In this document: one piece after another, positions 1 to 64,000 of the stretch | Numbering within the stretch: position 1 is the first letter of the stretch | Layout of the letters: each line of letters opens with the position of its first letter | Notes under the pieces: model-generated | Databases searched by the model: none | Told to the model about the DNA's origin: nothing | What the model saw: the letters and a program-made list of their open reading frames with translations, nothing else | Translations under genes and position numbers: made by a program | Source of the DNA: Asterias rubens | Taxonomy: Eukaryota | Assembly: GCF_902459465.1 (NCBI RefSeq) | Contig: NC_047074.1 | Location: 1,550,001 to 1,614,000, forward strand | DNA: 64,000 nt | Reading direction: 5' to 3'

Positions 1-646
1 AGCTTTCCTATCTATTATTATATATAGCTCCATGGTTGGTGGTTACTTCTAGAAATAAGGCTCCCCTACAAACAAACTAGGGAGCCTTATTATTATAAAC
101 ATTTATAGTTTCTAGAAGTAGTTGGTGGTATGGCCATTACTTCTAGAAACTAAGTATGACCATCATCATCCAACTTACTTGTGGTCCGGCCTTTTATTTG
201 TAATGTAAGTTGTATTGTATATAGTATGGCACATCACATTATAATAAAGTTTTCAGAGATAAGTAGGAAAGAAAAAAAACATCGTCCTCAGTCCTGAGGA
301 TATTATTCACTCATCATGATAATAAAGACATCTTGAAAGTAGAATCTTCCAGGTATATTTCTTCTCAGTTCAAGATGACGACAGCATTTGGTATCCTGCC
401 ACTTTGTCTTTTGTTTACACAAATTTTTACCGAACAGAATATCTCATTTTGGTAGTAATGGATACTAATTTTTTCAAAACGAATGCAAAAGTGGTAGCAG
501 GATAGGGAAAGTTTTCCGTTTGTCATGAAATAAAATTTACTCAAATGAGATGTTCCTTTTTGTAAAAATTAGTGAACTAGTGGTCACAGGATACGAAAAG
601 TTGTTGTATTTATTTATTTATTTATTTGTTTGTTTGTTGTTTACAG

Positions 647-3600
647 GATAAGTATCCACCACCGCCACCGATAGAGCAAAGAGCCGAGATGGCTCGTTAT
701 GTTGTACACAGGGTAAGCTTGTCTGTCTGTTTGTTTGTTTGTTTATTTCCATTTGTGCAACAGCAATAGTGCAAATTAAGTACATCAGTTTATCTGTATT
801 TGGATTTTCGTTGTTCAGTCAGCGCTTTTTGATAATATAATAATAATTATAATAATAATAATAATACCAAAGTCTTATATAGCGCACGTATCTACCAAAC
901 AAGGTACTCAAGGCGCTGAGTATATACAAACTTTCAGAAAGATAGTTTATTGCAGTGATGAATTCTGAGACCCAATTATATAGCACCTTAAAAGGGCTTA
1001 CAAGGTGCTACGGCGCATTAAGCAGCCACAACCAGGAACACAGGGGCGAACCCCTTCTCTTTTCGATAAGTGCACTGGGTTCTTTTACATGCGTTACACA
1101 ACACATGGGACCAATGTCTTTACGTCCCATCCGAAGGACGAAGCAATGGTTAAGTGTCTTGCTCAGGACACAGTGTCACGGCTGGGGATTCGAACCCACA
1201 TGATGTCTATGTGACATGAAAATCATTTGTTAATAATAAATATCATTATTGTAACAGGCACATCCATCACAAACCTCGGCTTTTATGATGATTTTGAAAT
1301 GAGGAAATAAATGTGCTATTGTTTAATATTTATTATTTTCAGGCTGACTGGTGTACTCTGACGACCATCTCGAGCAATTCTGACCTCCTTGGTCTGGCGT
1401 TTTCTGAGCCGACGTCAGTGAGTGACGGCACCGTTGCAAACAGCACTGGAGTACCAGTGATGTACCACGCCATACAGAGCTACGTGATGCAGGACATTAT
1501 GAAAAACAGCAAGGTGGGTAGTTGAGACCCCTCTCTTATATTCATGCATGGCGTCACAATTCTAACCCAAAATGAGGCCATCGGCGCACGTCACGCCACT
1601 ACCAGTGCAGTGGCTGCGTCGATGGCCTCGTTTTGGGTTAGAATGGTGAAGTCAGGAATGAACATTAAAAGAGGCGTATAGACCGTTCCATTTTAGCCTG
1701 CACGCGCACGTGTTGTACGCTGCCGTTGGCTGCGCCGCCATTGCTCTGGATTGCAGCAGCCAATGTTTGACTGCGCACAGTGTAGATGCATTCACCACAT
1801 TACAGACTCCAGTTTATCTATCGTTCAAATCCAGAGTAGATTATATTGAACAGACAAGCGGTAGAAGGGCTGACTATGTATAATATAGTTGTCGTTTAGT
1901 TACTGAATCACAATTCACAGACGTTAACCAATGTTTGTATGAGAGAGATTGGTTGTTGCCAGCTTGGTGTTTATATCCCCTTGTGGGAGTTTGCCGAGTT
2001 CCCTTGATGGGAAGCAGTATCTAAACAAACAAACAAACAAATAAAATGTACTGTCTAGATGCAATCACTACAAATTATATTTCATTTCTTGTCACTATCT
2101 ATGGGCGTATAGACAAGGACTGTCAGAAAAGCAAACTTAATCTCTGTCTAGCCAAGAACCAAACAGAGAAAAGACAAGGAAGGAAGTTTCTAAATGAGGG
2201 AAACTCCCAAGAACTATTGCAGGGAAAATCCCTGAAGTCGGGTAGGGACTGAAAACCCAATCCACATAGTGCCCCCGGGTGGATTCGAACCGGGAATCCT
2301 AAAGGTGGAAGACGAAGAAAGATACCACTTCCTCAACCTTATTACAGACTGCTAAAGTTTATATATCGTTCAAATTCAGAGAAGATGATATTAATTGATC
2401 ACACAGTAGGAGGGTTAACATTGATATAATAAAGCATTTTTACTTTTTTTCTCTCTCTCCTGAAGACGAGCAGAGTATACTGTTTGAAACATCAAGAAAA
2501 AACTGGCTCTTTTCCTCAAAAGAGAATTATAACATGGTTATACCCATAAGTTTACTATTATTTATGAATAGTTTGTTCTTATTAATTTTGGTTATTAATA
2601 TCACAGGCATGTTACTCGGGTGGGATTCGAACCCACGACCCTTGCAATTCTAGAGCAGTGTCTTACCAACTAGACTACCGAGGTTGCCCGGTAGCTAGAG
2701 GCAGTTCGAATCCTATGTTTTGGCGGGGGTACCGCAACGATATAAGAGATGTTAAAGTTTGTTCTTAAAAATGAAACATTTGTTTATTGTTAATCTTGCT
2801 AGGTGACGCTGAGTTTCAGCGAAGCAGTGTTTGGTGCTGAACAATGCAACCCTGGCCCAGAATCTGATCCCGAGTTTCCACTGTGTGCTCGTGTTACCAT
2901 AATGGGTAAGCTTGAACCTACTAAGCAATCTTACAGGGGACCACCAGACTCGGGCAATTAAAATGTCTTTTAACTGGTATCCTGTTTGTAGTTGCCAACT
3001 TTTGTTTGTATTTAGCAAAATTGTGTGGTCTGACCATGCTCAAAATACTACTCCTTGGGGAGGGACAGGGCCATCTTTGAGTATTGTTTTGTATAAACAA
3101 GCCATTTGCATTATAGATTTGAATATTGTCTGGTACAAAGACATGCTTGATCACAAGTTGCCACTCAAATTTAAATTCACCAGACTATAGAGACAGTTGC
3201 TATGTCACATGATTCGGGGCAAGCTTTTGCATAGTTACATAAGAGACGGTGAACACCCATACACAATTCTGAATGGATGTGATGGCACAGTGGTACCCAG
3301 GGTCTGCTCATCTGGAGGTTGCTAACTCATTACTCCTCATTTTAGTGTTGACCTTTCGCCCTTATAACAAGTGAATGTGCTATTATTGTATGCTACTATT
3401 GGATGGTGCGAAATCAGTCCAGGGTTAAAGTCTGACATTATATGAATTCTGCTCTGTCTGGTGAATGCTTTAAAAAGGCCCAATACTTTACGGAGGCAAT
3501 GAAGGCGATTGCCTCCATGCCCCGTGGTCATTGCCTTGGTGCCCTTGAAATGCTCCAGTAGAAGCTTACTATTTCCTCATAGGGTGCCCTTTACCATTGG

Positions 3601-3990
3601 TGCCCTTGCCCTTTTAAAAACGAAGCATACAGGCCTGATGCTTGTCCTTTTAAATAGGGGACCGGTCTCCTTCCTATGTCTCTACACATACACACAAAGT
3701 ACTTGAAATACTCCAGTAGAAATTTAGAATTTCACCATAAAAACTTTACAAAATTTAATTTCTTATTTTTACCTTTTTTCTTTGAAGGCAATGCCGTCAT
3801 CCTAACCGACCCCAAAGAAATCGCAGCTGCCGAAAAAGCCCTCTTCTCACGCCACCCAGCAATGGCCTCTTGGTCTAAAGCGCACGAGTTCAAATTTTTG
3901 AAGCTCAACATAACCAATGTTTTGATCATCGATTTCTTCGGTGGATGGGTCACTGTACCGGTGGATGAGTACATGAAAGCAAAACCGTAA
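647..3990 (+). CDS. CREG1: CREG1-like protein (FMN-binding split-barrel fold), 5' partial; exons 647-712, 1343-1513, 2803-2905, 3788-3990
   Basis: Spliced frame reads DKYPPPPPIEQRAEMARYVVHR/ADWCTLTTISS...FSEPTSVSDG..STGVP/VTLSFSEA...DPEFPLCARVTIMG/...ALFSRHPAMASWSKAHEFKFLKLNITNVLIIDFFGG. All introns are GT-AG with compatible phases. The signal-peptide exon was not found in the window. Confidence 0.9.
833..1200 (-). mobile_element. SINE with tRNA-type B box, CORE/V-like centre and L2-like (TAT)n tail; related fragments at ~8262-8425, 10395-10500, 14975-15070, 27440-27620
   Basis: The minus strand reads gtgggttcgaatccc...gtgtcctgagcaagacacttaacc...gcgctatataag-(tat)n. Confidence 0.7.
2455..2498 (+). 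ncRNA. Degenerate hammerhead motif of a second family
   Basis: CTGAAGA-c-GAGCAG-agtata-CTGTTT-GAAA-CATC. Stem II pairs with wobbles; stem III carries a probable CpG-decay change. Confidence 0.4.
2600..2745 (-). mobile_element. tRNA-like Pol III-box repeat family; other copies at ~18805-18960 (-), 21195-21510 (-), 50845-50945 (+), 61860-61940 (+)
   Basis: A box tagtctagttggtaag and B box gggttcgaatccc are preceded by a conserved ~60-nt leader. The element is multi-copy and lacks a proper acceptor stem. Confidence 0.65.
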
Positions 3991-4241
3991 GGAGGGACCA
4001 GGATACCAGACTATGATTAACGCTTTTTTAAACTATCGTAGCTTTTTTCGAAACTTCTGCTTTTTTTAATTAATTAAGAGGCTTTGCCTCTGCTTAGGGT
4101 CTGGCTGCGGATTCCAATTGATATTAAACCGTGAGGAGAGAACAGGACACCAGGCTATGATTAACGCTTTTTTAAACTATCGTAGCTTTTTTCGAAACTT
4201 CTGCTTAGGGTCTGGCTCCGGACTCCAATTGATATTAAACC
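3982..4241. repeat. ~144-bp period tandem duplication spanning the CREG stop and 3' UTR
   Basis: ctatgattaacgcttttttaaactatcg occurs at 4011 and 4155. Confidence 0.85.
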
Positions 4242-5174
4242 TGTGCAAATTTGGTCTTTCAGTTGTGTGAGTCAGGAGAAAATAGTGAAAAACTATTCAT
4301 GTTTTTCAGCATTTGTAAACACACTAATTTTGGTTGTAACAACCGATATCAGCAGTAAGGAAACATTTCACAGAAAAAATTATTTTAGTATGAACTTCAT
4401 AATCATAAGCTTTCAGATTAAAATAATGTTTTTAATCCTAACCAATCCTGTATATTACTTTTAAAAACTGTTCAAATCTATGTGTTCTATTAATTTTAAG
4501 CCCATCAAATCATTACGAACGCTAGCTTTAGATTTAAATTTCTTTATTCTTCTAGAAACTGTTGTTATATTACTTTATTATGATAGGTTCTTGGCATCGC
4601 TTGAACTACGCGGAGGCTACAACCTTTTGTTGCCCTGCTCTTGCCCCCATGTGCTAACTTGACAATAGTCTTCTAGAATTTCCAAAGAAAGTGGACGATA
4701 AATTTTTTGATATATTTTTAAATTTCCTGTTAAAACAGGTATTATTTGATTTTTTAAAGAACAAAATATGTCAGTATTGGTGTAAATTATGGTGTTTGAT
4801 TAAATTGCACATGTACTATTTACATCATATAGATTTATACTTTTTGAAAGATTGAAGATAACAAGAAGCGCAGTTTAAAACGGTATTAAACAAGCAATTT
4901 TGAACTGGAAATATTTCTGTGGTTTTTTGTTGTCGCATAAAAAAGCCACACACTACCCTTATCGTGTGGTGAATCAAAAGTCCAAACAAATTTAAAGCAT
5001 ACCACATTTCTGCCTCAAGAAGAATACTCCCTATCTTACTGAAAAAAAGTCCACAGACACAGACTTGAAACTATAAGAAAGGAATAACTCACACTTTCAC
5101 AAATTATCTTCCTTAAATATCTCTTAATCCTGACAAAAGAACGCAGTTTACAGACATTACAAAAGGGTTTTTAC

Positions 5175-5455
5175 ACCGCCTTCAAGAAGTTTTTACTAAC
5201 AAGTTATTTAAAAATAGAAAATGGCCCTTACAGTGTAATGTTAAAAGGGGTTGTGTATATTGGTATTATTCTTTGAAAAATACTATCCCAAGTTTTGAAA
5301 TTTCACATAACACTAAGTTGTTAACACAGTCTTCGGAAGTTTTCACTAACTTATAGAAAATGGTCTTTTATAGTGAAATGTTAAGAGATTGTGTATAATA
5401 TTGGTATTATTCTTTGAAAACATACTATCAAAGTATTTGAAAGTTGTTAATTAAG
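5175..5455. repeat. Diverged ~140-150 bp tandem duplication
   Basis: tagaaaatgg...tattggtattattctttgaaaa..tactatc occurs twice. Confidence 0.65.
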
Positions 5456-5465
5456 AATCGCCCAC

Positions 5466-5745
5466 TTAAAGCCATTGGACACTTTCGGTAAACAGTATTG
5501 TCCAAGGCCCACACTTCGTGTATCACAACTTATATATGAAATAACAAACCTGTGAAAATTTAGGCTAAATTGGTCATCATTGGTCAAATAACAGGAAAAC
5601 CCACCCTTGCTTTCTCAAAAAGTATAAGCATTTCATGGAATAATGTTTCAAGAGAAGTCTTTCACCATTACCTTCTAAAAACCCTGTAAGTTATTTGTAA
5701 ATCTGTGATTTTTTTTTCTGTTCCGAAAGTGTCCAATGGCTTTAA
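5466..5745. mobile_element. TTAA-flanked MITE family B (Kolobok-type); also 13934-14282 (partial), 39108-39368 (partial), 51584-51953
   Basis: TTAA-AGCCATTGGACAC...GTGTCCAATGGCT-TTAA terminal inverted repeats. Confidence 0.8.
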
Positions 5746-5998
5746 GGAAACGCCATCTTTGCAAATACGACAAGACTAAAAGCCACGATCACAGACTTGG
5801 AACTATGTCTACTTGGTGATATACAAGGCATGCCAGGTCATTTACACTTTGTGTATTGCCGAGTGCATATTAACAGCTACACAGTTTGAAGTTCAATTCA
5901 ATTACAAAGAGCCCAGCTCTGATGCTATATTGACACAAAAATAGAAAACTTTCCACAAATGAAGTCGCTTAAAAAGAAAATGGTACTAGATGTGAGAT

Positions 5999-6267
5999 CA
6001 GGGCCCAATTTCATAGCGCTGCTTAGCGGCCAATTTTTTGCTTACTGTACGATTTCTATTTCATAGCACTGCTAACCGTAAGCACACGAAAAGGCATGCT
6101 AACCTTCCGGTGCTTACGTCACAATGCAAATCCACGGTAAACGCGCAATATGGCTGTCAAGTTTTTCTGCTAACCTGTGAAATACGCTAAGGCTTAAGCA
6201 AATTTTTCTGCTACAGTAAGCACGCAAATTTGCTTACCGTTAAGCAGCGCTATGAAATTGGGCCCAG
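5999..6267. mobile_element. Harbinger-type MITE family with CWG target duplication; also ~8545-8709, 17563-17790, 18415-18644, 28555-28860, 42774-42990, 50113-50377, 59575-59991
   Basis: CAG-GGCCCAATTTCATAG...CTATGAAATTGGGCC-CAG. Confidence 0.75.
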
Positions 6268-6954
6268 TGATGTTTAATCATTGGCTGAGAAATGTGCGTG
6301 GTGTGTACACGCATACTTTTGCTTGCACAGTTGTGGGGACTTGCTGTTGTTGTTCTATTGTTCCCTTTTCTGAAGAAGTACCCTGTTTAACAAAACAGTT
6401 TAAAAAAACGAAATTGTTGTGGGGTTCTTTATTCCATTGTGTAAAAGTTCCCACATTGTTTGGTCTTAGCAATGGAAGCCAATGCATAGTGTCTATGAGA
6501 ACAATATTTACTGAATCGCAGAAAAAAAGTCCACTGTTAAGCCGTATCTCACAGCGCAGAAATAGCGGTGAACCAGCCATAAATAAGACACGTAGCAAGG
6601 CGTTTTCAACTGCTTAAACATTTTGCTGCATATTTGTCCGCTTAGCGTATTTGTGTTCTTAAGCGGGTTTGTGATAGTGGCCAAAGGGTCCTCAGTTTGA
6701 GCAGAGACTCAGGGAAAGTTCATCAGCTTTCTTCACCCAAGTTTCTACTAGCAAGTTACGGTCTAAACGGTGCACCTCTTTACCTTTAAACAAAAAAAAG
6801 CACAGCGCTCTCATGAAAACATAATTTGTTTGTATACATATATAAAAAAGGAGTGCCATTCTTATCTCATGCTGAATCACAATTAGGTCCAGACTGCGCA
6901 AAGTGTGGAACACCTCAGAAATACCTCAATGGTGCGTTATTGCCAAAGAGTGCT

Positions 6955-9900
6955 TCAGCGTTCCTGTATGAAAATCGTTTCTTGCGGACTGAGTCCGGCC
7001 TCCTTCAGAGTTTTATCAAAGTCCAAATACGACAGTTTTCTCCGGGGGAAATTCGTCACCATTTCGAACCGCTCATTTGAAAATCCTTCTTTACCAACCA
7101 ATGTGACCAGCGTCTGCAATAAAAAGAGATGGAATTTTACAGAAAGAATAATATTTTGATCACATTATGATATTCATTTTGATAACCAGGGTGCTTTTTC
7201 TTAAGATGCCCTCTTCTAGTTTTGGACATCCCCTGCTTAAAAACTCCTCCCCGAGAGTAAGCTTTTCCAAAAAGACAGCTCATAAGAGGGTTCCATTTAC
7301 CAGAAGGGGAGTACCCTCTTTGAGGGACAACTGATACTTCTCTTCATTCGGGTGTTTTTATCATAGCGTAGTCTACCCTACTTGAGAAACCCCTCCCAAA
7401 TAGTTGAATTTCCTAATCAAGAGAGTAAGCTTTTACAAAAGACTAGCTCATAAGACGGTTCCATTTACCAGAAGGGGAGTATCTTCTTGGAGGGACAGCT
7501 GTTTCTTCTTTCCGTCTGGGAATCTGAGCATTAGCTTGGCCATGGAATGAACGTCTGGAAGGTAAGCATAACGAAAAACAGAATTAAGCCAAGACACAAA
7601 ACTCAGAGCCTTGCAACTTTGAAATTGACAAGTCAAAAAATCTAAATACATAGAACATAGAAAAATTGATGGGACATACCGATTTCTTCCCCATTCTTAA
7701 GGACCACTGGTGATGAATTTGTCTCTTTGGCAACCCCATCATTGGAGTCCGTCTCTGTGACAACTGTGTTCTTCCCTTGAGTCGCATCTTCCTCACTATG
7801 GGTCATCGATTTAGTTCTTACAGCTTCGTCGGCTGTGCTTGTCCCATTAACAGCTGACTGGCTCGTTCTTTCGTTCGACTTTGAGTCAGTTCTATGAGTG
7901 GTGTTGGAGGAGTTGGAATTCGCAACGAGCGGGTGGCTTTTTGGAAGGTTGGGTTTAACGGACTCGATGACGCAATCTGAATCACTGTCATGATTTGAGT
8001 TAATCTCGACGTCGACGATCTCATCATAATCATCCTCGTCATCGAGGTCATCGTCGTCCGACAGACTTATCGTCTCGTGAATCTTCTTGGAAGCGATTGT
8101 GGCGGGGGTGTCTTTGGAAGATGGGGCGCCGTCTTTGTGGGCGTCGCTAGTTGATTCGGCTAAGGAGGCGGCGATGGCCGCTTCAAGTTGAGAATCCTCA
8201 CTGGCATCTAAAATCGTTTTTGTCTAAGATAAAGAAGAAAAAAATTACCCTTAAAGGTGTCCTTAGGTAAGACACTTGATCATTATTGCTACTTCCTAAA
8301 GCCGTGTGTTGTGTAATACAATTAAAATAACCTAGTTACACTTATTGCTAAGAGAAGGGGTTTGGCCCATTGTTTCTGGCAGTGGCAGCTGAGTGAGCGG
8401 CAGCACCTTGTAAACCCTTTATAAGAATAACTTACCATTCTTGCCTTTTTGGCAGGTGGGGACGCTGGGACCTCTTTGTCGAAGCATGGATGATTGGATA
8501 AAAACTCCATAACTGAAACAAGAAAGAAGAAAACAAACATGCATCGGGGCCCAATTTGATAAAGCCTGTAAGCACAAAAACTTGCTAAGCACAGAAAGTA
8601 TTGCTCAACAGAACCAGATTACCAGACAAAATCACACTAAGTTTACATTGATGTGACTGGTGCCCCAAGCAGTATTTTCTGCTTTACAGCTTCATAAAAT
8701 TGGGCCCTGTTCAGACGATAAGTTTCAATGAAAGACTTTTCATAGGATTAATGCATCAGAATGAAGTAGACGTATGAAATTAGTAATGTGAATTTGTATA
8801 GACCCCCTTGCATTGGCCGTCATCGTTGATGAAACAGGCACGCGTGAGTCGTGCACAGAGCATTCAAGCGTGCACGCTTCCATTGTTTGTCATCAAAGAT
8901 GGCAGTCAATGACGTCATGTGCAATCTACTGTTGAACGAGAAAAAGACACCTTACCAAGATCACAAAATGACGTGCTGTCAAGCTTGCTCCACGAGACCA
9001 ACAGCTCACCTGTCGTTTGAGAAAAGAAAATATAAAACAAAATTAAACGAAAGAGTTCTCACTGGCATGATAGTTGTCTTTGGTTATAAGTCCCTTAGCA
9101 TATCGCGCCAACTGTCAGACAAGCCATATAGCAGTGTAGCTATTGTTGTCTCGAGAATGGGACTTGACAGGGTCGTTTCTTATTCCTGCACGTTGTTATC
9201 AAAAATTCTCCCTGGATGGGGAGATGTACAAAACCATTTGGAGTGTGGAAGCACTGCCCCCTCGGTAAAATATTTTCATTGTACTCAGTGCAGAAGACAT
9301 TGTAAGTGCATGCGTCTAGAATCTCCACCCAGTTATGATTAATTGATCGAAAGTTCAAATCTTACCAGTTCTTGGATCGAGCAATGCCACATGAGGGAAC
9401 TCCTCCACCTTGTAAAACTGCATGTATCTCCTCCCTTCATCGCTGTCATGATACACCTGATAAGCAACAACAGCAGAACCCAATTTGCTTAGCAAGAATT
9501 AGCAGGATACTAGTCAGAAAGGGTGCACGAGACAAGGTAATTTGGCTGGTAACCAAACTTAACTTTGAACGAAGAATAAATCGCCGTCATTCAAAATTTT
9601 AAATGCACAGAAAACCAAAAATTATTAGTTTCATTTGTTCCAACGAATATTCTTTCATTTAACCCGACAAACTTTCTCTAACCTGCCATAAAATAAAGGA
9701 TTCATTGATGATACTTTTGACTGTTGCGTCACTCCAAACGTCCCTGTTGAGTTTCTGACAGTTGAACTCCTGAACGTCCTGAACATTAACGATTAACCAG
9801 CGTCCTTGGTTTTGACCTGTCTCCATGGCCTGCTCACAAAACAAACCAAAATAGAAGTTAATATTATATATCTCTGGAAATGTTGTAGCCAATGAGGGTG

Positions 9901-12900
9901 GTGGTGGGTGGGCTTGCCCAAGACACAACATTTTTGCCCAGCACTCTGAGCAAAAAACATTGTGCTGCCCAGTAAAGATTTTCCTCAGTAAAGTATAAAT
10001 AAAAATTGTCCACTGGTCTCACGGCTAAATTTCCCAGCCGAATGAAAGCAGTTAGGCCAAGTAAAAAACAAAAAACATGTTTCACGTCCCCGCCCGCTTC
10101 CTTTTTTACAAGCCGCCTCCTTTATTTAATTTTTTTTTAATTTTTTTTTTATGCACATTATTATTATTTTTTTTAAATAGGGTTATTTTAAATGATCTCA
10201 GCAAAAACAATCTGAATGTCTTGTCTGAATGCCTCGACTAAATTTCAGCAGTAGAAAAAACAATGGATATTTGACATTTTAACAAAGAATGGCGGCCATC
10301 TTGAAATAAAAAATAAAAAATAAAAAGCCCCTCTTCCTCCTTTTTTTGAAAAACCCGGACGTGAAACATGTTTTTTTTTTTACTCGGCCTTACGGTAAAG
10401 TGTCTTGCTCGAGGACACAAGTGTGACAGCAAGGACTCCAACCCACACTCTGCTGATCAGAAACACCAGAACTTGAGTCTGGTGCTCCTAAGAACTCATG
10501 CCACATGCCACAAATAAACAAAATATTCACAGAAAGTTTAAGTTTGTTTTAACGGATACCCACACATGGCGAATCCGTGCTTTTTAAGATTTCCGTCAGC
10601 TTTTCAAGATTTCTTTTTAAACAAAAAATGTACTTACTGTGTTGAAGGTTCCTTTGTGCATCAGATCTACAGGAGGTCTGAAGAGGTCTTCAAGGGTGCG
10701 GACTTTGGCTGATTGGGGGACAAGGTTGCCGTGGTTACGAATCATCTCTTCTTGATGCCCTATATTTGAAGATGGTTCATAAGTTAAGGATAATAATAAC
10801 AATAAATATGACTTGTAGTGTGCACATTTCCACCCTGCTGGGTTTTCAAGGCGCAGTAAAACCCCAAAAAGAAAACGAAAGAAAACAGACGTGACTAAAT
10901 TAGTCCTTGAACACCTGTGAAATAAGATAAGTTTTGAGAAGAGATTTGGTACAAAGACAAGATCTAAGATTAAGTGGTAGAGAGTTCCGGATGCGTGGCG
11001 CAGCTGGACAAAGAAGAAGAGGAAGTTAAATAATCATTGTCTTTACAAGACAATGCAGTCTTAAAAGAACTGAGCTAGGTAAACTCTTCATCACAACTTA
11101 CTTGTCTCTGCTTGGAAGTCGCGGAATTTATCGAAGATAGAAACTTGACCGCCCCTTCGCCTCGGTCGTGGACCTAAGGATAAAGAAGAAGAGTTACTCA
11201 ACCTGTGTTCCTCGCTACAAATGAAAGCAAGACGGTTTTGTCAAAAATTTCAAAGGAATTGTGTTCCCACACAAAGGGACATGTAAAATGTACTTTGTAG
11301 AAACTGTACAATGGTGTTAGCATGTGGGTTGATATCTGAGGGAGTCATCAAAGGTTTAGGTGTATTTTTATGATTATTTATCCACCTGCAGTGGATCCAC
11401 TGAACCCCTATAAATAAGACCACTCTTCTCTTACCTCTTCAGTCTCCTGACGATGACTAGAGCAAGCTAGTCAAAACATTGAGACCAATTCAGAACTGAC
11501 TCCGCAACAGTACAGTTAATTCTGATCCTATAAGCTAAAGTAGTAGTCCAGTCTATTTGCTATACCATCCACCCTGGTAATAGTTAAAAAAGCAGGACAG
11601 TTCTTTTCAGAACTGAGAAGTCTCCCGAACCTCTGATTATCTACTCTGCGGCAGTAGAATAAAGCAAGACAGTTCTCTAAGAACAAACTCTACCTGGCAA
11701 GTAGATACACACATGGTGTAACTGCAAACCAAATATACATTGATACCTCACCATCCAAAGCCTCAAATCCTATACAGGTACAATACTTACCAAATGTTGG
11801 GACATCCTGTACGAGTATTTCCCGCTTTTGGGGAATTGGAGCTCGGACGCTGTCACTGTAAGCCAAACAATTTTTTTATGAAAATATTACACATTTTAGG
11901 TAATCAGTTGAAAACCCCCGAGACTGCTAGACTTATTTTAACTGGTCTGACCTTGTCCAAAGCGAAATTTCTGGCCTTGGCCCTGTGAGAGTCTAGTGTG
12001 AATTTCAAGCCCTGCAGCTGATTTTAAGAAATGCTTAGATTAATCATGAATCTTGAGTTAGGAAGAGTAACCCTTTCTAACTGAGGATGAGTTCTATCTT
12101 CGGATAGTTGGGGAGAGTTTAGTGAAATCGACAGCTGGATCAATACTCACTCTGGTGGAATTTCCGGAGCGGCACTTACACCCGACGGTCCTGCAGTGGA
12201 CGCCCCTGCGGTGGCAGCCCCGGCAGTGGACGCCCCCGAGCCGGCTGTAGCGCCCTCTAGCTGCATACCAATTGCCATCTCAAGGTTTCCATTGCACACT
12301 TCAAGCAAACGGAGTCCGACCTCTTCAGTTGCACCTACAAGTAGAAAAGGAACAAAGTAACATTATGAGTATCTCTAGAGTAGATACCCCCAAAATTTGC
12401 GGAATATTTTTTTCCAAATAGGACACCATCCACGCCAAAGGGCTAGAATTAGAGAGCCGAGTTGGTAGAGTGCAGCGGACGGCACAAAGCCAGAGGTCGC
12501 ATTTTCAAGTCCAACTCTAGTACTAGTACTAGTAGTAGTAGTAGTAAACTTTCTTTGCTTAAGTAACCAAGAAATATTTCTTGATTTGTTCCTTTGTATT
12601 GTGTTTTTCGTTGCATCACATCAGTCATCAACAGTCCATACAATACAATGCACAACAGACATGATAGATGGCGAGTGATGGGCGACAAAAAATTAAACCT
12701 TTTTTGTTATATGCGCTGGTTGAGGTACACTCGTAACTTATCACACATCAGCGATGATAAATGGGCGACACCCCGCGATCGACACACGATTGGCAACCCC
12801 TGACACGGACGGACAGAATGAAATTCATTTAAAATTTAAATTTATTATTATTAGCCTATATTAATTAATGTGGACATGTCTGAATGTTGTGAAATTACAT

Positions 12901-13335
12901 TGTATTGTTTTTGTTATTGCATTTTATTAAAAAATGATAGGGATAGTAAAATACTATTATTATTTATAGTGTAGTATCAGTACTTTTTGATTGAGTTGAG
13001 TGTGATGTGTGGTGCACTGCTGTCTCAGTGTCTGTACTGCTGTGCCATGCAGTGTGGTGTTCTTTGTGGATCTGGCTGGTGGAATGTTGGGGAAAGGACC
13101 TTTCTTTTGTTTTTTTTGTTTTTTAAATTGGGCAAATTAAATAATAAAATCGTAAACTGTGTCACACTAATTGAACTATCATGATTTCTAGGTACATTAA
13201 TTAAATATAACAGTTTTATAACCTTCTACACAAACTGTGTAAGTTTAACACGAAAGTCTCACCCGTTATGGCCGAAAATTGTTTTGCCAGCCCTTCCATC
13301 GCTGATGAACTTTTCGACTTCCCGCGAGACGCCAT
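6955..13335 (-). CDS. UBXN7: UBX domain-containing protein 7 (UBA, UAS, UIM, UBX), 557 aa, 12 exons: 13335-13263, 12334-12151, 11855-11791, 11173-11102, 10759-10638, 9829-9683, 9456-9366, 9009-8956, 8512-8436, 8223-7680, 7554-7469, 7113-6955
   Basis: Motifs VRAPIPQKREIL, TLEDLFRPPVDLMHKGTF, WLIVNVQDVQEFNCQKLNRDVWS, UIM SEDSQLEAAIAASL, and UBX LMLRFPDG...FEMVTNFPRRKL...LKEAGLSPQETIFIQER*. Exon lengths sum to 1674 nt in frame. Confidence 0.95.
10052..10392. mobile_element. Harbinger-type MITE, TTA target duplication
   Basis: TTA-GGCCAAGTAAAA...AAACATGTTTCACGTCC / GGACGTGAAACATGTTT...TTTTACTCGGCC-TTA. Confidence 0.7.
11442..11774 (+). mobile_element. Same hammerhead-headed element, core mutated (GAAACGTT to AAAACATT)
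   Basis: gtctc-CTGACGA-t-GACTAG-agcaag-CTAGTC-aAAAcatT-gagac, followed by the shared body ending gcctcaaatcctata. Confidence 0.7.
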
Positions 13336-13582
13336 CTTGGATTGTGTCACAATTTGTGAGTAGATCGCGATTTAATTCCTCCTTTCAGCCTAAAGAGGGC
13401 GCTATACAAGCAGACCGCTATAAAAAAAAAACTGGAACCACCAAACGGATGATCGTCGATTCGTGAAACTTCTTTTGTTTTTTCGTCAAAATCGTCTGCT
13501 TGTATCGCTGAAACTGTAGAATAATCGGTTCTGTAACTTCGTTGGTTTATTGTTTGTTGACAGAAGGTGCCTCCCATTAAAT
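13336..13582. promoter_or_regulatory. Compact bidirectional promoter UBXN7/IWS1
   Basis: Divergent ATGs are 247 bp apart. A YY1-type AAGATGGCG overlaps the UBXN7 start; TCGCGA core near 13365; TATAAAA near 13418. Confidence 0.8.
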
Positions 13583-14322
13583 ATGGAGGAAACCTATGAT
13601 GACGAAAGTGGTAAGTAGCTGGTTCAATATTGTGGAATTTCACACTGCTGCCTGCATGTACTCCTTGCGAATTGCGTATCATACAAAAGTTCATTATTTG
13701 CTGTTGGCCGCTGATACTGAACAGAACAGAGCTCAGTCTCAGAGCGCGGCGCAGGGTATTGGTGGTTAAGCGCAAAAGCACAGGAAACCAAGTTGTATGT
13801 CCATCCTCCATGGTCAGAGCTAGTGTCAGGGCCATGAAGATTCAAATCGGTCTGAATTTTGTGATAATTCAAGTAACATATGATGATTATGATTGAACTA
13901 TGCAACTTTTATTTATTTTAATTTAAACTTAATTTAAAGCCATTGGACACTTTCTGAACAGAACAAAAATTAAAAGTTCACAGATTTACAAAATAACTTA
14001 CACTTACACTACAGGGTTTACAGAAGTTAATGGTGAAAGAGTTCCCTTTAAATATTATTCCATGAAATGCTTTACAATACATTAAAAACAACTATCAATT
14101 CTCGATATCGAGAATAATATTAATAACGGATTTATTTATAACACATGTCATGACATCATGACACGGCGAAATGTGCTTAAATTTTCACAGGTTTGTTATT
14201 TTAATTTATATATATTATAAGTTGTGATACAGGTAGTGTGGGCCTTTGGACGGAAATCCGTTGGACAATACTGTTTACCGATGTTGTGCGATTGCTTTGA
14301 TTGGCGCTATATAAATTCCCTC

Positions 14323-14354
<32 letters not shown>

Positions 14355-17300
14355 CATTTGTGTTTTGTGAGATACAAAAAGCACCCAAACACTTTAAATT
14401 CAAAGACAAATGAGCCACAAAATCTGAATAACTTGCTTAATTTGTCCATCATCAGGGAGTGAAGGTGGCAGCACACCTGTCATGGATGAACACAGTGACG
14501 CTGAGGAGCAGGGTGAGGCTGAGCAGGGTGAATATAACCAGCAGAGCGACGCTGAAGAAAATAGCGAAGTTGAAGCCAGCGACGCAGAAGTGAACGCTGG
14601 AGATTTAGAGGTGAGCATTTGTCGCAAGAAATGCCATGGTTTTGAAAGTCCGAGGAAACCTTGTGTAAACAAAGGTGCTTGCGATATGAACCAGAATCAC
14701 AGGGGTTAACCCTGTCTCTTTCATGATCAGGCCCGATACTCACGGAGACAATGAAGGTCAATGCCTTTGTGCCCTTGAAATGCTCCAGTAGAAATATACA
14801 ATTTCCTCTTAGGCCTAGGGTGCCCTTTTCCAAAGAGAAAATGCCTTGGTGCCCTTGCACTTTCAAAATGAAGCATACAGGCCTGCAAGATATTGTCCCA
14901 GGTTCTTTGACATGCTCTACTGATCATAGCTTAGGAGACCTACAGCTAATGTACCATCCAAAGGATAAAGTCATTTTGGTAAAGTGTCCTTTTCAAGAAG
15001 GACACAAATGCTACAACAGGGACTCAAACCCACTCTCTCTTATATGCACTGCTCCTACACACTGAACTCAATACTTCGTTAAACAAATTTGACTCCCAGT
15101 TCAAAAACCATCTTAAAACTCTTTAACTAGTTATGTTAAATATTTCTTCTATGGTTTTCACTTGTAATGTTGTAGCGCTTTGCAACCGCTAGAAAATGTG
15201 CTTTACTAAATGCTGTTATTATTATAATAATATCATAAGAAACACCGGGGCTTGAGTCAGGTGCTCTTAATCCTTTGTTGGGTTTACTTTAGACTGAATA
15301 TTGAGTTATGAACTGAATATGAAGTATTGTTTTTTTTGTTTCTTAGGAGGGTGAATACGTCTCTGAAGGAGAAGGGGGTCGATCAGACAACGAGGAGGTG
15401 GCTTCAGATGGTGAAGTGGAAAGTGAGGACGACGGAGGAGAGCAACAGGAGCAACGAGAGAGTGACCAGGAGGCAGTAGAGGCTGAAGAGGGGGAAGAAG
15501 GTTATCAGGAGGGTGGCGAAGAAGGAGAAGCGAGGGAGAGTGATGGAGAAGAGGTGGAGACGGGGAGGATAGAAGATGAGGAAGAGGAGGTTGGAGCAGA
15601 GGAGGGGGAGGCTGAAGATGGTGAGGTTGACTATCAAGATGCCTCGGATAACGAGGAAGAGGAGGAACAAGGTGAGGTTGAGGAGGATCAAGATGGGGTA
15701 GAAGAGGAGCAAGATGAAGGGGCGTATGAGGCTGGATCTGGTGATGAGCAGCGAGGCAGCGACCATGAGGACTGGGAGCAGGGGGAACAGAGTGAGGCAG
15801 AAGCGGAGACGAGAGAGGTTGGTGAGGAGGAGTATGAACCTCATGAGGACTACTCACCGGTAGGCTCACCGGGCGGGTCCCCGGATGGGTCACCGGGCGT
15901 GTCCCCGGGCAGGTCACCCGTTGGGTCACCGCGCGGGTCGGAGGACGGTGTTGTCGATGAAGACGTGGACATGGAGCATCAGGAATTCAACGATGAGGAT
16001 GATGCCGAGAGGGACCATGTGGAGAACAATGCCGAACCTCAAGAGTATGAGGAGGATGAGAGAGGTAGTCCCGAGGCACAGAATAAGGAATGGCAGGAGG
16101 GTTATCAAGAGGCAGCGACCTCACAAGAACATGAAGCTGATGCGCCTCATGGTGAGCAGGAGTACGAGGAAGAGGGAGAGCGGTATGAGGCACAGCAGGA
16201 TGAAGAGGAGGTAGACACAAGGAGGCAAACCACCTATGAAGACAATGATGACATGATGGGCCCGGAAAGTCCAGATCCTGAGCGACAGCAGACCTCAGAT
16301 GTTGATGGTAAGACAGTGGTTTACATTTTTGAATCCTCCTATAATCAAAAGCTTGAGATAATTTGCCGCCTCAAACCTTGGAGCAATTCGAGGAGACAGG
16401 CCTGGAATAACACAGAGGCCAGGGAGGCCATGGCTTCGGTTGCCCCTGGTCTTGGCCTTGGTACCTCTTCAACAGTTTCCCGTAGACATCTTATGGAAGT
16501 GACCTTGGTTAAATGAAAATGGCCTTGCCCTCTAAAAGATGAAAATGCAGGCTTCTCTAAGGAAACTGTAAACTTGTATCGCAGCCTTGCAAATGGCACC
16601 ACAGCAAAAGCACAGGGCACTACTGCAAATGCTGTGGGTGTTGTGGGTTAATTCGAAGCCTGAAACGATAAATTGCAAGATGTAAATAATTTCCTTTTCA
16701 GAGCCTTATGAGCCTTATGTTGAAGACGAAGACAATGTGCCCTTATATGATAACGAGGCCCCTGAGCAAGACGCAGCTGAAGCTGTAGATTTCGTAGAGG
16801 CCGAGGATGCTGCTGAGGGTGTGGTCGAAGTGGGTGTGGCCTACGAGGGTGTGGCTGACGGAGGTGATGAAGACGCAGAGATGGAGCAGCCCCACAGTCC
16901 AGCTGAAGCCCCCAACGATACCTTGGACAGCGGGGACGAGAGTAATGAAGAAGAGTAAGTTTGTTGGTTGACTTATCGGAGAGTGGTGTCGATTCTCGGT
17001 CATTACACCCGTGTCCTTCTGTAAGGTACTTGACCATGAATGCTTCTCTTAACCCAGGTGCCTAAATGGTACCTAAGAGGGCTGTACTCTGTTGGATTAA
17101 ACTCTTATTTGCACTAATTGAAGCAGCTTGGGGTTGTATGCTCCCAGGGAAGTAGAGAAAGTTTGAGGAATTGTCAATCTTTGCATTTTATTGTTGATTT
17201 TTGTTCTTTTCTTTAAGGGCTGGTGTTGGGGAGCTCATCGCGGACATCTTTGGTTCCAGCGATGAAGAAGATGATGAAGAATTTGAGGTACTTTCTCTTT

Positions 17301-20300
17301 GTCCGTTGTTTTTTTTGTTTTTTGTTTGTTTGTTAGTTCAGACGATCTTCCTGTCAAAGGAACTCTGCAAACTCCTACAAGGCGATATAGAGTCGCTCTT
17401 TCTCAAAGCATTGGTTTAACAATCTTTTTATCTGTTTCTTTCAGGGTTTCGGAGAGGCTGAGTTGGGACAGCCTGTTAAAAAGAAGCGAGCAGGTTCGTT
17501 AAGTATCATTTATTATCCCTCTTTGCTTCTTCCTCATTTTCTTTTTCATTTTCAAAATTCTTCCCAATTTCATAGAGCTGTGCTGACAATGTAAGCAATT
17601 TCATAAAGCCTGTAAGTACAAAAACCTGCTAAGCAAAGGAAAATCTTGCTTAGAAAAAAACAGTTTACCAGCTAAAATTCTATAAGGTTAACATTGTTGC
17701 CACTGGTGCCCTATTCATTTTTTGCTTAGCAAAGAAATTAGTCAATCTGAAAAATCAGTATTTTCTGCTAAACAGCTTTGTGAAACTGGGTTCTGGTTTT
17801 GTATACCCTTTGCAGCTGTTCTATCGAGTGATGATGATGATGACGATGATGGTGTGGAAGATACCATTGAGCAAGAGGGGGTTCCAGATGAGGAGGAGGA
17901 AGAGGAGGGGCAAGGAGAAGGAGAGGATGCTACTCCGGCTGATGACGCGGCGGCGCAGGACTCAGACTCTGACGAAGGGGTTGTTGATGGTGATGATGGG
18001 AAGTCAAAGGGGTGAGTGGAAGCAATTTTTTGGGGGGGGCGTTTTGTTTGCTTTTTAACGCAAGATTGATTGTTGACAATAATCAACAGTTTAAAAAAAA
18101 ATGAGTTGTGAAAAATTGTCTAGCCTGGGATGGAGTTTTGGGTGCCAGATTTTCATGAAGATGTACCATGTTTTCCTAACGGGAATTATAACTTTTTTCC
18201 AGGAGTTTTGTGTCGGACTTTGACCTTATGATGGAACGGAAGAAAGCAGAGAACCGAGCTCACAGAAAACGACGACGCGGCGGTGACATCATCAACGATA
18301 ACGATGACATCATCGTTGCAATGATCAAACAAATGATGGAGGCAGCCAAGGTAAAATCTCGGCCGAATGTCATGAAAATGCTGAAGCAGAAAGTCTGAAT
18401 TCTACCCTCCTCCCCAGGGCTCAATTTTATAGAGCTGCTAAGCACAACAAATTTGCTTAGCATGAAATTTTTGCCTTGATTAAAACAGGATTACCAACCA
18501 AATTTCCACGTGCTTTTCAGGATAAGCAAACAACAGCTGAATACCAGTAACAGGCAATGTGGTTGGTAATCGTGTTTTTATCAGGGAAGAAATTTCATGC
18601 TTAGCAAATTTTTGTGCTAAGCAGCTCTATGAAATTGGGCCCAGGTTAGGGTGAACTTATTTTAGAAACAAAAACTAAAAATTTTTTTTTTTGTCTTTTA
18701 CATCAACAGGAGGACAGACAGTTGAATCAGCGACGGAAAGCTGCCACGAAAAAACTAACCATGCTTCCATCCGTCAAATCACAGCTAAGAAAGTAAGTTG
18801 TTTACCCCTCACCCCTTGGGTGGGAATCGAGCCCACAACCTTTGCATCTAGACCAGTGTCTTACCAACTAGACCACCGAGATTTCCCGGTAGCTGGGGGC
18901 AGTTCGAAATCTTTAGCAGCGGGTACCGCAACGATTTAATAGATGGAAATTTGTATCGAGGATAACGAATATTGTATTTTTTGGTATTTTAATGCTGCGT
19001 TTGTTTTGTCCACAGGCAAGATTTACAGATTGCGTTTCTGGATTGCGGTGTACTGAAAGTAATGAAGGAGTGGTTGATGCCGCTGCCGGATCACAGTCTT
19101 CCAAATCTACACATCAGAGAGACACTACTCAAAATACTCAGGGAGGTAGGAGAAACAAAAAATTAGGCTTGAAGGCACCTTAAGTAACTGTCAAAGACCA
19201 GTATTCTCACTTGTATCCAAACTATGCATAAAATAACAAATCTGTGAAAATTTGGACTCAATCGGGCCTCGAAGTTGCACGAGAATGACAAAAGAAAAAA
19301 CACCCTTGTTGCACAACTTCATTGTGCTTTCAGATGACTAATAAAAGGCTTCAGGCCTGAAGTCTTAATATTTAAGTGAGAATTACCTTTCTCAAAAACT
19401 ACGTTACTTCAAAGGGAGCCGTTTCTCACAATGTTTTTATACTATCAACAGCTCTCGATTGCTCGTTACCAAGTAATTTTTTATGCTAGATATTGTTTTA
19501 AGTAATTACCAATACTGTCCAGTGCTTTCAAGCGTGGTTGGCTATTTCCTCATTTTTTTTCTTCTCAATTCCAAAGTAGCGTGTCTGTTCTATGTAACGA
19601 GTATCATATTTCTATCTTTAACAGTTCCCGCCGATTGATCAGCATATGTTAAAAACCAGCGGTATCGGCAAAGCCGTTATGTGCCTCTTCAGACATCCGA
19701 AGGAGCTTAGACATTGCCGAGATCTAGCTGGGAGATTAATAAGTAAGTAGGATTAACTACAGCCAGAGATTAGGGTTAGATTATCTACCCTCCCTTCCCC
19801 CTTGACTTAAGCCGTGTTCACATTGGACTTTTGTGGGAGGTAAACTAACCGATCTAAACTGAATATGTTTTTATTGAGTGTTTTTTTATGACTGGAAAAA
19901 CACTTTTAATGTTTTCATGATGAAAAAAAAATATCAATCTAAGTTGGCCTTATTTAATCTAATCCAGCTTATTGTACTTGATTACACATCCAACTGCGTA
20001 ATTAATGCCAATAATAGGATGAACAGGAAACAAGAAGAAATGTTCAGTTTTATAAAATGTGGGAGAGCACAAACAATGGGGTAAACCCATGCAATCAGGT
20101 TGGGACTGAAAAACCAATCACCATGCAAGGCTCCGGTCTGAGGTGGGATTCGCACCAGGGTCCACAGAGGTGAAAGGCAGGTAAAGAAACCACTGAGCCA
20201 ACCTTATTCATATATCATGCATGTCTCAGAACAGCTGAATTCCTCTTTTTATATATCTTCATTCATGCCATTCAAACTTGAAAAAAAAACCTGTACATAA

Positions 20301-21678
20301 CCATTGGAACTTTGTAATTTCCTCCTTTTTGGTGAATTTACAGTTGCATGTCTGATTAGATTTTTTTAAAAGGACCATTTTGATTGGGCTGCTGCCCACC
20401 CTTGTTTATCTTTCGCCACAGATGATTGGTCAAGACCGGTTTTTGGAGTCGAGGCAAACTTTCATTCCATGACGAAGGAAGAAAGGCAAGAGCGAGATTT
20501 AGCGCAGCTCTCCGCAGTCAAGAAACGAAGATTAAGGTAGGAGGCGTTGTCATTTTTTTTTTTTTTTTTATTTCTTTCAATTCATTTGTTTGAACATTTC
20601 AGTTGTTAGGGCCCTTTAAATAATTTGGTTGTGGATGTAGGAGGAGGTTTGACTGTGTATTTTGCATTCAAAGCCATAATGCTTGATACTGGATTGTCAT
20701 GAAAGTAAATGTGGGAGGTTTTTTTTGAGGCATTTGAAATAACCATTGATCTTTCTTCTCTACAGTTCAACAGAAGGGACAACTGTCACGCCAAAAAGTA
20801 TAGATACAGCACTTACGGGAGAAGAAAGGTGATTATAAAATAAGTTGTGTCTCAGTTTACATGTGTCTTTATCAAAACGTTTTTTTTAGTTGTGTGCGCT
20901 CTATAATATATTCCTTTTAATATTATTAAGGGTATACATGTAACTTGTTTGTATGTTTGTTTTACCAGAGCCTTGAGACCTGGTGATAAGGGTTGGGTAG
21001 GCAGAGCTAGGGTACCTCTGCCCTCGACCAAGGATTACGTCGTCCGACCAAAGTGGAACGTAGAGAGAGAATTCTCAAAGGTAAGAACCAGTGGTCCCAT
21101 CTTTATGAGTGTCACCAAAGTTTTGTATTTTCTCAGCGTGTATTCCTAATCTTTAATTTAAACACAAATTAGAGGATAATCTTGGTTTTACCCATATGTT
21201 TTTAGCACTGTATACTCGGTACTTTCCCGAGCTCTGTGACGAGCTTTGTGAAACAAATCACAGGCATATTACTCGGGTGGGTTTTGAAAACCTTTTGCAA
21301 TTCTAGATAAGTGTCTTGCCAACTAGTCCACCGTGTCTTGCCAACTAGTCCACCGTGATTGCCCGGTAGCTAGAGGCAGTTCGAATCCTTTTTTTAGCTG
21401 CGGGTTCCGCACTGATTTATCAGATGGAAATTTGCATCTATGTGTTAGCACTATATACTCAGTACTTTCCCGAGTTCTGTGAAAAAAATCACAGGCATAT
21501 ATTACTTGGGTAAACACAAATTTGTTGGCCTTTTTTTTTTAAACCACAGAGCGGGAAAAAGGAGCCTACCAAACTGGACAAACATCTGAAACGGTTTAAA
21601 GACGCCAAGGCACGGAGTAAGAACAAGAATCCTCGAGCAATCTCCATCAGCATTGAGGGAAGAAAAGTTGCTCTTTAA
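13583..21678 (+). CDS. IWS1: IWS1/Spn1 transcription elongation factor, 869 aa, 15 exons: 13583-13610, 14456-14610, 15347-16307, 16702-16954, 17218-17287, 17445-17493, 17816-18011, 18203-18350, 18710-18792, 19016-19145, 19625-19742, 20422-20536, 20766-20828, 20969-21080, 21550-21678
   Basis: Long acidic N-terminus, [17 protein letters not shown] motif, [79 protein letters not shown]. Exons total 2610 nt in frame. Confidence 0.95.
14755..14885 (+). repeat. Dispersed repeat (tgcccttgaaatgctccagtagaa...catacaggcctg); copies ~3505-3640 (+), 16490-16620 (-), 24600-24745 (-)
   Basis: Recurrent near-identical blocks seen directly. Confidence 0.65.
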
Positions 21679-21842
21679 AAATCTTCCGTTCAGAGTAGAT
21701 TATTTACTTCTTGGGCAGGCTCCCTGTCTGCTGTGAAATGGTTATAGTACTAACGGAGGAAATCTTCCGTTCAGAGTAGATTATTTACTTCTTGGGCAGG
21801 CTCCCTGTGTGCTGTGAAATGGTTATAGTACTAACGGAGGAA
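21679..21842. repeat. 81-bp near-perfect tandem duplication directly after the IWS1 stop
   Basis: Two units with one internal mismatch (ctgtct vs ctgtgt). Confidence 0.9.
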
Positions 21843-23063
21843 AGGGGCCAGGCTATTCAATATTTCATGCTCTACAGCAGTGGACCTTTTCTTTTGCGAC
21901 AACGTCACATCCCAGGTGTTCACCAGCTGAGGTTTGAAAACTACGGAAAGCCATAAATGCAAAACAAAAACAGATAGCCACAGTTATTGTCCCACAACTA
22001 TTCAAATAGTGTTGAATTTGTTGAAAACAAAGCAACCAATGATGGGAGGTGTTTTATGTTATTGGAAGTTTGCGGAGTGCAGACAATAATTTTGAATTTG
22101 GTCAGAACATCTGATCACGAGGATGATTGTTTTGCTAACAAAGTTTTGTTATTTGCTAAGCTGAATTTGGTTGGGAACCAGCCAAGAGTAATGAACATTG
22201 CATATTTTTGGGGCAAATGACTTATTTCAGCTAGGCAGGGCTTGAACAGCCTCACAAATTTGACTGAGTACTACTGTTAGAATTCTTGAATTGTGTTTGT
22301 CAATTTATTCCACATTTTGAATTTATTATTTTTTATTTTAGATTTCAGTCGCCATATTTTTGTTTTATTTTCTTTAGGAGAACACTGAAGTTTTAATTAA
22401 TTTGAACCAAATTCATATTGATTTTTATCCCATTAAAGACGCTGGACACTATTGGTAATTGTCAAAGACCAGTCTTCTCACTTGGTGTGTCTCAACATAT
22501 GCATAAAATAATAAACCTGTGAAAATTTGATCTCAAACGGTCGTCGAAGTTGCGAGATAACTATGAAAGAAAAAACACCCTTGTCACACGTAGTTGTGTG
22601 CTTTCAGATGCTTGATTTCGAGACCTCAAATTCTAAACTTGAGGTCTCGAAATCAAACTCGTGGAAAATTACTTTTTTCTCGAAAACTACACACTTCAGA
22701 GGGAGCCCTTTTTCAGAATGTTTTTTACTACCAACCTCTCCCCATTACTCATTACCAGATGAGGTTTTATGCTAATAATTATTTTGAGTAATTGCCAATA
22801 GTGTCCACTGCCTTTTCGATGAAAAAGAAAAGTTATTTTAAATTTTCAGGAATGGTACTTTTGATGTTATTATTTGTATAGGACAGAGAGCTGTATGTAA
22901 AACATATTCTTTTGAAATAGCTCAGTAAAACAATTTGAAGTAAGGGATTAAAAGAGTTGTTAGGTATGGCACTTAGGTTAGGTATAGATCGTATCCGACT
23001 TAACCTCTACAGCTACGGCTAATTGCTAGGGACCACCTATACGCCTCTCTTAATATTTATGCA

Positions 23064-23259
23064 TAAAGCCCAGTTCATACTTCCTGCGAATGTGAATGTG
23101 TAGCGAATGTTGACGTCACACAATTTGCAACGAATTTCGCAGCAGTTCAGCTCCCCGCAATTCACTTGCGAATATCGCTGCGAAAGGACAGTTGTGACGT
23201 CAAATTCACGTCAAATTCGCTTCGTATTCACATTCGCAGGAAGTATGAACCGGGCTTAA
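23064..23259. mobile_element. Near-palindromic Harbinger-type MITE (TAA target); second copy 38142-38337
   Basis: TAA-AGCCC(A/G)GTTCATACTTCCTGCGAAT...ATTCGCAGGAAGTATGAACCGGGCT-TAA. Confidence 0.8.
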
Positions 23260-25973
23260 GTCATCATAATTCTCGCGGACATGCGCCTATAGCCTCATTT
23301 TGGGTAAGAATTATGACGTCATGCATGAATATAAGAGAGCGTATGCATGATGTAGAAATCTAGCTGTCATGGCTCAAGACTAGCAGAGTCATGACTGTGC
23401 GAATTTCGGAAGATAGCAAGGGAAAATCCAACTTCTATTCAAAAATCATGTTAAATAATGATTAATTTTTGTGAAAGTGAAATGACTCTGTGTCATGGAT
23501 ATTTTGAATATTACTTTTCAACGATAATGGGGTCTCGATAAAGCCATTTTGATCAACATTTTCCTACATTTCCGGCAGACATTTTGTGCTCAATTTTAAA
23601 CAGAATTTGTTCTATACATGCTTCTCAAGTAAGAAAATTACTCTTGTACATTGTAAATAAAGTCACTTGAAACGTCATGGTGTTGTGTAAATAAATGTTC
23701 CAACTCATTGGAGTTTTTCTTAACAATTTTGAGATTTCGTCATTTTTTTAAACCAACAAATTTGGGGTGATAACTAACAAATCTCACCCCAAATCTGTTA
23801 AGGGTAAGTGATTATCTGGCAATGAAACCAATAGTGCCTCATAGTAAACTTAATCACTGTAGCTCGCAAGCCTGGGGAAACCTGGGGCTTGCCATAAGTC
23901 CCTACTCTTCCATGATAAGTGTTCTGGGTTCTTCTACGTTCACAACCAATCCCAATGCGAGACAACAGCCAGTAACTATTATTCATTATATCTATACTTT
24001 ATTTTCATCTGTATATTATGCACCATTAAACAATAAACAAATCTTCAAAGGACTATGAAGAATTCTTAAATACCCGAAAGTCTTGTTGCTATTCCTAAAA
24101 ATGTATGTACAAAATAGTAAGTCTGAGTGAGAAACTAATACATGTAGGCCTAGTGTATGGTACGTACAATTGGAGGTGATTATTGTTCTTCCTTCAGCAA
24201 CAAAGGAGTCGTCAAACCCAAGCCTTATTTGCCCAATTTGGCTAATGTGAAAAGACAAAATGTTATGTATTTCACACTGTTAAAACTTGTACGTTTGTAC
24301 GTTGCCACAAGCTATTAGCTAACAACGATTTCATCAAAATGGCTCCCACTCTTCATCATGTTAATCCAGCATCTGAAAGCTTTGAAAAGGGGTTATCTAC
24401 AAATTTCATCTCATACAAAAGTAATCAACACCGAAATAAGTTTTCACAAGCAAACAAACAATAAAATAATACTGGATTTAAAAGACAAGGAAAACATAAA
24501 ATACAATAATTTTTCAGAAAGCACAAAACTCCATGTGTTTAAAAAAGTTGAAAGATGAAAAGTTGGACCTCAAAACCAAGGTGAGTCTTTGTTCATTTAT
24601 ACAGGCCTTTAGCTTTGTTTTTGAAAGGGAAAGGACACCAAGGCATTTTCTCCTTGGTAAAGGGCACCCTGTGAGGAAATTGTGTTTCTGTTGAAGCATT
24701 TCAAGGGCACCAAGGCAATGACAAGGGGGCTTGGAGGCAATCGCATTTGTTGCTATTTGCTCTGTGAAGTTTTAGGCGTGGAAGTAAAACTAAGGTCATT
24801 GCAGTTAACAAGCCATTGGAAATCGGCCAATAGTAATTTTGTTAGGGTTTACCGTCTGCAGCTTGTAAAGACATACAACTTTTAAATCTGTGAAACCGAG
24901 TTTGTGATGGGATGTATTAAAAAGTACAAATCCAATGAATTCATAAAAAAGTCTACACAAAAAAGTGATGTTGAATCTAAAACATGTAAACTGTGGCTCC
25001 ATACCATACATTACTTGATGACACCATAATATAATACAAATGTACAAAACAACATTTCTTAAAATACCCATGATCAAGCACTGGTTATTTTTCAAAGAAA
25101 AGTTTTGGGAAAAACAAATTATAGAAACATTTCTAAACTGAGCTGTGGGTTTCGTTAGCTACAATTGATTCTTGCAAAGGGAAATATCCTATTTAAAAAA
25201 ACATATAAAGGGAATTCTGACATTGATTTGGGAATGGTTTTTTTTCAAAGAAGGTAAAAAACACGGGTACAAACTCATAATTTAAAAATTGACATCTTAG
25301 TTTTAAAGTTAAAGTCAATAAAATTATCTCACTATTTCACATTACATGTACATATATATTTAAAAAAAAACTGGAATGCTGTGTTTTAAAAATGGTGGAT
25401 AAAATGAGTTCTGTAATACAAAAAGGGAGTTTGCATCCATAATTTTGTAAAAAATGCAATCATATTTGTTTACACAAAGAGCTGATTTGTATAAAAAAAA
25501 CACACAGTCTGTGTAGACAAAATATGAAAAAATTAACGCAATATGATCCGACGGTATAAAAATGTAATTCCCATTTGTAAACAATAACCATTCTCAGTTG
25601 GGAACACTGGCCAATCCCAAATGGGAACACTGAACATGTCACTTTCCTTTTGAAACAATACACAGGCCATTCCTATTTTGGAACACCATTCCTGTTTGGG
25701 AACACCAACCATTCCCAGTTGGTGTTACATAAAGTCATTTTGCAGTTGGAATGCAAGTATTTGATTTTTCTGATGCAATTCCAATTCCCGAATACAATCG
25801 TCAATTCCTTTTTACAACGAGCCCAACACAAGAGTCATTCCTTTCAAAATCTTAGGATTCCTTTCGTTAAACCAACCCCATCCATACCCCAGCCCAGTGG
25901 GGTCGTATGGACTACAGGGGCCATCCGGGCTTCATATTATTATTATTGCTTTTTACACAGTTGAGATTTCTTA

Positions 25974-28900
25974 TTATAACTGAAGTACGTCAACTGGGGG
26001 GAGTTTGGCAACTTCGTAGAAGACTCTGGAAGGACAAGAAAATGAGAGAAGTGTTTAAGTAGTAAATATATTTGATTTATTCTTAGCTTAATTACTAAAT
26101 CTCAAACACACCCTATAGACCTTATGCACATGACGTCATTTCAGTAGGGCGCCCTCACCTAGAGGTCAAAAGGAGGTTGTTCATTGGCCAATCCTGTGCG
26201 CCGCGCGTACAAATCTGTGCGTTTCGATTGTTTCGTCACCGTTTATCCACTAAGATGGCCGCTGGATGACGTCAATGCATAAGGTCCATTAAGGCAGGTT
26301 CCATCCAATGAGGCCAGCATGTATATAATAACTACCTACAATATAAAACAAAACATTTACAAGCAAAGGCAATCTTACAATAACAGAAAACAAAAACTAA
26401 AAACTAACACAACACACATGGTATAATGGAGATTGAGTGGTGCCCATAAAAAGCACAGCTTGTCGAGTACGGACCCCGAACGAAGAAAGCAATGTAAGTA
26501 ATTCTATTAGGTGGAAGTAGACATTTGCTAAGCAATAGTTTTGTGCTTAAGGGCTATACTTACTGGTGGGAGTATTTATTTCTGATGGTCATTAGTTGTT
26601 TATTGGGTGTTGCGGTAAGCATGGAGTTCAGCTGCTTCGTGAGGTCGGCAAGCTCAGATGATGTGTACCCAGAGTAGTGTACGAGTGTTGCATCCTGATT
26701 GGGTGAAAGAAAGGACCAATCAAAAATCAGATCTCCAAAGTCGTACAATTGTTCACTTAAACAAAAACTCATAATATAGAAAGTCAATAAAATAATACTT
26801 ATAATATTGGGTGCCAATCAATATAGCAAAGTATGTGTATATACAGCAAAGAAGGTATGCACATACCCGAAAACGAGTATACAAAATGTGATAATAATAA
26901 TAATAATCGCTTCTTATTTAACGCTCAAAGTGATGTTCTTCAACATCCAGTATTTAATTTTTCTGCAAGGTATTGTGGAGCTACGTTTTTGAGGTTTGAG
27001 ACTTTTTTCCATATCAGCATGTAATGGAACCTAAGGTTTTACGTCCCATGCAAAGGACACAGCAATAATGGTTTAGTCACTTCGATGATACAGACAACTT
27101 ATCTTAAGATGTTCGTGCTTTTGGCCATCGAGTCCAGAAGTCAACAAACTTGAAACCTACCCATTCCGCTGTCTTGGTCATCTTGAAGGCAAGCAGAAGA
27201 GCGGCTGCGGCTACTTTAGAATCTCTCGTCTCAAGGAACTGACTCTCCATCAAGGAATGCTCCAGAATAAACCTGGCTAGCGTAAGGGTCTCCATGGACG
27301 CGTGAGCACACTACGTAGACAAACGGAACATAAAGCATTACGGCCTAAAGAAGTGTAGCTTGGTTACTCTTTATGTTTTAGGGTGCATGACAAAATCTAC
27401 GCATGATATAAAAATACTTGATCGCTGGGCCAATAACATTCCTTTGATCTATCTCAGCTCCCTGGGGAGTATACAGCCTGAGCTACCGCGGCGCTCGGAC
27501 AATAACTGAAGGCTTTCTCTAACACAATATCAGCCTCCAGCCTCGCAGGAACCCTGTTAGTGTATACCCATGGGTGAAAAGAAGCAATTTTAGTAAGTAT
27601 CTTGCTCAAGGACACATGGGGCGCTTGACCAGTAAAGTGATAAAGTGATAAAGAAATAGTATTAACTTAGTGGTATGTAACTTCTCTAGTTTACTTAATT
27701 TTGTTGTACCTTAGCGTATCTTCTGAGGAATCTGTATGAAAGAGGGATGCCGAGATCAAAATCAAGCAGTCTTAGAATTGCCATCTCGGTGTCGATGAAC
27801 TGTTGTCTCTCGTAGGCATCGTCGCAGATGTACTTGAAGTCATCAAGGGCTGGAGGACATCTCTCCTACAACAGAGCAACAAATATAGAGAAAAAGGTCC
27901 TGTTAAAAAAGTTGTGGTTCTTACAAAAGCTATGATACTCTTTACACTAGCCCTGTGGAGATTGTCTGGTAGACAGTGTCACAGGCCAATAAACACCACT
28001 TCTTCACAGGCTTACTATGTCAACTTACATCATATTTGCAGGCGATGAAAAGCGATGTGGCGCCCAACAGTTGAAGCACGTCTCTTGTTACGACTTTCTT
28101 CATCAGATAGCGGTCGATCAGCTTGACGGCCAAGTACAGCGTTTCGTGGTTCAACTCAAAGTTTTCTTGGACCTCGACGAGCCAGTCCACCAACACTGCC
28201 CTCATGTGAGTGTTGACTTCAGGTTGTTTCTCAAAGTAAGATTGAATTGGGGTTATTAGCTGTAATAATAAACAAATAATTCAAAAATTAAGATTTATCT
28301 TTACTCAGTGATGCAATAGATGGATTGCAAAAAAATAATAAAATAAATATTCTTTTTAAAAAACAAAAGAGGGCCTCACCTCGCGTTCTTTGAGATAGTT
28401 GAATATATCTTGAGCGTAGATCGGTGACTGATTAGGATCTCCTTTGTTTTCTTCATCAATATCATCGTACGCTGGTGTTTCCTGAAGACTTATTGCAGCC
28501 ACCTATTATTTCAAATGTAGAATTTTTTTGTATTAAACATCATATCAGACAAGGACCCAACTTAATAAAGCCTATCACCAAAAATTTAAAAAAAAAACTG
28601 TTTCTTAGCAACAAAAGGTGACCTGCCAGAATGACAAGAAGAATTTTCTGCTTAACAGCTTAATGAAGTTTGGCCCATGACCCAATTTTATAGAGCACAA
28701 AGGGGCTAGCCCAGGCCTAAGCACAACAAAAGCATGCTCACCAAAATAAGGTTACCAGTCAAACTACCATGTCACATGTACAATGACTGGCATCCTGCTC
28801 AATTCTGCTTAGCAGATACATTTTTAAGCAACCTTTTTTGCTTGAATGAGATTGGCCCTGGTGGTTTGCCCTTTTTCAAATTAAAATTCATAACAATTTG

Positions 28901-30418
28901 AAATATTAATGATTAAACCTTCACACTTCAATTGTACTTTCAGCCTGACTTTAAAATGGTATAAATATTTCAGTTTAAAAGGTGTAGATTAATGAATAAT
29001 TTACCGCATCCTTGATGTCTAGCTCCACGGTCCTTTCCTCATTTTTCATATTCATCAAAACGACCTCGTCTGAACTTTCCGACGACGAACTGTACAAGAA
29101 AAAATATTCAATAAATTAAGCATAACGGTAGAAACACACACACAATTCACACATTCTCAAAAAAGCATAATTTAGTTCTTTCCTTTGTAAGGGCACTTAA
29201 AGGAACTGAACATCTTTGATAATTATCAAAGAACAGTAACCCCACTTGGTGTATCACAACGAATGCATAAAGTAACAAACCTGTGGAAATTTGAACTCAA
29301 CTGATCATCAAAGTTGCAAGAGTATAGCAAAAAAAAAAAAAAAATACCCCATTTTGCATAAATTTTTGTGCTTTCTAATGCCTTACAAACAATAAAAAAG
29401 GCTTCAGGCCTGAAGTGTTTTATTATTTGAGTGAGAAACTACCTCTTTCTCAAAAACAATGTTACTCAATCAGAGGGAGCCGTTTCTCACCTCACAATGT
29501 GTTATACTACCAACAGCTCTCTATTGCTTGTTACCAAGAGAGTTTTTATGCTAGTATTTTGAGTAATTACCATTAGTGTCCAGTGCCTTTAAAAACTTAG
29601 GAAACTGGGCCCTGGTAAGCCAGATCCTACGAAAGAAAAATGGCCACCAACCTCGAGATTGATGACTGTGATGACAGTGACGCCTCTTCTGACGAACCCT
29701 GTGACATAACAATCTCCAAACTGTCATCGCCATCTTCCACCGCCAAAGGAACTACTTCTGGTTTAGCCTTGACGGCCAGCGATTTGGCTTTCAATGCCTG
29801 CTGGACGAGTGTAGACTTCTTGGTGGCGAGGATTGTTGACTTTTTCTTGCCCTCATCTTTCCGAATGAGTCTCGCCTGTTTTAGAAACACAAACAAATTG
29901 ATGCCATGATCGAGTTAAATTATAAGTGAATGTCACTTCTGAACTTGGTAATAATACAAAAAAAATTAAATTATAAAAGATTTATACTGTGCCCCTTAAC
30001 GGTACTTAAAAATTGTCAGAACAAATTTGAAAACCCACAGAATGAACAAAAATGGAAGTGTCAACAATACACTGTACACATTACTTACGTTTGTAATGTC
30101 ACCAAATGCTGCTCTCTTCAGGGGTTGCTGACCCTTGGGCGACCCGCTGGATCGACGTTTGTTCTGCCTCAGGACGGGGACCCCAGAGGTCTTATCTTGG
30201 TGAATCTAAAACACAAAATAGAAAAATATGAATATGAATATAATAGAACAATGACGATAGGTGCTTTTTATGTGAACACTTTAAAACGATCACGGATTTA
30301 TACTTAAACGTTTTTACATTTAAATCAGCCACTGACACCAAACTATTTACATGGTTTCCATGGAACTCACCTGTGGGACATTTACTGTCTTTGGTTTTCT
30401 TCTGAGTGCAAGTGGCAT
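25974..30418 (-). CDS. CCNB3: Cyclin B3, ~431 aa, coding exons 30418-30371, 30205-30089, 29875-29652, 29089-29005, 28481(or 28502)-28380, 28259-28029, 27865-27710, 27310-27161, 26694-26564, 26025-25974
   Basis: Destruction box RAAFGDITN, cyclin box MRAVLVDWLVEVQENFELNHETLYLAVKL, ERCPP.LDDFKYICDDAY, C-terminal NKYSHQVFYEVAKLP. The ENFELNHETLYL and C-terminal signatures are B3-type. Phases are consistent. Confidence 0.92.
26114..26291. mobile_element. Small MITE
   Basis: Inverted termini agaccttatgca..tgacgtca / tgacgtca.tgcataaggtc. Confidence 0.55.
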
Positions 30419-31365
30419 CTTGCTGGGAATTAGTATTCGTTCTCTTCACGGTCAAAGTATGAATCTAAAGGAGAAAATAAAATAAAACATTTGAAGATAA
30501 AAAACCCAGTGTCAAAGACTTCATTAGCTGAGGCCATGGCTCAAGTTTTACGCATACACTGGAACGCAGGCTGAAGGCCAGTAGTTTTTACACTGGGCCA
30601 GTAAAACTCAAGACTGGAATGGACTAGTTTGGCCTCTGACAGTCTTGTACTCTTTTGTTGACATCTTGGTTTGATAGATCGTCAAATTTTCATGACTGTG
30701 CTGTTCCACCATGCTTGGATCATGCCAAAATTATCCGGAAACAAACTAACAAACAAAACTAAACAAGGGGACTGCACTTTGATAGTTATAAATTATTTTT
30801 CTTGTAATTCACGAAAAATAACCTTTTCAGGCACTTGCGAGCAAGGGCAATGCTTTTTTGATAGTTTCTGATCACTCCGATTAGCAGATCTGCTCCACTC
30901 TAAACATGCATAATTTACAAGTAGCTCCAGACGTCCTTGCCATTTAAATTGGGCAGTGTGCGTTTACAACTATAGAGCAGTGAAGTGTTTTGCTGACAAA
31001 AGAGCGTTTTGTTTTAAGCTCTTGGGCTAATTAAGAATTGATATTCCCATTTGCGCAATCTTGGAATTGCTCACTTAACCAGAGGAAAATTTGAGTGGTA
31101 TTAACACACAGGGCACTAAGTGGTCAATGTTATGAATTATATATTTATCACTCTACTCTAAATGGGCTTGCGTTTTAATTTCAAGGAGAAAATGTTTTTC
31201 CCTTAAAAGTGCAACAATTGAAAATTTAGTTTTAGTAGGGCTGTGTGTACGGACAGAGAAACAAGCAGACATTGTTAATGCCTTTTCAACAGATCTGAAA
31301 AAGAAGTCTACAAATCTGTTTTCGTAAATTCAAGCCACTGTTTTAACATCCGCTGATTGTTCAAG

Positions 31366-32100
31366 ATGGCTACTGCAATGCTTTGCAACAACGATGCACG
31401 TTTGCTCTTCATATCTTTAGTGGGCATACTTGTAGGCATAGCTGGTGCCTTTACTTGTTGCCGTGATGGCTGGGTAAAGTTTGGCAACTCCTGTTACACA
31501 AACTTCACTGATACAAAGTTGAGGGCGACTGGGTGGGTCGACGCCTATGAGAGATGTTCTAGTCTGGGATCCCGTATACTCAATCTCGAGTCCAATGCGG
31601 AGGCCGAGTTTGTGAAGAGCATTATCGATGGGGACGGGAGAATGCGCGTTATTCTTGAATGCGCTGTTGATTCAGACAGCACACCACCCAAATGCTCCGA
31701 CGGCGACGTAGGCGAAAAGCTGAGAATGCTGCGCGATAACTCCAGTTCTCATGCATGCCTGGCGATGAGACCTTTTAGCCCGGACACGATTTCGTTCACT
31801 ACACTGAAATGTTCCGACAGAAAAATCTGCTTCGTGTGTGAGTACGAAATTGAGAACGCAGAGTGTTTTGCTGTCGGATCTCCAACTGTGCCACATTCTT
31901 GCCTGCTTGACCACACCTATAAGGAGATCCCACTTCTGCACCCGATTCAGTGCTGCCTGGCCTGCCGTAAGGACTCTAACTGCAAGTCGTTCAATCTGTC
32001 AGGAAAGATGTGCCAATTCAACAATGCCACTATCGCCATGATCGACACTGACAAGTATGTGGACTTCAAGGAGAACTGTACGTATTTTCAGTTTCAATGA
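31366..32100 (+). CDS. Secreted C-type lectin-like domain plus PAN/apple domain protein, single coding exon, 244 aa
   Basis: Hydrophobic leader LLFISLVGILVGIAGA; CTLD start CRDGWVKFGNSCY...W.DA...C....LNLESNAE.EFV...FVCE; PAN-like CLLDH...CCLACRKDSNCKSFNL..KMCQFN. A possible 5'-UTR acceptor lies at 31292. Confidence 0.8.
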   Translation: MATAMLCNNDARLLFISLVGILVGIAGAFTCCRDGWVKFGNSCYTNFTDTKLRATGWVDAYERCSSLGSRILNLESNAEAEFVKSIIDGDGRMRVILECAVDSDSTPPKCSDGDVGEKLRMLRDNSSSHACLAMRPFSPDTISFTTLKCSDRKICFVCEYEIENAECFAVGSPTVPHSCLLDHTYKEIPLLHPIQCCLACRKDSNCKSFNLSGKMCQFNNATIAMIDTDKYVDFKENCTYFQFQ

Positions 32101-32760
32101 GCATCACATAGCAGGAACTTGTCTTTCAACTTGGTTTTTGTGAAGATAAATTGGAACATCGACTTCGCCACTTGGCGACAAAAAGAACCAACTAGAACTT
32201 TCACTCTCCAATTCAAATGACCTGATGACTCTAAACAAATTAATGGCAACTCAACAGGGTTGGCCTAACTTTTTGAGTGACTAGCCAGCAAGATCAGATA
32301 GCTTTTCATTGCACTGGTCCGTAAGCTTTTTTAGGATGTTAAGGATGCTTAAGAACACTTTGCCAGCCAGACCATTTGGAGTAAATTTCTATGAAAGGAC
32401 TAGTTTATTCAAAAATGTATGTACTTTCACTTAACAATGTTCAACGTTTGAAATAAAGGTTTATACATTACATACAGCGCCCCAGTGTTCAACGTAAACC
32501 TTTACTAAACGAAGACAAAAACAAAGCAGTTATTTTAAATTTTGTTTTAGATGTGTAGTAGAAGACAAAAAAATAGCATATATATAGCAAAATTAGGCCT
32601 ATGATATGAAGAGAAACAAATTATTTGCCCGGAAAAGGAAAAAAATATTGAGCACACTATCAGAAAAGTTTCCGTATCCTGCTGCCACCACTTTGCTTTT
32701 TTGTTATAGTAAATGATTGTAATAATACTGTGTTACTGTTAGTTAGGCTACTGTTAGTGT

Positions 32761-32911
32761 TAGGACTAGGCTACTCCTCCTACTAGAACTATTTCGGTTT
32801 CGTCCGGCTATTGTCTCCCATACGGGAGACGATAGCCGGACGAAACCGAAATAGTTCTGGGAGACGATAACCGGACGAAACCGAAATAGTTCTAGGAGTA
32901 GGACTAGGCTA
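32761..32911. repeat. Foldback element: 35-bp hairpin, duplicated arm, 13-bp flanking direct repeats
   Basis: Arms 32785-32819 and 32824-32858; second 3' arm 32859-32893; TAGGACTAGGCTA on both sides. Confidence 0.85.
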
Positions 32912-33293
32912 TATAATTATAAAAATAAAAATAAAAAATACTAAAAATAGTATTTATTTTTCTCAAATGAGTTATTCCCAGTCCCGATATTCCTTAGTCA
33001 TTGTTGTGTGAGAAGTGGTGACAGGATACAGAAAGATCATGCTTTAATTAAACAAAACAAGCTTAAAAATTTTAAATGTAAAAATATAAAATTCATTTCC
33101 CTCAAAATGTTATTCATGTTCTGTTGTTATTTTACAAATATGTATCTGTGAACATGGTCATTGCTTTTATTTAATATTATAACCAATCTCTGTCCTAGTC
33201 TGTTTTAATCACGTCGTGTTTAACGAGAAAGGATTCCTTCTTTTGCAGTAACATTGATCAAGTCAAAGTCCTTGCTCAAAAACTATCCCTCAC

Positions 33294-33560
33294 CGAGCTC
33301 CCTATATCCCGCATTTTATGTGCAACACTTTCAATGGAATTTCAATAGACCTAACCAAAATTTCGAAAAAACAAACATGGAGGAAAAAATATGGTACAAC
33401 AAACAACTCACAAATACTACTAAATTTCATACCCAATGCAACAATCTCGAGACTCAGTCTTGTGTGTTGAACGTTCAGCTTAACTTCTGAGGGATTCGCA
33501 CCAAAATCGGATTCGTTTTAAGACACGAAATCTTTGAAATTCCTGCGGCAGTGTTCCTAC
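33294..33560 (-). other. Probable non-coding first exon of cyclin B3 (5' end approximate)
   Basis: The first CCNB3 coding exon starts after an acceptor at 30465, so an upstream exon is required. A minus-strand donor ctcg|GTGAGG lies at 33294, just downstream of the CCAAT/CHR cluster. Confidence 0.55.
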
Positions 33561-34030
33561 AATCTCTTGTTCTTTGTACACAACCTAATGCATGTAATGA
33601 GAGCTTTTTCTAGCCGGCCAGCGTGAATTTCCAGAACTCTATTTGAAATACACGCCAGCGTTCAGTCACTGTTTTGCCTTAGACGCCCCAAAGCTGTGCG
33701 TTGATTGGTCAGCACGCACGGGCTTTGGCCAATCAAATCATTGATTTATTTATCTGATTTAAATACCCCCAAAAGCTTTCATTCAAACATTGAGGAAAAA
33801 CATTTAGTTAAATTATATTAATAAAACTAACTTATCATTTTAAAAGTATCTATAACTTAGTAAATAAATGTTCTTGTCTCAGCTTGAAATTATTTGGTGG
33901 AAAAAGCGTTGGGAATTTGTGATCCTTTTGTTGTATTAGTGCAGGGCCGTGACCCCTGCGAACTTTTTCGTTATTTACTTTTGTCTTTTCCGATTTCCAG
34001 TTTGTAAACAAACAAAATGGCGTCCGCCTC
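33520..34030. promoter_or_regulatory. Divergent promoter region cyclin B3 / GRL with cell-cycle-type elements
   Basis: ATTGG 33704-33708 and CCAAT 33729-33733; TTTGAA (CHR-like) at 33533 and 33642; YY1-like AAAATGGCG near 34015. Confidence 0.55.
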
Positions 34031-34119
34031 CTTCACACAAAATTGACAAAACCTTGACACTTCGTTCACGCGTTGTCAGAGTTCTTTGTCTTCTGACGTC
34101 TTATGGAGGAGACATTTTG
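34000..34119 (+). other. Probable non-coding first exon of the GRL gene (5' end approximate)
   Basis: Strong donor tttg|GTAAGG at 34120, with acceptors at 35003 and 35020 in front of the coding ATG. The short ATG frames in this exon terminate. Confidence 0.5.
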
Positions 34120-35041
34120 GTAAGGTTTAGTAACAGTTTAACTTGGATGAAGTAAACGTTTTCGGGTTGGCGTTTTTAAAAAGTTATTTGGGTTTTAAAA
34201 CACCAGTTCGGAAAAACGGGAAATGTTGTCGTCGCGCGCGCACAGGCCATTCCCAGCCACACATCGCACTTGTCAAAACTGCGGCTGCATGCATGTGGAG
34301 ACGACAACATTTTAATCACTTCTTGTTTCATATTTAATAACTAATTGATTTTGTTTGTTGTTTGGCAAAATACAACTACAAGAACTAGTAGAAATATTTA
34401 TTAAAAAAAAAAAAAAAGGTAAGCAGGATAATACTAATAGAAATAGAAAAAATGGATAACTTTTATGGCGCCACCACTTTTTCACTCATTTTACAAAAAT
34501 GGCTCTTTGAGGTAAATTAGATACTATATTATCAAATGTAGTTGCGATAACGGGAAATCCCGATAACGTAACCCTCCTCCCGACGGCCTCAGGTCTGGTG
34601 GCCGTCTGGAGGAGGGTTACGTTTTTGTAACTATATCAAATGAAAAAGTGGTGGCGCCAGCCATACGAAAACTTTTCCCCAAAAATTAAGAAAACGGCAA
34701 GAAAGTAATTAATTTGCTGAAGACATTAACTTTACTGTTATAATAACACTTTCAGGGAAAAAAATCTATATCCTGCCACCATACTTTTGATTTGTTATGA
34801 AGAAAAAAAATATATATATATTTTTTTTTCCTTAAAAAAATGTGAAAAAGTTGTGGTTAGGTAATGGCACTTTCTTAAAAAACACACAATTTGAACCCTT
34901 CTAAAAAAATTCTTTTAAACTACATAATAATTACTAGTGTCAACATCAATTTATAAACAATTTTTATATACATTTTTATGAACAATTTATCGCAATTTTT
35001 TAGAGACGTAGTACGTGTAGATGTTAACAACACTCTCTTCC

Positions 35042-38000
35042 ATGAATGGCAGCCGTTCCAGCTCCACATTGAGACTTATGGATGATAGAATGTTTAGCTC
35101 TGACTCCAGCGCCGGAGGCTTTGAAGAGAGGGGAAGAGAGGATGAGTTCCTGAATGATTCTTACACTTCTTCGATTGTTGAGGTGAGGACCAGTTAACAA
35201 AATTAATAATTGATTGAGATATCGCCTAACATCACAGGACCGGAAGGCCACTTCAAGGAGAGGGCTACACTCAACTGATTTTGGCTGTCGACCTGTCAAG
35301 GGGTACGTTGCCACCTACTTCTAGGGCTGAAACAGGGTTACCCGCTTTAACAGTCTGAAGGATGTAGGCATGGGTATCATCCACTAGGAGCCTGTCTGGA
35401 AGTGCACTGTTAAGGGAGGACAGTACATTACACAATGTACAAGACTAAAGTGTGGGGTCTAATGTTGCTGTTGTTGGTTTTGTTTAGATCACAGATATCG
35501 ACAGTCGAGGAAACAACACCCCGTATCACACCACCGTTATCCTGAAGCGATGCAGACAACAAGTATTGATGCCATACTGGAAACTTCTCTTCCTTGTAAG
35601 TTTGGACCTTCCCTCAGCCCCACCGATCTCATCCCTTGTGACCCCTCTCGTCTTATCCATGGAGGTTCTAATTTATTTATTCCGTGTCTTTAAGAGTGCT
35701 CTAGTCTAATGGTTTTAAACACAATATTAAAAATATGGTGTCCAAATAACTCACCTACATAAAAACAAATTCCCCCTGTCAGTTTTCCTTGTGGTTTGTT
35801 ACTTGATAACTGAATTTCTTTTTAACAGCATTTAACTTTCTCATTGCGGCGTTCAGATTGGCTGGCGACCTTTTGGCAGGGATCGTATCAACTACCACTG
35901 GGGCTGGAGGATCCTCAACCTAATCTACCCCGTCCTGCTGGTTGCATTGATGTTCTATGTCTACACTTACAGAATACTATCCTGTCAGAGCAGATATGAC
36001 GTACCAATAGCAATAGTAACCGTAAGTCCCATTTTGCCTTGTTCCTTGTTATGTCTTAACTTAATTCACAGTAAGCCTGTGTCAAAGTCGCGACTATTGA
36101 TTGCTTAGTCAAGTTGCAACTACCGTTTTTCAACTACTCGGTTAATCGTTCCACCGTGACTACTACAACAATAGTTGCGACTACCTGCTTGGTGAACCAT
36201 TTGTGACGCTCACAACTATTCACAACAACATAATTTACTTTATCATCAGACATCAGTGACACAATCCTTCAATTCTTTCAGCGTAAGGTTTACTATCGTG
36301 CCTGCAGCAAACAATATCCATCTGGGGAACTAAGAATAAGTCACACCTAGTGTCGAAGTCGAGCCTTTATGAAGCCCAACTAGTTGAGTAGTTAACTTTA
36401 TTAGTCGCCCAGGCCTAATTCGCAGCCTTTGTTTCTCATCAGACATTTGCTGACGAAACTGTTTTCATTCCAACCCACAGACCACGATTCCAGTGACGAA
36501 CTCCTCCCCAGCTTTAACCACCACCATACCAGCCAACAGCTCCTACGACCTCACCCCCTCGGTGGATACTTACCATCTGTGTACCCACCTGGCCACCTCC
36601 TACATCCTGCCAGACATCCTTCATTTCATGGCATTCCTGCTGGGTTTCTGGTACTTCAGGGTACAAGACAACGAGCAAATGGATGCCCTTATTCAGCAGG
36701 TTGGGTACCAGACTACTTTGTTAATGACTGTCTTTGATGAATTCTCTTGTTTTTTCTTTGTATTTCCATAGTTTCAAAACCATGTGTTTTTGAAGTGATG
36801 CTATTGTCTTTTGTATGTATCTTTTATGGATTTGTTTTGTGAGCAAGTTTTTTTTAAATATTTCTATATTATGTTTTTTTTAATGATAGATAAACTGTGT
36901 CAGCATATGGAGTGCATGCGGCATCTACAACCACACAATAATGATAATGTATAAACACCTGCTAGGCTTAATAGATATTCATAACCACCCCAGACAGTTT
37001 TGCTACTCCTATTGGGGGAAAACGCGTCAAGTGGGGGTGTTTAAACGGATAATGACCAGCTGGAGCTGTTTATAACCGGCTGGCTTCCGCGTGTCGGGCG
37101 CGTGAGTACGCCAATATTATCACGCGGAATGCGCAATTCATAGCTATTAGTAACAGCGCGTAATCTATTTCTAACCTCGCGCGCGTAATCTATTTAAGCC
37201 CGTGCGTGTACACACAACCCCCGCGCATCAAACAGATTCTTCACAAAGTTCTTGAAACCTTGCAGGATCGTTGCCTTGGATAAAGGCCCTTGCCTTCGGC
37301 TCGGGTCGTTATCACTTTGCAACAACCCTGCCAGTTTGAAACGGCCGTTAAAGAACTCGTCACTACCCCTTTATTCCCTCATTTATCTTGCATCAGGGAA
37401 TTTAACTGTTTAATTTGTTCACAGAACTCTGAAAAGTACTTAATATACATCGGTGAATCCAAGTTGTATAAACAAGTCATTATTGGTTCTTCTTTACAGG
37501 CTTTCTTACACGCTACACCGAATCAACATGGAAGCAACACACAGGCCATGATGATAAAGACAATGAAGTAAGAACCATTTTTACTCTGCTTCAAATTCGT
37601 CTCAACCTCCTTATTTCCCAATCCTTTATTTTTAGCAAGTTAATAAGTTGTCGAGTCCGAGCTTTTTTGAGGATCGGGTTCAAATTCACAAAGAGTTGGG
37701 ACTAGTTCTAGGAGATATTAAAAAGTTAAGGTTAGCCCTAAGTTAAGGACACTTGACACTATTGGTAATTGCATCTCAACATATTCATAAAATAACAAAA
37801 CTAAAAGTTTGAGCCCTTTAAGAATCTACTATTATTATTGTTATAATTAAATTACTGTTTGTTTCCCCAAATACAGGTGGATTCTTGTTGGTGGTGCCCT
37901 GTGGGTGTTAGTCGCAATAGGCAAGAATATACTCTTTCTGGTTGCATTTGGACTTGACAACACTGTTTATCCTTTCTTCACTGAGTAAGTTTTTTTCTCA

Positions 38001-41000
38001 TTCTGTTTGAATCACCTTAACCAAGAGCTGTGTATTGAGAGAGAGTTCCAAAGTGGCGGGAACAGTTTTTCTTTGGCCATGTGGTGTGATGGGCGCCATT
38101 TTTTTTTTTTTTTAAACCAATATGCATTCAATCTGGAACCCTAAAGCCCGGTTCATACTTCCTGCGAATGCGAACGCGATACGAATGTTGACGTCACAAA
38201 TTTGCAACGAAATTCGCACTGAGTTGAATCGTGTTCGACTCACTTGCGAATATCGCTGCGAAAGGAGGGTTGTGACGTCAAATTCATGTCAAATTCGCTT
38301 CGTATTCGCATTCGCAGGAAGTATGAACCGGGCTTTATTGTGTACATTTGTTCAAAACTCACGAGGACAAACCCTGAATAAAAGGCGTTGTATACCTTTG
38401 TTTTTTTGGAACTCTTTGATTGCTGTTTTGTCCACCCAGGAAAAGTACATAATTTTCAGTCTAAAAAAGCGTTACTCCTTGCGGTAATCTTTCCAATCTT
38501 TTGGGGAAAAAAGCGATACAATTTTCCATAACCGCAGTACTTCAAAGTGAAATGGCTCTCAAAATGCATTGTACTATCCAAAGCTGCTGCACTTCTTACC
38601 ACCTAAGGTTTTATTGCCACTACCTTTAAAGGCAGTGGACACTATTGGTAATTGTCAAAGACTAGCCTTCACAGTTTGTGTATCTCAACGTATGCATAAA
38701 ATAACAAACCTATGAAAATTTGAGCTCAATCGGTCATCGAACTTGCGAGATAATAATGAAAGAAAAAAACACCCTTGTCACACAAAGTTGTGTGCGTTCA
38801 GATGGTTGATTTCGAGACCTCAAGTTCTAAATCTGAGGTCTCGAAATCAAATTCGTGGAAAATTACTTCTTTCTCGAAAACTATGGCACTTCAGAGGGAG
38901 TCGTTTCTCACAATGTTTTATACCATCAACCTCTCCCCATTACTCGTCACCAAGAAAGGTTTATGCTAATAATTATTTTGAGTAATTACCAATAGTGTGC
39001 ACTGCCTTTAAGTCATTTAAAAATTTGTTCAGCCATCTATTTTACCAACTTCTTCCTAACTAAGGATTGATCTTAGGACTTAGGATTTAGTTCCGTATTA
39101 CTAGACGTTAAAGCCATTGGACCCTTTCGGTTCAGAAAAAAAAGAAAAAAGTTCACAGATTTACAAATAACTTACAGGGTTTACAGAAGGCAATGGTGAA
39201 AGATATCTCTTGAAATATTATTCCACAAAATGCTTTACTTTTTGAGAAAACAGCAAAACAATATAAATTCTCGTTAACGAGAATTACGGATTTATTTTAA
39301 ATACATGTCATGATACGGCGAAACGCGCGGAAACAAGGGTTGGTTTTTCCGTTGTTTTCTCCCGACTCCCTTTAACCTTCAATCTCCAATCTTACCCTCA
39401 ACAGAGATGCTTGGAACGGAGTGAATATTGCTCTACTCTGCCTCAACATGTTCGGTTGTCTCATCTACAACTTGATCAACACGGCCGTCGTCGTCAACTA
39501 CACTGTGCAATGTGAAACCATCATCTGCTTTGTTCGTAGCATTCGGGAACGCCTGCTGGAGAAGACTAGTGACCTGCGAATGATCATGCATGTGAGTTGT
39601 GTCTCGCACTCTTGTGTCTCTGATCAGTAGAGAATGGGTTCAAATCCAGGTCTAGACACTGAATTCAATTCAATTCACGTTATTATCACCAATGGCAAAT
39701 TCACTTTGGCCTTTATACATCAAATTCACAAAATTTACATAAAAGTCTTTACGTAATTCTTTAAAGGCACTGGACATCTTTGGTAATTGTCAATGATCAG
39801 TAGGATCCAGTCTCACTCTCGTCAATTTGTATTTGTTCAGCCAAAAATGTCTTGATTTTTCAACGAGTGTGTCTTTATATTTTTAACTCAGGATATTTTA
39901 AAAGTCTGGCAGGCCACGCAGCAGCTAAATGGACCAATGGCGAAGATGATGTCGTTGTGTGCCTTTAACTTCGCTTCGCTGGTCATAGTAGGTAGGTAAC
40001 TTTCAATAGCTTTCATTATTCTCTTGCAAACTCGATGACCAATTGAGTTCAAATTTTCACAGGTTTGTTATTTGATGCATATGTTGGGATACACCAAGTG
40101 AGATTACTGTTCTTTGAAAATTACAAAAGGTATCCAGTGCCTTAACTTGCTTGTTTTCTTCATTTTTAAGACAGTTTATTTAGATTTCCCCTTAATTTGG
40201 TTGCTTTAACTTTTTTACCAGGTCTCTGCTAATTGCTGATTCATTACAACTTGTGTTCAATCTCACAAATAAAATGCTTTTTACTTTGTGTCTGTTTTGC
40301 TCCTGAATAAGGTCTTCAACTGTTTCATGTCTGTTAAAAACTCATTTGTTTGCAGCTTCTAATTTGTAATGTGTTTACTTGTTCTTGTATCCTTCACTCA
40401 TTGTATATTATTTTATTGTTCTCTTTTTATTCCCTTAGAGGCTTTTGCATTAGGCAGTTTTGCAACTTTATTATTATTATTATGCTTCCCTGTTGGCTTG
40501 ACTGATTACATTCTACAACTACAAGTTACAGCACTGTAACTTGTAGTTGTAGAAGATATAATTCTGATTTGCCTGCCTTATTAGTGTTCTTGACAGAATA
40601 TTTACTACTGATATTAATATAATTTTTTTACTTTTTTTGTTATTATAATTACTATGCTGATATTACTAATCTGTTTGTTTGTTTAGCTTTCATTATTTCG
40701 TGCCTTTGTTATTTGTTATTTATTAAACCACAGCTGTTTTATGTATGTAGTTTTTAGGCCTAATTACAACCTTACCCTATTGCTGTTATTTATTTTACCA
40801 AGCCATAACCCAACTGCTATTTCATGACCTTATTTGTCATTCATTTCATATATTGTACGCCCTATGTTTACAGGTATAAGCCTACTGCTGTTTCATCGTA
40901 ACGTACAAACCACGCCGTTAGTGGTCACATATCGTATGTGCTATCTACTCGTCTGGCTGACTATTCTGGTGTTTCCTTTTGTACAGGTAAAACGTTTGAG

Positions 41001-42234
41001 CAAACCAGGGCTCGATTTCACAAAGCACAAAGATTTATCTCAAGATGAGTTGACAAGATTACTGTAGTTGCATCCCCTCAAGGTGATCCCCTGGCTGATG
41101 CCTCCCAGGTTTTATCGTAAACTTGAGTGTGATCTCTTGTCACACGGCAGTTAACGGTTGTATGTCTTCTGACTAGCAATCTCGAACAAAGATATTGACA
41201 AAAAAGGGAGACTGACTAGTTAGTAGTAAACATAAACATCCACAGGTTGTTGGTTCAAATCATGCTCTAGTAAACTCTCCACTGTTCAACCCAAAATCAG
41301 TTAAGATTGAAACACAGTTAAGATCAAATTTAACTCTTTGTGAAGTCAATTTTAATATTCCTTGAAGTTATGTTTTTTTTTTTTGTGATTCCACGACAGA
41401 ACAAAAGTTTGCTTTTTTGTAGAACCAAACTTTGTACTCTACAAAATTGCAAACCATTGTTCTTCTGCTAGTTGTATTAATTCATAACTCATATTTATGA
41501 AGGGTTAATTTTAAATTTTCTATTGCATGTTTCTCATCAAGTCAATTTGTTCTGGTGCTTTAACAGGCTGCTAGACTGAGTGCCACGTACAATAAGTTTG
41601 AGCAAGCAGCATTGGAGATGCGGGTGTTCGGGTACCAGACCGCCTCGCCACAGGAGTTGGACTCCTTTCTGCAGTTTGTGTCGACAGCCAAGTGCAAGGT
41701 ATACCTACTCATTTCAAGTTTACCAGTCTCCTGATGATAACAAGACCAATTAAGAACTCACTCTGAAGCAGTGAAAATAATAATGTAAAGTCCACTCGAC
41801 CCGCGAACCAAAAAGTAGGAGTCCTGGCGGATTTCCTACCCTCCAACCAACTAATACGTGGGCCAGTTCTTTTCAGAACTGAGAAGTCTTCTGTAGAAAA
41901 TCTACTCCGCAGTAGTAGCATACATGTTATATAGCAAAACATTTCTCAAAAGAACATAATCTACCCAGCAAGTAGATCTACACATGGTGTCACCACAAAC
42001 TTAATGAACATTAATACCTCCGATGCAACGCCTCAAATCACGGTAAGTTTAAAATATGTAGTTATAGCTTCAAACATTAGAGGATGTTTGTTTTTTATTT
42101 CAATATTACAGGTTCGACTTCTGTTCATTCCCGTCATGAATGCCAATGTTTACGGGACGCTCCTCTTAGTGTCGTTCCTACTGCTGATCCTGGTTCAGAC
42201 TGGAGTTATCAAAGGTCCGTCAAACTACCTCTAG
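35042..42234 (+). CDS. Seven-transmembrane gustatory-receptor-like (GRL/7TMIC superfamily) candidate, ~487 aa (alternative ATG 35021); exons 35042-35182, 35488-35595, 35857-36021, 36481-36699, 37500-37567, 37877-37984, 39405-39591, 39892-39991, 40874-40986, 41567-41698, 42112-42234
   Basis: Eleven exons join in frame (1464 nt) through canonical GT-AG sites, giving seven hydrophobic segments. The C-terminus ELDSFLQFVSTAKCKVRLLFIPV...GTLLLVSFLLLILVQT resembles the GR TM7 TYhhhhhQF region. The gene model is well supported; the family call is moderate. Confidence 0.75.
38626..39011. mobile_element. TTAA-flanked MITE family A (Kolobok-type); also 19169-19531, 22433-22816, 29197-29592, 56968-57353
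   Basis: TTAA-AGGCAGTGGACACTATTGGTAATT...AATTACCAATAGTGT(G/C)CACTGCCT-TTAA, with a shared ~385-bp body. Confidence 0.85.
41725..42040 (+). mobile_element. Diverged copy of the hammerhead-headed element, stem II deleted
   Basis: gtctc-CTGATGA, then a jump to agaccaatt.agaact; shared ttctttcagaactgagaagtct and caagtagat.tacacatggtgt blocks. Confidence 0.6.
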
Positions 42235-42364
42235 TGGCTGTGAAGCAAGAAAGACGCTCCGTACGTGAGTCACCCATTAAAAACAGACCCGAGTTTGTCC
42301 TTGAGTTCTGGTTGGTACTCACCCATTTTACAAAGAGCTGGGCCTAATTTTATTGCTCTGCATA

Positions 42365-42777
42365 CTTCAATTAATCAATCATCAATCGTAAATTTATAAC
42401 GCACTAATCCAACAGTCGTTGCTCATAGCGCCGTACAGTAAAAAAAAGAAGTTGAGATTTAAGGAGAGTTTTGAAATTTGAAGTAGATTGCCTGATGTTT
42501 TCAGGAAGATGATTCCACATCCTTGGTGCTGCGATAGAAAAGGAACGATCCCCCCAACTGTGTTTAGTTCTTTGAATGTGAAAAATTGAAATGTGGGAAC
42601 AGGAATACAGATTTCTAACAGGTTCTTTGATTGACAATAAGTCAATGAGATATGAAGGGGCTGAGGCATTGAGGCAGCAAAACACAAGCAGGAGGATCTT
42701 AAATTGAGAGCGTGACTCTTCAGGATTGGTGTCACATGATCACATTTTTGGCACATACTACCAAACGAGCTGCCCAA
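42365..42777 (-). mobile_element. L2/CR1-group LINE 3' remnant (frameshifted ORF2 C-terminus plus tail)
   Basis: DHVTPILKS...APSYLIDLL...GDRSFSIAAPRMWNHLPENIR...FKTLLK across two frames, followed by a gatt-rich tail. Confidence 0.8.
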
Positions 42778-45620
42778 TTCTGAAGTTTTTGGATGGTCAT
42801 ATTTGCTTACTGTGCAAACGGCAAATTTCTACAAAACCTGTGTAAGCGAAGAGTGCCTAGAAACATGGAGTACGTACATAAACAAGCAAAACTTTCCTGC
42901 TACTTTTGAATTACGTGGGACTTAAGTTCCTTACTTCCAGAAGTGCTGATGCTAAGCTTATGGTAAGCAGAGCCTTTAAATTGGGCCCAGTTCTCAACAT
43001 AATCTTTCTGTTTGAGGTGTCACTGCCTGTGAGTTTACTGACAAAAATATCAACAAAATTTTACAGATTCTATGACATGAAGTATTGGAAAAAATGTGTT
43101 TTAAAGCAGCTTTGAATGATACAAATCAACCAAACTTAAGAAATTGGATAAGAAAAGGTAGGACTTTCTCTCTGCTCTTCAGCATTTTGATTATTTGAGG
43201 CTTGTGAGTCAGAATCACTATGCCTTGGGGAAGTGGGTTCCAGGCAGGATGGAATGGTTATAAAACAACCACTTTACTGATAACGGCTGAAGAGTCACAG
43301 TAAAACCGGTCAGTAGGATTAAGAAATTTTAGTAAGTGGGAAATTTATGGATGATGATGACAGTGAAGGAATCTTCACGCGACTCCAGTACTAACTTCCC
43401 ACAAATTAACTTTTTTATTTTTGTTAATTAATTTTGGTGACCAAAAAAACAGATATTAGTTTTTTTGGTATGAACCGGCAAAACTATTGCAAGACTACTT
43501 TATTATTCTTGTTTGATATTGGATATCATTACTGAGGCTGAACCATTGTTTACTCTTTAGTTTATTTTCTTTGAGAGCACAGATAAGGACTAAATAAGTC
43601 CCAAACTGTCTGAACAATTGTTCAAAGTTTTGTGTTTGATAGATGAAAGTTGGTTAATTAAAAACAGTACTCCTTGTGAAACCAGCTTTTATAAAAAGAA
43701 AAGATACAAACTTGTAACACTGAAATACAAACTTTTCTTTTTGAAATATTGGTGTCTTGGAGCATTATTTTGGAAATTCTTGATGGCTTCAGATTATCGG
43801 CAAACTGGAGCTTGAATAGCGCCCTCATTGTGTGAAACTTTGGAAAATTTATATTTCCTATAGTTATAATTCATTGACTTTCCAAAAACTGACCAATGCG
43901 TTGGTCTCTAAGAGAGACAGTATTATTGCAGTATTATTGTCAAAAGATGTTCTTCCATTTTAATAATTTCATTAATTATTCATTAATCTTAAATGTGAAT
44001 AGTCAACAAGCTTGTCAGTGCTATCAAAAATATATTTTGCAAAAACAGATCCTGTTTGTTGCACAATTTTGATGTATACTTAGATCCATATAGATAAATA
44101 TATTAATTTTTGTGATGTTTCCAAGTACCAATAATTTTTTATAACAAGTCAAAAGAAAGACTTAAATCAACTCGGACGGAGCCATTTTTAAGGCAGAGAC
44201 TATGTTTCAAAAATGGTTTGATACAAATAAATTATTCCTTTTGAAAATTAAATTTTCAAAATATATGACTTAAATTTAATATAAAACCACATTATAACAA
44301 TTTAAAGTTACTCAGCATTATATATTTTATCGTAATTAAGCATACAGTTAAGAGTATACTTCAGTTCTTTTACTTTTCAACTACTATCTATAAAGTCTAA
44401 CAAACAAGAATTGTTAATTTTGAAATGTTTTTCATTATACTTTTGAAAAGAAGTTTTGAATAATTTATTTTGATTTACAAAAGGAGTTTTATTTCTTTGA
44501 TTTTCTGTAAAATGTTTTGTAAACCGAAAACTAGCCTTTATATGCAATATATTTACATTTAAAAGTATTTAAATAGTGTGCTCTAACGGACATTTTAGAA
44601 TGTGAAATCCATAGTTTTAAATCATTTTTTACTTCATCCCGACAAAACAATGTCTCTCTGGGCACAGCCCATCAAGTTCATCAATTAATTCTTAGGGCCA
44701 TTTCGAAACCACTGCTTCAGCTTTGGTTTTCTGTTTCAAAGTTCCCTGTGCAATTTTTTAAATCGTGAATACAGATTTTAAGCACACATTAAAGGGCACC
44801 AGACGAAATTGAGTGAGAAATAAAGGCACCTCCGAAACCTCGTCTTGGGTTCGGGTTCTTAGCTCCGTTTTGATATTTGGAACTCACTGCAAAAATTAAT
44901 GTCCACTGTTCCGAAATCCAAGTGGGATCGCGAGCTGGAGCCCAAGTCGATGTTTGGGGACGAGGTACCGTCCCTGTGGGGACGAAACGGCCTTGCTCCC
45001 TGAGAACGAGGAGTCGCTCGTTACGGTTTAAACAGCATTTTCCAACACTTGTAAAATGAAATAAAAAGTGGCAAAGAGTAAAAACTTTGATGTTCGTCTT
45101 TTTATTGTTGAGGATAGGAGGATTATCTTTGTTGGGCCTCACGAGTTAAACATGTTGGTTCCGCAGAGCACTGTTATATTGATGTGTCCTCAATTTCTTT
45201 TTTACACGCGCGTGAATCATAAGGTGTGAACGGCGGGTACCCGGGAAGCACTTTGTTGTCATCCTCATGTTCATCTTTTTTAAGGATTCTTCACATATTT
45301 TGAATCGATTTCTAAGAACAAAGATTCACTAACGAAAAGCACTACGACAGTCACAATTTGATGTACCGAAAACAAAATTCCACCCGGGGAACTGGGAAAC
45401 TGTTTGGATACGCGCGAAACTTGAAGCGTGATATCGCCGCGTGTGAGCTAGCGCGGAACGCCGAAGCCGGAGTCCCCAAAAAGAATGCGTGCATTTCAGA
45501 AACCCTGCATCCAGTCTAGTATATACTACACCATAAATGCTTATCGAGACACCGTTTATGACTTGAAATAACAAGATTTTGAAAGAAAAGTAATTGTTTG
45601 AAGTGTAAGAGACACAGAGA

Positions 45621-47461
45621 ATGGGGTTTGGTCAGTCGAAGAAAAAGGAGAGTCTTGAAAGTGTGCAACTAGACAGAGGAAGCAGATCGGTAAGCCTGAG
45701 TTTAAATCTTAAATAAACAAAATTATAGGTCTATAACTTTCTCATGGTCATGTCACACAAGGCAATTTTATTTTACAAGCAGCCAGCTCCAGACAAACAA
45801 AGAAGAGAATCCATTTACATTTGATTTTTTTACAAACTGTTTTTTGGGGGATCGTTACTCGTAAGACATTGTTTGAAAAAAATGCTCTCGACTTGTGCAA
45901 AATTTGTCTTGGACCATGCCCGTTTTAAAATAATTTTAATATAATAAAAAAAAAAGGAATTTTTGTTAGAAATGTTTGACATTGACTATTCTGAATGGTC
46001 CTCCTTATGTCTTAGGCCTATAATGGTTTTAAAACTTCCCCAACTTTGTCCCCCTCAAAACAGGAAAGGGGGTCCATACATAGCTCCAATTTATCGGACG
46101 ATTCTGAGTGGTTTGTATCACCACCTACTTCACTCGTCAACGGCTTCACTAACTTCTTTGAGTTCCCAAAGAGGAGTCGTGCAATCGCCAAGCCCACGGT
46201 AGACTACAACCAAGCTCATCAAGAGAATGTGAAACAGTGTCTCTGTCACACAAAGACGGTAAGTTGTCATGAAAAAACTCGGGGCTAAACTGCGGGGTTA
46301 AATTTCAGCTGCTTCAGGCAGGATAAATTGCTTAAAAAATGTCAAACTTCGTGGGTTCAATCCGGCAAAGCTATTTCAGTGATTTCACTAGAGTATTTTT
46401 TATACTGAATCACAATTAGTATGTGCAACTTTTCCTCATCTGAACAAACAAGTTAATAAAAACCCGTACAAACGACCCCAACAAACCAATTTTTTCTGTC
46501 TCTACAGGTACCACGTCCGAGCAACGGTAAACTTGAAAGCAAAGCAACTATAACTGTGCAAGAAGAAACTGCCAAGCATTCTTCAAATGGTGAATCATCA
46601 ACCCACTTTCCGAAAGAGTTGAAAAATCAAGGCATCAAAGATGTTAAGAAAACCAACCAGTTCAGCAACCACCAAGGGGAGCCTCAACCAAGGCAGAACG
46701 GTGGGAATTTTAGTGATTCAGGCACCCCAAGGTTTGGCAAGAGTGACAAACCACGTTCCGCCACATTGTCCATTCTGGAGTTACCTGGCAACCAGAGGCA
46801 GTATTTCAATGAGAGGCGCCAAGCTGTTCAGGCAAAGTTAAGTAGGCAACCGCAGAAAGGAACGCAACCACAAAAACAGGGGCAGAGTTTGCAGCAGCAA
46901 CAGCAGCAGCCTAAACATCTACAAACAATACCGCAGCAAAGCATGCAGCAGCAAACTCAACCCAACCATCAAGAGAAAGTTGGTCAGCACACTCAGCAAG
47001 TTCACCAACAGCAAGAGCAGCAACAGCATCATAATGCAGTCTCCACGTCTTATGACGAGGGAGCTCAACGTCAAACGATTGACAAGCAAAAACCATCACA
47101 GCAACAGAAAAAACAACAAAAGCAGGAACCAAACCTGCAGCAGTCAATGCACCAGTTGTCCAAGGCAACTGCTCACCTACAGCAACTAAAGAAGCAAGTA
47201 GAACAGAATGTGAGTGAACAGCAGAAACTGCAACTAAAAACTGGAGCGAAACCCCAACAGCACATTGACGTGTCAGATCAACAGCAGCAGCCGCAACATA
47301 ACCTAAAACAACAACAAACAAAGCTATCCCAGTGTTCAACACAGCAAAATCACCACCAAGACAAGAAGCTGCCAACTGCACTTTTACAGCAGCAAGTTCC
47401 GCCTCAGGACAACACGCCCCTGATTAAATCACAAGCCCAGCAGAAACAACAGCAGCCGAGT

Positions 47462-47500
<39 letters not shown>

Positions 47501-50110
47501 GAGAAGCTGCAAGAAGAGAAGCCAAAAAAGAAAGGTAAACATCAGGAAAAACTACCAACAAAACAACCAGTTGATCAACAGCGAGTAGATGACAACCTTT
47601 CCAAGAAAACCAAGAAACTGACGAAAAAAGAGCAGCGCGCTCTTGACTTGAAACATAAACAATGTGGTGATCTGCACCAACCAAACGAGAAGCAGTTACA
47701 ACAACAGAGCCAGGAGCTGAATCACTCGGCACTCCCAGAGCAGAATGCACGACAGGGCAAAGAGGAACCCAATCAGCAGCCAACAAGTATCAACGTCCAG
47801 GAGACAGCTAAACCTCTGCCACATCAGCGAACAAACCAACCACATGACACTCAGGAGCAAGAACAGCATCCCCAAAAAGTTGCCGTAACTGTCAGATTGA
47901 CATACGAAGCAGACAACACGCCGGCCAAACATGTGAAGCAACATGTAGTCGAGGATACACTAAAAGGAAAACCCATACCATTGATGGCTATCACCTTTCC
48001 AAAACATGGAGCAAACTTCACTCTTCGGCCTTCAAAGCTGAAGGCTACATTGGAAAGCAAGAAACAAGTTAACCCAACAACCTCGGGTGCCTCAAAAGAC
48101 CTAGTTGGGGAACCAACACATCTCTCTGTTGAAACAGTGGACACGTCAGACCACAGCCCTGACAATGCTTCCACAAAACAATCTGAAACGTCGAAAAAAA
48201 TCACAAAACGCCCGCTGACGCCATTTTTCCCACGGAAGAAGAAATCCCAAGAAAATTTTCCTACCAGCTCTACCGATGATTCACAAGAACATGATCTAAA
48301 ACAGAATGGCAATGAGGAGAAGCAGCACCAGCCCGAAATCCAAAAGCAACACTACAAGGAAAACGAACAACAGCAAAATCAACAAGGTCAGACACAACGA
48401 CAGCTGCAGAATCAACCAGAACATCAACAACAACTACCATCTCAGCAGCGGGGAAAACAAGAAGGGCCACAAATCATAACTCCGTTCGTTTTTCAAGGCA
48501 GCAAGGAACGTCCCAAGCTGAAGCCTGTTCACAGACTTCCCGACAAGTGCTCTTCTGAGCTCTCTACCAGCACAGCAGCGGTGCTTCAAGCTCAATTTAC
48601 ACGGAACCAGCCGTCCAAGTCCCCCAAAACGGCCAGGAAGCAGAAGCCAATTCAAGGTGACGCGAAGATGGAAAAGTTTAAACTGATTCAGAAGAATGAC
48701 TCCCCGGCTTCGACGACGACGACGGAGAAGTTGGACTGTTGTGCCATGAATTTGAATGACCCATCGGTGACCGTGACACACTGTGTTGCTCCCTGGGCCA
48801 TCGTCTGTAACAAAATGCCTGACCAGACGATTTCCTCAGATACACCCGTAGTTGGGAAGAAGGTTAAGTGCAAAACGTCTAAAACTGGCAAAACGAGTAA
48901 AGTGAGTCATCGGGAGGGTCATGGATTTTTCTCCAAGATATTTGGCAAGAAGACCACTACTGAAAAAAAGAAGAAACCCAAACACGTATGCTCTAAGACA
49001 GTATCAGAAGAAATGGAGACAATAACAAAACACATGGAGGACCTGAGATTGTCTTCTTCGACTTCAATTCACAAGGACGACGTCACGGAAGGCAAGACCG
49101 ACCGTCAGATTGCAGCAATGACTCCCTCGCCACTAGAGCAGGAACTCGGTCAAGACTCGGAGAGTTCTACCGAGGAGAGTGACAGCGCTACTGATCTTGA
49201 ACCTCCAAGTTGCCTGGAAGCCTGGGAGATAGCCGAAGACGTCGTCGAGAAGGCCCTGTTCCTCCTCCCAGTTCCAACTGCCGGCAAGTACGTCGTACCG
49301 GACAGCCCGTTCGAGCCCGAGTTCGTCAAAAGGCTCGTTGCAGACGCACTGGAGGCAAAGAGGGGACTGAAGAAGGTCAAAGAGGACCTGAAGCTCATGG
49401 AGAAGTTCCGAGATGCCCTCTTAAAGTTCTTCGAGGACAAGGAGATCAGTGATGTCATCCCACCCTGCAATCACCCTCCGGGAACGAACCAGTGTAACCT
49501 TCAACCCGTCATTCAACCGCTTGTAGATATACTTCGGCAAGTTCTTCAAGAACCTAAAGTTGCTAATGACCAGGCTAAGAAGGGACCCGAGACTCAGCAG
49601 ATAGAGACCAAACGAGAGGCAGAGACACAACAGCCACGTCCGAGGAGGTACATCAAGATCAGAAGGAAGTTGAAAACAGGACAGGTTCGTGATAAAAAAG
49701 AGAGCATTTTCTCAGTAAATGTTGTTGAAATTCAAAATACAATACCGTAATCTGGCCTGAGTTGTGACGAAAGTTTACAAAATTCAGAACCACAGTCAAA
49801 GAATCGGATGATATTTTAAACGAACTTGTAATATTGTATCCTTCCACATCGTTTCAAATCTCACTTTATATTGAAACAAATAACCAGGAATCTTCTGGCT
49901 ATTTTCCAGGCACCCACTCAGCTACTGATTCGCTTCTGCCAGGCCTGCGGGGATACCAAGCAGCCAGACGGTAGGAAGCTGATGAGCTGTGGCCGCTGCA
50001 AGGACGTGGTGTACTGCAGCAAGGAGTGCCAAGGTGTCGACTGGATCACCCACAAATTCACCTGCAGAGGGGGCGACAGGAGAGGGTTCTGCAAGCACCA
50101 CGGAATGTAG
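45621..50110 (+). CDS. Q-rich, largely disordered protein with N-terminal myristoylation motif and C-terminal MYND zinc finger, ~1229 aa; exons 45621-45689, 46016-46258, 46508-49684, 49910-50110
   Basis: A 3.2-kb open exon (ORF track 46556-49750). All junctions are phase 0 (tcg|gtaagc, acg|gtaagt, cag|gttcgt). The last exon encodes CQAC..CGRC...YCSKECQ..DW..HK..C. The start reads MGFGQSKKK. Confidence 0.8.
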
Positions 50111-53057
50111 ATTTATTTCATAGAGCCTGTATTACGCACAAACACTTGCTTAGTACAGAAAAATACTCCTTAGCAGAAGAAGGTTTCATAAAGCTTGTTA
50201 GCTTGTAAACAAAAACAGAATAGTTCTGTGGGGTTTTATAGCAGAAACGGGGTTCTAGACCAAACAACACTAAGTTTGTATTGTTCTGGCTGGTGGTTGA
50301 CTCGATTTTTTGCTTAGCACAGAATGTTTCCAAGCATTTTTTTCTCTGCTACAACAGCTTTATGAAATTGGGCCCTGGGTGGTTCGACAACTTATTTCAT
50401 TTGATACAACGAGATATTAAACGTGCAGTGACGTATGCTTTCTAGTTTGATTATTGGTCCGATGTGATGTGTGGCAGCTGCTCTTTACCTTTCGAAGTAA
50501 AAAAATACTTTTCATCAGATGCAACAGTGCATGCAAAAGCTTATACTAAAGAATGTTTCTTTATTACCAGTTCGTTATTCACGTGTACAAAGCATGTTGC
50601 ATTAAGGGATCATTTCTGTCTAATGACCCAATTCACCCCATTTCAAGGATTTCAGGGTTTCACGGGGAATTCCCCTGAATTCCGATTGCAATCTATACCA
50701 CTTGCAAAATGCCTCACACATATTTTTGACAAGTACGGCATACAAAATATCCATACTACCACACCATAGAACAAAATCATTACATGATATTAGGCTAGTC
50801 AACATAGAAGTCATGTTTAGAAAGACATTGTGTTGGAACCGTTGACTGTTTGTGGGTTCGAATCCTACCCGAGCAATATTATGTCTGTGGTTTTTATTCA
50901 CAGAGCGCGGGGAAAGAACTGAATATACAGTGCTAACAAACATCGTCGTCCATGGGGCAAAACCAAAATGAGCCAAGGTATATAATGTATACCAATTCCC
51001 TTTAATGACACCTTGTGAGCAGTCGAGTTGATCAAGCATAACGAGCATAAAAGAGCTTCTTGCTGTCATGGCAACCGTACACACAGTACGAAAACACTAT
51101 TGTTGTTGTATAGATGGATTGTATGCCGAATAAATGGCACCAGTTTAGCGTGTTGTATATACGATACGTTCACTGTACAGCCGGAACATGTAAACCATGT
51201 GTTTGTCTATTTCCCCCTGGTAACTCCTTTTAAGTTTTTCGATTTTTCCAACTGGAACGATTGTCTAAAACAGAAATACTACAACATAGGCTATACTTCG
51301 ACGCTATTAAGTTTTAATATAACAAAAACGAATTAAACCAATTTGCATGGAATATATTCTGCGTGAATCTTTTTAAGAAGGAGGGCGTGTGTTGTGGGCA
51401 AATTGTTCGCTTGGTTCATACCAAAGGAGGCAATATACAGCAAGCAGTTCTACGTAGTCTCCATTAAGAACAAAAACCACAATTCCATTTTATTTTCAGA
51501 ATCAATTTATTACAAAAATATTCCTCGTTCCACCAACATATATAATCATACTTTTCTCTGTTAATAACAGTGTAACTCATGGTTTAAAGCCATTGGACCC
51601 TTTCGGTACAGAAAAAAAAAAGGTTCACAGATTTACAAATAACTCACAGGGTTTACAGAAGGTAGTGTGAAAGACTTCCCTTGAAATATTATTCCATGAA
51701 ATGCTTTACTTTTTGAGAAAAACGTAAAACAATATCAATTCTCGTTAGCGAGAATTACGGATTTATTTTAAACACATGTCATGACACGGCGAAACGCGCG
51801 GATACACTGGTGGGTTTTCCCGTTATTTTCTCCAGACTCCGATGACTGATTGAGCCTAAATTTTCACAGGTTTGTTATTTGATATAGAAGTTGTGATACA
51901 CGAAGTGTAGGCCTTGGACAATAGTGTTTACCGAAAGGGTCCAATGGCTTTAACTCGTTTCATTATTGTGCCGTAACATAAAACGCTGTATTATTTAGTT
52001 TCATCTGTGATAACTCATTATGTATGTTTAACTAGAAAGCAATAAAATACTATCCCGGGAGAAAAAAAGAAGAAGAAAAAAATAAAAAGGTGTTCTTGTT
52101 GCATGATGTTCAGTTTTGTTGCCTCCAAGTTGACTGTATAAATTGCCCCAATATGAGACAGCAATACACGTATGTCAATTTTGTTTTATATCAGTGGGAT
52201 ATATACTTTATTCCCCTTCAATCTGTATAAAACTAAATCCATCCAAAATGAAAAGAAGAAAAAAACAAAAACCACAGACAAAAGTAACACATCGTTTACA
52301 ATGTTCAACAGTAATAGGCAGCACAAGCACAAAAAGTCAAGGACGGTATTATTAAACCAATATCATAATATCTAGATTAAACAATCTGAGTAAACTTTTT
52401 GTTTTAATTCAACAATGACATAATAATAATATAGATGAACAAATTTGAGTAAATTTTTTTATTACAACAATAAAATCATTTATATAAAAAGATTAACAAA
52501 TCTGAATACCGTTTCACTTAATAATTATTAAGACACACGTGAAATGACTGGGTAAATAGCAAGTAAATTTTTGGGTCGAAAACAAGAAAAATTAGCGAGC
52601 CATCCGAAGGTAGCTGGTTCATATCCCACTCATGACAGTTTATAATTATTCAACATAAATGTATGGTTCATTTTCTGTAAGGCAGATGGCTTGTTATGAT
52701 TTCATTATTATTATTTGTATTTGGCAGTTTTACATGAAAATACAAGGATACAAGAACTTAAGTTTAAACTAGAACTTAAGTTTAAACTTTGGAAAACGTT
52801 AATCATTAACATGTGAATACCAAGTGGATACTGTGCACATACTGTGAAGAAGTAAAAAAAAAAAAAAGTCAGCAATAATTAACTTCATTATTGAAAAATC
52901 ACATTATTTTTGGATTGTTTATAAACGATTGCTTATTATTTATTTAAAAGGCAATTCAATGTGTTAACCTTTACTTGTCACAATTAAAGTTACATGCGTA
53001 ATTTATTTCTAATACACGCTCAAACATCCTGATGGGGGAAACCTTAGCCCACTTTCA

Positions 53058-53457
53058 TTAAAGGAACACGTTGCCTTGGATCGGACGAGTTTGTCTATAA
53101 AAAGCGTTTGTAACCGTTTGTTATAAAATGCATATGAAACTTGGAAAGATGTTTCACTAAAAGGAATACAATGATCCACACAAATTTGCCTGCCTCGAAA
53201 TTGCGTGGTTTTCCTTTTACTTTGCGAACTAACACGGTCGGCCATTTATGGGAGTCAAAAAATTGACTCCCATAATATAATTATTGGCCGCGAGTTGACG
53301 AGGTTAAAGGAAAACCGTGCATTTTCGAGGCATGTTTGTGTGGATCATTGTGTTCTACTTTTACAACATCTTTCTACCCACATGCATTTTATAACAAACG
53401 GTTACAAACGATTTTCAAAGACCAACTCGACCGATCCAAGGCAACGTGTTCCTTTAA
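53058..53457. mobile_element. TTAA-flanked MITE family C (Kolobok-type); second copy 56719-56971
   Basis: TTAA-AGGAACACGTTGCCTTGGATCGG...CCGATCCAAGGCAACGTGTTCCT-TTAA. Confidence 0.85.
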
Positions 53458-54112
53458 GCTGGTGTAACAGGCAGTGACAACGAGACAAATGTTGGAGTTC
53501 TTAGAGTATTTTATTCGTGTTTAATATTTACATTTGAAGTGTTGTGTTCATAATATACAAAAAAACGACAGTCAGAACGGTTCTATCTGGAAGTTAAAAG
53601 AAAGAACCAGAATTGAGTAAATTTAAATAACACAACTGTACAATATTATCTTCCCAAGAATCGGTATAATAATAATTTAAAGACAGTGAACTTAGGCAAC
53701 TTGAAATATCTGCCCAAGATTCATCAATAAGACAAATCTCTATATAGCTGTTTCAATCAGCAAAATAACATAAATGCGGCAGGTTTACGTTTCCATACAA
53801 ATGGAACATGTTTCCCGGCCTGAATAAATAGAAACTGAACCAGAGCTCTTCTTTACTCTTAGTATAATTTGAGGAATAAGTTATAGCATTAACGAACCTC
53901 TCTATAAATGCTCGCAATTGTTTCGCGGCACTATTATGGCTCTGAGTGACAGCAAGTGGGGTAGCAAATCGAGCAGTTAGTGCAGCGGCTACATACAGCA
54001 GGGCGTGGAAGAGGCAAGAGGTGAGATGAAAAAATCGTCCCGTCTAGGTGTTTTCCTGCAGAATAAATGAAAAAGGAAAAAGAACTACCACGGTGTGGTT
54101 TCCGTTTGAGTT

Positions 54113-56232
54113 TCAAACATTGGAGCTGTCCCATTCAAACCCGGATTCGATGCCCGGTAAGCCTGAGCTCCTCTTTCTACGACCGGTCCCAGGCCTCTCC
54201 GATGCGGAGATGGTGGAATGGAGAGAAACAGTAGAATTCCTCATATTGGCCTGGCTGTTACTGCGAGGTGATGAGCAGTTGTCCGAACTCATGGGGTTAC
54301 TGACCGACGTCCCTGCCGTGTTTCGCGGCGTGACGCCCCTTGGGCTCACGCTCCTCTGCCCAGGTGCTCGCGGAGATAATTCCAGTTCATAGTCATCACT
54401 TTCTTCTTCACCGTCGACAGGGTGCCGAACACTGGCGATTTGTAGAATTTGCGGCTGGTCTCGGAGCCGGATTCGCCGAGGCAAGGGCTCCAAAATCTGG
54501 CTTGGTGGTCGGTAAGCAGGCGGTTCGTCTAACGGTGTGACTAGTGAGGCGCCTCCCGAACCCTCAAAGGGTAAGCTGCCTACTGCACCCCCACCAGAGG
54601 CATTACCGACCGATTGCAACTGCTTCATCGTATAAAACGCCGTGACCATCGTGTTGACCAGGCGAGTAGCATCTCGTACGTCCCGGCACACCACACCGTG
54701 ACACTCCAACGTACCGTCCCCGGTGAAGCCGCTGGGAGGCGGACGGTTGTAGACCCAGACGAGGGCCGGAGGGCACGGCTCATGGTTTGTGGAACACCTC
54801 GCTATCCGGACAGTCTCGAAGAATTCTCGGGTACCCTCGCGGACTTCGTCTTCGGCGAGCCTGTTTGTCATGGGCGCCATGATTCGCACTGTGAACCCGG
54901 ATGTGACCACTTTAACATACACCTGTCAAAGAGCAACATATCAGGGCATTCAGGTCATCAGTGGTATCTTCCAGGTACTTAGTCCCTGTGGACCCTGGTT
55001 CGAATCCCGGACCAGAGGTGGATTTCACAAAGATTGAAGACTAGTCTTATCTCGACTTAGGACGAGTTACTAACTTAGGACTAGCCATACGTTTTTAATA
55101 TCTCCTAGGACTAGTCCTAAGTTAGGACTATTCCTAACTCTGTGAAATCGACCCCATCAGAGCATATTGCACTCTAAAAACCACCCGGTTCAAAACTAAA
55201 CGGATCATGTTCATATGGGGGTCATAATCCCGTGGGGCCATTCCGGGAATCTCTGGACTAATTGAGATGATTTTTCATAATTCGAGACAGTGTATAAAAT
55301 ACTGCACCTTTAAATCTTAACCCACCCCCCCCCCGATTTTTTTTTATATCAAAACAAGAATGCCGCGGTACATCATGGACATTGTGTTTACATGCTGAAA
55401 CTGTGCATGGTTTTTCACCCTTTCCTCCTGACTCGCACAACAGGTGAAGCCCATACTTTCATATGTTTGCTATTCCATGTATGTTTAAATGATTGATCAC
55501 ATGAAACGTGAACACCGACCGGTACTATTTGTCGGCTCTACCAACCCAGTAATAAATGCATAATAAGAGCAAACAATTATGGATTTTTGTCTCTGCCGTG
55601 GAAACATTGGCCTTGTACTCCACGAGTGCATCCGGCAATTACACGCATTTGTATTAGGCTGACTAGGGTGGCGTTTAAAAAACAACCAATATTTTGTCAA
55701 GGTTTTCATTTACAATTTTCTCAAGTAGGCCTATGACTTCATCTCAGTGGAAAATATTACACATAAGTAATATTTCTAGTACGCATTCCACAATAAGCTT
55801 TCAATTTATACTTATGTTTTTGTATTACTACCAAACCTGTCATAACCTCCCTAAATTATTATGAGAAAATATAATTAGCTGTTGCAAACAATGAACCAAA
55901 AGGACCGATGGTATAAATTTATGCAAATAATAATCAATGGCCAAAGACGTTTCGACCCATAGCAGAGTCTTTCTCGAAAGCTAAACAGTTTGATGTTACA
56001 AAATATTTACCTCATTCCTTACATGAGCTACATTACGGCCTGCCTCCCGTTCATGGCGTCGTTGTAACCTAGCGACAACCCTGGTAAAATCGCCATTTGT
56101 CGTCGTGTCAACCTCTTGTTGCTTCGTAAAACCAAGGTATACATCACAAGGTACCCACTCGTCCAGTTGAAATGCCAGTCCAGGCGGTGGAGGTCCAATG
56201 ATCGATCCCTGGGGAACACCAGTCGCCATCAT
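54113..56232 (-). CDS. PTB/PID domain adaptor protein (PID1/FAM43-like), 339 aa; exons 56232-56023, 54922-54113
   Basis: The spliced product has DVYLG...VVARL/VYVKV..SGFTV...VRIARCS....ALVWVYNR....LECHGVVC....A..LVNTMVTAF, the PTB beta-strand/helix pattern, followed by a Ser/Arg-rich tail. In-frame stops precede the ATG and the junction is phase 0. Confidence 0.75.
55013..55157. mobile_element. Small MITE with internal (T)AGGACTAG motifs; fragments at ~37673-37750 and 41008-41060
   Basis: Termini gatttcacaaag / ctgtgaaatc. Confidence 0.55.
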
Positions 56233-57674
56233 TGCGGCCAGTTATCAAATCCCTTTTTGCTTCTACTCCTGATACTTTCTGTTGATGCAGCGCATCAATG
56301 ACTCGTATACAAAAACTGCTTTCGTGATCCGTCAATATGCAAATAAAGCAGACCTGGTGATTCACCTGTTGATAAATAAACACCACATAGGGAGCCCAAT
56401 CACCTACTGCATACATGACTACTACAATCACAAAAGAAATGATACCCTCAGTTCCTAGATTTTTAGTCGAGTCGGTGAACTGGGTTTTTAAGTGGCATAA
56501 TGAGCAAAGCATTGACCCGTGATATTTGATATTAAAGGGGCACATTGCTTTCAGATTGGGAGCTTTGGTCTACAAAAAAGTATCCATTTAGTGGCTTTAA
56601 ATTTTCTTCGTTTCGTGCATGCCTCGACCAGCTGCAGGGGCGTAGAAAATCAAATATATGTTTAATGAATTGCGCCTCATAGATCAAATTGACTCAATGC
56701 ACTTGACCTAGAGTATATTTAAAGGAACACGTTGCCTTGGATCGGTCGAGTTGGTCTTTGAAAAGCGTTTGTAACTGTTTGTTATAAAATGCATATGATT
56801 AGAAAGATAATTTAAAGTAGAAGACAACCACACAATTTAGAAATATTATATTTGGCGTGGCCATTATGTTTTTACTTTTAAAATAATATTTCCAACAACA
56901 TTGTTCATTTCATGGCAAACTTTTTTTTACAGTCGAAATTGCCCACAATCCCAGGCAACGTGTCCCTTTAAAGGCAGTGGACACTATTGGTAATTGTCAA
57001 AGACTAGTCATCACAGTTGGTGTATCTCAACATATGCATAAAATAACAAACCTGTGAACATTATTGAGCTCAATCGGTCATCGAACTTGCGAGATAATAA
57101 TGAAAGAAAAATAACCCTTGCAACACGAAGTTGTGTGCGTTTAGATGGTTGATTTTGAGACCTCAAGTTCTAAACTTGTCTCGAAATCAAATTCGTGGAA
57201 AATTACTTCTTTCTCGAGAACTATGGCACTTCAGAGGGAGCCGTTTCTGACAATGTTTTATACCATCAACCTCTCCCCATAACGCGTCTTCAAGAAAGAT
57301 TTTATGCTGATAACTATTTTGAGTAATTACCAATAGTGTCCACTGCCTTTTAAAACCAACGGATCTCAAAAATGTTTGAGAACTAGCTAGACTTGCACAG
57401 TCCTTACTGATGATGAGCCCTTGGTGTCATTGTGAAAGTTAACATGCGTAATCACGAAGCAAGGGCTCCGTGTCAGTTTGTGTCCTCGATGAAGATAACA
57501 TCAAACAGAATCTGGCATTGGCCTTGAAAACTTAATGACAATTCCTGATTGTTGCCATCCCTACAATAGACGGTCACAGCTATAGACTTGATTTCAAGTC
57601 TGAGGTCGTGATTAGCCACGCCAAACTCTCCCACAGATTAGGTACCAAACGCCATTCCAACTTTCAATACGTAG

Positions 57675-57718
57675 GCTTTCCTGACGATGACTAGAGCAAG
57701 CTAGTCGAAACGTTGAGA
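57675..57718 (+). ncRNA. Minimal type I hammerhead ribozyme motif
   Basis: CTGACGA-t-GACTAG-agcaag-CTAGTC-GAAA-CG-TT-gaga: catalytic core, perfect 6-bp stem II and palindromic ACGT stem III. Stem I is partly mismatched in this copy (gtctc/gagac in the sister copy). Confidence 0.7.
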
Positions 57719-58009
57719 CCAATTTTCAGAACTGACTCCGCGGCAGTACAGTTAATTACGATCATATAAGCTTAAGTAGTAGTCCAGTCTAATTTCTATA
57801 CCATCCGCCCTGGTAATAGTTAAAAAGCAGGACAGTTCTTTTCAGAACTGAGAAGTCTCCCGAACCTCCGATTATCTACTCCACGGCAGTAGAATAAAGC
57901 AAGACAGTTCCCTAAGAACAACTCTACCTGGCAAGTAGATACACATATGGTGTTACCGCAAACCAAAATATACATTGATACCTCACCATGCAATGCCTCA
58001 AATCCTATA
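57675..58009 (+). mobile_element. ~335-bp hammerhead-headed non-autonomous element (Penelope/retrozyme-like), copy with intact core
   Basis: Aligns end to end by eye with 11442-11774. Confidence 0.7.
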
Positions 58010-58058
58010 TAGGCTAATGATGCATGGTTAACAAGAGGGCGCTATTTCAGGCAATTAT

Positions 58059-58209
58059 GGGTGCGTTCGTTTAGCTTCCCTGGGTCGACCCCGGTGTGTG
58101 GCGTGTTTTTTTTCCAGGACAAACGTGTGCAGATAATTACCCACGTTGGTCCTGGAAAAAAAACCGCCACACACCGGGGTTGGCACAGGGAAGCTAAACT
58201 AACGCACCC
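58059..58209. mobile_element. 151-bp palindromic MITE
   Basis: GGGTGCGTTCGTTTAGCTTCCCTG...CAGGGAAGCTAAACTAACGCACCC, with tat on both sides. Confidence 0.7.
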
Positions 58210-59218
58210 TATGTATTGGCTATCGGGTAGACTAAAAGCAACGACCGCAGACTTGAAACATAGTCTACGGTCACGGCGCTTCGATGAGACCGGTGGGGCC
58301 GAGGTTAACGATCGAGGTTTGCCATTGAAAAATAAAACGGGACCAGACGTTTACAGTGATGCATAGATCATGTTCCTTGCTCTATACATAGAGATGACCC
58401 CGGCATATAGCGAACGAGTGTTGGGGGCACAGAACGATGATGTCATAACTTGATCGGAGCATTGAGCGGAGGGTATTCCCCTTTCGCTCGTCGAATCGGG
58501 GAAAAATACATAAAAATGGCATGAAGCTGTTGCCATATGAACCATTGTCCCCCCCTCTATGCTTGACAAAGCCTATACGTGATCACATGTAACCGTATGC
58601 AATGCGTTAGTATCAATATTGAAGAATGTTGGCCTATATAGTGAAAAGGTACTAGACGTCCCGGAGGAGGAAGTATATACTACTGTAAAAAGGTTTATCG
58701 GGTTTTCTTTTTCTCATGTAAAGGTCACCACTATATTTATGCCTGTACTCTCACCGGGTGCCTGCACCACACACTGATTGTTTTTAGGCCTACGCCATAT
58801 GCTGAACGAATTTAAGACAATAAATAATAGTTTTTCCAAGGAAAGGAGCTAGGCGCTGGTTTATAATATCATACGTGTGTAATGATAAGTTCATGTTCAT
58901 GTTTGTTTCAAAGCAGAGGAAACATATGCACACTCGCTTCCTGTAAAATCTCATCCGGTTGCTCGACCATCACCACGGTCTCTCCTGTGCAACAACTACC
59001 AACTCCAGCCAACTAGCAAACTCATCATCAGCTAGTATCTATACAGGCGAATGACCTTGTGCTCGTTAACGAAAACATACAAGGGAAGTACATGTTCGAA
59101 CCACACCTCCTTTCTATCTACTGCACCTGAAGGTTAGATAGTGTTAGACCACGACCAGGAAACAGCTTTCTCTGAGGTTTTATGCGCCTGGGTATGTAAT
59201 ACAAGTTTCGTAACTTAC

Positions 59219-59340
59219 GTCCAACACTGAGAGAGAGTGTTTTTGGTGCGTCACTGGCTATCTTCTTGTGGGTCTTCAACGCACGAGGAGCCTGCAGTCA
59301 TACGTCGTGGTGACAGGGTCCGTGGTTCTCGGTGTTAAAG
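59219..59340 (-). other. Candidate non-coding first exon of the PTB adaptor gene (5' end approximate)
   Basis: The PTB start exon has an acceptor at 56279, so an upstream exon is required. A consensus minus-strand donor ggac|GTAAGTT lies at 59219; an alternative donor lies at 58755. Confidence 0.4.
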
Positions 59341-59347
59341 TCTGAAC

Positions 59348-62300
59348 ATGTCGCAGTTCCTTGCATTCGTGTATGGGATTGTACTCACCATTGGGAATGC
59401 TGGTAAGTGTATAATGATGTTTGTGTATAGATGGTCTATTCAATTTAAAGACGGCCCTGACAAGAAATGATTGCTCAAGGCCTGTCATGGTTTCGTTTCC
59501 GTGAATGGTGGGCTACCACTGCGAGCACAGACCTTCAGATTAGTTACTAAGCCTGTGTGTACTGATCTTGCCGTATTTCATAGAGCCGCTTACAAAAAAG
59601 CTAAGCACAACAATTAGTTTGCTTATCAAAATAAGGTTACCAACCAAACGACCAAGTCTTGTGTATAATTTGTGACTGGTATATTACTAATTTCGGCTAA
59701 GCAGAGCCTTTTTTAATTTTTCTTTTCTGAATTGGGCCCAGACCAGGGGGCAATTTCATAGAGCTGCTTTAAGCAAAAAATTCGCTTAAGCACGAAAATA
59801 GCTTGATATTTTACACATGTTTCTGGCAAAAATGTCATGCCACATACACTGCTTGTGACTGGTATTTAGCTGTTGTTTACTTAGCATACCAATTGAGTGG
59901 AGTTTTAGCTGGTAATCTGATTTTACTAAGCAAATATTTTTTTGCTTAAGCACAACTTTGTGCTTAAGCAGCTCTATGAAATTGGGCCCATCTGACTGAC
60001 CATAGAGCAAGGTCCAATGTGACGGATGATGCTTGATATTCCTGGCAAGCGCGTCACCACACACCTTCGTCAGTCATGTTGATAATTTTTATGATTCAAC
60101 ACACAGAAATATAGAATATAGATTTTAAAAAGCTCAGGCACACGATTCAGGTTTCCTTCCCTTGAACACAGCATCCTTGAACTTTGATCCTGATTTATTT
60201 TAGAGCTAAGTTGGTAGTAAACAATTTTGTTGCGAAAATTGCATTTCTCGTTTTGGGGACACACCCGCGCTAATAATAGTGGATGATACTAAACGACCGG
60301 AAAACCACCCTAAATAACTTTCCTGCTCTTAGACCGGTAACCATTAACATAAAACCTTATTGTTCTGTGATAAAGTGAACTTGATGCACTTTATATCAGA
60401 ACAGAGCGCATAATAGAGCAGCGACTCCATGCCTCTGTTTTCTGAGGTTCATCTAAATTTTATTTTATTCAAATTTTGCGACATAAAACCAGTGTTATCT
60501 TTTGACATCATCGCAGTACTCGAAGTGAGTGTTTCACAAATTTCTTCTGATATCAAACGCTGCTGTAAGCTTCATTTGTCAACTTTTTTATACAAAAAAT
60601 AACAGACCAGTGAAAGTAGGGATTTTCTCAAAATGTATACAAACCAGAGCTGCTGTACTTTTTACCATTTTACAAGTTCTGTTTTCAAATTCCTATAATT
60701 ATATCCATCCATTATGTCAAGAAACAGGTCCAGGTTAAAATTTACTTACCTCTGAGACCTGGTAATTAAACAAATCTTTCATTCCATAACAAGTTCTGTT
60801 TTCAAATTCCCAAATCCATCCCTATGTCACGAAACAGGTCATGGAGGATAAATTTACTAACCTCTGATACCTGGTAATAAATTAAAAAAAGAATTCATGC
60901 CATAACAAGTTCTGTTTTCAAATTCCTATACCCATCCCCGTGTCAAGAAACGGGTCCTGGAGGTATAACATTAATATACTATAAAGCTCTGAGACCTGGT
61001 AATTAAAAAAAGTATTTCATGCCATAACAAGTTCTGTTTTCAAATTCCTATACCCATCCCCGTGTCAAGAAACGGGTCCTGGAGGTATAACATTAATATA
61101 CTATAAAGCTCTGAGACCTGGTAATTAAAAAAAGTATTTCATGCCATAACAAGTTCTGTTTTCAAATTCCCAAATCCATCCCCGTGTCAAGAAACAGGTT
61201 CTGGAGGTTAGTACATAAATATACTAACATCTGAGACCTGGTAATAAAAAAAAAATATTTCATGGCATAACAAGTTCTGTTTTCAAATTCCCAAATCCAT
61301 CCCCATGTCAAGAAACGGGTTCTGGAGGTTAGTACATAAATATACTAACCTCTGAGACCTGGTAACTTAAAACATCTTGCACAGTCCCGGGTATACATGC
61401 TTATTCAAATAAGGAACTTTATGTTTATTTTTAAAACATTGAAATCATGCCAAGAGATATATACCAAGAGTTGGGAACAACATACGTTTATTTATTGTGA
61501 TTATTAAACAAAGCAAAATTAATTTATGTAAACAGGTCTAGCGCAGGACACAGCAGTAACAGACAGTTCGGGTGTCCAGGAAGAACTGTCGCCTCGTCTC
61601 GTCTGGACTGAGCTTCGTATTGTGGACCGAAGGGCGCAGATTCAAAGCCTACCCGCCGACCCAGCTGAATACATCACTAGCAATGTAAGAACCAAGGAAC
61701 GACGGCTATAGGAAGTTTAGCCTCTCCATTGTTTTTGTTTTGTTTCTCTATAAAGTTCTGTGTAATAATGTTATCTGTCTGAGTTATGGTAATGCCCAAA
61801 TCGACACAGCAATTTAACATCACTAGCAATAATTATAAGAACTCTGAATATAGTTACCCGCTGCTAAAAATTAGAGGATTCGAACTGCGTCTACCGGGCA
61901 ATCTCGGTGGTCTAAATGGTAATAAGACACTGCTCTACCTTCCGCCCAGGTAGTAGGGCCTACGCAGTCAAAAAGCAGGAGAGTACTGTTCAGAACATGA
62001 GAAGTCTCCTGAATTCTTAAAAATATACTCTGCTGTAGTAAAATGTAAAGCACGAGACATCATCTCAAAGGAACAAAATCTACAAAGCAGGTAGATGGTG
62101 TTACCGCAAACCAGTATTGTTACCTCACCTTGCAATACATTGCCATCTGATTTTCATTCTAAATCTTTTTGGCTAACATTTTATCCTTACCAATTCTGTG
62201 TAAAACCATTACATGTTATTCAACATCATTTTGTTTTTTATTTCATCTTCATCACTCTCTAGGTAATCTCTTCAAAATATTACTACGAACTGACGCCTGC

Positions 62301-63651
62301 GCACTGGATCGCAATTGCCAGCGACTATGACGATGGCGTTGCGTTCTGGAGTGACGCAAACCACAAGAGAATAATGAAGGGTGGACTGCATGAGGGCGCT
62401 ACAGCTTCACCGGTCTTCGATGGTACATCTTCAACTGTGGACGGTAACAGACATTTCTTAATGTTTAATCTAAAAATAGTCAACAAAATGGCTGACCATG
62501 CAAAGGGCGAATGCGTGCATCGTGTGGTTTCAACTTCATATTATTATGACTCTTCAAAGGTACTTTTGCAATGTCGTATTGTTATCACTGCACAGCAATT
62601 CTTCCTGGTACATAAGTGACCTCAGATGCAGGAAGTGGTATTTGGGTCAGGCCTCCCGATCCCCAGCAATGTTTTTTATCGGTTCAGCAAATCTAAACTT
62701 ATCCAATCCGGGTGTGCTTTGGAGGTTAACAGTTAGATTGTTGTTATTAACAAACACCATTGTTAATCTGAGGAGATTACTGGTGATAAAGTTCTTATAC
62801 ATGACTCCCTTTTCTGTGAAATACGTCCTCTGAAGAAGTCATTTTTCAATACAAAAGTATATAGGCTATCTAAAAAAAAAATTAAACAACACAAACACAA
62901 ACAAACAAAACCGCACCAGATTCGGTTTAAATAATCGAATTTATGCGTTTGCAAGCGGAAATAAATCATGGTAGCATAATATTACGGCCAAGCCAATTGT
63001 GAAATATTTTCAGCACAAGTTCGTTCGTCTTATGTTGCATAACAAAATGATGCTGTTATTACATTTTGTTGGCTCTACCGATCCTGATGTAGGGCCGTTC
63101 GGAGGAAGGCTACAGGACTAATCGGTCATGGCCGCATAAAACAGTCCTAAAAAAAAAGGCCCTTCAGCACACGTTTCGAAAGCAGGAAATAGAATGAGCT
63201 TCGTTGGCTCACACAGATGGACTCAGCACTCGACTGCCTTGAAACTTACGCGGACATAAAACGAGAAGGCCGAGGCCCGAAATTTCACTGTGTAGCTGTC
63301 AAAAACTATCTGGAGACATTGCCACTGCATGCTTCTTGAAATGTTATGCGATATATTTATGCGTACAATTTGTAGACCCCCTCTCCCCAATGGCTTCACA
63401 GCATTGCTGAAACTTGAAAAGTTTGTGTGCATGTGACGGCTGTGTTTCAACCACTTGTAATGAGGAAACGTTTTATGCAAAATTTCATTGATTATAGGCA
63501 TCGCCGTTGATTGGCTGGCGAACAATGTCTACTGGGCGGACGCGGCCTATAATTGGATAATAGTTGCGGATTATGACATCACCAGGTTCAAGATTGTCAT
63601 CGACGATGGCCTCGACAAGCCCCGAGGAATAGCAGTTTATCCACAACTAGG
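59348..63651 (+). CDS. LDL-receptor-related (YWTD beta-propeller) protein, 3' partial; exons 59348-59402, 61536-61684, 62263-62443, 63498-63651
   Basis: Signal peptide MSQFLAFVYGIVLTIGNAG. Propeller blades AFWSD and GIAVDWLANNVYWAD...GLDKPRGIAVYPQLG. Intron phases 1, 0, 1 are consistent. The gene continues beyond the window. Confidence 0.85.
60665..61372. repeat. Tandem array of six ~120-bp units in LRP intron 1
   Basis: caagttctgttttcaaattcc occurs at 60673, 60790, 60906, 61028, 61150 and 61271. Confidence 0.9.
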
Positions 63652-64000
63652 GTAAGGAATTTTTACCCAGTATAATTTCAACGCCTTGTTGTCTCCACCA
63701 AAATGAAAAAATCATTGTATTGTGCACGATTGAACAAAGAGGGCGGTGTTTAATGCGATGGTACGAAGCCCAGACTCTTTTTAGAGGAATTCATCAAATG
63801 ATGTGCGGGGGGTCAGACTACTGTTAAGTGTCAAAAACATTTAACAGGCGGAAGCTTCAAAACACTCGGAGTTGGGTAGGTTTCGAGTTTTTGTCAACTA
63901 ATTATCTTTTTTCATGAGCTTGTTTGTGTGGTGCATTTTGAAAGAGGGTTGGTATAGATGTGAGAAGATACGGATAACTTTCCGTATGGCGTCACCACTT

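What the first reader, a model, noticed from the sequence alone, without database searches (positions are those of the whole stretch)
35042..42234. Hidden 11-exon seven-TM gene with gustatory/odorant-receptor superfamily (7TMIC) hallmarks
Seen: the gene is scarcely visible in the ORF track but assembles in frame to ~487 aa. It has an amphipathic pre-TM segment (VLMPYWKLLFLIGWRP), seven hydrophobic helices, a Thr/Pro/Asn-rich loop after TM1 with NSS sequons, long helical TM4-5 and TM6-7 connectors, and a terminal ELDSFLQFV...VRLLFIPV...SFLLLILVQT. The last two introns are phase 0. Known: insect GRs/ORs are tetrameric ligand-gated channels with a TM7 TYhhhhhQF motif and conserved C-terminal phase-0 introns, and divergent GRLs exist in non-insect animals with mostly unknown ligands. 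Inference: an uncharacterised ligand-gated ion channel with a variant pore motif (SF.....QT).
Basis: partly seen in the sequence, partly recalled or inferred. Interest (0 to 1): 0.8.

Follow-up and report, generated by a model that had tools for sequence, protein, structure and literature searches.

The report
Starfish GrlHz, a known GR-like protein
The 11-exon gene is real and encodes a seven-helix membrane protein with the insect taste/odorant-receptor channel fold, but it is the already published starfish copy of the conserved single-copy GrlHz gene, whose function is still unknown.

Summary
Spliced transcript contigs from four runs support the chain.

- An AlphaFold2 model (pTM 0.71) has seven TM helices, long cytoplasmic extensions of TM4-6 and a split TM7a/7b.
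- In the PDB it matches only insect GR/OR/Orco structures: VIA Z 18-26 for the eight representatives (seven at 24-26), next best 7.7; the top 23 Foldseek hits all have probability 1.0.
- Charge distribution and the NSS sequons give an N-in/C-out topology.

It is not new. This exact protein is in the GrlHz (GrlHolozoa, Drosophila CG3831) sequence set and trees of Benton & Himmel 2023 (eLife, PMC9998090).

It is not a canonical GR/GRL:
- there is no Pfam 7tm_7 match;
- it is single copy, 33-69% identical across phyla, and most conserved on the cytoplasmic side.

A four-copy model of residues 272-494 passed its controls (0.49 against 0.00), with contacts in the TM5/TM6/TM7a "anchor". Channel activity and ligand remain untested inference.

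The parts
35021..35182 (+). Coding exon 1 (aa 1-54). Encodes the disordered N-terminus. The following intron is phase 0.
   Evidence: Exact match to P0035. An in-frame stop lies directly upstream. Orthologues start at the MNG/MNA position.
35488..35595 (+). Exon 2 (aa 55-90). Encodes the amphipathic pre-TM helix (CRQQVLMPYWKLLFL).
   Evidence: profile hit at 35413-35601; helix 67-90.
35857..36021 (+). Exon 3 (aa 91-145). Encodes the invariant IGWR motif and TM1. The donor is GTAAGT at 36022, not the weaker GTACCA at 36001.
   Evidence: profile hit at 35851-36021.
36481..36699 (+). Exon 4 (aa 146-218). Encodes the T/P/N-rich extracellular loop with two NSS sequons, TM2 and the FRVQDNEQ motif.
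   Evidence: Transcript contigs lie on 36481-36696 in X1, X3 and X4.
37500..37567 (+). Exon 5 (68 nt, aa 219-241). Encodes intracellular loop 1. It is easy to miss in the ORF track.
   Evidence: The transcripts require 176 nt between exons 4 and 7. Three ambiguous letters (CAG) at the joint fit this acceptor. Confirmed by orthologues and P0035.
37877..37984 (+). Exon 6 (aa 241-277). Encodes TM3.
   Evidence: (transcript depth at 37937).
39405..39591 (+). Exon 7 (aa 277-339). Encodes TM4 and its cytoplasmic extension (VNYTVQCE...EK).
   Evidence: Transcript contigs in all four runs. It is a 100% self-hit and has no paralogue in the genome.
39892..39991 (+). Exon 8 (aa 340-372). Encodes the TM5 cytoplasmic extension (LNGP) and the start of TM5.
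   Evidence: The 213 nt between exons 7 and 10 in the transcripts equals 100 + 113 nt.
40874..40986 (+). Exon 9 (aa 372-410). Encodes the end of TM5 and TM6. The following intron is phase 0.
   Evidence: (variant at 40947 seen at transcript depth; four ambiguous letters ACAG at the joint).
41567..41698 (+). Exon 10 (aa 411-454). Encodes the TM6 cytoplasmic extension (AARL, RVFGY) and TM7a (ELDSFLQFV). The following intron is phase 0.
   Evidence: Transcript contigs in all four runs.
42112..42234 (+). Exon 11 (aa 455-494 plus the TAG stop). Encodes the hinge with invariant P461 and TM7b (F476-x6-Q483-T484). The 3' UTR continues beyond 42299.
   Evidence: Transcript contigs run on from 42110 to 42299 and beyond; the X1 contig has about 1 kb more.

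Best explanation
This is the Asterias rubens orthologue of GrlHz (GrlHolozoa, Drosophila CG3831). GrlHz is a single-copy, strongly conserved Class-A member of the seven-transmembrane ion channel (7TMIC) superfamily that also holds insect gustatory and odorant receptors.

Shown here: the exon chain, its transcription and splicing, the 7TMIC fold with N-in topology and a split TM7a/7b, the single copy number, and the wide animal distribution.

Inferred (about 50%): it assembles as a homotetramer through a cytoplasmic anchor made of the TM5/TM6 extensions and TM7a, and TM7b lines a central cation pore gated near the conserved L481/Q483/T484 end.

The cytoplasmic face is the most conserved part, the extracellular loops are the least conserved, and the gene has not expanded. 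Its role is therefore more likely a conserved physiological one than environmental chemoreception. Any ligand is unknown.
For: Identity. The 11 exons translate exactly to P0035, which is XP_033637999.1 / LOC117298778. That accession and sequence are in the file 'GrlHz-Dmel-CG3831.fasta' and in the GrlHz trees of PMC9998090.

Fold. The AF2 model has pTM 0.71, and helices 280-329, 334-382, 387-431, 438-450 and 462-483. The top 23 Foldseek hits in the PDB are all GR/OR/Orco, with probability 1.0 and TM by target up to 0.73; the next hit has probability 0.18. VIA-align gives Z 18.2-26.1 for the eight OR/GR/Orco representatives, seven of them at Z 24.0-26.1 over 345-358 residues at 3.7-4.0 A; the next best is Z 7.7. 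AFDB cluster hits at E 1e-13 to 1e-16 are arthropod proteins of 18-23% identity, well ahead of canonical GRs at 1e-4 to 1e-6.

Topology. There are 27 K+R residues in the predicted inside segments and 3 in the outside ones. Both NSS sequons lie in the TM1-2 loop.

Copy number and spread. The gene is single copy. Orthologues are 33-69% identical in echinoderms, amphioxus, a nemertean and gastropods; spider orthologues are 29-32% identical, and other chelicerates also carry it.

Conservation. It peaks in IL1, the TM4 extension, TM7a and the hinge, and is lowest in the extracellular loops.

Tetramer. Four copies of residues 272-494 scored 0.49, against 0.00 for the best of 3 controls. That mark was reached by 21 of 30 proteins solved as pairs of one chain and by 0 of 23 solved as single chains. 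The runs agree in at least 71% of contacts, and the partner's pLDDT is at least 69. The confident contacts are at 335-349, 423-430 and 438-451, which overlap the invariant V430 and D442/S443/F444/F447.
Against: - No current, ligand or oligomer has been measured for any GrlHz; PMC9998090 itself says a completely different activity cannot be excluded.
- The tetramer score may come from the model's memory of solved OR/GR tetramers, and the job (four copies, eukaryote) is unlike the tool's calibration.
- There is no sequence-level link to GR/OR by Pfam or by a profile search of PDB sequences.
- The GR pore motif TYhhhhhQF is absent, and Q483 is not invariant: crinoids and one other member lack it.
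- TM7b has the lowest model confidence of the core (pLDDT about 50-66).
- My in-session sequence searches reached chelicerates but not insects, so the link to Drosophila CG3831 rests on the paper's data.
Confidence: 0.85

Rival explanations
1. It is a canonical chemosensory GR-like receptor (a GRL in Robertson's sense): an externally ligand-gated taste or odour receptor of the starfish.
For: It has the same fold as the sugar receptors Gr43a, Gr64a and BmGr9. UniProt's automatic rules name some relatives 'Gustatory receptor'. The two C-terminal introns are phase 0.
Against: - No member matches Pfam 7tm_7.
- The TM7 motif is F-x6-QT, not TY-x5-QF.
- The last intron lies 20 codons before S475/F476, against six codons before the motif in GRs (PMC2680840).
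- The gene is single copy and highly conserved across phyla, the opposite of expanding, fast-evolving chemoreceptors.
- The extracellular loops are the least conserved part.
- Drosophila GrlHz is broadly expressed and non-neuronal (PMC9998090).
Confidence: 0.07
2. The 7TMIC fold is kept but the protein is not an ion channel. It could be, for example, a membrane scaffold, a lipid- or solute-handling protein, or a regulator that works through its conserved cytoplasmic face.
For: The cytoplasmic segments (IL1, TM4 extension, TM7a) are the most conserved and TM7b is only moderately so. Some GrlHz homologues carry an N-terminal WD40 propeller, which suggests protein partners (PMC9998090). The authors leave a non-channel activity open.
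Against: Every 7TMIC with a measured function or a solved structure is a tetrameric cation channel (PDB titles; established knowledge of Orco, MhOR5 and BmGr9). The tetramer model passed its controls with an Orco-like anchor interface. L481 and T484, at the outer end of TM7b, are nearly invariant.
Confidence: 0.25
3. The gene model is an artefact or a pseudogene: a chance chain of short ORFs.
For: The exons are short (68-219 nt) and barely visible among 134 small ORFs in the region. My own first chain contained one false exon.
Against: Spliced transcript contigs occur in four runs. The translation is identical to a RefSeq protein. Full-length orthologues exist in several phyla. The fold is confident.
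Confidence: 0.01

Closest known systems
GrlHz / GrlHolozoa (Drosophila melanogaster CG3831, UniProt Q9W1W8), from Benton & Himmel 2023 eLife (PMC9998090); placed in Class-A Euk7TMIC by Himmel et al. 2023 (bioRxiv 10.1101/2023.08.30.555482)
   Same: It is the same family. This very protein (XP_033637999.1) is in their GrlHz sequence file and trees, next to the Acanthaster, Patiria, Anneissia and Branchiostoma orthologues. It shares the motifs P..QAAR, RVxxF/Y, (E/D)LDxxLLF and AKLFxxP, lacks any Pfam signature, has the 7TMIC fold and is low copy.
   Different: Nothing at the family level. The starfish protein has no WD40 N-terminal domain, which only some GrlHz homologues carry. Its tissue expression is unknown, whereas fly GrlHz is broadly expressed and non-neuronal.
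Insect gustatory receptors with solved structures (DmGr43a 8jm9, DmGr64a 8jme, BmGr9 8vc1/8uvu)
   Same: The seven-TM fold matches at Z 24-25 over about 345-358 residues. Topology is N-in, TM4-6 have long extensions, TM7 is split into 7a and 7b, and a tetramer with an anchor-domain interface is predicted.
   Different: Sequence identity is only 7-13%. There is no 7tm_7 match and no TYhhhhhQF motif. The last intron is not at the GR position. It is a single conserved gene rather than an expanded family.
Insect odorant receptors and Orco (6c70, MhOR5 7lic, AgamOR28 8v3d, AaegOR10 8v02)
   Same: These give the best structural scores (Z 25-26; TM by target 0.73 to 7lic). The interface residues fall in the segments that I take, from my own knowledge of Orco, to correspond to its anchor domain (TM5, TM6, TM7a).
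   Different: There is no sequence similarity. No co-receptor partner is known. ORs are specific to insects, while this family spans animals.
PHTF (Class-B 7TMIC)
   Same: It belongs to the same superfamily fold according to the literature.
   Different: A. rubens has a separate PHTF2 gene (XP_033640557.1, in the same paper's supplement). No PHTF appeared among my fold matches.

Membership tests
7TMIC superfamily (fold level) | Seven TM helices with an intracellular N-terminus, the inverse of GPCR topology | tested here: met
   Seven hydrophobic helices. K+R count is 27 inside against 3 outside, and both NxS sequons lie in the TM1-2 loop.
7TMIC superfamily (fold level) | Tertiary fold superposes on the Orco/OR/GR cryo-EM structures and on nothing else | tested here: met
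   VIA Z 18.2-26.1 for the eight OR/GR/Orco representatives (seven at 24.0-26.1), next best 7.7. The top 23 Foldseek hits are all GR/OR/Orco.
7TMIC superfamily (fold level) | Long cytoplasmic extensions of TM4-TM6 and a split TM7a/TM7b | tested here: met
   Helices 280-329, 334-382, 387-431, 438-450 (7a) and 462-483 (7b), with the invariant hinge residue P461.
7TMIC superfamily (fold level) | Homotetramer held by the anchor domain, with TM7b lining the pore | tested here: inconclusive
   The four-copy model of 272-494 scored 0.49 against 0.00 for the best control, with contacts at 335-349, 423-430 and 438-451. It may come from memory of solved relatives. No confident TM7b contacts were listed.
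7TMIC superfamily (fold level) | Ligand-gated cation conductance | not testable with these tools
   Needs electrophysiology. None has been reported for any GrlHz.
GrlHz (GrlHolozoa) | Sequence homology to D. melanogaster CG3831 and placement in the GrlHz clade | tested here: met
   By literature look-up: XP_033637999.1 is in 'GrlHz-Dmel-CG3831.fasta' and in the GrlHz trees together with CG3831. My own searches link it at E 1e-67 or better to chelicerate members of the same lineages (spiders, Centruroides, ticks) that appear in those trees, but they did not reach insects.
GrlHz (GrlHolozoa) | Low copy number and wide distribution in animals, including a chordate | tested here: met
   Single locus in the 418-Mb genome. 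Orthologues occur in echinoderms, Branchiostoma, a nemertean, gastropods and chelicerates.
GrlHz (GrlHolozoa) | No recognisable GR/OR sequence signature | tested here: met
   None of 23 members hits 7tm_7, 7tm_6 or Trehalose_recp at E up to 10. The profile finds no PDB sequence at E up to 10.
Canonical Gr/GRL (Pfam 7tm_7, PF08395) | Match to PF08395 | tested here: not met
   The genome-wide scan with PF08395 was uninformative because its controls did not ring.
Canonical Gr/GRL (Pfam 7tm_7, PF08395) | TM7 motif TYhhhhhQF | tested here: not met
   The sequence is S475-F476, six residues, then Q483-T484. The family consensus is F-x6-QT, and Q is not invariant.
Canonical Gr/GRL (Pfam 7tm_7, PF08395) | [quoted passage not shown] | tested here: inconclusive
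   The last intron is phase 0 but lies 20 codons before S475, at the TM7a/7b hinge (criterion). A residue-level structural alignment, which would settle whether the positions are homologous, was not available.

The most novel reading that the evidence does not exclude
GrlHz is not a chemoreceptor at all. It would be a housekeeping tetrameric channel controlled from the cytoplasmic side through its nearly invariant anchor motifs (FRIQDNEQ, VNY..QCE, QAAR, RVFGY, LDSF, IP). It would also be the only Class-A 7TMIC retained in a chordate (amphioxus), with the starfish offering an experimentally tractable deuterostome in which to find its function.
Probability: 0.3. Interest if true: 0.6.

Novelty: already known. 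Interest (0 to 1): 0.25.

Why it matters
The reading from raw sequence was right: a deuterostome genome carries a relative of the insect taste and odorant receptor channels. However, the gene is annotated in RefSeq, and this exact protein is already listed as a GrlHz homologue by Benton & Himmel (2023). The classification therefore adds nothing new.

What stays open, and matters, is the function of GrlHz. It is a single-copy 7TMIC conserved from unicellular holozoans to amphioxus, with no known ligand, current or phenotype.

The small additions made here are: a transcript-checked exon map, the pattern of cytoplasmic-side conservation, an anchor-domain tetramer prediction that passed its controls, and the observation that the GR TM7 motif register and last-intron position are not reproduced.

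Tried and rejected
- First exon chain. It used weak GTACCA donors at 36001 and 36705 and a hydrophobic 'exon' at 40439-40535. Transcript spacing and the orthologues showed that this exon is not used, that exon 3 ends at 36021 and exon 4 at 36699, and that a 68-nt exon was missing.
- Alternative 68-nt exon at 36844-36911. Rejected in favour of 37500-37567, which has the better splice sites, fits the three ambiguous letters at the joint, and matches the orthologue sequence.
- Pfam on single exon translations and on 23 full-length members. Only noise was found, with E of 0.03 or worse.
- Family profile against PDB sequences. No hit at E up to 10.
- PF08395 scan of the starfish genome. No hit, but the control genomes did not ring either, so it says nothing.
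- Rfam over 34000-43500. Only a sub-threshold mir-3036 match (29.7 bits against a gathering score of 70), taken as chance.
- Last protein search, with a spider homologue. It reached spiders, scorpion, horseshoe crab, tick and an annelid, but not insects.
- Literature. No paper in the library reports a function for CG3831/GrlHz. The Acanthaster chemoreceptor paper's 'GRL101' is an unrelated LGR-type GPCR.
Full report
**The sequence**

The region lies in a 39-40% GC animal genome and shows only short ORFs. I chained candidate exons by hand into an in-frame 489-aa product. I then tested that chain against transcripts.

Four runs hold spliced contigs that lie on 36481-36696, 39405-39591, 41563-41696 and 42110-42299. 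The gaps between these pieces in the contigs are 179 nt and 209 nt. Those gaps contradicted my first chain in two places.
- Between exons 4 and 7 the transcript holds 176 nt. That equals the 108-nt exon at 37877-37984 plus a 68-nt exon.
- Between 39591 and 41567 it holds only 213 nt. That equals 39892-39991 plus 40874-40986, so the hydrophobic ORF at 40439-40535 is not an exon.

A search for 68-nt exons gave 37500-37567 as the best candidate.

**Identity**

A whole-library HMMER search with the 62-aa exon-7 peptide returned full-length proteins of 414-570 aa. A word-indexed search with the best of these named them as uncharacterised proteins of Acanthaster planci, Patiria miniata, Asterias rubens, Branchiostoma, Lineus and several gastropods.

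The A. rubens entry (P0035, LOC117298778, 494 aa) is identical to the translation of eleven exons: 35021-35182, 35488-35595, 35857-36021, 36481-36699, 37500-37567, 37877-37984, 39405-39591, 39892-39991, 40874-40986, 41567-41698 and 42112-42234. The window is therefore Asterias rubens. The genome size of 417.6 Mb fits.

The two valvatid orthologues also start at that position.

**Family**

Twenty-three full-length homologues align over the whole length at 28-69% identity to the starfish protein. There are 36 invariant positions, including:
- IGWR before TM1;
- P189, L192 and H193 in TM2;
- R205 and E210 after TM2;
- N308, Q312 and C313 in the TM4 extension;
- E329 and K330;
- P407, Q410, A411 and R413 at the end of TM6;
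- V430, F431 and G432;
- D442, S443, F444 and F447 in TM7a;
- P461 in the hinge.

The family profile finds only this locus in the starfish genome, matching 10 of the 11 exons. Exon 7 has no paralogue. Later searches added spiders, scorpion, horseshoe crab, tick and an annelid.

No member matches any Pfam family, including 7tm_7 and 7tm_6. The profile finds no PDB sequence at E up to 10.

**Fold**

AlphaFold2 was run on the family alignment without templates. It gave pTM 0.71 with a confident core and disordered regions at 1-64 and 137-177. The helices are 67-90, 105-132, 182-208, 210-222, 230-265, 280-329, 334-382, 387-431, 438-450 and 462-483. That amounts to a pre-TM helix, seven TM helices, long cytoplasmic extensions of TM4-6, and a split TM7a/7b.

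The structure searches agree.
- Foldseek against the PDB: the first 23 hits are exclusively insect GRs, ORs and Orco, all with probability 1.0 and TM by target up to 0.73. The score then collapses to probability 0.18 and TM 0.1.
- The Foldseek-independent VIA search: the only eight representatives with Z of 8 or more are OR/GR/Orco chains at Z 18.2-26.1. Seven of them score Z 24.0-26.1 over 345-358 residues at 3.7-4.0 A. The next best hit has Z 7.7.
- Swiss-Prot models: Drosophila GRs and ORs, plus C. elegans gur-3, lite-1 and egl-47.
- AFDB clusters: the best hits (E 1e-13 to 1e-16, 18-23% identity) are arthropod proteins, several auto-named 'Gustatory receptor'.

Topology follows the positive-inside rule. 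There are 27 K+R residues in the N-terminus, IL1, IL2 and IL3, against 3 in the other segments. Both NSS sequons sit in the TM1-2 loop. This gives N-in/C-out, as in 7TMICs.

**What is already known**

Benton & Himmel 2023 (PMC9998090) named Drosophila CG3831 'GrlHolozoa' (GrlHz). They describe it as a 7TMIC with homologues across Holozoa, including Branchiostoma and Capsaspora, broad non-neuronal expression in the fly, and no known function.

[quoted passage not shown] It groups with the Acanthaster, Patiria, Anneissia and Branchiostoma orthologues. Himmel et al. 2023 place GrlHz in Class-A Euk7TMICs. No later paper in the library gives a function. The classification is therefore published.

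**Mechanism**

Conservation is highest in TM2, IL1, the TM4 extension, TM7a and the hinge. It is lowest in the extracellular loops.

Four copies of residues 272-494 were folded together. The score was 0.49, against 0.00 for the best of 3 controls. That mark was reached by 21 of 30 proteins solved as pairs of one chain and by 0 of 23 solved as single chains. The runs agree in at least 71% of contacts, and the partner's pLDDT is at least 69.

The confident contacts are at 335-349 (TM5 extension), 423-430 (TM6 extension) and 438-451 (TM7a). From my own knowledge of Orco, these are the segments that build its anchor domain. They also overlap the invariant V430 and D442/S443/F444/F447.

The tool warns that such a pass may be memory of solved relatives and that four copies differ from its calibration. 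I therefore treat the tetrameric channel as the most likely mechanism (about 50%) but as unproven. A non-channel role through the conserved cytoplasmic face remains open (about 25%).

**Differences from canonical GRs**

- The TM7b sequence is S475-F476-LLLILV-Q483-T484. Six residues, not five, separate F and Q. The family consensus is F-x6-QT, and Q is missing in crinoids and one other member.
- In GRs a phase-0 intron lies six codons before TYhhhhhQF (PMC2680840). Here the last phase-0 intron lies 20 codons before S475, at the TM7a/7b hinge. Phase is shared, but by this register position is not.
- It is a single, slowly evolving gene rather than an expanded family.

**Verdict**

The gene is an already published GrlHz orthologue and is not a new kind of receptor. 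The ligand-gated channel function is still inference.

Noticed in passing
window 38629-38762 and 40010-40143: A 134-nt inverted repeat pair, 82% complementary, lies in introns 6 and 8 and brackets exons 7 and 8. Both arms belong to a dispersed element that is hugely over-represented in the RNA-type contigs: summed depth reaches about 4 million at 38700-38899 and about 0.7 million at 39900-40099. Contigs also join the two arms on opposite strands (38670/40081). Such pairs can favour back-splicing, but that was not tested.
   Followed up: partly
window 38142-38337: A MITE-like unit lies in intron 6. It has 45-nt terminal inverted repeats, 91% complementary and 106 nt apart, and many contigs are laid on it.
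   Followed up: no
window 35021 vs 35042: RefSeq starts the protein at the ATG at 35021 (MLTTLSSMNG...). The Acanthaster and Patiria orthologues start at the position of the second ATG, 35042 (MNG/MNA).
   Followed up: partly
window 14001-18000 and 46001-50000: There are strong strand-composition anomalies: GC skew of +0.19 to +0.24 at 14-18 kb, and AT skew of +0.27 to +0.37 at 46-50 kb.
   Followed up: no
protein P0043 (Batillaria) and P0057 (Oedothorax); AFDB clusters A0A1D2NA85 and T1KKF4: UniProt or UniRef names some GrlHz-family members 'Gustatory receptor', although none of the 23 aligned family members (P0043 among them) reaches any Pfam GR model in my scan. P0057 and the AFDB entries were not scanned. 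The public naming of this family is inconsistent.
   Followed up: partly
AFDB clusters A0A7J7BKK7 (1138 aa, match at 662-1133) and A0A7R9GC88 (988 aa): The closest structural relatives include much longer proteins in which the 7TM part is only one portion. This is consistent with the WD40-bearing GrlHz subset described in PMC9998090, or with fused gene models.
   Followed up: no
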